This document shows positions 1 through 53,699 of a stretch of DNA of 53,699 nucleotides, piece after piece. This stretch comes from Prorocentrum cordatum (Eukaryota). The notes under the pieces are model-generated. The model ran no database searches, was not told the origin of the DNA, and was given only the letters and a program-made list of their open reading frames with translations. The stretch covers positions 62,001-115,699 of the forward strand of contig CAUYUJ010000297.1 of the NCBI GenBank assembly GCA_963575745.1, given 5' to 3'. How positions within the stretch are numbered: position 1 is the first letter of the stretch; each line of letters starts with the position of its first letter. The translations under genes were made by a program, and so were the position numbers.

Positions 1-214
1 CCCAAGGGCCCGTCCTCGCATGCGTTTTTGCAGGATTCTTCGGGGGCTCCAGTGTCGCCGACGCACCGGGAGGAGAGGTTTGCGAGACTCTGTCCAGGAT
101 ACCTTCGCTCGGAAGTCTTGAGAATATCAAGGCACCCCCGTGCCCATTCAGGGTGGTGCAGGAGAAACTGTCAGACCAGCGCTTCACTCATCAATTCTTT
201 TTCGAAGATTTCAT

Positions 215-790
215 AAGCGCTGACACCTAGAAGTGTCTTCGGCGCCCTCTGGAGGTGTCTTCGGTGCCCTCTGGAGGTGCCGTCGGCGCTCTCTGGAAGC
301 TTTTCTTCAGAGCTTTATGTGGCTTCCGATAAGCTTCAAAGGGCTATTCCGTATGCGTTTGATCAGCATCCAAAAGGATTCCGAGAGGTTTTTGGCAGGG
401 TTCCAAGAGGCTTCTGAAAGGATTCCGAGGGACATCCGAGAGGCGATCCAGAGACTTCTGGGAGGCAGCTGAGAGCCTTCTGAACATCGGCTGAGAGACT
501 TCTGATAGGCTCGTGCCAGATCTCTGAGAGACTGCTGAGAGGCTGATAAAGACGCTTGTGGAACGCATCTGGGAGGCTTCCGAGAGGTGTGGGGGCGGCG
601 ATTGAGAGGCCTCTGGCTGCGGTTGTGGGAGGCTTCAGAGGAGCTTCTGAGAGGCTCCTGAGAGGCTCGCGACAGGCTTCTGAGAGGCTTCTGCGGGGCC
701 TTCGCGGGGCCTCCGAGAGGCTTCCGAGAGGGCTCCGACAGGCTTCTGCGAGGCTTCTGCGGCACGTCTGGCAGGTTTCCAAAAGGGCTC
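215..790. repeat. Degenerate GAGAGGCTTCY low-complexity repeat (related tracts near 4900-4985, 6530-6680 and 25232-25320)
   Basis: Direct inspection. Confidence 0.75.
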
Positions 791-972
791 TGGGGTCCCC
801 GCCGTGCCGTTGTCCCCGCCGAGCCGTCGCCCCGCTCTCCTCTCGCCTCGCCTCGCCTCTTGGTGCCTACTTGGGGTTACTACTTTCCTTTCGCTCCCCT
901 GGCGTTGGCCAAAGGCGGGGGTATCGAAGGGTCTCGGTCATCCCGACGAATCGATCCGCAGCATCGATCGTC

Positions 973-1053
973 GAGGAGGAACAGGAGGAGGAGGAGGAGG
1001 AGGAGGAGGAGGAGGAGGAGGAGGAGGAGGAGGAGGAGGAGGAGGAGGAGGAA
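973..1053. repeat. (GAG)n/(CCT)n microsatellite; many more, e.g. 2340-2442, 4327-4432, 5353-5440, 27102-27292, 30173-30290, 38723-38908, 39475-39626
   Basis: Direct inspection. Confidence 0.95.
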
Positions 1054-2442
1054 CAGAGCTTCGACTGCGGCGCGTCAGTAACAAAGCGAGATTTTTTTCG
1101 TCGCAGCGCGCAGAGGCAATCCGCACGCGCGCTTTGGTAGCCGGGAGCGCACGGCGTACGAATTATCTGGCTACAAGAGGGGGACTGGCGGGGAAGGGCG
1201 GCCGCGAAGGACAGGAGGGAGAGGAGGGCACCCACCACGGAAAGAATTTCAGGATGAGCGCGCCAGAGCGGCCAGCTGGGGCTGACGTGTCCCAGCGATG
1301 GGCGCGGGACGGCATCACGACCACACCCAGGGACCGAAGCCAGGGTTGCAGGCGCTAGAAACATGATGAGCAAGGTGAACCAGTGCGTCAGGAAGACTGG
1401 CCAGAAGAGGGCCCACGGCGGTAGGAGCGGCAGCATCCGAAGGTTCATCACGATGTCGTGAACGTCGGACTTTGCCGCAGAGGAACGGCGCCAGCTGGAT
1501 GCGGAACACGGCCCACATGTCCGAACGAGGAGCGCGGGAGGGGCTGCGCCAGTGCGCCTGGCCTGCAGCAGCATGCTGCTTTGCGAAACCCAGGATGCTG
1601 AACTGCCGAGGCGGTGCAGCAGGGGTTGGAGTGCTGCTGGGGGCGCCCAGTGGCGGCCCGGGCGGCGGGTGGCGGCGCGGGAGGAAAATGGGAGGGAGGA
1701 GCACCGCCAGGCTTGGCTGGCGCACGCATCATAGCCAAGCGGAGCGGGCGTCGCCCGACCGCAGGGTAAGCCAGGCGGTGGCGAGCCCATCCGCTGGAGC
1801 GGCGGGGCGTGGGCGCCGGGCGGGGGCCTGTCCAACGCGCGGCCCTTTGGGGGGCCGCGCGCAGGGCAGAGCCACCAGGGGGGGGGGCGGAAGAAGGGCG
1901 AGCGCGTCATGAGGGAGGGAGCAGCGGAGAGGGGCAGTTACCACGGGGGGCAGAAGGGGCCAGGCCGGGCACAATACGTGAGCGTGTGGCCTGGGCGGGC
2001 AGCGCGCGTGCCAGGAATACCTGTTCGGTGCGCGAACTTACACTTAAGTCGGGCGTGCCCCTCTACAAGAGGAGTATCAAAACAATAATCAGGGGCCGAT
2101 ATAGTGAACATTTAATTTCTTTTTGCATATTTTTTATTCTTCACTGCCGTTTGCAGACCTGTCTGTGACGAGGTTGCCCCTCTTCATTCTTGCGCTGACA
2201 CGATGCAGTTGTGTCGCCTACGGCACGGACGTCGTCCGGGTGTGCCTCTCGGTCCTGCTCGTATCTGATGGGCAGCGTGCGGTGCGCAGAGAGACTCGAC
2301 CGCGAGGCAGAAGCAGAGTCACATCGTCAGCAGCTTCCTCCCCTCACCCTCCTCCTCCTCCTCCTCCTCGTCCTCCCCCTCGTCCTCCTCCGCTTCCTCC
2401 TCCTCCTCCTCCTCCTCCTCCTCCTCGTCGTCCTCCTCCTCC

Positions 2443-4035
2443 AGTGCCGCCGAAGGATAACTCGGGCAGGTGGATTGTCAAATGCGGTACAGCAGATATG
2501 GCTAGTGGCGTCATATTTACTGATGGAGCATGTAATAATTTCTGGTACTGGCCCGAAGCGTCTCGTGCGGGATGGGGGTTCGCTAAGCTGGTGGATGATA
2601 AGATTGATCTTCTAGTATATGGTGCTCTCCCTGGGCCTGTGCAGTCCTCACCGCGGTCTGAGCTATATGCCTTCTTGCAGGTTTTGCAGATAGCCGTCTT
2701 GCCTTTATTAGTATACTCAGATTATAAGGGCCTGATCGAAGGCCTCACCTGGGGACCTCATTGGTGTAGACATCCTTCTAGGCCCAATGTTGATCTTTGG
2801 GGCCTAATTTGGACCAAGATCGACGATCTAGGAGGCCTCTCGGATAGTTTAGAAGTTCGACACGTGCGAGGGCACCAGCGAGGCATGGACGTCTTGGCGC
2901 GGGGGAACCGATGGGCCGACTTTGGGGCGACCAGGGGGCGGGATTTGCACTCGGTTCCCCGACGGCATGTCAAGGCCATGCGGATTGCTCTGAAGTCTGT
3001 TCGGTTGGTTTTGAAATCGCAGGTTGAAGCGTTGTTGGCCTTCGCTGCACATGGACGCGTCACTACTGTGCCGCGACGGGGCAAGAAGCCCACTCAGGCC
3101 AGGCAGGCCAAGAGTGATGCTGACCCCACCCCCCTCCCTCTCACCTGGCTCACGCCTTCTCGCAAGTGCCGAAGCGCCTCATTTGGAGGTGTAATTTCTG
3201 CATGAAAGGTGCCACGGCCAAGAGAGCGAGGGATCGTCTATCTCGTATAGCTTGTTTTGCCCGTGTCCTGGCGTCGAGGTCTTTCGACATGAGTTCGAGG
3301 GAGCCCCCGCGGATGCAGGGATGTGTCGCAGGTGACCAGGCCAATGCGGACTCCTCCCAGGATCTCACGGGCCCAGCCAGTGTCCCGCAGGAGGCCCCCA
3401 CTAAGCGAATGGGTGATTTTCTGGCTCGCTCAGGCTCGTCTGATGATAGGGACGTGAGGCCGCGTGTCACTTTTGCCCCAATTCAACGCGTCTTGGCTCC
3501 AGATGCCGATGAGCTGGCCTTGGCGCAGAGGCAAATCCTGGAGCCAAACTCTAAACGCAGGAAGATGGGCAGGCCCGCGCTGGCTGAGTCTACTGTCCCT
3601 GCGTGCCCGCTGCCCGCGTCTGGTATCGTCGGGCACTTATGTGCGCGTGGCCACCGATGTTGGGTCAGCCCAGGTCAGGTTGTTCTGTGCATTAAGTGTG
3701 GCTTTTTACACTACTGGAGTTGCAGGCCACCTGCTCCTGGATTGCACTGTCCCTCAAGTTTTGTCGGAGAGGGCTGCCCGTAACAGGAAGTTATTTTTGG
3801 AAGGCCTTCACCCAGCTGACGAGGGTGCCACCAGCAGCCGTCGAATTCCCGTTGCTCGTCCATTGCTCGCCAGTGACCCAGAGGTCACATGGCTAAGGCT
3901 GGGATGAGCTGCCTATGTTTGAGCCCGTTTCTGGTTTCTGGTCTCGGGGCTCCTTGGGCTTTCTTTCTGGGCGGCCTCCTGCCGCTTCGGCCCCTGGGAA
4001 ACTCCTGGTCGGCCAATTCGCTTGTGTTTTGTTTG
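2443..4035 (+). mobile_element. 5'-truncated non-LTR retrotransposon: RNase H domain plus frameshifted Cys-rich C-terminus
   Basis: RNase H1-like motifs are intact at about 2510-2950 (IFTDGAC, RAGWG, SSPRSELYA, VYSDY, DLW, HVRGH, GNRWAD). CxxC motifs (CNFC, CIKCG) follow in shifted frames, with a stop at 3905-3907. The element starts right after a (CCT)n tract. The 3' end is approximate. Confidence 0.8.
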
Positions 4036-5499
4036 GCCTGGCGGGGCGGACGGTCGGAGCGGCGGTGCGCGCGGCCGCCCGCGGCCCCCGCGTGGCGGCT
4101 CCTGCTCATCTTCCTCCACAGCAGGCGCGCCCACGCCCGCCGCCCGCCGTGCTTCGCCGCCGCCGCCGCCAGGCCCGCTTGCTCTGGAGTGCTCAACCGT
4201 GATCCCTTGGGTGGGTTGAGCCTCGTCCCTAGAGCACAGGGGAGGCCTCTTGGGCTCGCCCCATTCTGCTGTGGCCGTCGGCGCCCTGCGCGACGGTGTC
4301 CAGTCAGTGCCGTATCCTCCCCATCGTCCTCCTCCGCTTCCTCCTCCTCCTCCTCCTCCTCCTCCTCCCTTTCCTCGTCCTCCTCCTTCTCCTCCTCCTC
4401 CTCCTCCTCCTCCTCCTCCTCCTCCCCTCCCCCTGGCGTCCTTGCCCGCGCTCGGTCTTTCACCCCCCCCCCCCTTCCCCCTGGCATCTGGCCGGGGCGG
4501 CGGGGCTGGGCAGGTGGTGTAAAGCTGTTCGTGTGGCCTCTTGGCAGTGCTCATCTGTCTGGTGCCCGCACCAGCGCATCAGCTGCGCCGCCCAGCTGAA
4601 CGCCAGCGAGGGGAGGGCGCCAGGAGAGCCGCGCTGTCCGGGAGAGGGGTTTCAAGGCCCGGATGGAGACGGGACGTCTCGACCAAAGACCTCTGCCGCA
4701 GCAAGCTGCACGACCTGGTCGTCGTCCCCGGGACGTCCTCCGAGGACGCCCAGGACAACGACGAGCGCCCTTGGCCGTTGTCGTCCTCGTCTCTGCGCCG
4801 ACCGCCCTCTATCAACGCAGGACGAGGAGGACGACGACCCAGGACGTTCTCCCGCCACGGGGGGGAAGGCAGAGGCGGCGGGCCGTCCCCAGCAGGCTCA
4901 GAAGGCTCCTTGCCTTCCGAGATGCTTCCGCAGGCCTCTCCGAAGCCGCAACAGGCCTCGCAGAGGGCCCGCCGCCTGCTGAGATGCCTGCCCCCTCTCA
5001 CTGCCCCCCTCGGCGCGCCGCCGACGGGAGTGGCACCAGGCAAAAAGAGAGTGACCGCTGGCGGCCAACCCCGGGGGGGAGAGTGAGAGCCCACCGTCTT
5101 TGAGAAGGCCTGCCTCCTCTCACAAAGCCCGCTGCCATGGCTGAGGGCAACATCTACGGTCAAGCCGATCGGAGGGCCGGAGTGGGCCTGAATTGCGTGT
5201 GTTAGGAACGTCCGCGCGATTTCGGCGTTTGACTTGTGTGTGTGTGCCCCCTCCGCCGCGCGCCGAGCGGCGGGGCCGGCCGCGCCACGCGCGCGGGGGG
5301 CGTCCTGACCCCTGAGCCGCCCGCCCCGTCCTCATTTTCCTTCGGCCGCGCCCCTCCTCCCTCCTCCTCCCTCCTCCTCCTCCCTCCTCCTCCCTCCTCC
5401 TCCTCCCTCCTCCCTCCTCCTCCCTCCTCCTCCCTCTTCCTCCGGTACCCCCGTTCATGCCTTTATCGACAGCGCAGCTACCCTCTGCCTAGCCTCGCC

Positions 5500-5640
5500 G
5501 AGCGCGCTCCACGGCTCGCAGAGTGCCTACTCGCAAACGTCCGAAAACACATGTCTGCTTTGATGTAATTTCTCGTAGGTCCCCCGCGGGGGATCCAGGC
5601 CATTTGCGAGTAGTCCCTTTGCGAGCAGTGGAACGCGCTC
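5500..5640. repeat. Foldback hairpin: ~40-bp imperfect stem with a 14-bp palindrome TCCCCCGCGGGGGA in the loop
   Basis: GAGCGCGCTCCAC/GTGGAACGCGCTC, GCTCGCA/TGCGAGC, CTACTCGCAAA/TTTGCGAGTAG. Confidence 0.75.
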
Positions 5641-5817
5641 GTCTAGCCAGCGCAGCCGCCCTCTGTCCAGCCGCCGACGCCAAAAGTGCTTGTGCCTCCT
5701 CTCGCTTTCCCCCTCGGCTCTTTCTGCGTCTGGGGCAGGGCTGTGGGGCTTCGGGCCTTCGGCGAGGGGGCATCGTGCTCGTGGTCAGGTTGTCACGAGA
5801 TGGTCACTATCAGGAGG

Positions 5818-5916
5818 GACACAACAACACACAGACACACTTAATCGTCGATTTCCCGAAACATATGGGAAACAGTGGGAAGTGGGGGGGAAGACATAGA
5901 CCCAGAAAATATGGGG

Positions 5917-5992
<76 letters not shown>

Positions 5993-6040
5993 AATCCTGT
6001 TATTTGTGTCTATTGCTTCGTGTGTCCCAGGGCCCCTTCA
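5818..6040. repeat. Dispersed ATATGGG repeat (other copies at 25415-25563, and split at 19975-20082 + 23453-23476); this copy contains a (TA)n expansion at 5917-5990
   Basis: Shared ACACAGACAC..ATCGTCGAT..ATATGGG..GAAGTGGGGGG..GAATCCTGTTATTTGTGTC..CCCAGGGCCCC. Confidence 0.85.
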
Positions 6041-6901
6041 CATTAGTTCGGCAGCAGATCGTGGGAGCCTGGTACCCCTCCTCAATTCCGTCTCTCGCGT
6101 CGACTAGTGTCGATTAGCGCCTGGGCGTCGATGAGGCAGCGCCGCTTTGGCGTCGGATGGCGTCGATTGGCGTCGATTTAGCGTCGATTTAGCGTCGATT
6201 TAGCGTCGATCCGCAAGAGCCGAAAAAATGGTATGGAGGCTCCCACGAGTTGCCACCGAACACTAGCACCTGTACACATCAGACCCCTCGACTTCTCTGG
6301 GTGGAATTCCGTGTGGGCTGTGGGCGTGTGCTGTCGGATGGGAGTCCCTGCTCGAAGGAGCCCCGCTGGGGTCCGACGACCCGCGCCAATACCTGTAACG
6401 TCTTCATATCCTTTCTCTTCGCCCATTCCTCCTTCCTGTAGGTTTGTGTGTGTGTGCTGTTCTTTCGTGTTCGACTGAAGACGTTCTTCGGCGGCGAGCC
6501 CAAAGGGCAAGTGAGAAGGGGTGGGCCTTTTTCAGAAGTCTCAGAGGGCCCCTGGCCTTCTGACAAGTTTTCTGAGCTTTCTCCGAAGACAACTGCTTCC
6601 CAGAAGGCCGAAGAGAGGGACCTGCTTCTCAGGAGTCCACAGGGCTCCTGAGAAGCTCCGCCGCCTTCTGAGAAGGCCTGCCCCTTTAGTGATTATCGTC
6701 GTCTGGTTTTCGGGTCGGTCGTTCGGGACGATTCCGGCACCCCCGGAACGCTCTTGGCGAGGCGCAGCTGCTGGAAGGTACCCCGAGGCTGGAAAACCTC
6801 CGAGGACCAGCGACAGCTCTCGAAAACCTCGGACCTCGAACCGACGCCCGAAAACCTCGAGCCCGTTGCCCCTGGGCTTGCCGACGAATCCCTCCGCCCA
6901 G

Positions 6902-6997
6902 GACGCCGTGGAGGGGGCGCTGCGCGCCCAGGGCGAGGCCGAGGAGCGGCTGCGGCAGCTCGAGGAGCGCCTGCGCGGGCTGCTGGGCGAGGCGCAG
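6902..6997 (+). CDS. Isolated phase-0 exon of a coiled-coil protein (DAVEGALRAQGEAEERLRQLEERLRGLLGEAQ)
   Basis: cag| acceptor, CAG|gt donor, 96 nt, near-100% GC3, heptad-like E/R/L/A content. Confidence 0.75.
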
Positions 6998-7637
6998 GTG
7001 CGGCCCGCCACGCCGCCGCCGGCGGCGGCCGCCGTCGTCGGGGTGCCGCCGCCAGCGGCGGCGAGGCTGACGACGGCGGCGACGGGGATGATCGCGGGGG
7101 GGAGGCGGATCCTCAGATCTGATGCTGCAAAAAGTTGCAACATCGCAAGAAATCACCACTGGAGCCCCGGACCCAATCCTCTTGCGTCATTTATCGAGCC
7201 GGATCGATCCGTGAGGGTCCCAGGGCCCGAAACCATGCGAACACGCCCGTTGCGGAATGATTCCAATGCCAGGGTCTCAGGCGATGGGGGGAGGCGGAGA
7301 AGGAGCGTCCTCTTACCCCCCTTCTGCTGCATGTGAATCCGTGTGCTGTGGACACTCCGATCGACCGATCTCTTGGGCTGGGGGCAGCAGAAGGCGCACG
7401 AGTTGGGGGCAGGAGGCGGGGGAGCAGGCGGTGTAGGCGGACGGGGGGAGGGCCATGGGGAGACGGTAAGCTAGGGGCGCTCGCGCCATATCTGAGGCGG
7501 GGCCGCGCCGGGGCAGGGAGGGGGCGGGGGAGGGAGGGGGAGGGGGAGGAGGAGTGAGGGGGAATAAGTAGGATGATGGTGTTGATGATAACGATGACGG
7601 TGGTGATGACGATGACGATGGCGAACACGATGACCAG

Positions 7638-7669
<32 letters not shown>

Positions 7670-7928
7670 TCATGCTGACGATGATGACGACGAGTATGGT
7701 GATGATAGTGATGATGATGATGATGATGATGGTGATGATGACGCTGACGCTGATAACGATGATGCTGATAATGATGGTGATGGTGATGATGATGACGAGG
7801 CTGCTGCTGATGATGAGGATTAGGATGGCGGTAATGATTGTGGTGATGGTGATGATGGTGGTGATGGTGATGATGGTCATGATGCTGATGATTGGGATGA
7901 TTGATGATGGTGATGATGGTGATGATGG

Positions 7929-7977
<49 letters not shown>

Positions 7978-8129
7978 ACGGGTGGTGGTGGTAATGACGT
8001 CAATCGTGGTTACGTCAATCGCTGTGATGCTGACGTGGAGGATGCTGCTGCTGATGGTGAGGGTAATGCCGAGGATTCTCCTGCTGATGATATAGATGAT
8101 GATGATTATATTGATGATGTTGCTGTTGC

Positions 8130-8165
<36 letters not shown>

Positions 8166-8580
8166 CGACAAGGACGACGACGATGATGATGGTGATGCTG
8201 GTGATCATGATGCCAGCGAGGACGATGATGGTGGTCTTGATATGATGATGACGATGCTGATGATCATGCTGCTGATGCTGGTGTTGAGGCTGCTGCTGCT
8301 GATGGTGATGATGAAGATAATGATGATGATTATGATGCGGAGGATCAGGACACTGATAACAATTATGGTGATGATGATGGTGATAATGATGAGGGTGATG
8401 CTGATGATGATATTGTTGATGATGACGACGACGATGATGATGATGCTGATGATGACGATGATGGTGGCGCGTACGACGATGACGATGATGCTGATGTCGA
8501 CGACGATGATGCTGATGATGATGGGTGATGATGGTGGTGGTGATGATGATAATGATGATGATGACGACGACGACGACGAC

Positions 8581-8616
<36 letters not shown>

Positions 8617-8964
8617 AATCGTGGTGATGGTGGTGGTGGTGATGATGATGATGATGCTGATGATGATGACGATGATGCTTCTGCTGCTGATGATGATGAT
8701 TATGATGACGATGGTGATGATGGTGGTGATGAGGATGACGTCGATGGTAGGGACGACGATCGGCATCAGAGAGGAAAACGTAGCAAGCATAATGTTTCGC
8801 AGGTCCGCGCGGATCTCTTGCATCGGCGCTGGATCTCCCATCCCTGGCGCGCGGAGAGCGCCATGGACGGCGCTGAAGGCGCCGCTAGGCGGGTCCAGCG
8901 CCGATCCAGGAGATCCGCGCGGACCTCAGAAAGGTTACGCTTATGCCCCTTTTTGCTCCTCTAG

Positions 8965-9342
8965 TCCAGGATGCCCCCTCGGGGCCCCTGGAGGCTTCCA
9001 CGGGGATCTGCCGGCGGTGGCGACGGCAGCGCAGCGGCGGGGCGACGGGCGACGGGCGATAGACGGCGGGGAGAAGGCCGCCAGTGGAGCAAGATCAGGG
9101 GGGAACAATGGGGTTTCTGTCGACCCCCGAGAGAAGCAAGAGGTCCTGATACTGATACGTTCCATGATGTCCAAGTTTTCAAGGATTTCCAATCTATTCT
9201 GATGCTCCACCGGGGCTGCAGAAACGAGGGCCGCTAGATGTTTTGGAATTCCTTGGCGATATCGGTGTTTGCCCTATTGCAGCAAACCTCCATGGCCTGC
9301 CCCCGCCAGTGTCCTTCAGGGGGCCCCAGGGGGCATCCAGGG
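8965..9342. mobile_element. MITE-like element with ~30-bp TIRs inside the 8760-9580 interruption of the (GAT)n array
   Basis: GGATGCCCCCTCGGGGCCCCTGGAGG pairs with CCTTCAGGGGGCCCCAGGGGGCATCC. Confidence 0.65.
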
Positions 9343-9981
9343 GGGGAGGCTTCCGTAGGGCGCTGCGTGATGGTCATCTCGAACATGGCGCACGCCTGTC
9401 GACGCAAGCGTTGCAGCAGAGTCTGAACCGAAGACGCCTGCGGCGAACCACCGCCGCCCCCCCTTCTTGTCGGGAAACGCCCATGTGGCCACACGCTGAG
9501 CCAAAGACTGGCCAAGCTATTGGACGACGTGCTCCCCCAGCCGTTGTGGAACACCTTGGGGGACCACTTGGGGGAGGAAGAGAGGATGATGCTGCTGATG
9601 ATGATGCTGATGAATGCTGATTATGATGACGATGACGATGACGATGGTGATGATCATGATAACGACGTTCATGATAACGATGATGATGCTACTGCTGATG
9701 ATGATTATGATAGTGATTCTGATGACGACGATCATGATGATGTATGATGATAGCGGTGGTGGTGATGATGATTACGATGATGACGATGACGATGATGATG
9801 CTGCTGCTGACAATGATGATGGCGATGCTGATGGTGATTGTGATAGTGATGGCGATGCTGATGATGACGATGATGATGGTGATGATGCTAATGATGGTGA
9901 TGATGCTGAGGATGATGATGATGATGCTGATGCTGATGCTGTTGATGACGATCATGATAATGATGCTGTTGCTGATGCTGA

Positions 9982-10031
<50 letters not shown>

Positions 10032-10744
10032 CCATGACGAGGAGGAGGATGATGATCTGATGATGATGGTTATGATGATGATGACTATGACGTTAACGAT
10101 AACGACGACGGCACTGATGATGACGATGGTAATGATGATGCTGTTGTTGATGATGGTGATGATGATCACCATCATGTCAATGATGGTGATGGTGACTGTG
10201 CTGGCGATTCTGATGTTGATTGCGATGGTGATGATGATGCTGATGCTGATGCTGACGATGATGATGATGATGATGACCATGACGACGAAGAGGATGATGA
10301 TCTGATGATGCTGATGATGCTGATGATGATGATGATGATTATGATGATGACTATGACGTTCACGGTAACGACGACGATGATGACGATGGTAATGATGATG
10401 CTGTTGTTGATGATGGTGATGCTGATCACCATCATGTTAATGATGGTGATGGTGACTGTGCTGGCGATTGTGATGCTGATTGCGATGGTGATGATGATGA
10501 AGATGATGATGATGCTGCTGATCATGATGGGGATTCTGATGCTGCTAATTGTGATGACGATGCTAATGACGCAGATGCCGACGATGATGATGAAGATGCT
10601 GATGATGCTGATGATGATGATTATGATGCTGCTGCTGATCATGACTAAGATGGTAGTGCTGATGATGATGATGGTGCTGATGATGAGGATGATGGTGATG
10701 GTGATGGTGATGGTGATGGTGATGATGGTGATGATGATGAGGAT

Positions 10745-10815
<71 letters not shown>

Positions 10816-10816
<1 letters not shown>

Positions 10817-11360
10817 CGCCCCAAGGACCACAGTTTTTTCCTCGTGGGCCCAGAACGACGTTGTGAAGTCTTGAGCAGACGCTCAAGAGACAACCGCCTT
10901 GGGATCCAACGAGGTTCGCGCGGATCCAATTTTGGTGTTCGTTTCTGCGTCGGTGGGTCCGGTTTCCGTCCGCGCGGATCCGATTTCGGATTTTCAGGAT
11001 TCGCGTCCAGTCTTTTTTTATATGGCGGATCCGATATCTACCCCGTCTAAAATTCATATAATTGAACTAAAACGGGCAAGCGGACGAAATCGGATCCGCG
11101 GACCCCGGAACCCGCCCATGCTAAGATTCTATGGGGGAAGGGGGGTTCGGTCATCAACTTCCCATGATGGGCCCTGCGTTGTCCCTCGCACTCCCATCAA
11201 CTTTCCGCGAGCGCGGGTCCCACTCAACATGGATGCGTTTCTCTCCTCCCGGTTGCTGCACGCAGCTCGTCCAGACGCCGTGGGTTCGGCGGCGCCGATG
11301 TAATCTCGCGAACTCTTCATCGCCATTCTCACCTCAAGAGGAAAATTTGTCGTCCTGCGT
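10816..11360. mobile_element. TIR element inserted in the (GAT)n array, with internal CGCGGATCC repeats
   Basis: ACGC..AGGACCACAGTTTTTTCCTC pairs with GAGGAAAATTTGTCGTCCTGCGT; ATG on both flanks. Confidence 0.65.
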
Positions 11361-11714
11361 ATGGTGATGATGGTGATGCTGATGATGCTGATGATTTGTT
11401 AAGATGGTGATGGCGATAATGATGCTGCTGTTGCTGCATGGTGACGATGCTGCTGCTGCTGATGATGCTGATGACGATGATGATGCTGATGATGATGCTG
11501 GTGATTATGACTGGTGGTGGTGGTGGTGATGGTGATGAGAATGATGATGACGATGATGACGTTTCTGACGACGGTGAGGATGACTACGACGATAGTCATG
11601 ATGATGCTGATGATGATAATGCTGCTGCTGTTTCCGATGAGGATGACGACCGCGATGACGAGGACGACGACGACGGCGAGGAGGAGGAGGAGGAGGAGGA
11701 GGGCTCGGGTCCCT

Positions 11715-12250
11715 TTTGAGGCTCCTTGGTGGCTGGGGGCCTCCTGGGGGCCTCTTATGAGTCCCCTTGGGGGCATGGCGCTTGGTCCTCTTGGGGGCAT
11801 GCCGCTTGGGGCATGTGGGTCTCAATGTCCCGTCTTGGGACTCTCTGGGTCTCTGGGTCCGCCTTGGGGCCGTCTGTTAGGCTCTCTGGGCCCTCTTGGG
11901 GTGCTTTGAGGCCGTTTTGGGGTTATCTTGGAGGCGCCTGGGGCCGCCTTGCGCCGTCGGAAGCCCAAAAGGACGAGAACCCGGAGGTCTGTCAAACACT
12001 CGCGGAACATCAATGGCTTTGGGGTCTTCGGGTCCTGGAGGGCCTCCTGGAGCACTCTTGGGCCGTCTCGGCGTCTTCTAAGGCCGTCTAGTGGCCATGC
12101 TGGGCCGTCTTGGGTGCATTTGGGATCGTCTTGGAAGCATTTTGGGGCCATCTTGGCTCTTCTTAGGGCCATATTTGGCGGCGTCTTAAAGGCCATCTGG
12201 GAGCGTCTTGGATGCCATCTCGGGCCATCTTGGACCATCTGGCCAGTCTT
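11715..12250. repeat. Degenerate TCTTGGGGCC-type low-complexity repeat (related tracts at 19300-19495 and 40370-40700)
   Basis: Direct inspection. Confidence 0.7.
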
Positions 12251-12329
12251 TCGCCAATCAGAGCTTGCCTCTGTAGGGGTCCTTTCGGATTCATATGGTT
12301 AGGTGAGGTGCGTCACCGATTTCCGCGGC

Positions 12330-14143
12330 CCGCCCAGGTGCCCGGGTGCCCGGGTGCCCGGGTGCCCTGGTGCCCAGGTGCCCAGGTGCCCGGGTGCCCG
12401 GGTGGCCGGGTGCCTTATAGTCCTATAGCCCTATAGCCCTATAGCCCTATAGCCCTATAGCCCCATGGCCCATAGCCTTGTAGGCCTATAGCCCTATAGC
12501 CTTGCAGCCCTCTAGCCCCATAGCCCAATAGCCCTGTAACCCTATAGCCCACTAGCCCTATAGCGTTAAAACCTTATAGTCCTATAGCCCTATCTCCCTA
12601 GAGTCCTATAGCCCCATAGCCCTGTAGCCCTATAGTCTGTTAGCCCTATAGCCCCACGGCCCTATAGCCCTAAAGCCCTATGGCTCAATTGCCCAATAGC
12701 CCTATAGCTCCATAGCCCCATATCCCTATAGCCCTATATATATATGGCCCTATAGCCTTATAGCCTCATAGCCTTATAGCCTTATAGCCTTATAGCCCTA
12801 TAGCACTTTAGCCCTATGGTCCTATAGCCTTTTAGCCCCATAGCCCTATAAACTCATAGCCCTATGGCCCTATAGCCCTATAGCCCCATAGCTCTATAGC
12901 TCCATAGCCCCATAGCCCTATAGACCTACAGCCCTATAGCCCTGTGGCCCTACAGCCCTGTGGCTCTATAGCCCTATGGCCCTATAGCCCTATAGTTCCA
13001 TAGCCCCATCCGTAAGGGCTTCGCCCCCCTGCCGCTGGCCCCGTCTCTCGGATAATGGGCTATGCAAGAGCTAAATCATGAGACCTCGGCGCCGCCGTGA
13101 AGCAGCATCGACAAGAGAGATTGATATTATGATGATCTTGTTTATGGTTTCGGGGACGCGAATGTAGCGTAATTTCAACGTAATTTAGAAGGGTTGATGG
13201 CTTCGGAGACATAGTATAATCTACGAAGGTTTCTGGCTTCGGATACACGAACAGTGCGTAACTTGCAAGGGTTTATGGCTTCGGGGTCGCAGCTATAGAG
13301 TAACTTACGCAGGTTTATGGCTTCGGAGACGCGAATACGGTGTAATTTACGAGGGTTTCTGGCTTCGGATACGCGAATATAGTGTAATTTGATAGGGTTT
13401 ATGGCTTCGGGGTCGACGATCTTGCTTCATTTACGCAGGTATGGCCTCGGAGACGCGAATCTTGTAATTTGCAAGGGTTTATGGCTTCGCATACGCGAAT
13501 ATCGTGTAAATTGAAAGGGTCTATGGCTTCGGGGACGCGAGTATTAAGTCATTTTCAATGGTTGATTGCGTCGGGAACGCGAACATTGGGTAATTTACGA
13601 GAGTTAATGGTTTCGGAGACGCGAATCCATTACATAGTTTTATGGCTTCGAGGACGCGAACATTGCTTGATTTGCAAGCGTTTGTGGCCTCGGGGACGCA
13701 AATATTGCGTAACTTACCATGGTTTATGGCTTCGAGGACACGAAGATGGTGTATTCTGCGAGGGGGTACGCGAATATTGAGTAATTCACGAGGGTTCATG
13801 GCCTCGTGGACGCGAATATTGCGTAATGTAGGAGGGTTTATGATCTCGGGGGCGCGAATTTCATGTTTTTTTTAAATGTCTCACGCCCCCCCCCAGAAAT
13901 TTTGAGACCCCTCCCAGGAGACGCTAACCAGGTTGATTTTTGGCTCCCCCCCCTCGCGCGGTCTACAACAAGGAGCAATAATACAACAAGAAGCAGAACT
14001 ATCACATTGGAAACTGGAAACTTGAACTGGTGCAGGGAACAGCAAACCCTCGTCTTACAGCCTGGTGGCCCCACAGGGGACTGGCGGATAGCCCTATAGC
14101 TCCACTGCCATATAGTCCTATAACCCCATAGCACTATAGCCCT
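12330..14143. repeat. 8-bp minisatellites: (GGTGCCCR)n at 12330-12413, then (TATAGCCC)n at 12414-13008, resuming at 14089-14143
   Basis: Direct inspection. Confidence 0.9.
13009..14088 (-). mobile_element. Non-autonomous Helentron/Helitron2-like element, family A copy 1, with an internal 42-bp tandem array (about 13150-13862)
   Basis: Ends TCCGTAAGGGCTTCGCCC... and ...GGCCCCACAGGGGACTGGCGGA are shared with 32562-33740. Inserted at an A|T in a TAGCCC(C/T)A satellite; removal restores the satellite. Confidence 0.75.
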
Positions 14144-14445
14144 AAACAAGTACTTTGATTGGGGTTTTTCTCTGGTATCGTTGCGTGTTTTTTTCACATA
14201 TTCTCCGAAGAGTGCTTGCACTTTGGGGTTCTTGCTTGTGTTCTAAGGTAACTGGGCCTCGGTGGCGGCCCGGCTGGCTCGTCGCTACCCGTCGCCGCCG
14301 CCCGTCGCCGCCATTTGCACTGGGCCCGGTGCCGCTGCGGCCAGCTCGTCGCCACCCGTCGCCGCCGTCCGTCGCCGCCGTCCGTCGCCGCCATTTGCCT
14401 TCGTCCAGTCGCATTCGTCCACTCGCACTCGTCCACCTGCGTACG

Positions 14446-14608
14446 TAGCATAGCATAGCACAGCATAGCGCAGCCTCAGCTTATCGCAGCATAGCATAGT
14501 ATAACTCAGCTTAACATAGCTTAGCTTAGCGTCGCATAGCATAGCATAGCATAGCATATTACAGAAGGGCGTAATATAGCATAGCATAGCATAGCATAGA
14601 ACAGCATT
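14446..14608. repeat. (AGCAT)n pentamer microsatellite
   Basis: Direct inspection. Confidence 0.9.
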
Positions 14609-15433
14609 GAGCAACCAGTGTGGTGCGACTGAAGATTGCACCGCATCGATTGCACTGCGGAGATTGCCCCGCATTGATCGGCCCTTCACAGATTGCTCTG
14701 CATAGCCCTCTCGCCCCCCAATTGCGGCGAAACTATACTCCTTCTCGTCCCTGGAGGTGATATCCCGCCCCCAGGCCCCCCAGTGCGGGACCCCACCAAG
14801 ATCATAATAAGGTTCCTGAGAATTCCTGAATATTCTTGGGAATTCCAAAATGACTCTTGAAGGATTCTTGAGGATCCGTGGCTCCCACCGCCCCTCCCCC
14901 CCGAGGAATTATTTAATGAATTGAGGTGCCAGGGATAACGGGGGGATGGCCCATAAAGGGTTCCCAGGTCTATATTACACTGCGCACTCTGCATCGCGCA
15001 TTTGACATCTTAGAGTATGCTAGGACACACCGTTTGGGGTCCACGCCGGCTAACACATACATGTCGGTGTGTATGCATACAGGTATGTGTATAGGTAAGT
15101 GTATGCTTACGTGCACTTGTACTTGTACGTCTGCGTGTACGTGTAGGAGTAGGTGTGCGTGTGTTGACGCCCTCCAGCTTGCCGAGATGCTTTCCAGACG
15201 CCCTGCGAAGCCGCACTGGGCTGCTCTTCAGGCGCGAGGGTTTCTGACAAGCCTCGCCGCCGCCTGCCACGGCCCGCCCCCTCTCTCGCCTCCCCTCTGG
15301 GGCGCGCCGCCGGGAGAGGCGACCGCCCGCGAGCCTGGCCGCACTTCGCCGGGGGGGGGGGCGCACCCGCCGAGCGCGCCCGCGAGCCCAGCCACCCTCC
15401 GCGGGGCGGGTGGGACCCGCCGAGCACGCAGGG

Positions 15434-15515
15434 ATGGCCCTGGCCCTGGACCTGAAGGCCCTGAAGTCCCGGCTCTCGAGGGAGGGCGCGCAGTCTGGCG
15501 CCGTCACGGCCTCCC
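15434..15515 (+). CDS. Exon 1 of a YfaP/DUF2135-like - ankyrin - BRCT multidomain gene (MALALDLKALKSRLSREGAQSGAVTAS-L)
   Basis: ATG at 15434 and GC3-rich codons. RLSREGAQSGAVTASL resembles the RLxREGAxxGxVxxSLxW start I recall for YfaP/DUF2135-like domains. The 3' boundary can slide from 15515 to 15521. Confidence 0.8.
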
Positions 15516-15520
15516 TCATC

Positions 15521-15840
15521 TCCGGGGGTTGCCAAGAGGTGCTCCGGGCCCCAACGTGCCCCTGGCTCCCAGCGCCACTCTCGAGCCCCTGGGGCCCTCT
15601 GGCGTCTCGCTGCGGAGAAACCACGACTGAGGATTACGGGGGCCTTTGCTGGGCCCCGGGACCGTCAAATAACGACTCAGGATGAAAAGCCAGTCCCGGG
15701 GAAGGGGCCCAGACCTCTGGGGAGCCACGCTGTTGAACAGTCACGCCTCGCGGGGGGTGCTCTGGAGGACAGCGGCGCCTCCCTTTAGGCAAGCTGGGGC
15801 CGCCTTGGGGCCCGGCCGCCCTTTCTTGGAGAACGCCCGG
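15521..15840. mobile_element. Diverged copy of the 26810 MITE forming intron 1, with a nested ~135-bp repeat (about 15611-15745)
   Basis: Colinear similarity to 26810-26974; ends CCGGGGGTTGCCAAGA / TCTTGGAGAACGCCCGG are complementary; the nested part resembles 28795-28925 and 29858-29945. Confidence 0.75.
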
Positions 15841-15917
15841 TGCTCTGGAACGACCCCAGCGACCTGGACCTGCACGCCCGCGTCAAGCGGAACGGGCAGG
15901 CCCACACGGAGCACATA
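15841..15917 (+). CDS. Exon 2 (LWNDPSDLDLHARVKRNGQAHTEHI)
   Basis: Carries the WNxxxDLDLH motif of YfaP/DUF2135-like domains and joins exon 1 in frame if 325 nt are removed. Confidence 0.85.
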
Positions 15918-16029
15918 GCCAGCTGCCTGCGGCAAGTCCCGCCACCGTGCCAGCCCAGCGTTCGGGGTGGCCGGGGGAGGCCGCAACGTGCAACGCTTCG
16001 GGCCTCTGGAAGGCTCTGGGGGCCTGTTG

Positions 16030-16222
16030 TCGGGGGCGGCAAAGAGGGGGCTGATGATTAGGGGGGGGGTGGATATCATGGCGAGGGCCATGATATTTCC
16101 GCAGATTTCATGGCGCCTCTTCTTATTCCATTACGTCCCTGGCCCCCCCGCTGGGCCGCGCACATGCCGCCGGTCATGATTTGCATCTCCCTCTTGGACA
16201 CCCCTCTCTTGGCCGCTCCCGA
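16030..16222. mobile_element. MITE with TCGGG...CCCGA TIRs (about 21 bp) and 5-bp TSD TGTTG
   Basis: TGTTG at 16025-16029 and 16223-16227; TCGGGGGCGGCAAAGAGGGGG pairs with CCCCTCTCTTGGCCGCTCCCGA. Confidence 0.85.
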
Positions 16223-16277
16223 TGTTGGGTGCCTCCCGAGGGGGCTGGGAGGCTGCCTCACTGCGTTGGAGCCGAGG

Positions 16278-16390
16278 TCGAAGGGTTGCCAGAGGCCGCC
16301 CTGTCCCAAGGTGCCCCCGGCTTCGTGCCACGCTCCGGAGCCCACGGGGCCCTCTGGGCTTTGCGAGGGGTGCTCTGGAGGCCGTGGGAG
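16278..16390. mobile_element. 3'-truncated copy of the 26810 MITE
   Basis: GGGTTGCCAGAGG..CCCTGTCCCAAGGTGCCCCC...GGGGTGCTCTGGAGGCCGTG matches 26812-26916. Confidence 0.75.
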
Positions 16391-17600
16391 GCGGGAGGCT
16401 CCCCTGGGCCCTGAGCTCTGAGCGCTGCAGTTTTTTCACACCGGGTTTTCTCGATTTGTGTCGGGACCTGGGGCCGTTACAGATCGATCCGGCTCGAAAG
16501 ATGGTGCAGAAAGGTGGGGTCTGGGGCTGCGATGTTGCATCGTTTCGTAGTGTCTGATTTCAGGAAACGTCCTGGGGACACCCTGGGTCAGGGGGCACGT
16601 CTGGTAACACGGGACCAGAGCCCTTTTTCTCTAGGCCTCCTAGATGGGGTCCGAGTAGACGGGTCGGAGGATCGCGCCACAACGCCGACGCATCGGCGAT
16701 GCGGCTCGATGTGGAGTCCGAGTTTCTTCGCGCCGACGTCGCCGATGCATCGCCGACGTGGCCGGTGCATTGCCGATGCATTCGTGATGCGTCGACGATG
16801 CTGCGCGACCCTCCGACCCCACCTGCGCAGACCCCAGCTGGGAGGCCTCTGCCTGCGGAAGAGTGGAGGACGGGACGAGCAGAAGCAAAAGCGGAGGTTC
16901 GCGTTTGTGCGGACCACCTCTCGGGTCGGCGTCGGGCGCCCCACCCTCCCCCGCACTCCTGGAAGGGGGGCCCCGGCCGCCACGGGGTCGGCGCCAGAGG
17001 GCGGGCCAGCGCCGGCCCGAGGCATCTGCGCGGGCCGCCGCATTTCTGCGGCCCTCGTGAGCAAAGTCGTGGCTTCGTTGGGTGGCCGTTTTCGTATTCG
17101 TTGCTCTGCCGATCGGCGCGGGCCCTCGGTCCCCCCCCCTCCCCCCCTCTGGGGTTGATGCTCCAGCCTACCTCTAGCCTTGACCACCAGAAAGAATTTC
17201 GAGCACCAGAAGAGTACTGAAACTCGAGGGTTTTCACGTGTCGGGCCCTGGGAGACACTCGTCCGACACTGCTTCGACACTGTTCCGACACTCTTTCGAC
17301 ACTTCTCCGGGTGCTCGAACGTATTTCTGGGATGTGATCCTTTCGTACGACGGGAGCAACATAACTCTGGGGTAAATCTTGGCTGTGTTGGCGCCTGCTT
17401 CAAGCAGGTGGAGTCTCCCCGACGGGGCGCACTGCTGCAAACAGGCGCGCCAAGCAGAGGTCCAGAGCCAATCCCCCCCCTCCCTCCCCCCCTCCGCCAA
17501 ATGTCGAAACGCCGAATAAGAAAACGCTCACAAGGAGCAATGAGATACAACAGCCGCAGGGGTGCCCGACGCGCGCCTGCGCTGCGAGTGCGGTGGCGGA

Positions 17601-18185
17601 TTCTACGGCCACAAGAAGGCCGCCGGGGGGTACCTCGACGTCGACATGAACGTCCGGGACTCTGGCAAGGGCTTCTCCCTGGAGCCAGTCGAGAACATTT
17701 TCTGGAAGAACCCTCCTGGAGGGCAGTATAGGGTCTATGTGACGAATGCTGGCACCAAGAGCCATCCCACGAAGTGGGACGGGAAGTTCACGGATCAGGC
17801 GAGGAGCGTACCGTTCAAGGTGTTTCTCGACAGGGACGGTGAGATGGAGGAGTTCGAGGGAGAGTGGTCCCCGGGCTGCAACGAGATAGAGGCCTTCACG
17901 TTCGAGGTCGAGGGTGACGGCAGCGTCGCCGACACTGGAGGAGGGGGCAATTATTTGGTCTTCCCGCCAGAGGATGACAAGACGACGTTCAAGGAGCTCT
18001 GCGACAAGCACGGGGTGCCGTGGAGGATCGGCGGTGGGTTCTACGCCGTGGCCCGCAAGGAGAAGATCCAGGCCGGCAAGGAGATGCTGCTGCAGCACCT
18101 GGCCAGCAACAATTTCACGATCGGGGGGCAGAAGTGCAGGGATGCCCTGGGGTGGTCCGCGGGAGAGGTGAACATGGGCCCCAAG
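17601..18185 (+). CDS. Exon 3: rest of the YfaP-like domain (FYGHKKAAGGYLDVDMN...PVENIFW...GQYRVYV) and the start of a second domain (GGGFYAVARKEKIQAGKEMLL...CRDALGW)
   Basis: 195 open codons with strong GC3 bias and LDVDMN / PVENIFW motifs; ends at an AAG|GA donor. Confidence 0.9.
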
Positions 18186-18522
18186 GATGCCCTCGAGCCT
18201 CCTCCTCCTCCTCCTCCTTCCCCACCTTTTACAGTCAAGACGCTGATGTAAGGACGGCTTTGGGCTTAGGAGGGGCTCTGGTTTTCGGACCGTTCCCTGG
18301 ATCTAGGTCTGGGAACCCACTCGTGGCCGAGGCTCGCCGTGGCCAGGAAGGCCCCTTCGGTTCTTGTTCAGCGGTCCATGTGGCAGCATGATGGCTGTAC
18401 TCCTCTTCCTGCCCCATTCCTCCTTCCCCCTCTGTCCACCCTCCCTGCATCCTCCTCCGTCCTCCTTCTCCCCCTTCGCGTCAGCCTCGTCTTGGTCGCC
18501 GTCCACCTCCCTGGCCCCAGAG

Positions 18523-19053
18523 GACATCCTCGAGGGTCACCGCCTGTTCGTGCAGTCCACCTCCGCCAACCGTGTGATCCAGCCGGGCACCCACGTGCTC
18601 TTTGAGGTCGACGACGCGATCTACGCCAAGCACCAGAAGACCAGCGAGATCGCGGAGGACGAGCACAAGAAGACCGGGGCCATTGAGCCGAAGTCCCCGG
18701 CCAAGGCTAAGGCCAAAGCCGAGCCCAAATCCCCAGCGAAGGCGAAGGCCAAGGCCGAGCCCCCAGCCAAGGCAAAGGCGAAGGCCAAGGCCGAGGCAGG
18801 CGCCATCTCGGAGGCCGACCAGCACGCGTTTTTGGATCTCGCCAAGGACTACAACTGGGACGCGGTGAAGCGCATGGTCAACGAGAAGCCCCTTATTGTC
18901 TCGGCGCACCCTGCCCAGAGGTGGTCCGCGCTTCACCAGGCGGCCGCCTCGGGTGACGAAGGCGTCGTCCGCTTCTTGCTGGACAAGGGGGCCTCGGTCG
19001 ATGTCACGAACAAGGAGGGCCAGACCCCGGCAGACGTTGCCGCGAATGCGAAG
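18523..19053 (+). CDS. Exon 4: LFVQSTSANRVIQPGTHVLFE motif, Lys/Ala/Pro linker and ankyrin repeat (RWSALHQAAASGDEGVVRFLLDKGASVDVTNKEGQTPADVA); may instead run on to the TAG at 19090-19092
   Basis: AG acceptor at 18521-18522, in frame with exon 3; clear ankyrin consensus (ALHxAAxxG...V..LL..GA.V...N..G.TP). Confidence 0.9.
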
Positions 19054-20082
19054 ATTAAACAGAATTACGCCGCATCCGCCGACGCCTTTTAGTTTGCTAT
19101 TTCATGCATGTTTCATTTCGGTTGTCAGTCTTGCATTGCCGTACGGTTGTGATGAAGGTGCTGAACGACTCGCACGTGGCTTCTGTGCTGGCGGTTCCAT
19201 GCAGCCCTACCCGAATGTAGTGTGAGCGGGGAGTTACTTCGCTGCCTCTTGCCTTTTCTCCTCCTCGTGCTCATTCTCCCTCCCCTCTTCGGTGCTCTCG
19301 TGGGGCCCTTTTGTCTTGGGAAACCTTGGGGCTGTCTTGGACTTCCTTGGGAGCTCTCTTGGGCCGCCTTGGGGCCCTCGTGGCCACCTCGGGGTCTCTT
19401 GGGGGCGTCTCGGTACCCGCTTGGGAGCGTTGGGTTGTCCTGGGGCTCTCTTGGGCCGTCGGCCGTCCGGGGCTCCCGAGGCCTGCTTGGAGCCGGGTGA
19501 GGCGCGCGGCCGCCGTGCAACAGAACAGCACGTGGTGGCTGCCTTTGGGGTGCCGTCTGGGTGCCGTCCCAGCCTCCCGACGCGCCGACTTTGTCGCGAC
19601 CTGGGCCCCCCGAGGTCTGGGCCCCTTCAGGCAGGAACAAAAACACCGCCGAGGACCAGTGGAAGTGCCGTCTGTGTGTCGCGACGCGGGGGCCTCGGAC
19701 GCCCCAGAGGTCTGAGCGGCCCGCATCGAGAGCGGCGGTGCTGCAGTGGACGGTTCGCCCTGCAGCATGTGCAACCGTTGCATCGTGGTTGCGACCCCCG
19801 TGCAAGGCGCCTGCAAGTGTGTTGCAAGCGTCGTCTTGGTCCATCTTCGGGCCGTCTCTCGGAGGGGGGGGAAAGGTACCAATACCGCTCCGCTGCTCGT
19901 CCGCACGGCTGGCTTCTCCTCGAACATCTGGTCAGACTGTACCGCGGGAGAGGTGAGGGGGGCATCTGGAGGGGAAAAACACAGACACATTTCATCGACA
20001 TGGGAGCATATAGGAGAAGTGGGGGGAAGACGAAAACAGTGAAAATATGGGAAATATGGGGAATCCTTGGATTTGTGTCTAT

Positions 20083-23000
20083 TTCCCCACATGTTTCGTG
20101 GGGTTCTGGTTTTCTTCCCTGCCGCGTCGTATCCGCGTCTCACACCCGCACACACCTCCCTCTCCCGCAAAGCGTATCAGACGTGACATACATATATACA
20201 TACACAGGCACACCGACACAGACACATACACACAGACACACAGACACACACAGACACAAACACGCATACACACATACACCCTCACTCACGCGCAACACCT
20301 GCACGGCACGTACATGAGACACCAAAGGAGGTGCGCAGGGGGTGGTCCCTGAGCGCGGCCGCTATCCGAGCCGGTTGTCCAGGGCAAAGCAGGAGTGGCA
20401 CTTCCTTGACACCATAGGGGGTGCGCAGGAGGTGGTCCCTGAGAGCGGCCGCTATCCGAGTCGGTCGTCCAGTGCATAGCAGGCGTGGCATTTTCTCGAC
20501 ACCACAGGGGGTGCGCAGGGGGTGATCCCTCACCGCGGCCGCTATGCACGACGGTCGTCCAGTGCATAGCAGGCGTGGCATTTTCTCGACACCATTGCGG
20601 GTGCGCAGGGGGTGGTCCCTCAGCGCGGCCGCTATGCACGACGGTCGTCCAGTGCATAGCAGGCGTGGCATTTTCTCGACACCACAGGGGGTGCGCAGGG
20701 GGTGGTCCCTCAGCGCGGCCGCTATGCACGACGGTCGTCCAGGGCATAGCAGGCGTGGCATTTTCTCGACACCATGCGGGTGCGCAGGGGGTGGTCCCTC
20801 AGCGCGGCCGCTATGCACGGTCGTAGCAGGCGTGGCATTTCTCGACACCACAGGGGTGCGCAGGGGGTGGTCCTCACCGCGGCCGCTATGCACGACGGTC
20901 GCATAGCAGGCGTGGCATTTCTCGACACCATGCGCAGAGCATGCACGGGTCGGCATAGCAGGCGTGGCATTTTCTCGACACCACAGGGGGTGCGCAGGGG
21001 GTGGTCCCTCACCGCGGCCGCTATGCACGACGGTCGTCCAGTGCATAGCAGGCGTGGCATTTTCTCGACACCACCGGGGAGGGGGTGGTCCCTCACCGCG
21101 GCCGCTATGCACGACGGTCGTCCAGGCATAGCAGGCGTGGCATTTTCTCGACACCATAGGGGTGCGCAGGGGGTGGTCCCTCAGCGCGGCCGCTATGCAC
21201 GACGGTCGTCCAGGGCATAGCAGGCGTGGCATTTTCTCGACACCACAGGGGTGCGCAGGGGTGGTCCCTCGCGGCCGCTATGGCGTCCAGGGCATAGCAG
21301 GCGTGGCATTTTCGACACCATAGGGGATAGGGCGGGTGGCGACAGGGGGTGGTGGTCCCTCAGCGCGGCCGCTATCCACGACGGTCGTCCAGGCATAGCA
21401 GGCGTGGCACTTTCTCGACACCACAAGGGGGTGCGCAGGGGGTGGTCCCTCAGCCGGCCGCTATACGACGTCGTCCATAGCAGGCGTGGCATTTCTCGAC
21501 ACCACAGGGGGTGCGCAGGGGGTGGTCCTCACAGACGGTCGTCCAGGCATAGCAGGCGTGGCATTTTCTCGACACCACAGGGGGTGCGCAGGGGGTGGTC
21601 CCTCACCGCGGCCGCTATGCACGACGGTCGTCCAGGGCATAGCAGGCGTGGCATTTCTCGACACCATAGGGGGTGCGCAGGGGGTGGTCCCTCACCGCGG
21701 CCGCTATGCACGACGGTCGTCCAGGGCATAGCAGGCGTGGCATTTTCTCGACACCATTGGGGTGCGCAGGGGGTGGTCCCTCACGCGGCCGCTATGCACG
21801 ACGGTCGTCCAGGGCATAGCAGGCGTGGCTTTTCTCGACACCACGGGGTGCGCAGGGGGTGGTCCCTCACCGCGGCCGCTATGCACGACGGTCGTCCCCA
21901 GGGCATAGCAGGCGTGGCATTTTCTCGACACCATTGGGGTGCGCAGGGGGTGGTCCCTATGCACGACGGTCGTCGCATAGCAGGCGTGGCATTTCGCAGG
22001 GGTGGTCGTATGCACGACGGTCGTCCAGTGCATAGCAGGCGTGGCATTTTCTCGACACCATTGGGGGTGCGCAGGGGGTGGTCCCTCACCGCGGCCGCTA
22101 TGCACGACGGTCGTCCAGTGCATAGCAGGCGTGGCATTTTCTCGACACCATAGGGGGTGCGCAGGGGGTGGTCCCTCACCGCGGCCGCTATGCACGACGG
22201 TCGTCCAGTGCATAGCAGGCGTGGCATTTTCTCGACACCATAGGGGGTGCGCAGGGGGTGGTCCCTCACCGCGGCCGCTATGCACGACGGTCGTCCAGTG
22301 CATAGCAGGCGTGGCATTTTCTCGACACCACGGGGGTGCGCAGGGGGTGGTCCCTCACCGCGGCCGCTATGCACGACGGTCGTCCAGGGCATAGCAGGCG
22401 TGGCATTTTCTCGACACCATAGGCGGTGCGCAGGGAGTGGTTCCTCACCGCGGCCGCTATGCACGACGGTCGTCCAGTGGCACTTTCTCGACAGTCGTCC
22501 ACAGGCGTGGCATTTTCTCGACACCACAGGGGGTGCGCAGGGAGTCCTCACCGCGGCCGCTATGCACGACGGTCGTCCAGGGCATAGCAGGTGTGGCATT
22601 TTCTCGACACCATTGGGGGTGCGCAGGGGGTGGTCCCTCACCGCGGCCGCTATGCACGACGGTCGTCCAGTGCATAGCAGGCGTGGCATTTTTCGACACC
22701 ATTGCGGGTGCGCAGGGGGTGGTCCCTCACCGTGGCCGCTATGCACGCCGGTCGTCCAGGGCATAGCAGGCGTGGCACTTTCTCGACACCGTGAAGGTTG
22801 CGCAGGGGGTGGTCCCTCACCGCGGCCGCTATGCACGACGGTCGTCCAGGGCATAGCAGGCGTGGCATTTTCTCGACACCATTGGGGGTGCGCAGGGTGT
22901 GGTCCCTCACCGCGGCCGCTATGCACGACGGTCGTCCAGGGCATAGCAGGCGCGGCACTTTCTCGACACCATAGAGGGTGCGCAGGGGTTGGTCCCTCAC

Positions 23001-23452
23001 CGCGGCCACTATGCACGACGGTCGTCCAGGGCATAGCAGGCGTGGCGCTTTCTCGACGCCAGACGGGTCGCGCACGGGGTGGTCCCTCAGCGCGGCCGCT
23101 ATGCGCGCCGGTCGTCCAGGGCATAACGGGCGTGGCATTTGCTTTACACCACAGGGGGTGCGCAGGGGGTGGTCCCTCACCGCGGCCGGCATGCGCTCCG
23201 GTCGTCCAGAGCATAGCAGGCGCTGCATCTTCTCGACGCCACAAGGGGGTGCCTTGGGGGTGCGGTCGCTATCTGTTTCGGGCTCGCAAAGTGTGGCTGG
23301 CGCGGCGCTTCTCCTCTTCCACCTCTCCTCTTGAGTGGCGTCACCAACGGTATCGGCGGGGCAACGGCCACCAACATCATTCCCACATGCTTCTATTCAG
23401 CTATCATCACTCCAGCCATGATATAAGTACGTGGGGTTCCTCGGTAGCGTAA
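20083..23452 (+). mobile_element. Helentron-like element, family B1, carrying the 90-bp satellite
   Basis: 5' end TTTCCCCAC-loop-GTGGGG-TTCT; 3' end CCATGATA...GTGGGG...GTAATT. It splits a copy of the ATATGGG dispersed repeat at a T-rich site (compare intact copies at 5818-6040 and 25415-25563). Confidence 0.7.
20318..23262. repeat. 90-bp tandem satellite, roughly 33 units, each with a NotI site and a GCTATGCAC...GTGCATAGC hairpin
   Basis: TCGTCCAGTG recurs at 22021, 22111 and 22201; indel-rich zone at about 20760-22020; diverged units at both edges. Confidence 0.95.
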
Positions 23453-23747
23453 TTATTTGTGTGTCCCAGGGCCCCTTTGGAGCAGCAGTGTCGGTGCTTC
23501 TCTTGCCCCCCCCCGTCTGGGGCCGTCCCGGGCCCTCCTGCGCCCCGCCCTGGGGCCCTCCTGGCCTGGCTTGCGGCCCCGACGCACGGTCCGTGCCCCC
23601 TACGGGAGAGCCCGGCTCCTCCTCCTCCTCCTCCTGCTCCTCCTGCTCCTCCTCCTCCTCCTGCGCCTCCTCGTCCGAGTCTGCCAGGGTGGATCCCGAG
23701 AGGAGGCTCGCACGCAGGGTGGCCCCGACGAGGGGAGGGGTCCGCGG

Positions 23748-24056
23748 ATCAAGGCCATGCTCAAGAAGAGGAGGGCCGAGGCGGAGCCAGAGGGCAGGCC
23801 CAAGGCGAAGGCGAAGGCGAAGGCCGGGGCGAGTCTTGCCGGGAAGAAGGTTGTCTTTACAGGGACCCTGTCGACGCCGCGTGCCACCGCCACGTCGGCT
23901 GCTCAAGCGGCGGGGGCAACGGTGCTCAGCGCGGTATCTGGCAACATGGACGTGCTGGTCGCTGGCCCGGGTGCCGGCGCGAAGATGCAGAAGGCAGAAG
24001 ATCTTGGCAAAGAGGTGTGGGATGAAGACAAGTTCAAAGCTGCGGTGGGGCTCTGA
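23748..24056 (+). CDS. Terminal exon, or a stand-alone gene from ATG 23757: BRCT domain (LAGKKVVFTGTLSTPRATATSAAQAAGATVLSAVSGNMDVLVAGPGAGAKMQKAEDLGKEVWDEDKF)
   Basis: Matches the BRCT pattern of NAD-dependent DNA ligase/RFC1/PARP types (GKxxVFTG, GA.V..SVS..TDxLV.G..AG.K..KA..LG..V..E..F). TGA at 24054-24056 is followed by lower-GC, UTR-like sequence. Confidence 0.9.
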   Translation: MKAMLKKRRAEAEPEGRPKAKAKAKAGASLAGKKVVFTGTLSTPRATATSAAQAAGATVLSAVSGNMDVLVAGPGAGAKMQKAEDLGKEVWDEDKFKAAVGL

Positions 24057-24823
24057 GGCTCTGAGGCGCATCGTTAGCACGTGAGGCATGTAGCGCATTG
24101 ATTCTTGACATGCGAGCCCGTGTTTCCGGAGCTGGAGGGCAGTCTTCATGGTCATTGCATTTTGGTTAGTTGACCCAGTTTCTTGATCGTTGTTTCTATT
24201 GCCCTCTGCTGGAGTTGGTTGACGTGCTCATAGCGTGGGGTTTTCCTCTGGTCCCTGCGAAAGGCACTCAGGGCCTGCCCCTGCCTTGCGAAGCATGAAG
24301 TGTACATGTCTCTGAACAGATGCATGGGGGTGGGCAGTCGCAGCGTTTGCAACAAGTGCTGCGAGTCGTTCTTGTAGGTTTTAGCCCATGTCCTACTTTC
24401 ACCATTCGTCGGGGTGCGGCTATCAGCGGACAGACACCACTGGCGGTCATCTGCTTTCAAACAATGCCCCCCCTGCTATCTGCCCACTGTCTGCTGCTGC
24501 TCCTCTTTCCGTCCTCCTTTCTGTTCCTCCGTCCTCGCTATCTGCTGCTTCCTCCGCCTCTTCCTTCCCCTCCTCTTTCTCCAACCTCCCCCTCCTCCCC
24601 CTCCTTCCCCTCTCCCTTCAACCTCTCTCCAACCAACTCCTCCTCCTTCTCCTCCTCCTCCTCCTCCTCCTCCTCCTCCTCCTCCTGCGGGCGATTGGCC
24701 CAGATAGCCGTTCAGAAGGCAGGAGGCCCTCCAAGCCTTAGGCCCCAGACCCCCGACTCCGCGACCTTTTCCCAGCTTGGGCCCCAGGAGGCCTGGACCA
24801 GTGGTGTGCCCCGCGTGTTTATT

Positions 24824-24824
24824 T

Positions 24825-24903
<79 letters not shown>

Positions 24904-24905
24904 GG

Positions 24906-24952
<47 letters not shown>

Positions 24953-25101
24953 GCTGCTGTTGTTGCTGCTGCTGCTACTGTTGTTGTTGTTGTTGTTATT
25001 GTTGTTGTTGTTGTTGTTGTTGTGGTTGTTGTTGTGGTTGTTGTCGTTGTTGTTGTTGTTGTTGTGGTTGTTGTTGTTGTTGCTGTTGCTGCTGCTGCTG
25101 C

Positions 25102-25134
<33 letters not shown>

Positions 25135-25158
25135 AGTTGCTGCTGCTGCTGCTGCTGC

Positions 25159-25199
<41 letters not shown>

Positions 25200-25230
25200 T
25201 TTTTGTTGTGTGTGTGTGTGTGTGTGTGTG
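24824..25230. repeat. (GTT)n/(GCT)n followed by (TG)n microsatellite
   Basis: Direct inspection. Confidence 0.95.
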
Positions 25231-25784
25231 GCTCCGGCCTTCTGAAAGGCTTTCTGGGCCTTCTCCGAGGACGCCAGGAGGCCTCTCGGAAGGCCCCCAA
25301 AGGGGCTTCCGAGGAGCCCCGCCGCCCTCTGCGGATGCCCCGGCCCCCCCTCGCACACGCGGCCCCCTGGAGGTGGCCCCTAACCCTAATAACACGATGG
25401 AGATCAGGAGGGGGAAAAACACACACACACACAGACACAATTCATCGTCGATCCCCCAGAAAATATGGGAAAATATGGGAAGTGGGGGGAAAGACAGAAA
25501 CCCAGAAAATATGGGAATCCTGTTATTTGTGTCCATTGATTTGTGTGCCCCAGGGCCCCTTCAGAAGAGGTGGCCTCACGGAGGTCCCCGTTTTCGCATT
25601 GGGGATAAGAATTCTGGGGGGTTTGGTTCGGTGCACCTGCAGAAAAGACCCCCTGATTCCTGATGTTTTAACCCGCCCAACTCAGGTCCCCCCCCGAAGG
25701 GTTATGAGCCCTCTTTGGGTGAATCACCCCTGGGCGCGCCTCCGAATTCTGGCCTTTCGCCCTCCGGGCGTCCCTCGTCGGCAG

Positions 25785-25850
25785 GCGTCCTTCGAGAGGC
25801 GGACGGCCGAGGTCGCCTCCCAGGTCGAGGAGTCCGCGCGGGCGCTGGAG
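25785..25850 (+). CDS. Phase-0 coiled-coil exon (ASFERRTAEVASQVEESARALE)
   Basis: cag| acceptor, GAG|gc donor, 66 nt, GC3-rich. Confidence 0.7.
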
Positions 25851-26809
25851 GCCAGCCGTCGCCGCGGCCACGTCGGGAGCGCGCCGCGTCGGGCCGCGAC
25901 GGCCAGAGCCTGCGGCGCATCTGCGCGGGAGGTTGGGCTCTCGACCTGGCCCACGTCTCCCCGCTCCTCCCCCCCTGCTCGGCTCTGTTTCCACTCGTTC
26001 AGGGCTCCGCCCCCGGGGACGACCGGAGACGGTCTCTGCCTCCTCCCACTCCACCCGTCCCCTTGCAGGAAGGGTGGTGCCGTACGCGGGCGGCTCGGCG
26101 CTCCCTGTCCCTCCTTGGTCTCATCCCGCCTCGTGCTCCTCCTCCGTCCCTCCCCTCATCCTCCTCCCTCCTTGTACTCCCCCTCTGCTCTCTATCCTCC
26201 CGCCCCTCCCACTACTCCCTCCCAGTCCTCCCCGTCCTCTTCCTCCCCGTGTCCTACCGTCGCCCGCCCCCGTCGCCTGGCCCCTTCTCCCCTCCCCGAC
26301 CCCCCCTCCGCCGGTCTTCTGGCAGCGGGCGCTCCCTTCATAGAGTTGTGGCCGCCGCCAATCGTTGAACAGGACCACCAGCTCGAGGCTCTGTGGCGCA
26401 TCGGTCTACGCCTTCGCCGCCCTCCTGCACCCCTGGCGGCGAGCAGGTGAAGGGGGCCTGCTTGTGTGCGAGGGCGGTGCGGGGCGGGGCCGCTCTCGGG
26501 ACGCTGGAGTCCTGGGTGCTGTCGGGCGGGGCTAGGGCAGGAGCGCTCTCAGAGCGTTCTGGACTGAGAAGGCCGCGGCGCCGGACACTTTTTCCAGAGC
26601 CACCGAGGCATAGATCCCCGATTTGTCTCTTTCCGATTTTGTCCCTGCCACGGCCTCGTCTTCTGTTGCACGGGGGCTGCACCGCCCGCTGGCCCTTGTC
26701 GTTTTAATGGCGGCGCGCACGACACGGTGGGGCGAGTCAGGGGTGTCCGCGGTTCGGTTGGCTCTATTCGTTTGGTCGGCTGTGTCGTTGCTGCGTCGCT
26801 GCGCCCTTC

Positions 26810-26974
26810 TCGGGGTTGCTAAAGGTGCCCCTGTCCCAAGGTGCCCCCAGCTTCTCGCTCCACTTTGGAGCCACTGGGCCATCTGGGCCTCGTGAGGGGT
26901 GCTCTGGAGGCCGTGTGGGCCTCCTCGAACATCCTGGGGGCACCTTGGGCCAGGGGCACTTCTAGCAACCCCGA
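26810..26974. mobile_element. MITE with ~40-bp TIRs (TCGGGGTTGCTA...TAGCAACCCCGA) and 5-bp TSD CCTTC
   Basis: Near-perfect TIRs; CCTTC at 26805-26809 and 26975-26979. Confidence 0.9.
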
Positions 26975-27729
26975 CCTTCGGAGCTGCTCGCGGCCTGCCG
27001 GTTTCATCGACGGCTCGGTCGGTTTTCGGTTGTGCTGTCGCCGTGGACGGTCCTCGGCGAGTGCAAGGCTGGGGCCTTCTCCGAAACCGTCCCGCCTTCT
27101 TCTCCTCCTCCTCCTCCTCCTCCTCCTCCTGCTCCTCCTCCTCCTCCTGCTCCCCCTCCCTTTCCTCCTCCCTCTCCTCCCTTTCCTCCTCCCTTTCCTC
27201 CTCCTCCCTTTCCTCCTCCTCCCTTTCCTCCTCCCTTTCCTCCTCTTCCTCCTCCTCCTCCTCCTCCTCCTCCTCCTCCTCCTCCTCCTCCTACGAGGTC
27301 TTCGTGGGGGACTCCAGGTCTTGCAGAAGGCTCGTGCCGTCCTCGGAGGCCCCTCCCTCGTCGCTCCACCCCGCGACCAAAGTCTGCTCGAAACGGGTTC
27401 CTTTCCGAGGACATCCTCGTGCGGCGCGGAACAAAAAAGTCCGCACGACGGCTCCATAAGCTATGGGTCGACGCTCGCGCGACGACGCTCCAGAGTCAGC
27501 CCGACGTAAATCCGACGTAGTCCCGACGTCGTCCGACGTGAACCCGACGTAAGTCCGACGTGGATCCGACGTAGATCGGGACCCAAGTTGCCGCGCGAGG
27601 CCTCCAGGATTTCCCTCATGAGCTTCTTTGACCCCTCCCTGGGACCATCCTTGCCAGCTTTTAGAGCCTCGTCCAGCCGTGGCGACGAGAACGGCCAGAA
27701 ACGCCCGAAACCTTTCAAACTATGCCACT

Positions 27730-27897
27730 GTCGCCGTCGCCGTCGCCATCGATCACCGCCGTCATCGTTGTCGCCGCCATCGTCGTCCGCTCGTCGTCGC
27801 TCGTCGTCGCTCGTCGTCGCTCGCCGTCGCCGCTCGCCGTCGCCGCTCGCCGCTTGCCGTCGCCGTTGCATCGTCGTCGTCGTCGTCGTCGGCGGCG

Positions 27898-27953
<56 letters not shown>

Positions 27954-28046
27954 CGCTCGTCGCCGTCGGCGGCGCTTCGCCGCTCGGCCGTCGTCGTCGT
28001 CGTTCGCTCGTCGCCGTCGTCGTCCGCTCGTCGCCGTCGTCGTCCG

Positions 28047-28085
<39 letters not shown>

Positions 28086-28328
28086 CGCTCGTCGCTCGTC
28101 GCCGGCCCGCCGCCCGCACGACGGGGCCCCTGGCAGCAGGCGCGGCTGCGGGAGGCCGACGGCGGCCTGCGGGCCGCGCTCGAGGCGGCGGACCAGCGGT
28201 CGCGGGAGGCCCGCGGGGAGCTGCGCGGCGCCCTGGAGGCGCCTCGCCGCCGCCGCCGCCGTCGCCGTTCGTCGTCGTCGTCGTCGCCGTTCGTCGTCGT
28301 CGTCGCCGTTCGTCGTCGTCGTCGCCGT

Positions 28329-28374
<46 letters not shown>

Positions 28375-28390
28375 TCGTCGTCGTCGTCCG
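27730..28390. repeat. Degenerate (GTC)n field surrounding an exon; a similar field lies at 41325-41895
   Basis: Direct inspection. Confidence 0.9.
28140..28238 (+). CDS. Phase-0 coiled-coil exon (ARLREADGGLRAALEAADQRSREARGELRGALE)
   Basis: cag| acceptor, GAG|gc donor, 99 nt, GC3-rich; embedded in a (GTC)n tract. Confidence 0.75.
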
Positions 28391-31016
28391 CCTCCTCCTT
28401 CCTCTCTGACAGCGTTTGGGCGACGCTCGTCTGTCCTGTCAGGAGCCGCTGCCGCGAGCTCGGGTGCGGCTCCGTCGGGCACTTGGCGAAGCCGTAAAAA
28501 GCGGCTTGTCGCAGGCCTGGAGGTTGACTTCAACACCAGTATCGGCGGTGTGCCTCCACCGAGGGAAGAGGATCCCGATCCCGGTGGTGGTGGTCACACT
28601 CTGGCTTCCAAGGTGACCGTCGTATTACCATCAACACCGAAATCTAGGATAATATTCCCCCCTGTGGAGGGAACCCCCTGTGTTGGTGCTGGTGCTCATT
28701 TCCAGGCCTCCAAGCTTGGGGCCGTGTCGGGGCGCATGTGGCGGTGGTCGTCGCCAAAGGGGGTCAGACGAGTCCCTACCCAGACATACTCACGCCGTGA
28801 AAAAAGACGCGACCGCTCTGTGGGCCATCGCCGGGCCCCGGGACCGTCAAAAACGGCGCAGGATGAACCATCAGCCCCAGGGAAAGAGCCGGGGATTTTG
28901 GGGATCGCACGTTGACAAAATCAATGTGCCACATGCCTGGGTCCGGTCTTTTCTGGCCTCGGGCTGACCCGAAGTTGGCAGCCATGTGGAGCGGACCCCC
29001 CTTTCCCCTCCGCGTGCGCGGATGATTGGTCTGGTTTGGCAGCCACCACGCGGCCGGCCAAGGCTCGCGACACGGCCTTGGCTGGCCCGGGTCAACGCGT
29101 CCCCGACCAGCATTTTTCCAGCCTCTAGCCATTTGTTCCTGAGGCTTTTCCAGCCCTAACGGCCTCGTCTCAGTTGTCTCGGGTACGCTCCAGCCCCGGC
29201 CAGTTTTTCCCCGCCCTGGCCAATTCAACTTTTGGAGGTCCAACTCCATTTTTCCAGCTTCCCTGTATTGCGAGGTGCATGGCATTGCGCTTGATCGACC
29301 GGGCGATCGACGGCTTTCTGCGTGCGGGACAGTGCGGTCGGTTCTCGTTTCGGGCCCGCCCTATTGGGATCACCTCCTCGTCGCGGTCCATCTTTCTTCT
29401 CCGATGCTCTCTGCCGTGCTGCTCAAAGGTAGATCCGCTATTTAGAGCAGGGGCGCGTTCCTCGCCCGAGGGCAGATCAGAAACTGGATCGCCCGTGCCC
29501 GCTCGCAGTCTCCGGCCGCTCCGCAGTGCGGGGGCCCCTCGGGAATAGGACCCGGCAGGAGGAGGGCCCACATGTGTTCGGTAGCAAATCGTAGCTACTC
29601 GCAAAGCCGTCTTTGGAGAGCATGAGCGTGCGCTTGCGTGTGATGTGGATGAACAGGCGTTGATTTAGCAGCGTCGTTGTGCGTCGATTCAGCAAGCGTC
29701 GATTTAGCGGCGGTCAGCGTCAATTCGCAAGAGCCAGCAGAACCCAACGGGAGCTCCCTCCCCCCCGTCCTTCAGGGCTCAAGGCTAACTCCCCAGACAT
29801 GCTCGCGACGGACGACATGAGGTTTTTGGCCATTTTCGGTCTCCGAGGGCCATCGCTGAGCCTCGGGACCGTCAAACAACTGCAAAGGATGAATAATCGG
29901 CCCTAGGGAACGGGTTGGGATTCCGGGGACCGCGTGTTGAGAAAATGAAGGCATCACATGTCTGGGTCCTCCCCGCCGCGCCCCACCTCATCGTCGCGGA
30001 CCTGAACGGGTGTGACGGTCGAGCCCGTGACCATCGAGCTCTTGCGTGCACGTTTTTTTCCTGGGAGGGCCCTGGAGAGGTCGGCCGGCTCCCGGGCCAC
30101 CCGAGCTGGGAGGGAGGGAAGGGGAGGGAGGAAGGAGGGATGGAGGGGGAAGGAGAAGGGTGGATGGGGGGAAGGAGGAGGAGGAGGAGGAGGAGGAGAG
30201 GGGAGGAGGGCCGAGGAGGCCAGTGAGGGAGGAGGGGGAGGAGGAGGAGGAGGAGGAGGAGGAGGAGGACGAGGAGGAGGAGGAGGACGAGCGTAAACCT
30301 CATTTGCATCAGCGATACTGCAATACACGTTTCCGTCCCAAGTCTCATCGTAAGTCCTTGCAAACATTCCTTTTTCATTGCTAGAAGGGCCCCCTTGAAA
30401 CATGAGCACCCTATGGGTCCTCCATTCAGGCGAGAGTCATGTTTTGGAGCGGAATTGTCCTGCATCCTTCTAGCGCGTAATCAGGAATTCGAAAAGGTAT
30501 GGTCATCCAGTCCTACGCACTGTCCAAAGAGATCCCATTTTGAGCAATGACCGCCTCCCATCCCCATCCGTGCAATTGTTGCAACATTTTCTGGTGGTAG
30601 AGCTGAACGAGGTCTCATGCGAGAGCCCCATTTTGAAAAGGAGCCGTTCTCCATCGGTGTAACTTGCAAACTTCAGGACGGTTATGCGCTGCGCTAAGGC
30701 GATAGCTCCATGTCGAAATCGACCCCACTCCATCCTTGTAATTGTTGCAAGCTGTTGAGACGAATGTGCGCTGCGCTATGGCGAGAGCTTCATTTTGACC
30801 CCCCACTGCATCTGGGTAGCTTTTGGGAACTTCAAGCCCCAGGATCATAATCGACGAGGAAGTGAAGTCTCAGGAGACAGCAAGGAGTTACATATAAGGC
30901 AATGAGATGTCTGATGCAGCGAACTATACACCAACACCGATTTTGGAAATCTCGATCTTAGGCCCAGGATCGGCTTGCCGCTGCCCTCCCTCCTCTCCAC
31001 ACGGCCGCGCTTGGAG

Positions 31017-31070
31017 GATGCGGGGGCCAGACACGACGCTGGCCTGGCGGAGCTGAGGTCCCTCGTCGAG
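31017..31070 (+). CDS. Phase-0 coiled-coil exon, copy A (DAGARHDAGLAELRSLVE)
   Basis: ag| acceptor, GAG|gc donor, 54 nt; paralogous to 41225-41278. Confidence 0.65.
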
Positions 31071-31214
31071 GCCGAGGGAAGGGGGGGTCCTCCTCTTGCT
31101 CCTCCTCCTCCCCTCCCCCCTCCTCCTCACCTCCTCCTCGCTCCCCCTGCTCGCCGTCCTCCTCCTCCTCCTCCTTCTCCTCCTCCTCCCCTCCTCTTCC
31201 TCCTCCTCCTCCGC

Positions 31215-34200
31215 ACCAGTGGCTCATGGCGGTCGAGAAGCGCGCCAGCCAGGCACACGAGAAGGCCGCCACCTCGGAGCAGAACACATTCATCTGGCTC
31301 GACGAATGCCTGCAGCGGAGCTCCGCCGCCGCCGAAGCGCTCGCCAGGGCCAAGAAAGAGGTCAGCGACACGCTCGCCATCATGAGCCGCGAACGGGGCA
31401 AAGCCTGTCCCGCATCCGTCCCAGTGCCAGCGTTCAACCTCACCAAGCTCTTGGCAGAGGACCTGGACCAGCTGGACTACGAAGAGGGTGAGGCTTTCTC
31501 CACCGAGGGCCTCGAGCTGGACGACGATGAGAAGAAGCAGTGGGAGTCCCGCAAGGCCGCCTTCGCCGAGGAGCTCAAGGCAGCCGCCAGACAGGCGTTC
31601 GGGGCCACCGCCGAGGAGCTGCAGCGCAGGCGCCGCGAGCTGGACGAGCTGCGGGCCCGCCTCCAGGCCTCGCGTCGCCGCATATCGGCGGAGGCCGATG
31701 CGCAGCCCCCCAGCCCCAGCTACCCCCGACGGTGCTGCCGCCCCTCACCCTGGAGAGACTGCCGTTCCCCAGGCTGCGCAGCCAGCATCGTCAGGGGTGG
31801 GGGCCGTGGGCTCTGCGAGCGGTGCTGATCAGGAAGGATGCTGGCGGCGATGCTGCTGGGTTGGCCCGCCAGGCGCGGCAGCGTGCGGCTGCCGCCGCAG
31901 CAGCCACGCAACCAGGCCCCACGTCAGGCTCCTAGCCACGCGTGCTGTCATGCCAGAGGCGGTGCGAGGGGGCGCTGCGGGACCAAGCCCCATCAGAAGC
32001 CAGGATTGCAGTTTGTTGGGCTCAGCGTTAATGCTTGGTCTACGACCATCGACTACATAGACGAGGCACCGGACCTGGTGCCATACCAGGTTTTCTTTTT
32101 GTAGGGGCTGCGCCTGTCCGCCGACTGGAGCCAGGAGGTGGAGGCAACATGCTACAAGATGAACCTGATAGCCGCCTTCGCCTCATCCAGAGGGACCTGG
32201 CGGAGGGCACAGTGCAGGAGTGGGGCTTCTGGCCCCAAGGAACATCGGCATCGCCATCTTGGACGGCAAGAGCGGCTACGACTGCTCACCACCAGGTCTG
32301 GCTGGAAGGATCGCCGCTGGGTGGACCCCAGCAGGCCAGAGAGCAGCATGCGTGTTCATCTCGGCGTACTTCTGGACCAAAGAAGGATGGACCATGCGTG
32401 GCTTGTCGCTGTTGGATGATATCGGCGGTATACCATGGGTCCTGCAAGCAGATTTCAATTGCATTATCACCTCTCTCGAATACACGGTGGCTGGAGGATG
32501 TTGCTGGGGTGCTCGTTGACCAGGTCGCGTGCGCGGGCGTGGGCGGAGGAAGGACGATCGATCCGTAAGGGCTTCGCCCCTTGCTGCCGGCCCCCTCTTT
32601 CGGATAATGTGCTATGCAAGAGCTATGTGATGAGGCCTGGGCGCTGTCGTGAAGCAGTATCAGACTTGATGCGAGGCCGACTCGTAATGGGCAAAATCAA
32701 TAGATGACCAGGTTACCACACATGGCGATTGGTAAGACGTCGTGACCCTGACGAGCTGCGTGAGGGGTACCGCTGAATATCAGAAATGTGGCAAATCCCT
32801 GGTGTTTTTGGACCCTGGCCCCGCCGATTTGCGTGAGGGGTGCCGCCGGATTTCAGAAATGTGGCAAATCCCATGTGTTTTTGGACCCTGACCCCGCCGA
32901 TCTGCGTGAGGGGTGCCAGCGAATTTCAGAAATGTGGCAAATCCTTTTTGCACCCTGGCCCCGCCGATCTGCGTGAGGGGTGCCACCGAATGTCAGACAT
33001 GTAACACATCTTTTGCGCCTTTGGACCCCGGCCCCGCCGATCTGCGTGAGGGGTGCCAGCAAATTTCAAACATGTGGCAAATCCCTTGCGTTTTTGGACC
33101 CTGGCCCCGCCGATCTGCGTGAGGGGTGCCAGCAAATGTCAAACGTGTGGCAAATCCTTTTTGTTTTTGGGCCCTGGCCCCGCCGATCTGCGCGAGGGGT
33201 GCCGCCGAATTTCAGAAATGTGGGAAATCCTTTCTGTGTTTTTGGACCCTGGCTCCGCCGATTTGCGTGGGGGGGGGCTACAACGTGTCAGAAATGTGGC
33301 GCATCGTTTTGTGTTTTGGACCCCGACCCCGCCGATCTGCGTGAGGGGTGCCAGCGAATTTCCGAAATGTGGCAAATCCTTTTTATGTTTTTGGACCCTG
33401 GCCCCGCCGACCTGCTTGAGGGGTTCCACCGGATTTCAGAAATGTGGCATAGCCTTTGTGTTGTTGGACCCTGGCCCCGCCGATCCGCGTGAGTGGTGTT
33501 AGTTTGTACCCCCTTCAGAAATTTTGAGTAACCACCCATGGCGTTGTAAAAATGACCGTTTTGGGCCTTCCCCCCATCGCGCGGCCCATCGACAAGGAAC
33601 AGTGGGCAGCAGGAAGTCAACAACAAACAGTAAGCAGCAATAAGCAGAACTCTTACAGTGGAAACTGGAAGCTGCAACTGGTACAGGAAACTGCGAAGCT
33701 AAGGCTAACAGCCTGGTGGCCCCACAAGGGGGCCGGTGGATTTCCTCGTCGCCGATCGCACCGTCGCCTCCTCCTTCTCGCGCGCCTCAGTGCTGGGCAG
33801 CTCGACGTGCCGCCGTTCGCCGGTCCAGCTCGCTCTCGAGTCGGAAATTCCAGCCGCGCACGGAGGGAGGTTAACCAGGCCTAAGTCGTTTTCCCATGGA
33901 CTTGCCCAGTAGATTTCGTAAGCAGCCACCTGGCTGGCCAGAGTTTGGATTTGACAATCAGTAGAAAGACGAACATATGTTCGATGCATGGAAGATTTTC
34001 TTACGGCAGGCGGAGTCGGAGTTGGTCGATTTGTGTCAGTTGCAGCACCCTGAGGACTACTGCGGACGGGAGGGCCGCCCTCGTTGGATCCGCCCGCCTG
34101 TTGCTGGGCCGCGGCCGCGCGGCCGACCCAGGTGTGCCGCCCCCTCGCGCTGGTGGGGGTGGGTTGCGTCGCGGACCAGCGACGTGGTTTGAATTGCACG

Positions 34201-37200
34201 GGCGGCCCTAGCGACGGGGTCTTAGGATATGCGTGGCACGAGATGGCAGCGCATTCGGCGGCGTATCCGGGCAGGCGGCCGATGGATCTCCCCGCTGGGA
34301 TTGAGCCTGCTCACTGTTCTGCATCCCAGTCTCACTCGCGACACCCTGCATCACGATATCTACCCCGTCATGGGGCCTCAGCGTGAAGCCCGGGCCAATT
34401 CCAGGAGCGTTGAGTGGCGGCAGGCTGGAGAGCGGGCCAAGCAGTGGAGAGCTATACTCAAGGATGCATCGCGCGTCGGGGCAGATGTCGCAAGCGGGCT
34501 ATGGGCTCGCGACGTGGCAGAAACCGCCCCCGGCGCGGTCGAGAAGCGAGGCTGCGCCGCCTACCAGCTGGAGGATTCGCAGGTCGCCGCGGACGCGGAG
34601 GCCAGGGGCTGGTTCGACACGTGGGCCAGCCACGACAGCAGTGCTGGCCCGCCTCGCCGCCCATGGGGGGATATTGAGTGCGATGATAGTATGTTGTCAG
34701 GTATCGCCGACCTCGGTGCGCGCGGGTCCAGAGCCATCTACAGGGCTTGCAAGCCTCATGCGGGCATCGGCGTTTACATTTGGCATCCTAGATGGTGGGG
34801 TCGGCTCTCAGATGGTGCGATGCAGTATCTGGATTTCTTCCGCTATGTATCCCGCGGCGCGCAATGGCCACCGCGGATTCGTTGCATCAGGTCTTCTCTT
34901 ATTTCCATGCCCGAGGGTGGCGCCGAGCCGTTGGGCCCCCCCCTGCGCCTATGAGAGTCGCTGGAAGGGCGCGTGCACCACTGCTGTGCGCCTGGGAGAA
35001 CATGGCCAATAGACCATGGGGCGCAGCTGCGCCAGGTGGAGGTGCCGAGGATGCGATCCGGCGCCAGACGCTGGTCGACGTGGGCGTGGATGACGCCGAG
35101 GGCATCACCGCCGCCGCGGGGGTCCTGGACCTCGGGGGGGGTGGGGGGGTGGGGTGGGGGTGGGGGTGTTCGAGCACACCTCCGTGCACAAGCTCTGGGA
35201 GGTCGCGGACGAGGTTGACTTCGCCAAGCAGCCGCTCAAGCTGGACACCTCCATCTACGCGTGTCAGCGCTGTGTCGGCTTCAGGGGTGTCCTCGGCGAG
35301 CGCGCGGGGACCGCCTACTTCGCGGTGGTAGCAGGCGGCCCTCTGGGCGCGAGGGCTCTCAAGATGTTCGTCGTGCGCGTGGTCGGCCGTGTCTCTTAGA
35401 GGTGGCCGCGCATGTGCATCGAGCTGTTCGTCGAACGACTTCAGCCTTGAGCGACGCGCGGACCGCGCCGCGGTGTCGGAAGGGGCAGGTGGGCCCCCAT
35501 CAGCCAATGCGTCGGGCAGATCGAGGGCGAAGGGCCGCCGGTCTGTCGACGTCGGCCAGGCTGTGCTGCAAGCAAGGGCCTCGTCTTTGCCGCGGCCCCT
35601 AGGGCGCGTCGGGCTCGTCGGCGCTGGGCGGCCTGCCTTGGCCTCGAGCTCGGAACCTGCAGTTGTCAGCTAGGGGTCGACGGTGCCGGCGGCGCCCATG
35701 CGAGACTCGGAGGGCGCGCTTGGGGTAGAGAGCTGGTGGCCAGGAAGAGACGGCGCAGTGTGGCCGCCTGCGATCGGCAGGGGGCGCGACGTGGTAATGT
35801 CGTCCGCTGTGGCCTGACCCCCCCCTCGCCCATGGCGCGGCGTGCGTAGGCATGGGCCCCGGCAAGCTAAGCCGTGCTAGACAGCTGGTTGCCGGCAGCC
35901 TCCTCGGGGGCGCCGCTGTCGGCGATGACCGCGCGCTCCGATTGTGGCTGCGCCTTGCCGGTCCCGCGTTGGATGTCTGCGCGAAGCCCCTCGCGCGTTG
36001 GGCGGCGACTGTCTTTGATGATGATAATCTCTCGGGCCCGGAAGCGGGCTGAGAGCAGGCTGGCAAGAGGCTGGCGCCCAGCCGCTGGTCCATCGCTGGA
36101 TGCAAGTTGGCCGCCCTGCATCCGCTGTCCTGGCCACGCCCCGCAGGCTCAGACGGCGTTGGCCAGCATGTCGCGCCTTCCTCGCCGGCTCGGGGGGCCC
36201 CCTGGACCTCGGGCGCCTCGCTCCCAGCCCCATCATGTCTATGGGGCTGGCTAGAATTGAAGTTTTTTGAAGCTCGCGAGATGGGCCGCGACCGGGGGGC
36301 AGCAGTTTTCTCGTCCGTTTTTGGAGCCCGTTCGCGCGGTCCTGCGGCGGGGGACAAGCGCCCCTGGACGGCAGCAGGCGATTGCGGCTTATGTTTGCAA
36401 GTCCTTTTGGACTCGGGGCAACGTCTGGAAGGGTGGGCGCAGTGACTCCAGATGATGCCATCTTTGCCAGGGCCTTCGAGGCACGCAGCATCACCGTTTT
36501 TGTTAATGTCCAGCGCTTGAGGATGCTAGGATGGAGGCGGCTGAGGAGTTCCCGCGAATTCGGAGGCGACCCTCTCGTCTGATGCTACGCCTACTCCGAC
36601 GGCTTGGGTGTTGGCCCCCCCCCGGGTGCAAGAGCTATGGTTGGGTTGCGTTCTGAGTGCTTATGGGGGTTCTTCTGAAAGCTGGCATAGGCCCCCTGGG
36701 CGGACGCAGATTCTGTGGCACGGTGCTCAGCGGAGCTTATGGGCTTATGGGGGATCTTGCAGCATGCAGCTCCGCCGATTAGGGTGGGAGTTGGCAGCGC
36801 CACCGTAATGAAAGGTTGTGCCAGAGGCGAGGTGTGGCGCACGCGCAGGATCCTGCGGGCCTCCTGGGCGTCGAGAGGCTCGACGTCCTCGGGAGTGCCC
36901 AGTCCGACAGAGGCCGATCTCGGAGCCCAGTTGGATGGCGTGCCGCAGTGGCTGAAAGCTGCGCGGAGCGAGCGCTCTGCTGACGTTTGCAACGTGTTTG
37001 ACATTGTGGCCGGCATGACCTTGCGTGTTGGCGCATTTTATGATACGGCGGGCAGGGTGCATGTGGTTCCTTGGGTTGGTGCGAGGCGCGGGGCCAGAGG
37101 CTTGCTGGGACCTCCCCCTGGGACCACTCCTCGCGCCCTGCTCTGGGAACGATAAGCCTGGCGGTGTCATACTGCAGGTTGTGGCAGGCGCGCATTTGGC

Positions 37201-37490
37201 GCGAGAAGTAAGAAGAGGTTGTTCCGCGCGCCCTGTCGTCGAGAACCCTCCTGCGACTCTCGGTTTGTCCCCGCTGCTGCGGCTGGCGCGAGGCCAACTG
37301 TGCGCCCGCGTGTCCTCTTGCGTGCGGGCAGCTGCCTGTTCTGTGGCAGCTGTGGGGCCTTTTCCAGTGGGCGAGCCAAGAGGATCCTGTTCGCTTGCGA
37401 CGGTAAACCTGCCAACTCGAAGACCAGGTGCCGTCGACGCAAGCATCTCAAAGGCGAACGCCCCTACGCGGGGGCGAGGATTTCAGATTT
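31215..37490 (+). mobile_element. Decayed near-full-length LINE: coiled-coil ORF1, AP endonuclease, RT, RNase H and Cys-rich tail; interrupted at 32562-33740
   Basis: ORF1-like coiled coil at 31226-31700. APE motifs: FISAYFW, PWVLQADFN, and RTID|FLV split by the insertion. RT motifs: WHPRWWGRLSD, WP, EGGAEPLG, VLDL..FE, frameshifted LFVDDF at about 35424-35442, RALGVEL. RNase H remnants YSDG and AELMGL at about 36590-36860; FCGSCG at about 37340. Confidence 0.85.
32562..33740 (-). mobile_element. Family A copy 2, with an internal ~73-bp tandem array (about 32745-33495)
   Basis: Same termini as copy 1; removal restores the LINE endonuclease codons AGG ACG ATC GAT TTC CTC GTC (RTIDFLV). Confidence 0.8.
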
Positions 37491-37510
37491 CAGACGGGCC
37501 TGCGGTGCGG

Positions 37511-37838
37511 CTTTCGCCGAGCGAAGCGGCTGAGGTCAGCGAGACACTGCGGGGCGCTGAATAGCGGCGGGGGGCGAAAGTGGCAGGAGGCGCCACCCCG
37601 GGCGCCAGGCGCCAGCTCTTGCTCCAGCATCGTCCTCGTGGTGGTGTCGTGTGGTGGGTGCACCCGCTTCTGCTCGAGCATCGTCCCCTTGGTGGTGCTG
37701 GGTGCCAGGTGCACGCGGCGGCTCTTTTGCAAGCCGCAAGCCTAAGCCACTTTCGCCAAGCGAAGCGTCTGAGGTCCGCGAGACACTGCAGGGCGCTGGG
37801 TAGCGGCGGGGGGCGGAGGTAGCAGGAGGCGCCACCCC
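37511..37838. repeat. ~89-bp direct repeat pair (37511-37599 and 37750-37838)
   Basis: CTTTCGCC.AGCGAAGCG.CTGAGGTC.GCGAGACACTGC...GCAGGAGGCGCCACCCC occurs twice, offset 239 bp. Confidence 0.85.
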
Positions 37839-37988
37839 GTCCGCTCCAGCGCTCCCCCTTCAGGCCTCGGTTAGCAGCGGAGTGCAGCCAGGTGAGTTCA
37901 GGAAGAAGAAGAAGATTCCTCTTCCTCCTACCCCTTATCCTCTTCCTGTCCTTCCTGCTCCTTTCTGTTCCTCCTCCTCCTTTCCCGT

Positions 37989-38205
37989 TGAGGACAGGGG
38001 ACAGCACGGCCCACCCGCACCTCCAGCCATGACCCCCGCTCCCGACCTGGTGATCCAGGAAGCCCGGACTGGGGCTGGGGGTGGCTTTTTGGGGTGGGGG
38101 CAAACAGCCTCCTTCGTCTCAACCAGGATCCCCTGGGATCCCCTGGATCACCGGGACGGGAGTGGGGATCCTGACTGGGGGTGGGGATGGGTTGTACTGT
38201 CCTCA
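37989..38205. mobile_element. MITE/foldback with ~65-bp imperfect TIRs
   Basis: Outer ends TGAGGACAG/CTGTCCTCA; inner arms CTCCCGACCTGGTGATCCAGG and CCTGGATCACCGGGACGGGAG. Confidence 0.75.
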
Positions 38206-38908
38206 TCCTCCTTCTCTTTTGTTATCGCCTCCTCCTGTTCGTCGCCGTCGCCCTCCTCCTCCCCTCCACCCCCTCTTGCTCCTGCTTTTGCTCCTCCTCC
38301 TGCCCCTCCTCCTCCTCCTCCTGCTCCTCCTCCTCCTCCTCCTCCTCCTCCTCCTCCTCCCTCTTCCTTTTGGTGGCGATTCGACAGGGTCGAGGCCAGA
38401 GTTCTCTCTCAGTCTTCGGCGCCCGGGGGCCGCTCCTGGGCCGCGGGGCCGCCAGAAAACGGCTCCGATGCCGGGAGGGGGAGGAGGGTGGGCGGAAGGA
38501 GGGGGAGGCAGAAGATCGGGCCGGACGAAAGAGAAGATATGCAGAGACAGTCGGGGGGTACAAATTGTGCTGCATGCAGCTGGTTTCGGTCCCGGCGGCC
38601 CGCCGCCGGGCGCGTCCCTCGATACATACGCGTCTCCGGCGGCGGGGGGCGCTGGAAATTAGCTCCGTGAGCTGATTCGGTAGCCCCTTCTTGCTAGCCC
38701 CCCTTTTGTCCGACCCGAGAGAGGCAGGAGGAGGAGGAACAGGAGGAGGAGGAACAGGAGGAGGAGGAGGAGGAGGAGGAGGAGGAGGAGGAGGAGGAGG
38801 AGGAGGAGGAGGAGGAGGAAGAGGAGGAGCAGGAGGAGGAGGAGGAGAGGAGGAGGAGGAGGAGGAGGAGGAGGAGGAGGAGGAGGAGGAGGAGGAGGAG
38901 GAGGAGGA

Positions 38909-39250
38909 CCACGGATCAACCCGACTGTTGCGTCTTGACGATCTTGGATCGTGCCAGAACGCCAGCCTTGGGATTTCAACACCGCGAACCAACGGAACTG
39001 TTGCACCCGCGAAATCTTGAATTTTTCTAAAACAACATTTCTGGTACGTTGATCGTGGGATTCCGTGAAACTCTTGCAAATGTCTTAAAACGAAATGTGC
39101 GCGGCGCTGAGGCGAGAGCCACATTTTGGAAACGGGTGATCCTCAATCCGTGAAGCTCATGCAAAGATCTAAAACACACATTTGCGCGGCGCTAAGGCGG
39201 GAACCACATTTTGGAAACCACCCGCCCTCCATCTGTGAATCTGCTTTGAT
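38909..39250 (+). repeat. Dispersed repeat built of GCGCTAAGGCGAGAGCCACATTTTGAAA units; inverted copy at about 42050-42616, partial direct copy at about 30400-30800
   Basis: CCACGGATCAACC (38909) vs GGTTGATTCGTGG (42604-42616), with colinear reverse-complement similarity over about 300 bp. Confidence 0.8.
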
Positions 39251-41224
39251 TTGTTAAGTTTCGGAATCTTTGCAAACAAACCTTCGAAGGATTGCAAAAA
39301 AACCCTTCGAAGGTTTTTTTTTGCAATCCTTTGCAATCCTTCGAATTGGTGAGGAAGTCTCAGGCGACACGCCTGGCCGGCCCTCAAAGCTGGCCTCGGT
39401 GTGCGACAGGGTGAATCTGTTCATAAGGGAGAGGAGTTGAAGATGAGGATTCGGATGATGATGCGGATGATGATGAGGAGGGGGAGGAGGAGGAGGAGGA
39501 GGAGGAGGAGGGGGGGGGAGGAGGAGGAGGAGGAAGAGAAGAGGAGGAGGAGGAGGAGGAGGAGGAGGAGGAGGAAGAGGAGAAGGAGGAAACGCAGACG
39601 GAGGAGGAGGAAGAGGAGGAGGAGGACGACTAACAATGATACTAATACGATTTGAATATGAGAGGACGAATGCGACGATGAGCCGTACTGATAATATGAA
39701 GAAGACGAAACATACTACTAGTAATAATAGTGCCAGTAAGAGCGTGACTACTTCTCATACGTATACTCATATGAATCATAATGATATCATTATCCATCAT
39801 GATGCTGGTGATACTAACGATGCGAGTAATAATATCAAGGGTAGTGCGACGAAACATGATACTATTACTACTGATTCGAAGAAGGAGCATTTTACCCGAA
39901 AGAAGGATGATTAAACATACTACTATTCATAATCATACTACTAATACTAATAATTGCACGACGCGTGCTAGTAAGACGAATAACCATAAGAGGGTGAGGA
40001 GGAGGAGGAGGAGCCTTTGACCCTGGGGACCTTGTCGATGGTAGACTTGTTGCCTAGCGAGAGCTCTTGTGCTTTGGTGGTTTTGCTCTTGCTGTTGCTG
40101 CAGTGCGACCCCGCTTTTCTCCTTTCCTTTCGATCACCCCTCGCTGCCAGCCATGCCCCCGCCCGTCGTGGGGTTGATTCAGCTTTTGGTCAAGTCCTGC
40201 AGCATCGCTGGACCTGGGCCACGTAAGACGGGGGAAACGCCAACGTGGATTAGGGCGCGTGGTTTAGCGACGGGCCCCGCTGCCATACATAATCGGCGCG
40301 ATCAAAGAGTGGGTTTCCAATTACGGCCCCCCCGTCGGATGCCGAAAAGTAGTTTCTTTGGGACCCTGTTAGAGCGCTCTTGAAACCTCCTTGGAGCCTT
40401 CTGGAACCCTTCTTGGGGCTCTCTTGCTTTAGCCATCTTGGAGCCATCTGGAGGCTTCATAAGCCCATCGGAAGCGAAAAGACCAGACGGCAAACCACAT
40501 GTTGCTCTTTAGGTTTTGGACGGATTTTGGCATCTCGGGGGCGTCCGTTGAAGGCTCCGTGGGCATTCGGAGCTGTCTTGGGACTGTCTTGGGGTCTCTT
40601 GGAGGCATGATGGGGCTACCTTGAGCCATCTTTGGTAGATATTTGAACTATCTTTGGGCCCGTCTTTGGCCATCGTGGGCCATCTTGGACGCTCAAGCGC
40701 CTCGCGGGGCGAGGGTTCCAGACCCAAGGAGAAGGGGCAGGGGGAGACTTCAACCTCTCCCTGAAGGAGAATCAAAACATTGAAGTCACGAACTACTCTC
40801 TAGAAGGCAGGTCGGATTGGGGTGGTAGCTGGACTGTGCAACCTTCTGTTCGCACACGATGATGCTTGGAGCATGGGCAGACGCATTGGCGAAGCCAGCC
40901 GATCAGCGAACACTGACTATAGGCCCCGCAGTTGCGGATAAGAGCGACGGGGCGGGGGTGTGGGGGGGGTCGTCGGCAGTTTGCGAGGCTCAGAAGTAAA
41001 TTACAAGAAGCACGCCGCAGGCGCTGGTTGGTAACGTTGCGCAGCGAGCCCGCCGCAGGCGTCCATTCTCGTCAAGTTCATGGGGGTGGGTGGCGGATGG
41101 GTCGCGTGCAGGATGACGATGACAACAATCATTTTGCGAATGTTCGCTCTTCGTCGCTCGCGCCGCCCGGGGCTCTGCCGCGACGCCCCTCTTTGCCCTC
41201 GCGCGCGGTCGCCTGCGCCTGAAG

Positions 41225-41278
41225 GAGGCGGGGACCAGGCACGACGCCGGCCTGGCGGAGCTGAGGTCCCTTGTCGAG
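41225..41278 (+). CDS. Phase-0 coiled-coil exon, copy B (EAGTRHDAGLAELRSLVE)
   Basis: aag| acceptor, GAG|gc donor, 54 nt; 16/18 aa identical to copy A, with 3 synonymous differences. Confidence 0.65.
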
Positions 41279-41833
41279 GCCGAGGGAGGGCTCCTCCTGC
41301 TCCTGCTCGTCTTCCTTCTGCTTGCCGTCGTCGTCGTCGTCGGCGGCGTCGTCGGCGTCGTCGTCGTCGTTGTCGTTGTCGTGGTCGTGGTCGTGGTCGT
41401 GGTTGGCGTCAGTGTCGGCGTCGGCGTCGTGGTCGTGCTCGTGGTCGTGGTGGTCGTCGCGCGTCCGCGTGGGGGTTGTGCTCGTGGTTGTGGTGGTGGT
41501 GGTGGTGGTCGTCGTCGTCGTCTTCGTCGTCGGCGTCGTCGTTGGTGGCGGCGCCGTCGTCGTGGTCGTCGTGGTTGTCGTCGTCGTCGTCTTCGTCGTC
41601 GGCGTCGTCGTTGGCGGTGGCGTCGTCGTCGTGGTCGTCGTGGTTGTCGTCGTCGTCGTCGTCATTCTGTCGTGGTCGTGGTCGTGGTCGTTGTCGGCGT
41701 CGTTGTTGTCGGCGTCGTCGTCGTGGTTGTCGTCGTTGTCGTCGTTGTCGGCGTCGGCGTCGTTGTCATGGTCGTGGTCGTGGTCGTGGTTATGGTCGTC
41801 GTCGCCGCCGCCGCCGTCGTCGTCGTCGCCGCA

Positions 41834-41874
<41 letters not shown>

Positions 41875-43119
41875 TGTCGTCGTCGTCGTCGTCCTTCTCC
41901 TCGTCCTCCTCGACCTCCTCGACCTCCTCCTCTTCCTCCTCCTCCATTCCCTCTCCTTGTGAATAACTTTTCTCTTTCGCGCCCCGAGGCTGGTCGACAA
42001 TGCGGGCTGGGCGTTTCGCCTGAGACTTCCTTTCCATTTATGACCCTGAAGCTTGAAAGTTTCACGGATGGAGGGCGGGTGGTTTTCCAAATGTGGTTCT
42101 CGCCTTAGCGCCGCGCACATTCGTTTTAGAATTTTGCAGAGTTTCGCGGATGGAGGATGGGAAGGTTTTCAACACGTGGTTCCCGCCCTAGCGCCGCGCG
42201 CGTTCTTTTCAAACGTATCACGGATTGAGGGCGGGTCGTTTTCAGAATGTGGCTCTCGTACGCATTCGTTGTACGCATTTGCAAGAGTTTTATGGATTAA
42301 GGGCGGGTCGTTTTCAAAATGTGGCTGTCGCTTTAGCGTCGCGTAACTTTGTTGTAGAACTTTGTAAGACCTTCAGGGACTGAGGGCGCTTGGTTTAAAA
42401 AATGTGGCTGTCGCCTTAGCGTCGTGCACATCCGTTTTAAACAACTGCAAGAACTTTCAAGGATTCCCATGGTTGACATACCAGAAATTGTGTTATGGAG
42501 TGGTTCAGGATTGTCAGGGCGCAACAGTTACGTTGATTCGCGGCGTCGAAATGACAGGAATGGTGTTCTGGCACGATTTGGGGTCGTCAAGACGCGACAG
42601 TAAGGTTGATTCGTGGCGTTGAAGTTCCGAGAATGGTGTTTGGCACGCTTCAGGATCTTCCAGCGGTTGTCTCCCAACGGGGTACTTATATTAAGTGGAC
42701 ATGAGCCCATGTAGGGGCCTATATTGTAAATAGGGAGCTGGAGGGAGGGTTTTTTCCAGCATCGTTGATGAGTCTTGGGTTTGTACTGTTCCTCCTCCCT
42801 TTCCTGCTCGTCTTTGTCCACCTCCTTCATCCCTCCCTCTTTCTCCTCTACCTACTCCTTCTGCTCGTCGTCGCCGTCCTTCTCCTCCTCGTCCCCCTGC
42901 TCCTCCTCCTCTTCCTCCTTCATCTTATTCCTCATTCTCCTTCTTCTGCTTATCGTCGTCGTCCTCCTCCTCCTCCTTCTCCTCGACCTCTCCCTCCTCG
43001 TGCTCCTCCACCTCCTTCTTCCCCTCCTCAACCTCCTCTTCTTGCTCGTCGTCGTCATCAGGCCAGCAGAGCCCTCCCATCCTCGTTGCGCGTGGCATTT
43101 ATGAGGACGCTTGGCACAG

Positions 43120-44880
43120 ACCACACAGACGGTGCGATGAGGTGAGTGGTCAGGCGGCGAGGGGGCGTGCGGCGTGCAGTGCACCTGCGGCAAAGAGGCC
43201 TCGGCGACGCTGGCACGCTGTAGCGCACTGGGGCCACCTCGTCGGCGCTTTGGCGCGCTGTGGATGCCGGGCTGGCTGACGGGCCCCCGCATGGCCTCGG
43301 GGTCCAGGCTGCGGCAGCGGCTGGGCGCCTGCCCAGGGGCCCCTCCCCAGGCCTGCGCCCGCACGCCGACCCTCGGGAGCAGCAGGATCGATCCCGTGGT
43401 GCTCCGCTTCGTGGGCGTGCCCCACACGTGGGCGGCGAGACAGTCTGGGAACCGCAGGTGCAGCCCCGCGCGTTCTGGAGGTGATCCCTGCCGCTGCCGA
43501 GCGGCGTGCGGCGTGCGGCCCTGCGCACGCACCCCGAGGGCGCTCGGCGTGGGCGCCTGCCGGCGCGGCCCTCCCCACGGCGCGCCGCCTGGGCGGGGGG
43601 GTGCAGCGGGCCCTTCGCCCCGAGCAGTGGCGAGGGCGCGGAGTGCAGCCTGCGCAGGCCGAGGGCCTCGGCAGCTGCAGGCCGAGGCCACGCGTGCCGC
43701 CGTCAGTGCTCGGGGCCACTGGCAGCGGGCCGGTTCGCAAGGCGGAGCCTCTCGCCAGCCGGCCCATCATCTGGCAGCCCTCGCGCAGGCTCTGGAAGCG
43801 CAAACTGGACGCGTGGGGGGCCAGCGTCATCACGGTGCCGTGCGTGCTCTGGCCCCGAGAGGGCGCTGGCGGCGGGCGAGGCCCTTCGCGCAGGGCCTTG
43901 TTGGCAACTCGACGAGCCGCCACTGGAGGTGGCCTTGGTACCCTCCACCACCGTCACCGCGAGTGCCCATCCCACTCTGGGCTGTGCCGAGACAGGGCGC
44001 CGCTTGGCCTTCGTGAGCGTGGGGCGAGGGTCAGGAGCTGGCGGAATGAGGCTGCCGAGCGAGCGCTTCCGCGGGGGGCTTTGGCCTGACCCTCGGCGCC
44101 TCTTTCAGCGCCTGGACTTGGAGGGTGAGTTTCGCTGGATGAGCAGGCCCAGTTATGGGCGGCTGAGTGGCTGCCCCTTGACGGCAGCTCCCTCCTAGGC
44201 CGCCTCCCTGGCCTGGAGCACGCTGGCTGGGCAGTGGTCCAGCTCCACCGATTCGGCCAGCTGGAGACAGCGGCTTTCGGGCCAGTGTCGACCTCGGCGG
44301 CACCCAGCCAGACGGCACCCGACGCCAAGGATTACGCGGCTCTCGTGCTGACGGAGGAGGCGCTGGCGCCGTTCCAGCTCCACCTGGACTGCGCAAACGC
44401 GCTGCGCGTGCCGGCAGGCGGAGCCGGCGCGGGGGCCCGAGGGCCTGACACGAGACCCCCTCTGGGGCCCATTGGGGCGGGCCTTCGACGAGGCCGACCT
44501 CGAGGCCAAGACGCTCGGGCAGGGGGCCGATGCTGCCATGGCGCGCGGCTGGCACGGCGTCGCCGAGCCCGAGGCTGGCCTCCGGCGCGGCTCGCGGGCG
44601 CCGGCGGAGGAAGGCGGCCTGCTGGATGGCTCCGTTGGAGGCCTCGTGGGCCGAGGACGGTCGCCTGAGCCACGACGACGTCGGGGAGGCTGGAAGCACT
44701 GAGGGCTGGGATCGCTGCTGACATAATGGTCAGAGGAGGACAGATCGCGCTCGCGTGGGCCTGTAAACAAGTAAGGCAAAGGGAGCCCACGCCCCAACCA
44801 CAAGCAAAGAAAGACCTCATGGTAGCCCCAAGAGGCCCCCAGTGGGTCCGGCGGCGTCTGCAGGGAGTTGAACAAGACTA
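43120..44880 (+). mobile_element. Decayed non-LTR retrotransposon fragment (post-RT region and RNase H)
   Basis: GTLHHRHRECP and GLWPDP motifs, then frameshifted RNase H motifs (LDGSS, AGWAVVQL, FGPV..AAPSQTAPDAKDYA, LHLDC). Boundaries approximate. Confidence 0.65.
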
Positions 44881-44931
44881 GGACGGCATGCCCAGCCTCA
44901 GTCAGCCTCGTGGACCTCTTCTAAATTCATA

Positions 44932-47008
44932 TTTCCCAACCCTCCTGCGTTGGGTTCTCGTTTTGAATAGAGCACTGCTCGCGCGAACCTTCCTTCCTTC
45001 CTTCCTTCCCGTCCCTCTCTTCCCCCCTGCCTTTGACCTCGCTCGTCGCTGCGTGCCAGCTGGGGGGCTGCGATCTGTGAAACTGTCGCCACTTTCGAGG
45101 GCTGCTGGGGGGCCCAGCACAGTGGGCACCCACGGCGGATTCAAATGGGACCTCGCCATCCCTGGGGGGCTGCGATCTGTGAAACTGTCGCCACTTTCGA
45201 GGGCTGCTGGGGGGCCCAGCACAGTGGGTACCCACGGCGGATTCAAATGGGACCTCGCCATCCCTGGGGGGCTGCGATCTGTGAAACTGTCGCCACTTTC
45301 GAGGCTGCTGGGGGGCCCAGCACAGTGGGTACCCACGGCGGATTCAAAGGGACCTCGCCATCCCTGGGGGGCTGCGATCTGTGAAACTGTCGCCACTTTC
45401 GAGGGCTGCTGGGGGGCCCAGCACAGTGGCACACGGGGATCAAATTAGACCTCGCCATCCCTGGGGGGCTGCGATCTGTGAAACTGTCGCCACTTTCGAG
45501 GGCTGCTGGGGGGCCCAGCACAGTGGGTACCCACGGCGGATTCAAATGGGACCTCGCCATCCCTGGGGGGCTGCGATCTGTGAAACTGTCGCCACTTTCG
45601 AGGCTGCTGGGGGGCCCAGCACAGTGGGTACCCACGGCGGATTCAAATGGGACCTCGCCATCCCTGGGGGGCTGCGATCTGTGAAACTGTCGCCACTTTC
45701 GAGGCCTGCTGGGGGGCCCAGCACAGTGACCCACGGCGGATTCAAATGGGACCTCGCCATCCCTGGGGGGCTGCGATCTGTGAAACTGTCGCCACTTTCG
45801 AGGGCTGCTGGGGGCCCAGCGCAGTGGGTACCCACGCGGATTCAAATGGGACCTCGCCATCCCTGGGGGGCTGCGATCTGTGAAACTGTCGCCACTTTCG
45901 AGGCCTGCTGGGGGGCCCAGCACAGTGACGCCACGGGCGGATTCAAATGGACCTCGCCATCCCTGGGGGGCTGCGATCTGTGAAACTGTCGCCACTTTCG
46001 AGGCCTGCTGGGGGGCCCAGCACAGTGGTGCCCCGGCGGATTCAAATGGGACCTGGGGGCTGCGATCAACTGTCGCCACTTTCGAGGGCTGCTGGGGGGC
46101 CCAGCACCACGGCGGATTCAAATGGGACCTCGCCATCCCTGGGGGGCTGCGATCTGTGAAACTGTCGCCACTTTCGAGGGCTGCTGGGGGGGCCAGCACA
46201 GTGGGCACTCACGGCGGATTCAAATGGGACCTCGCCATCCCTGGGGGGCTGCGATCTGTGAAACTGTCGCGACTTTCTTACTCAAATGGGACCTCGCCAT
46301 CCCTGGGGGGCTGCGATCTGTGAATCTGTCGCCACTTTCGAGGGCTGCTGAGGGGCCCAGCACAGTGGGTACTCACCGCAGACTCAAATGTGACCTCGCC
46401 ATCCCTGGGGGGCTGCGATCTGTGAAACTGTCGCCACTTTCGAGGGCTGCTGAGGGGCCCAGCACAGTGGGCATTCACCGCAGACTCAAATGTGACCTCG
46501 CCATCCCTGGGGGGCTGCGATCTGTGAAACTGTCGCCACTTTCGGGGGCTGCTGAAATGGCCCAGCACAGTGGGTACTCACCGCAGACTCAGATTAGACC
46601 TCGCCATCCCTGGGGGGCTGCGATCTGTGAATCTGTCGCCACTTTCGAGGGCTGCTGAGGGGCCCAGCACAGTGGGTACTCACCGCAGACTCATATTAGA
46701 CCTCGCCATCCTTGGGGGGCTGCGATCTGTGAAAGTGTCGCCAGTTTCGAGGGCTGCTGAGGGGCCCAGCACAGTGGGCTTCCCGCACGTCTTTCTCCTG
46801 CTCTTCGTTCCCGACTGCCCATGTCTTTTTCGAGCCTGTAGTTGTCGCCCTTCGTTCTTGTATGGTTCTCCTGCGCATCATGCCATTGGCGCGTGTCCCA
46901 AGTAGCTTACATATCAAACAACGGATCCTGCAATTTGATGGTCCGTGCAAGTGTCGGCCATTTCCTCGTTTCCCATGATACACATGGGTTGGGTACGTCA
47001 CAGGGTAA
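44932..47008 (+). mobile_element. Helentron-like element, family B2 copy 1, carrying a 102-bp satellite (about 45059-46778)
   Basis: 5' end TTTCCCAAC-loop-GTTGGG-TTCTCGTTTTGAATAGAGCACTGC; 3' end CCATGATA...GGGTTGGGTACGTCACAGGGTAATT; repeat period 102 (45061 vs 45163). Confidence 0.75.
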
Positions 47009-47099
47009 TTTCGAAGCTCCTAGTTTTGTTCCATGCCTTGCGGTCATCGCGCGAATGATGCTCGAAAACCTAATTGAACAAATTATCACGGCGATAACG

Positions 47100-47700
47100 T
47101 TGAACTGGTGGTCGTGCTGGTGGTTGCGCTGGGGGGCTGTGCTGTGCGGTTGTGCTGGGTGGTCATGCTGGGGGGCGCTGTTGAGGGATTATGCTGAGGA
47201 GTTGTGCGGTGGGGCTGTGCTAGGGGTGGTTGCTTGGGGAGTTGTGCTGGGGGGGGTGCTGGGGGGTTGTGCTGGGGTTGTCCTGGGGGGTCGTGCTGGG
47301 GGGTTATGGAGGAGGGGTTCTGCCAGCGGGTTCTGCCGGGGGGTTGTGATGGGGTGTCGTGCTGGGGGGTCTTGCTGGGAGGTTGTGCTGAGAGATTGTG
47401 CTCGGGGGTTGTCCTCGGTGGTTGCGCTGGGGGGTTTGTGCTGGGAGGTTGTGCTGGGGGGTTGTGTTGGGGGGTCGTGCTGGGGGGTTGTCTTGGGGTA
47501 TTGTGCTGGGGGGGGGGTGCTGGAAGAATTGTGCTGCAGGGTTGTGCTGCGTCGTTGTGCTTGAGGGTTGTTCTGGGGGATTGTGCTGTGGGGTTGTGCT
47601 GAGGGGTTGCGCTGGGGGGTTGTGCCGGGGGTGGCGCTGGAGGGTTGTGCTGGGGGGTTGTGTTGGGGGGTCGTGCTGGCGGTTGTGCTGGGGGGTTGTT
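47100..47700. repeat. Degenerate (GGGGGTTGTGCT)n minisatellite
   Basis: Direct inspection. Confidence 0.9.
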
Positions 47701-48540
47701 CCCGAGCTCACGGGGGCGCCGTGTCAAACGGGGCGCCGTGTCAAAAGTTTTGGGGCTCCCAAGGCCAAAAGCCCAAGATTTTTGACGTGGCGGCCCCCCG
47801 AGCCTACGGGGGCGCCGTGTCCAAAAAACCAGGGATTCCCAGAGCCAGCGCCCCAAGATCTTTGACGTGGCGGCCCCCGGAGCCCCAAAATCCGGGGGTT
47901 CGCAAAGCGAGAACCCTAAGATTTTTGACGCGGCGCTCCCCCGAGCCCACGGGGGCGCCGTCTCAAAAATCTCGAGTTTCCTACTGCCAGAACCCTATGA
48001 TTTTTGACGTGGCGCCCCCCCGAGTCTACGGGGGCGCCGTGTCAAAAGTTCTCGGGTTCCCAAAGCCCAGACCCCAGGATTTTCTTCGTGGCGGCCCCCC
48101 GAGCCCACAGGGGCGCCGTGTCAAAAATCTTGGGGCTCCCAAGGCCAATGCCCCAGGATTTTTGACGTGGCGGCCCCCGAGCCCACGGGGGCGCCGTGTG
48201 ACAAATTCTGGGGTTCCCAAAGCTCAAACCCTAAGATTTTTGACGTGGTGGCCCCCCGAGCCCACCTGTAACAAAAATCTTTGGGGATCCCAGAGCCAAG
48301 CTCCAAAGATTTTTGACGTGGCGGCCCCCCGAGCCCATGGGGGCGCCGTGCCAAACATCGGGGGGGTCTCAAAGCAAAAGCCCCAAGATTTCTGACGTGG
48401 CGCCCCCCCGAGCCCACGGGGGCGCCGTGCCAAACATCAGAACCCCTATGATTTTGACGTGGCGGCCCCCCGAGTCCACGGGGGCGCCGTGTCGAAAATC
48501 GTCGGGTCCCCAGAACCCAAACCCAAGGATTTTTCACGCG
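47701..48540. repeat. ~77-bp tandem repeat, each unit with a GTCAAAAATCTTGGG...CCCAAGATTTTTGAC hairpin
   Basis: GGGGGCGCCGTGTC recurs about every 77 bp; the clearest stem is at 48120-48166. Confidence 0.9.
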
Positions 48541-48545
48541 ACGGC

Positions 48546-48939
48546 CCACGTCAATATTGGCCGCGCTAGAAATATTGAATTGCACAAAGTTGCAGTTTTG
48601 CCAGAATTGCTGTGCACGAATGGAACGTTGTGGCTGCTGCAGGCAGATAGAGAACGTTTGGACAGCTTTCGCACGTAATGATTAAGACGAGTTAAATGAA
48701 TTTCTTGCGTATGTGTTTCTCGAGTGCCGAACAGAGAGATGGTGAAGCGAGCAAGGGAGCACACATTGAGTTCCGCACTTGATGGGCGCCAAGCGGCGCT
48801 GTACAAGAAAATCGCAGCGCTCCCCGGAGACGACCCCCGAAGACTTTCAACGTGCCAGCCTGGCACGGACACGCCCCGGAAATGGGCGCACCGACGACGC
48901 AGGGGGAGGCCGAGCTTTTTCTGGAGCGTTGACTCGTAG
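48546..48939 (+). pseudogene. C-terminal fragment of an RTE-like non-LTR reverse transcriptase ORF with in-frame stops
   Basis: One frame reads VLPELL..TLWL..RLDSF.**LRRV*I...SRVPNREM.KRA...LS..L..RQ..LY..IA...RRRGRP...W, matching the RTE-type thumb/C-terminal pattern ending in RxxGRPxxxW. Confidence 0.7.
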
Positions 48940-49752
48940 TGTGGCCTTTCTGTTCCCCCTCATCCTCCTCTCCCCCCCCGCCTGGTCTTTCCCTCCTTCC
49001 GCAGAGCGGCGCCACTCGCTCCAACAACTCTTTTGGTCCGCCAGTGCGCCGCTGACCGCTTGACGCGCCAGGGCGGCGCGCCTGCCCGGACACCTTGCTG
49101 CAGACGCTTCGTGGCGGGCGCTCTCTGGCCATCCCGCTGGGTAAGCGACATGCTGCAAGATTTTGTGCTTTGTATCTGGGTAGTCTAAGGCCAGACCGTC
49201 AGATTGGATTGGGCCCCAAGGGCCAATCTGGCCCGGCCAAACTGGATGATTTGCGTTATTCGCCAGACTGGATTCGCGTTGGCTCCCTCGCCAGATTGCC
49301 CCCGTTTGCCAGATTGGGCCTGCCAGATTGGCGCCAGATCGGCTTCGACTACCCAGGCTGGGGAAGCGATATGCTGCAAGATCTTGTGCTGTATGTCCGG
49401 GTCAGGCGTGCGTCTCCAACAGAGGCACACCGTATTTCCCCAATCGGTGCTTGCACTGCTTGGGGTCCCAGCGGAAGTTGGCAGATTCGGCGGGAGTTTC
49501 CCGCCGATTCTGGTAGCAGGCTGGGTTCCCGGGATCCCGGTTCCGGGTTCCCGGGTTCCCGGTTACTGATTCCGGGCCGATTTCGGTGGGTTTTGGGTTC
49601 CTGGGCTCCTGGGTTCCCGGTCGATCTCCTCAGAGAAAACCATCCACTGATTGGGGTTTTCTCCGGTGTAATTGTATATCCCTATGCGTCCCATTGAAAT
49701 CCTGGTTACAGCGCAGCCGGGTAGAGGTCCTGGGGGTATAGCGGTATCGGTA

Positions 49753-52700
49753 TTTCCCAACTCTCCTGCGTTGGGTACTCGTTTTGAATAGAGCACTGCG
49801 GTCGCGTCTCCCCTCCTCCTCCCCGTCCCCCTCCTCTCCTCCCTTCTCCTCCTCCTCCTCTTTTCTCTTGCATCCCTTCTCCTCTCTTCGGTCCTCCTCT
49901 TCTCTCTTGCCTTTTACGTCGCTTGCCCCTCGCCATCCCTGGGGGGCTGCGATCTGTGAAACTGTCGCCACTTTCGAGGGCTGCTGGGGGGTTCAGCGGA
50001 GTTGTGACGTCTTACGGGGACTCCCGATTAGACCTCGCCATCCCTGGGGGGCTGCGATCTGTGAAACTGTCGCCACTTTCGAGGTCTGCTGGGGGGCCCA
50101 GCGGAGTGACGTCTTACGGGGACTCAGATTAGACCTCGCCATCCCTGGGAGGCTGCGATCTGTGAAACTGTCGCCACTTTCGAGGGCTGCTGGGGGGGCC
50201 AGCACAGTGACGTCTTACGGGGACTCAGATTAGACCTCGCCATCGCTGGGGGGCTGCGATCCGTGAAACTGTCGCCACTTTCGAGGGCTGCTGGGGGGGG
50301 GCAGCGGAGTGACGTCTTACGGGGACTCAGATTAGACATCGCCATCCCTGGGGGGCTGCGATCCGTGAAACTGTCGCCACTTTCGAGGGCTGCTGGGGGG
50401 GCCAGCACAGTCTGCACCCGCGGCGGATTCAAATGGGACCTCGCCATCCCTGGGGGGCTGCGATCTGTGAAACTGTCGCCACTTTCGAGGCCTGCTGAGG
50501 GGCCCAGCACAGTGTGCATCCGCGGCGGATTCAAATGGGACCTCGCCATCCCTGGGGGGCTGCGATCTGTGAAACTGTCTCCACTTTCGAGGGCTGCTGA
50601 GGGGCACAGCACAGTGGGTGCCCACCGCAGACTCAAATTAGACCTCGCCATCCCTGGGGGGCTGCGATCTGTGAAACTGTCGCCACTTTCGAGGGCTGCT
50701 GGGGGGCCCAGCACAGTGGGTACCCACGGCGGACTCAAATGGGACCTCGCCATCCCTGGGGGGCTGCGATCTGTGAAACTGTCGCCACTTTCGCGGCCTG
50801 CTGGGGGGGCCCAGCACAGTGGGTACCCACGGCGGACTCAAATGGGACCTCGCCATCCCTGGGGGGCTGCGATCTGTGAAACTGTCGCCACTTTCGAGGC
50901 CTGCTGGGGGGCCCAGCACAGTGGGTACACACGGCGGACTCAAATGGGACCTCGCCATCCCTGGGGGGCTGCGATCTGTGAAACTGTCGCCACTTTCGCG
51001 GCCTGCTGGGGGGCCCAGCACAGTGGGTACCCACGGCGGACTCAAAGGGGACCTCGCCATCCCTGGGGGGCTGCGATCTGTGAAACTGTCGCCACTTTCG
51101 AGGCCTGCTGGGGGGCCCAGCACAGTGGGTACTCACCGCAGATTCAAATTAGACCTCGCCATCCCGGGGGGGCTGCGATCTGTGAAACTGTCGCCACTTT
51201 CGAGGCCTGCTGGGGGGCCCAGCACAGTGGGTACTCACGGCAGACTCAAATGGGACCTCGCCATCCATGGGGGGCTGCGATCTGTGAAACTGTCGCCACT
51301 TTCGAGGCCTGCTGGGGGGCCCAGCACAGTGGGTACACACCGCGGACTCAAATGGGACCTCGCCATCCCTGGGGGGCTGCGATCTGTGAAACTGTCGCCA
51401 CTTTCGAGGCCTGCTGGGGGGGCCAGCACAGTGGGTACACACGGCGGACTCAAATGGGACCTCGCCATCCCCGGGGGGCTGCGATCTGTGAAACTGTCGC
51501 CACTTTCGAGGGCTGCTGGGGTGCCCAGCACAGTGTGTACCCACGGCGGACTCAAATGGGACCTCGCCATCCCTGGGGGGCTGCGATCTGTGAAACTGTC
51601 GCCACTTTCGAGGGCTGCTGGCGGGCCCAGCACAGTGGGTACACACGGCGGACTCAAATGAGACCTCGCCATCCCCGGGGGGCTGCGATATGTGAAACTG
51701 TGGACACGTTGGAGGGATGCTGGGGGGCAAAGCACAGTGGGTACACACAGCGGGCTCAAATTAGACCTCGCCATCCCTGGGGGGCTGCGATCTGTGAAAC
51801 TGTCGCCACTTTCGAGGCCTGCTGGGGGCCCAGCACAGTGACGCCACGCGCGGACCCAAATTAGACCTCGCCTTCCCTGGGGGGCTGCGATCTGTGAAAC
51901 TGTCGCCACTTTCGAGGCCTGCTTGGGGGCCCAGCACAGTGACGCCACGCGCGGACCCAAATTAGACCTCGCCATCCCTGGGGGGCTGTGATCTGTGAAA
52001 CTGTCGCCACTTTCGAGGCCTGCTGGGGGGCCCAGCACAGTGGGCTTCCCGCACGTCTTTCTCCTGCTCTTCGTTCCCGACTCCCCATGTCCTCTTCGAG
52101 CCTGTAGTTGTCGCCCCTCGTTCTTGTATGGTTCTCCTGCGCATCATGCCATAGGCGCGTGTCCCAAGTAGCTTACATATCAAACAACGATCTGCAATAG
52201 CTCGTAGAGCTTCCCTTAGTAGTGCTGGAAGCTTAAGAGTAATTCGAACCGCTGGAGAGATAGTTGGCAAGAAAAATCTCGACTGACCTTTTGCTGACTT
52301 TTGGTCGGTTGAAAATGTTGTTCTCGAAATTTGAACATTCGTTAGAGCTCTAGTATTTTTTCCCGTGATATTTGATCTTATTCCCGCTCGCCGTCTTGAT
52401 CTCACATCGATCGGGTAGATATTACTTTTCCCCCCCCCCCCCCCCAAAAAGCGCGCGGGCGGGATCGCCGTTTCGAGTTATCCTTGGACGGGCGTGTCGG
52501 TTTTTGTATTTCAAAACTCGAGCTGGAGGACAAGCTACAGAGCTGATGCCTACAGAAATTCTCTCGACTCATCAGGCGCGTCCGCCTGTCGATCAGAGGT
52601 CTGAACTCGGTCTGCTACTCGAGCTAGGTCCGCGAACCTATTCGTATTATTCGAGTCATCTTGACAGGTGCTGTCGGTTTTCTGGACTTAACTCGAGCTG

Positions 52701-53373
52701 TAGGACAGCTACAGAGCTGATACTTACAGAGACCCATTCAAAATCATCAGGCGCGTTCATCTGTTGCATCTAGAGGTCTGAACTCGGTCTGCTACTCGAG
52801 CTAGGTCCGCGAACCTATTCGTATTATTCGAGTCATCTTGACAGGTGCTGTCGGTTTTCTGGACTTAACTCGAGCTGTAGGACAGCTACAGAGCTGATGC
52901 TTACAGAAACCCATTCAAAATCATCAGGCGCGTTCATCTGTTGCATCTAGAGGTCTGAGCTCGGTCTTCTACTCGAGCTAGGTCCGCGAATCTATTCCTA
53001 ATATTTGAGTCATCTTGACAAATGCTGTCGGTTTTCTGTACTTAACTCGAAATGTAGGAGAGCTACATAGCTCGTACGCACATCAATCGATTCAGCATCA
53101 TCAGGCGCGTGCGTCTGTTGCATCTAGAGCTCTAGGGAATAGGGAAATATATTTAGAAACATGATGTCAGTCTGCTATCAGCGCTGAGGCTGAAAAACTA
53201 ATTGTTCCCTGCAAATTCTTTGGACATAATATATGGCTAGGAAGCTCTACGAGTCTCCCGGCGGTAAGAAAGATTGACGGTTTACCGCCGGCGCCCAGTT
53301 TGATTGTCCATGCAAGTTTCGGCCAATTCTTCGTTTCCCATGATACAGATGGGTTGGGTACGTCACAGGGTAA
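49753..53373 (+). mobile_element. Family B2 copy 2 (102-bp satellite at about 49928-52043) with a nested insertion at 52198-53298
   Basis: Same head, same ~150-bp post-array segment (52044-52197 vs 46777-46933) and same tail as copy 1. Confidence 0.75.
52198..53298 (+). mobile_element. Helentron/Helitron2-like element, family C, with ~177-bp internal tandem repeats (about 3.5 units, 52517-53130)
   Basis: Perfect 14-bp asymmetric inverted repeat CTCGTAGAGCTTCC (52201-52214) / GGAAGCTCTACGAG (53240-53253), then a 10-bp stem CCGGCGGTAA/TTACCGCCGG (53258-53291). Inserted in a T run with no target duplication relative to the empty site GCAATTTGAT in B2 copy 1. Confidence 0.85.
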
Positions 53374-53543
53374 TTTTCGGGTCTCCTCAAGATGCGACCA
53401 CCGCCGCCGCCGCCTGCGCGGATCCTTCGTGCCCCAGCCAAGGGGCGAGGGGTTCTTGAGGCCCTTCGGCGTTGTCGCCGCGCTAGCAACTTTTGATTTG
53501 CACGGGGTGCTTGGCGTGGATGTCGTGGTGTGGGTAATAAGTT

Positions 53544-53699
53544 TTTCCCAGCCCTCCTGCGTTGGGTTCTCGTTTTGAATAGAGCACTGCTCGCGCGTCT
53601 CCTTCCCACGCACGTCTCCTTCCCACCCCCTCCCGTCCCTCTCTTCCCCCTGCGATCTGTGAAACTGTCGCCACTTTCGAGGGCTGCTGAGGGGCCAGC
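53544..53699 (+). mobile_element. Family B2 copy 3 (5' end only; runs off the window)
   Basis: TTTCCCAGCCCTCCTGCGTTGGGTTCTCGTTTTGAATAGAGCACTGC head followed by the first 102-bp unit. Confidence 0.75.

Follow-up and report, generated by a model that had tools for sequence, protein, structure and literature searches.

The stretch of Prorocentrum cordatum DNA analyzed here (53,699 nt; hereafter, the window) is G+C-rich eukaryotic DNA and is rich in tandem repeats. It contains a gene with several introns, the features of which are collected in Table 1 together with those of the associated repeats. P0010 (CAK0789753.1, 182 aa, "unnamed protein product, partial [Prorocentrum cordatum]") matched the window with 98% identity and is a partial model that starts inside exon 3. 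This entry was the sole P. cordatum protein for the gene at NCBI in two protein searches, which returned no full-length one. The remaining relatives are proteins from dinoflagellate transcriptomes and marine metatranscriptomes. A search of metagenome contigs for genomic relatives gave 48 loci with 29–59% identity over short segments and no close Prorocentrum copy. A Pfam scan of 126 long open frames from the rest of the window gave RNase H (2108–3202) as the sole match above the curated cut-off.

Exon 1 opens with the ATG at 15434 on the forward strand and reads ...REGAQSGAVTASLI up to 15520, ending in ...GAVTASLI. Exon 2 (about 15844–15917) codes for WNDPSDLDLHARVKRNGQAHTEHI, in which the motif half WNDPSDLDLH starts at 15846. 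Exon 3 begins at 17600 or 17601 and is translated as FYGHKKAAGGYLDVDMN..., exon 4, which contains a K/A-rich run and an ankyrin repeat, has ILEGHRLF as its first residues at about 18523, and the last exon (about 23754–24053) matches the part of the relative P0006 that scores as BRCT. The N-terminal domain belongs to no Pfam family; its fusion partner in the relatives is either BRCT or DVNP, a dinoflagellate family. Eleven relatives include the N terminus, namely seven of the ten fetched proteins (the other three begin downstream) and P0017, P0018, P0019, and P0034, and in each of them the motif G(A/G)(V/I/L)(T/S)(A/V)(S/A)L(I/L/M/A)WNDP(S/A)DLDL(H/Y) was uninterrupted. Restoration of this motif in the window needs the removal of exactly 325 nt between exons 1 and 2.

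Table 1. Positions of the gene features and repeats in the window (the slash in AG/G marks the joint).
Feature	Position	Strand	Evidence or remark
Exon 1	15434..15520	+	RNA joint leaves at 15518-15521
5' copy of the putative target-site duplication, TCATC	15516..15520	+	Exonic; codes part of L-I
Intron 1, 325 nt	15519..15843 (leftmost); equally 15520-15844, 15521-15845, 15522-15846	+	RNA contigs
MITE copy, family of 26810-26974, with extra middle part	15521..15840	+	Alignment
5' arm of the terminal inverted repeat; imperfect stem from 15522	15522..15554	+	Fold, duplex, and repeat test
Piece of a second repeat family	15637..15709	+	Others at 28822-28890, 29844-29914, 38424-38465
Canonical AG/G acceptor, proposed alternative	15787..15788	+	Used by no RNA contig
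3' arm of the terminal inverted repeat; stem ends at 15840	15805..15840	+	Fold, duplex, and repeat test
3' copy of the putative target-site duplication, TGCTC (3/5 bases)	15841..15845	+	Intronic
Exon 2	15844..15916	+	RNA contigs
Intron 2, 1683 nt	15917..17599 or 15918-17600	+	RNA contigs
Exon 3	17600..18185	+	RNA contigs and protein matches
Intron 3	18186..18522	+	RNA joint 18183 to 18521, 4 nt ambiguity; this placement gives GA..AG/G
Exon 4 (K/A-rich run, ankyrin repeat)	18523..19059	+	End inferred from relatives only
Last exon (BRCT-like C terminus; stop 24054-24056)	23754..24056	+	Start inferred from relatives only
Reference MITE with CCTTC on each side	26805..26979	.	Repeat alignment and fold

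Exon 3 is contained in 20 public runs from 8 studies, and we aligned 4 runs from 4 studies (X14, X5, X10, and X1) to positions 15150–18660. According to its record, X14 is a marine metatranscriptome sequenced as polyA RNA-Seq. The RNA evidence consists of assembled contigs, in which rare forms are dropped and junction read counts are not given, and intron stretches without contig cover were not counted as evidence of absence. X14, X5, and X10 each gave one contig of 1.5–2.0 kb that extends from the 5' UTR (15332–15384) into exon 4, and all three show the joints 15518 to 15844, 15916 to 17600, and 18183 to 18521. The contig of X1 runs from 17603 onward only; it shows the third joint and does not cover exons 1 and 2. 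Compared with the window, no exon mismatch was found in X5, X10, and X1, and one was found in X14; for X5, X10, and X14, exons 1–4 were compared over about 990 nt, including 50–100 nt of the 5' UTR. The same contigs splice the ordinary GA..AG/G intron 3, which indicates that they represent processed RNA. Recovery of this canonical intron in the same molecule also serves as an internal control for the contig method.

The joint of 15518 to 15844 skips 325 nt. This is the length of the removal that the first-pass annotation had deduced from the motif, and the precise, non-canonical excision that it predicted for the RNA was seen in the contigs of three studies (X14, X5, and X10). Three letters (TCT) fit both sides, and the cut therefore falls between 15518 and 15519 at the leftmost and between 15521 and 15522 at the rightmost, so that the ends of intron 1 are TC..GC, CT..CT, TC..TC, or CC..CT. 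None of the 14 possible 325-nt cuts from 15512 to 15525 has GT/GC/GA..AG ends; the same absence had been claimed for the narrower range of 15516–15522. The ordinary dinoflagellate spliceosomal pattern (G[T/C/A]..AG, usually AG/G) is lacking in introns 1 and 2 and present in intron 3. The non-canonical RNA joint supports the earlier claim that intron 1 is excised by something other than standard splice-site recognition.

Removal of intron 1 in two steps was considered and rejected. If GT 15539..AG 15788 were removed first, 75 nt would remain, still with non-canonical borders, and removal of GC 15509..AG 15788 would delete the exon bases 15509–15518, which are kept in the mRNA. In X5, one contig of 161 nt lies within intron 1 (15634–15795) with 0 substitutions and 1 gap; its depth is 2, and that of the joined form is 49.8. 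Such a contig would be expected from a trace of the unspliced precursor, although it comes from a single run and covers repeat-derived sequence. X14 and X10 gave no contig inside intron 1.

In regards to intron 2 (1683 nt), the joint of 15916 to 17600 leaves one letter ambiguous, and the ends are AG..GG or GC..GA, both of which are non-canonical. This intron is a composite of several repeats. Its longest inverted repeat has 9 nt (15939–15947 with 17591–17599), which is borderline (37 of 1000 shuffles had one as long), and the 17591–17599 arm abuts the 3' joint. The end-pairing energy of intron 2 showed no excess (z 0.07). A canonical pair for intron 2, GC 15918..AG 17588, would add CGGG to the protein and was found in no RNA contig. 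The GA..AG/G ends of intron 3 follow the ordinary dinoflagellate pattern. Thus, two of the three RNA-covered introns are non-canonical, and, judged by homology, a further intron of the gene may be so. For intron 4, a joint between 19053/19054–19059/19060 on the 5' side and 23747/23748–23753/23754 on the 3' side would be non-canonical, and the pair 19049 and 23738 would be canonical.

The reference MITE at 26810–26974 (165 nt) has CCTTC on each side and forms a single long hairpin when folded (−129.1 kcal/mol; shuffles gave −82.7 ± 4.6, and none of 200 was as good; z −10), in agreement with its earlier description as an intact element with a 5-bp target-site duplication. The ends of the family are TCGGGGTTGC...GCAACCCCGA, with 5-bp duplications. 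Three copies are present in the window, namely the complete reference, the copy at 15521–15840, and a truncated copy at about 16278–16420 inside intron 2, which is identical to the reference at 110 of 139 aligned bases. The family is short and non-coding, has terminal inverted repeats and a target-site duplication, and occurs in several copies, as is characteristic of MITEs.

Both arms of intron 1 aligned to the reference MITE far above shuffled sequences, which bears out the MITE origin that had been assigned to 15521–15840. The 5' 92 nt matched the 5' half of the MITE with 69 of 85 aligned bases identical (score 75; mean 10.3 and maximum 30 in 300 shuffles), and the 3' approximately 100 nt matched the 3' half with 64 of 91 identical (score 50; mean 11.7 and maximum 27 in 300 shuffles). 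The middle of the copy (about 15613–15740) has no counterpart in the reference, and 15640–15709 is 80% identical to another repeat at 28822–28890. A nested insertion had been proposed for this copy; the extra middle is real, and 70 nt of it belongs to another repeat family. A decayed 5-bp duplication had also been proposed. The flanks TCATC (15516–15520) and TGCTC (15841–15845) are in place, and they agree at 3 of 5 positions, which is weak evidence when taken alone.

The insertion had been regarded as old on account of its many substitutions. Numerous differences from the reference were indeed found, but part of this divergence is a subfamily difference that predates the insertion, because both arms of the intron 1 copy have CCGGGCCCCAA where the reference has CCCTG(T/G)CCCAA, and because the two arms match each other about equally in the intron 1 copy (63 of 82) and in the reference (62 of 76). 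Judged from these alignments, the insertion may be younger than first supposed.

The end-to-end duplex of intron 1 had an energy of −69.0 kcal/mol, compared with −44.6 ± 5.4 kcal/mol for 300 shuffles, and its longest perfect inverted repeat has 11 nt (15544–15554 with 15805–15815), a length reached in 0 of 1000 shuffles. These results confirm that the MITE ends still base-pair, as had been noted from the sequence. The fold of the whole intron 1 is unexceptional for G+C-rich sequence (z −0.98; 18 of 100 shuffles as good). The foot of the stem is the pair 15522:15840. The possible cuts fall outside this pair by 0–3 nt at the 5' end and by 3–6 nt at the 3' end. The predicted duplex places the two cut sites face to face in one 7×6 internal loop, which lies between a 3-bp exon–exon pairing and the intron stem. 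This predicted structure does not have the bulge-helix-bulge geometry recognized by a tRNA-endonuclease-like activity, that is, two 3-nt bulges split by a 4-bp helix. The first-pass annotation had described intron 1 as hairpin-defined. The pairing of its ends agrees with this description; however, intron 2 is also non-canonical and has no significant end pairing, and pairing therefore cannot be the sole determinant or a general explanation.

Intron 1 is of transposon origin, its exact joint is present in the RNA contigs of three studies (one of them polyA), and no canonical pair lies at the joint. We consider it probable that intron 1 derives from a MITE, that it is a non-canonical intron of the same type as the Amoebophrya introner elements, and that it is removed at the RNA level in a core dinoflagellate. 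In the mechanism that we propose, a palindromic non-autonomous DNA transposon (a MITE with a 5-bp target duplication) would have entered the L-I-W codons of a conserved nuclear-protein gene. The RNA would lose the element and one copy of the duplication (325 nt in all) exactly, and the mRNA would thereby regain the pre-insertion reading frame. The cut would be made just outside the inverted-end stem, in the short unpaired stretch at its foot, with no G[T/C/A]..AG pair used. The removal would be RNA splicing, in which the paired ends may help by holding the exon ends close to each other for joining by a spliceosome whose end recognition is relaxed, as has been proposed for Amoebophrya. A separate non-spliceosomal pathway in the style of the euglenid nonconventional introns would be less likely than such a relaxed spliceosome.

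The RNA contigs alone do not prove that this locus is their source, because an empty site, which lacks the transposon and one copy of the duplication, and precise removal from the RNA give the same mRNA. The mRNA could thus come from another gene copy with identical exons and without the MITE and intron 2, and the copy in the window would be a disrupted duplicate that is silent or non-productive. We regard this as unlikely. It is in keeping with such a copy that dinoflagellate genes are often multi-copy and that P. cordatum is extensively duplicated according to the available text of its genome paper (PMC10666404), and that the insertion, given that the MITE divergence is partly a subfamily difference, need not be old. 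Moreover, other transcripts share a 37–40-nt piece (15919–15955/8) that starts 1–2 nt inside intron 2, which suggests that the 5' edge of intron 2 is also the edge of a repeat.

Nevertheless, we favor this locus as the source of the transcripts, because its sequence is identical to that of the mRNA along some 990 nt, in which the 5' UTR is included. For a twin copy to be the source, two separate insertions (325 and 1683 nt, both within 400 nt) would need to be absent from it, with no point difference over that length. The decayed flanking duplication (3 of 5) and the composite intron 2 with its truncated MITE copy fit poorly with a very recent event, and the depth-2 contig from inside intron 1 was obtained in an RNA run. 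The lack of a full-length P. cordatum protein at NCBI also argues for this locus, although weakly, since the assembly and its annotation are incomplete. In the available text of the genome paper, the published gene models have GT, GC, or GA donors only, with an AG acceptor (PMC10666404). A missing full-length model from a pipeline with this restriction would fit a locus that it could not model and that has no easily annotated intron-free twin.

Far less probable is an artefact of reverse transcription, in which the mature mRNA would keep the MITE and the enzyme would jump the hairpin between short direct repeats (TCT or the remnants of the duplication). Template switching by reverse transcriptase across a stem between direct repeats is an existing artefact, and a strong stem flanked by a 3-nt direct repeat is its classical layout. 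However, the jump would need to have occurred on almost every template in each of three independent libraries (no contig with the element in X14 and X10, and depth 2 versus 49.8 in X5), and a retained element would still yield reads in fragmented, random-primed libraries. Such a jump also cannot explain intron 2, which has 1683 nt, 1 nt shared between its borders, and no significant end pairing. Furthermore, retention of the MITE would place a stop codon (15686–15688) in a conserved and intact gene.

Canonical splicing as the main pathway, from the GC at 15509 or the GT at 15539 to the AG at 15787–15788, is the least probable explanation: these sites, which the first-pass annotation had pointed out, are present and keep the frame (GAVT followed by ASWGRLGARPPFLGERPVLWNDPSDLDLH for 15509 to 15788), but they would put 16–25 MITE-derived residues into the motif, their joints (15509 or 15539 to 15788) are in no contig of the four runs, all three runs that cover the region skip the 325 nt, and 0 of the 11 relatives have an insertion at that point. 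A minor isoform through the 15788 acceptor may exist, as contigs drop rare variants.

We compared intron 1 with known systems as they are described in the available portions of the cited papers. The introner elements of Amoebophrya A25 and A120 have an inverted repeat of 8–20 nt within about 30 nt of the ends, which joins these into a hairpin, a direct repeat of 3–5 nt, and arbitrary end dinucleotides (Farhat et al. 2021, PMC7789003), and U1 snRNA was reported as undetected in Amoebophrya (PMC7789003). Like these elements, intron 1 is RNA-supported with non-canonical ends (3 of 4 runs), has an inverted repeat (11 nt, located 26 nt from the 5' and 29 nt from the 3' leftmost ends), has a direct repeat at its exon/intron borders (TCT, 3 nt) that leaves the exact cut ambiguous, and derives from a repeated MITE-like family without a transposase gene in a dinoflagellate lineage. 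Two differences are evident. Amoebophrya is a parasitic syndinian, whereas P. cordatum is free-living and photosynthetic, belongs to the core dinoflagellates (Prorocentrales), and has a genome of multi-gigabase size; and the Amoebophrya introns are short with terminal repeats of 8–20 nt, whereas the present family is a near-perfect 165-nt palindrome, which reaches 320 nt with the insert in intron 1.

In the introners of Symbiodinium and Polarella glacialis, the element or its duplication always provides a 5' GH and a 3' AG (for example, NAGGH or AGGH; Roy et al., 10.1101/2020.10.14.339549). Intron 1 resembles them (duplications of 4–8 nt, with a 5-nt class included) in that a DNA transposon with inverted ends serves as an intron, and differs from them in that the duplications here are CCTTC and TCATC and no GH..AG lies at the RNA joint. 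The euglenid nonconventional introns have non-canonical borders, base pairs a few nucleotides inside the ends that draw the two ends together, repeats at the junctions that resemble target-site duplications, and a suspected MITE origin; they are excised as circles, after the conventional introns have been removed (PMC11282704). Their CAG (+4 to +6)/CTG (−8 to −6) pairing is absent from intron 1, the stem of which, according to the placement of the cut, runs from one of the positions +1 to +4 to one of the positions −4 to −7 and is euglenid-like only at the leftmost cut. Hence, of the two parallels drawn in the first-pass annotation, the one with the Amoebophrya non-canonical introners agrees with the sequence features tested, and the one with euglenids lacks its signature. 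The identically repeated intron boundaries (IRIB) of dinoflagellate introns are repeats of 2–9 nt that stand at both borders and of which the mRNA retains a single copy (Mendez et al. 2015, PMC5032977). A repeat at both borders of intron 1 likewise leaves the cut ambiguous; in contrast to the conserved (A)GG of IRIB, which is compatible with AG/G, this repeat is TCT and contains no AG or GG.

In the available text of the P. cordatum genome paper, inverted-repeat "introner elements" are given for 2.4% of introns, and only 79.7% of acceptors are AGG, a value queried by a referee (PMC10666404). In the available portions of the literature, in which Roy et al. is represented by the 2020 preprint, no paper came to light that describes RNA-supported introns outside G[T/C/A]-AG for Prorocentrum or other core dinoflagellates. 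The reviews, including PMC11282704, name in their available text Amoebophrya alone for RNA-supported dinoflagellate introns outside G[T/C/A]-AG.

The best reading of these results is that the Amoebophrya-type intron is now present in a new lineage, beside a second non-canonical intron of the same gene. If the RNA comes from this locus, a bloom-forming free-living dinoflagellate neutralizes a motif-splitting transposon without a recognizable splice signal; among dinoflagellates, such removal was previously documented for two Amoebophrya strains only. A wider possibility, which we put forward tentatively and hold to be less likely than not to apply in full, is that Prorocentrum, and perhaps core dinoflagellates, possess an RNA-level pathway that excises arbitrary exonic transposons by their paired ends or borders and not by splice-site dinucleotides. 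Such a pathway might be independent of the spliceosome, and its introns could form a sizeable hidden class that is missed by G[T/C/A]-AG annotation. The gene, which is expressed, offers a compact test case, in that a stretch of 3 kb holds one canonical intron and two that are non-canonical. If the present interpretation is true, P. cordatum gene models restricted to GT/GC/GA-AG would be systematically truncated or wrong at such introns, and removal of this kind would help to explain how insertions are tolerated in the genes of transposon-rich, multi-gigabase dinoflagellate genomes.

Intron 2 of the gene (15917-17600, 1683 nt) also has non-canonical ends and was joined in the assembled contigs of three public RNA runs, X5, X10, and the polyA metatranscriptome X14. 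The placement ambiguity of the joint in these contigs was 1 nt, which gave end dinucleotides of AG..GG or GC..GA. A perfect 9-nt inverted repeat was found in the intron (15939-15947 with 17591-17599), and its second arm adjoins the 3' joint; a repeat of equal length occurred in 37 of 1000 shuffles. Furthermore, a near-identical piece of 37–40 nt from 15919-15958, starting 1–2 nt inside the intron, was present in contigs of 425–581 nt from the RNA runs X1, X10, and X14 (depths of 8–14 where given, for X1 and X14). The sequence around the piece in those contigs was unrelated, and therefore the 5' border of intron 2 may coincide with the border of a repeat carried by other transcripts too. No further copy of the piece was found elsewhere within the window.

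Close relatives read ...AKIK|(A/T)MLKK across the site of intron 4. Comparison of the sequence with these relatives allowed seven junction placements yielding this reading, from 19054-23747 to 19060-23753, and none of the seven carried a G[T/C/A]..AG pair, the ordinary dinoflagellate splice pattern. A canonical GA..AG|G option (19050-23737) is predicted to give AANA-GPRIK-AMLKK instead. A decayed direct repeat of approximately 10 nt lies at both borders of the intron (GAAGATTAAA / GCGGATCAAG). The remaining features are summarized with intron 4 in the table.

Features of the window
Feature	Position	Strand	Remarks
Open frame with RNase H domain	2108-3202	+	Pfam PF00075, E 1.1e-08; may belong to a retroelement or represent a host gene exon
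Large tandem arrays, long trinucleotide/9-nt	7496-11700		GAT/GGT-rich
Large tandem array, 8-nt unit	12380-12905		CCCTATAG-like
Third MITE-family copy, 3'-truncated	16278-16420		Inside intron 2; 110/139 aligned bases identical to 26810-26974
Intron 4	19050-23756		~4.7 kb, as predicted from relatives; contains the 90-nt tandem array
Large tandem array, 90-nt unit	20228-23354		Inside intron 4
Large tandem array, TGT	24738-25210
Large tandem array, 102-nt unit, two blocks	45005-46854 and 49928-51919

For the gene, just one NCBI protein from P. cordatum was found, CAK0789753.1 (partial, 182 aa; region 18072-19089). Because this public model starts inside exon 3 and lacks the K/A-rich run of exon 4, which is present in the relatives and in the open frame, it looks truncated and mis-spliced.

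The N-terminal domain (WNDPSDLDLH...GGYLDVDM...EPVENIFW) has no Pfam family. In the relatives P0014 and P0015, it is fused to DVNP, the family of dinoflagellate viral nucleoproteins (PF19060, the listed annotation for both proteins; our separate domain scan took in P0014 only), and in other proteins elsewhere it is fused to BRCT. These fusions suggest a chromatin-related role for the N-terminal domain.

Follow-up and report, generated by a model that had tools for sequence, protein, structure and literature searches.

Intron 2 of a five-exon gene of the free-living dinoflagellate Prorocentrum cordatum is removed at a junction that lacks an AG acceptor. Here, we report this junction, which was observed in assembled transcript contigs, and the gene that carries it. 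Both lie on the plus strand of a stretch of 53,699 nucleotides (assembly GCA_963575745.1, contig CAUYUJ010000297.1, positions 62,001 to 115,699), analyzed as a whole and referred to below as the window; all coordinates are those of the window. The intron is 1,683 nt long and spans either 15917 to 17599 (AG..GG) or 15918 to 17600 (GC..GA).

Results

Transcript contigs from four runs (X1, X3, X9, and X13, belonging to studies P1, P3, P4, and P5) were examined, out of 18 runs that match part of the stretch; one run is recorded as coming from a poly-A RNA library, and the RNA label of X1, X3, and X9 is an automatic guess. In each of the four, one transcript contig of ~2.0 kb joins 15916 to 17600 at the full depth of the contig, with no unspliced contig as an alternative; the joint was read from assembled contigs, not raw reads, so that rare isoforms may drop out. 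It skips 1,683 nt, with zero letters between the two sides and an ambiguity of 1 nt (A); therefore, the intron is 15917 to 17599 or 15918 to 17600, the only two registers possible, neither of which ends in AG. A first-pass annotation, made from the letters alone, had anticipated this removal in both registers, and the missing AG acceptor, from a protein motif, and the letters at 15910 to 15920 and 17580 to 17610 are as it described them.

At intron 2, the observed message cannot be obtained from any G[T/C/A]..AG pair, and all six AG dinucleotides within the last 76 nt of the intron are unused. Since the bases abutting exon 3 are fixed, nested or recursive splicing cannot supply an AG acceptor. 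Pre-mRNA editing that creates an AG would be a hypothetical alternative. Intron 3, an ordinary GA..AG intron, is likewise missing from the contigs, which are therefore processed transcripts. Over ~1.3 kb of exon, they differ from the window at no letter in X1, X3, and X9 and at one letter in X13. The spliced message is in frame (TEHI joined to FYGHKK), retention of intron 2 leads to a stop at 16059 to 16061, and the conserved reading frame is kept only by its removal.

The gene has 527 codons, and its intron 2 is the stretch flagged by the first-pass annotation. Exon 1 (15335 to 15518; transcript contigs, translation, and tblastn of homologues) holds the 5' UTR and the start codon (15434 to 15436), encoding MALALDLK...TASL-I; its contig piece starts between 15335 and 15384 and ends at 15518 in 4/4 runs examined. 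Exon 2 (15844 to 15916), placed by transcript contigs, translation, and tblastn, ends in ..WNDPSDLDLHARVKRNGQAHTEH-I, and exon 3 (17600 to 18183), placed by transcript contigs and translation, continues with -FYGHKKAAGGYLDVDMN ... GPK-D. Exon 4 (18521 to 19055, with the true end somewhere in 19052 to 19055) encodes ILEGHRLFVQ, the ankyrin repeats, and ANAK-I, on the basis of transcript contigs and Pfam ankyrin matches. The coding part of exon 5 (23750 to 24056) was located by tblastn of homologues P0003, P0007, P0009, P0012, and P0013 and by translation of the model, and runs from K-AMLKKRRAEAE through the BRCT domain to AAVGL and the stop codon.

The protein thus ordered has an unnamed N-terminal domain, ankyrin repeats, and a BRCT domain, the last assigned from its presence in close homologues. 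Against homologue P0015, the five-exon model is 91% identical over the full length and co-linear over 527/529 residues. The N-terminal domain has no match in Pfam, NCBIfam, or PDB sequences, and the label YfaP/DUF2135, given in the first-pass annotation, was not confirmed; on this point, a metagenome scan yielded only distant, bacterial-type relatives. That scan, made with alignment A1, kept 80 loci, nine of them close (L001 to L009, 1.4 to 1.6 kb); these nine look like intronless transcript contigs. The remaining loci are distant, mostly bacterial-type relatives, and no orthologous intron was found among the 80. The public protein at the locus (P0011) is a truncated model that lacks 190-odd N-terminal residues as well as the BRCT exon and runs through the border of intron 4 into the intron. 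A Pfam search for a second gene among 139 plus-strand open reading frames (ORFs) of at least 100 aa in the window gave only an RNase H fragment and one hit without a passing stretch; no second gene for a test of generality came from this search, which on the minus strand covered 15 to 24 kb.

Intron 1 (15519 to 15843, 325 nt) is also non-canonical, its joint from 15518 to 15844 being present in 4/4 runs. It is flanked by a 3-nt direct repeat (TCT) and has four registers (TC..GC, CT..CT, TC..TC, and CC..CT), none of them G[T/C/A]..AG. Its ends fold together as a long terminal hairpin, and the sequence is a member of a MITE-like repeat family with copies at 16283 to 16386 and 26811 to 26973; the end duplex has z = -4.4 and -5.1 and was reached by 0/500 shuffles at 40 and 60 nt. 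Intron 3 (18184 to 18520, 337 nt) is ordinary, its flanking pieces (17600 to 18183 and 18521 to 19055) standing adjacent in one record in 4/4 runs; a 4-nt repeat (AGGA) gives five registers, of which 18186 to 18522 is GA..AG followed by G.

Intron 4 probably spans 19056 to 23749 (4,694 nt, with a 3-nt repeat, GAT). Exon 4 ends at 19055 in 4/4 runs; the downstream junction was deduced from the X9 record, in which 77 nt lie between the end of exon 4 (19055) and letters found at window position 23827, together with the co-linearity of the five-exon model with P0015. The registers so predicted (GA..CG, AT..GG, TT..GA, and TA..AT) include none that ends in AG, and intron 4 would thus join introns 1 and 2 in lacking any G[T/C/A]..AG register. 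Its ends are unpaired (longest complement, 0; anchored energy, -8.6, reached by 261/300 decoys).

Intron 2 contains several repeats. Its 5'-terminal 40 nt (15919 to 15958) are common to other transcripts with different upstream flanks: contigs of X9 and X13 match 15919 to 15955/58, and X3, X9, and X13 have loose ends before 15919, each with its own consensus, none of which occurs in the window. This pattern suggests that a dispersed repeat ends at 15919 to 15958, 1 to 2 nt inside the intron border. Further inside lie a fragment of the intron 1 family (16283 to 16386; blastn, 77% identity to 15526 to 15602 and 82% to 26813 to 26915) and two nested palindromic elements, I1 (16661 to 16819; 34-nt arms, 85% complementary) and I2 (17187 to 17330; 27-nt arms, 81% complementary). 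Some of intron 2 has no RNA cover in any of the four runs (e.g., 16892 to 17173 and 17456 to 17596), although contigs cannot prove absence. No second full copy of intron 2 was found in the window or the transcript contigs. Inside introns 2 and 4, no Pfam domain was found in ORFs of 100 aa or more, and nothing above the cut-off was found for 24 ORFs inside the introns of the gene. Rfam covariance models, run over both strands of the whole window and including group I and group II introns, gave 0 families at the gathering score.

Discussion

The first-pass annotation proposed that pairing of the intron 2 ends joins the exons and sets the cuts, as in intron 1, and two structures could serve, a helix of 15939 to 15950 with 17588 to 17599 or a stem of 15918 to 15933 with 17581 to 17597. 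Both exist. The imperfect 15-bp stem named there (G15918 to C17597) is present, as is the perfect 9-mer complement (15939 to 15947 with 17591 to 17599), which pairs +23 to +31 with the last 9 nt of the intron. In the full-length minimum-energy fold, the 9-mer extends to a 12-bp helix that closes the intron; the 9-mer lies within the 5' arm (15939 to 15950), and the 3' arm (17588 to 17599) ends at the last intron base of the leftmost register. Only 71/5000 GC-matched decoys have a perfect complement of at least 9 nt linking the first 40 nt to the last 40, and one at the very terminus, as here, was seen in 5/5000, a post hoc statistic. The same gene has a highly significant hairpin in intron 1, and removal guided by structure has been proposed for Amoebophrya introner elements (PMC7789003) and for Euglena introns (PMC12501133).

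By energy, however, this pairing does not stand clearly above chance. The duplex energy of the intron 2 ends was reached by 271, 364, and 311 of 500 dinucleotide shuffles (30, 40, and 60 nt, respectively), the terminus-anchored helix by 85/300 shuffles and 36/300 GC-matched natural decoys, and the closure of the ends in the full-length fold was matched or beaten by 6/45 natural 1,683-nt decoys. The 1-nt direct repeat is likewise at chance level, since 46% of random site pairs show a repeat of at least 1 nt. The spacing between helix and cut is unlike that of intron 1 (unpaired tails in the leftmost register, 3 + 3 nt in intron 1 and, depending on the helix, 1 + 2 or 22 + 0 nt in intron 2), the apparently non-canonical intron 4 has no end pairing, and the Euglena code is absent. 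The end pairing of intron 2 is thus mostly not above chance, and with chance-level energy and whole-intron fold and a different geometry, the claim that intron 2 is removed in the same structure-guided way as intron 1 is not supported. We regard such a mechanism as unlikely; the terminal pairing is probably a remnant or a coincidence and not a ruler that sets the cuts.

A second reading places the difference in DNA and not in splicing. This copy would be a pseudogene with three mobile-element insertions (introns 1, 2, and 4), and the mRNA would come from another copy or allele, free of inserts, with the same exons and intron 3 only. Gene duplication is extensive in dinoflagellates (PMC10666404), introns 1 and 4 each lie between 3-nt direct repeats (a feature of 6% of random site pairs), and intron 1 is a MITE-like hairpin. 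The 18 partially matching runs include no DNA run of the organism, none of them contains half of the words of the stretch, and no contig in the four runs examined crosses the border between exon and intron 2. Against this, the exons are identical over ~1.3 kb in 3/4 runs, yet the inserts look old: copies of the intron 1 family are 77 to 82% alike, the arms of intron 1 match imperfectly, and intron 2 consists of repeats nested in one another. The direct repeat of intron 1 (3 nt, versus 5-nt flanks in a family copy) is as expected if an intronic copy had decayed. One X1 contig of low depth aligns within intron 1 (15634 to 15795, with one 1-nt gap), which, with the divergence of the family, suggests that the locus with its introns is of some age and is transcribed. 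None of 31 protein hits is a genome-predicted P. cordatum protein that spans the N-terminal domain; the only genome-predicted record, P0011, is the truncated model of this same locus. The searches were word based, and this point is a weak one. Altogether, we consider a silent copy of this kind quite improbable.

Far less credible is ordinary GC..AG splicing from 15918 to 17588, which would leave four extra residues (CGGG) in the protein and make the shorter junction minor or artefactual. The first-pass annotation had raised it as a caveat, correctly as to the letters: the GC at 15918 and an unused AG at 17587 to 17588 are in frame, and their join adds CGGG. GC is, moreover, the commonest donor in P. 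cordatum gene models (51.4%; PMC10666404, Table 2). This joint was, however, found in the contigs of 0/4 runs examined, the sole joint there being that from 15916 to 17600. Homologues agree with the contigs. Of 30, 24 span the site, with spacers of 20 to 27 residues; 14/24 have the 26 residues of the spliced message, and the 30 residues of the GC..AG form, with the four extra ones, occur in 0/24. The contig joint and the homologue spacer refute GC..AG splicing as the main form and support the conclusion that the CGGG form is not the main message. Template switching by reverse transcriptase, at a structure or a repeat, is known to create spurious non-canonical junctions with short repeats on either side, but such an artefact, or one of contig assembly, is the least credible reading of all: the same joint occurs in four studies at full transcript depth without an unspliced alternative contig, the repeat is just 1 nt across 1,683 nt, and the conserved reading frame requires the removal.

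The reading that we favor, and hold to be moderately probable, is that intron 2 is a genuine AG-independent, transposon-derived intron of an expressed Prorocentrum gene, excised from pre-mRNA outside the G[T/C/A]..AG rule. The intron would be non-coding, assembled from inserted non-autonomous repeats, and would group with the non-canonical introns of Amoebophrya. Removal would take place on RNA from this very locus, and the cell would excise the intron precisely without any of the six nearby AGs. The most likely agent would be the spliceosome, with relaxed or differently specified boundary recognition; by analogy, a host spliceosome adapted to transposon-derived introns, as in Fritillaria borealis, may be the best model of the machinery. 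This explanation covers one gene, and the evidence for it comes from transcript contigs.

Standard dinoflagellate introns have a G[T/C/A] donor and an AG acceptor followed by G (PMC5032977; Roy et al. 2020 preprint); an AGG-containing boundary sequence is repeated identically at their two ends (Mendez et al. 2015, PMC5032977). Intron 3 fits this pattern exactly, with AGGA as its repeated boundary. Intron 2 shares the GC start in one register (15918 to 17600), the other starting with AG, but it ends in GG or GA with A or T as the next exon base, bypasses nearby AGs, and has no AGG at either border; in place of a repeated boundary of 2 to 9 nt with (A)GG, it has a single A. Surveys of core dinoflagellates find AG acceptors nearly universal and set aligners to G[T/C/A]..AG (PMC12584245, PMC11453091). 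For P. cordatum itself, AGG acceptors amount to 79.7%, lower than in other free-living species, and introns with inverted repeats at both ends to 2.4% (Dougan et al. 2023, PMC10666404). Its gene models were built with tools that take only GT, GC, and GA donors, which sum to 99.9% (PMC10666404, Table 2), and non-AG junctions like that of intron 2 are unreported in the consulted passages of that paper on the same organism. A literature search, thin on subscription journals (including the final Roy et al. 2023), found no report of non-AG introns in core dinoflagellates.

The closest likeness is to Amoebophrya A25 and A120, of the same phylum, in which >60% of introns are non-canonical, with no dinucleotide signature (Farhat et al. 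2021, PMC7789003). Like these, intron 2 has an RNA-supported junction (4/4 runs) without GT..AG and is non-coding and repeat derived. Some Amoebophrya introner elements have terminal inverted repeats and 3- to 5-nt direct repeats, with ends that can fold together (PMC7789003), a likeness that here holds for intron 1, with its 3-nt direct repeat. Intron 2, in contrast, is a 1,683-nt composite with a 1-nt repeat over its borders and chance-level pairing. For the inverted repeats of 8 to 20 nt within ~30 nt of each end by which introner elements are scored (Farhat et al. 2021; Dougan et al. 2023), the candidate in intron 2 is the 9-nt complement, rare as a perfect match and not by energy or fold. 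As to membership in a repeated intron family, its first 40 nt recur in other transcripts and its internal pieces recur in the window, with no second full copy among them. U1 is reported missing in Amoebophrya, and the intron survey there spanned 40 to 1,000 nt (PMC7789003). Amoebophrya is, furthermore, a parasitic, early-branching syndinean with a compact genome, whereas P. cordatum belongs to the free-living core dinoflagellates and has a multi-gigabase genome.

Outside the phylum, the nonconventional introns of Euglena resemble intron 2 in lacking GT..AG and in having short direct repeats that let the border slide, and their removal is thought to rest on pairing near both ends (PMC12501133). 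The lineage is unrelated, and intron 2 departs from the Euglena code (N3-CDG ... CH'G-N5-6 followed by a purine; PMC12501133): the 15917 register has CAG at +4 to +6, but its 3' triplets are GGT and CGG, and the 15918 register has neither part. Fritillaria borealis, a tunicate, has transposon-derived non-GT/AG introns removed by an adapted U2 spliceosome (PMC11282704); as an animal lineage, it is likened here by the model of the machinery and not by the boundary pattern. A U12-type intron (AT..AC or GT..AG, with the conserved donor box) was rejected on the ends (AG..GG or GC..GA), the donor box being compared by eye. Inspection by eye against consensus likewise revealed no bulge-helix-bulge (tRNA endonuclease) or IRE1-type stem-loop sites.

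More broadly, we suggest, tentatively and at somewhat less than even confidence, that in free-living core dinoflagellates, or at any rate in Prorocentrum, a substantial fraction of introns (3/4 in this gene) is removed by an AG-independent, boundary-agnostic pathway, a trait either ancestral with Amoebophrya or evolved again under transposon invasion. Among dinoflagellates, introns with arbitrary ends have been described only from the two strains of the parasite Amoebophrya, and the consulted papers on core dinoflagellates state nearly constant AG acceptors or build them into their tools. The present gene suggests that free-living dinoflagellates also have this kind of intron. An exception verified in transcripts of a species that forms blooms and can be cultured would mean that the trait is no peculiarity of a single parasite, and Prorocentrum would offer an organism in which the mechanism of removal can be studied. 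If this is true, gene annotation restricted to G[T/C/A]..AG would consistently cut short or overlook genes of this type, as at this locus, where the public model has lost its N-terminal part and BRCT exon, and dinoflagellate gene catalogues may be biased.

The junction joining exons 2 and 3 of this five-exon, 527-codon gene is real and non-canonical, as documented by transcript contigs. Out of 24 sequencing runs listed by a run search, 18 contained 26 to 31% of the sequence words of 15400–18700, the share expected for exons only, and none reached half. Contigs from four of these 18 (X1, X3, X9, and X13, from four studies; X13 is recorded as a poly-A RNA library, and the RNA label of the other three is a software guess) were aligned to 15200–19400. 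In all four runs, one contig of ~2.0 kb covered four pieces (15335/84–15518, 15844–15916, 17600–18183, and 18521–19055), with no mismatches to the window in X1, X3, and X9 and a single G>A in X13. The non-AG joint predicted by the first-pass annotation (15916 to 17600, one ambiguous base) was found in every run; zero letters separate its two sides, so the intervening micro-exon considered there is absent from the contigs of all four. The contigs also skip the normal intron 3 and are therefore processed transcripts.

The main rival places the difference in the DNA: the window copy would be a pseudogene interrupted by three insertions, and a clean copy would supply the message. We regard this as improbable. 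The message reproduces the exons exactly, whereas the inserts appear old and composite, and the direct repeat of intron 1 falls short of the flank duplication of its family, as expected of a decayed intronic copy. The interior of intron 1 (15634–15795) is matched by a low-depth X1 contig with one 1-nt gap. Among 31 protein matches, no genome-predicted Prorocentrum cordatum protein spans the N-terminal domain, the sole such record (P0011) being truncated and from this locus.

Rereading the sequence gave the same bases at both ends of intron 2 as before: exon 2 ends in ...CAC AT(A), followed by GCCAGC, and the intron ends in ...GGTGGCGG(A), followed by TTC TAC GGC. The frame 5′ of exon 3 (..CECGGGFYGHKK) is open, so a GC(15918)..AG(17588) form would be in frame and add CGGG. 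This joint was listed in none of the four runs, whose contigs may miss rare isoforms. Two homologue searches (13 and 18 proteins) left 30 after removal of the bacterial match P0032; 24 of these span the junction, with a DLDL-LDVDM spacer of 20 to 27 residues. The spacer is 26 residues, equal to that of the spliced message, in 14 of the 24, and the 30-residue spacer with four extra residues occurs in none. Nested or recursive splicing to regain an AG acceptor was ruled out, since the bases adjoining exon 3 are fixed.

Every possible register was enumerated for all four introns (leftmost coordinates given). Intron 2 (15917–17599, 1683 nt, repeat A) reads AG..GG or GC..GA, and the six AG dinucleotides in its last 76 nt are all unused. 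Intron 1 (15519–15843, 325 nt, repeat TCT) reads TC..GC, CT..CT, TC..TC, or CC..CT, and the putative intron 4 (19053–23746, 4694 nt, repeat GAT) reads GA..CG, AT..GG, TT..GA, or TA..AT. A G[T/C/A]..AG reading is impossible in these three of the four. Intron 3 (18184–18520, 337 nt, repeat AGGA) has five registers, including GA..AG followed by G (18186–18522), and is of the classic dinoflagellate form, described with a repeated boundary containing AGG (PMC5032977).

The joints yield an open frame starting at ATG 15434. The exon 5 junction lies beyond the aligned stretch and was deduced as follows. In four of four runs, the piece covering exon 4 stops at 19055; the X9 record has 77 nt between that end and letters located at 23827, which places the exon 5 start at 23750; and the 527-codon model aligns over its full length, at 91% identity, with P0015 (529 residues, encoded by a contig of transcript size). 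By this contig arithmetic and protein co-linearity, intron 4 (19053–23749, 4.7 kb) seemingly has no AG-ending register. The P0011 model (18072–19092) is partial: it begins within exon 3, lacks exons 1, 2, and 5, treats the part of exon 4 rich in lysine and alanine as though it were intronic, and runs on from exon 4 into intron 4 until a stop.

The protein comprises an N-terminal domain, ankyrin repeats, and a C-terminal BRCT domain (LigA/RFC1 kind). The YfaP/DUF2135 label first given to the N-terminal domain was not confirmed (no match in Pfam, NCBIfam, or PDB-sequence searches). A relative of this domain in P0014, a protein encoded outside the window, is fused to a DVNP (dinoflagellate viral nucleoprotein) domain; this fusion and the BRCT domain hint that the unnamed domain may have a chromatin-related role. 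The translation of the flagged exon (P0001) matched only dinoflagellate-type proteins, among them P0011 (partial, named P. cordatum by its source; 98% identity over the common part) and a Ceratium transcriptome protein. Window G+C content is ~60%, and that of the published P. cordatum genome is 59.7% (PMC10666404). On these grounds the window is assigned to P. cordatum or to a very near relative. An RNase H domain (E = 1.1e-8 in Pfam) lies in an open frame at 2108–3202 (+), probably a retroelement fragment.

The first-pass annotation proposed that paired ends guide removal of intron 2, as in intron 1. The stems that it named exist but by most tests are no better than chance. The observed end-duplex energy (30/40/60 nt) was reached by 271, 364, and 311 of 500 dinucleotide shuffles for intron 2 and by 41, 0, and 0 for intron 1. 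With helices forced to start ≤4 nt and end ≤7 nt from the termini, intron 2 gave −21.7 kcal/mol (reached by 85/300 shuffles and 36/300 GC-matched decoys) and intron 1 gave −23.9 kcal/mol (1/300 and 17/300). In full-length folds, the first and last 50 nt formed 14 pairs in intron 2, a count also reached in 6 of 45 natural decoys of that length (1683 nt), and 38 pairs in intron 1; a 12-bp helix (15939–15950/17588–17599) closes intron 2. Only its perfect-complement length, 9 nt, was unusual (71/5000 decoys); a terminal 9-mer complement occurred in 5/5000, a statistic picked post hoc. Helix-to-cut distance differs between introns 1 and 2, and neither the anchored-helix nor the perfect-complement test found complementarity between the ends of intron 4. 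Intron 2 does not follow the Euglena nonconventional-intron rule as given in PMC12501133, and an Rfam scan of the window found no family. We conclude that guidance by structure has a sound basis in intron 1 and is unsupported in intron 2.

Intron 1 is a hairpin repeat whose 5′ arm recurs within intron 2 (16283–16357, 77% identity). A near-perfect, cleaner hairpin of the same family (26811–26973, ~45-bp arms) has CCTTC on both flanks and the appearance of a more recent MITE copy that duplicated 5 bp of its target. One X1 contig of depth 20.5 matches up to 15600 and again from 16366, and 11 other letters lie between the two matches; it most likely represents a further expressed member of the repeat family common to introns 1 and 2, not a local splice. 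Intron 2 contains two palindromes and no recognizable coding sequence. Contigs of X9 and X13 match 15919–15955/58, and three different sequences, absent from the window, precede 15919 in X3, X9, and X13. The first 40 nt of intron 2 therefore resemble the terminus of a dispersed repeat that begins 1 to 2 nt inside the border, which points to an origin by insertion. Within intron 2, 16046–16327 and 16610–16750 have very high X3 depth (bin means, 922, 206, and 343; short contigs only) and are abundant transcribed repeats from other genome sites. A 42-nt piece of intron 3 (18276–18317), recurring in other transcripts with identical foreign flanks in X1, X3, and X13, is a further dispersed repeat within an intron.

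Core dinoflagellate introns are described as G[T/C/A]..AG in a 2024 review (PMC11453091), the introner preprint of Roy et al., and a review of transposon-derived introns (PMC11282704), and the Amphidinium carterae genome report cites "nearly universal AG splice acceptors" (PMC12584245). For P. cordatum, annotation tools are described as modified for GC and GA donors only; donors in Table 2 total 99.9%, the AGG acceptor share is lower (79.7%), and "introner elements" are scored in 2.4% of introns (PMC10666404). In our literature search, non-AG introns were not reported for any core dinoflagellate. In Amoebophrya A25/A120, >60% of introns are reported as non-canonical, without a dinucleotide signature, and 11 to 30% of these have 8- to 20-nt inverted and 3- to 5-nt direct repeats (PMC7789003). 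On the basis of the transcript contigs, intron 2 is best filed as a new member, from a free-living host, of the Amoebophrya-type non-canonical introns.
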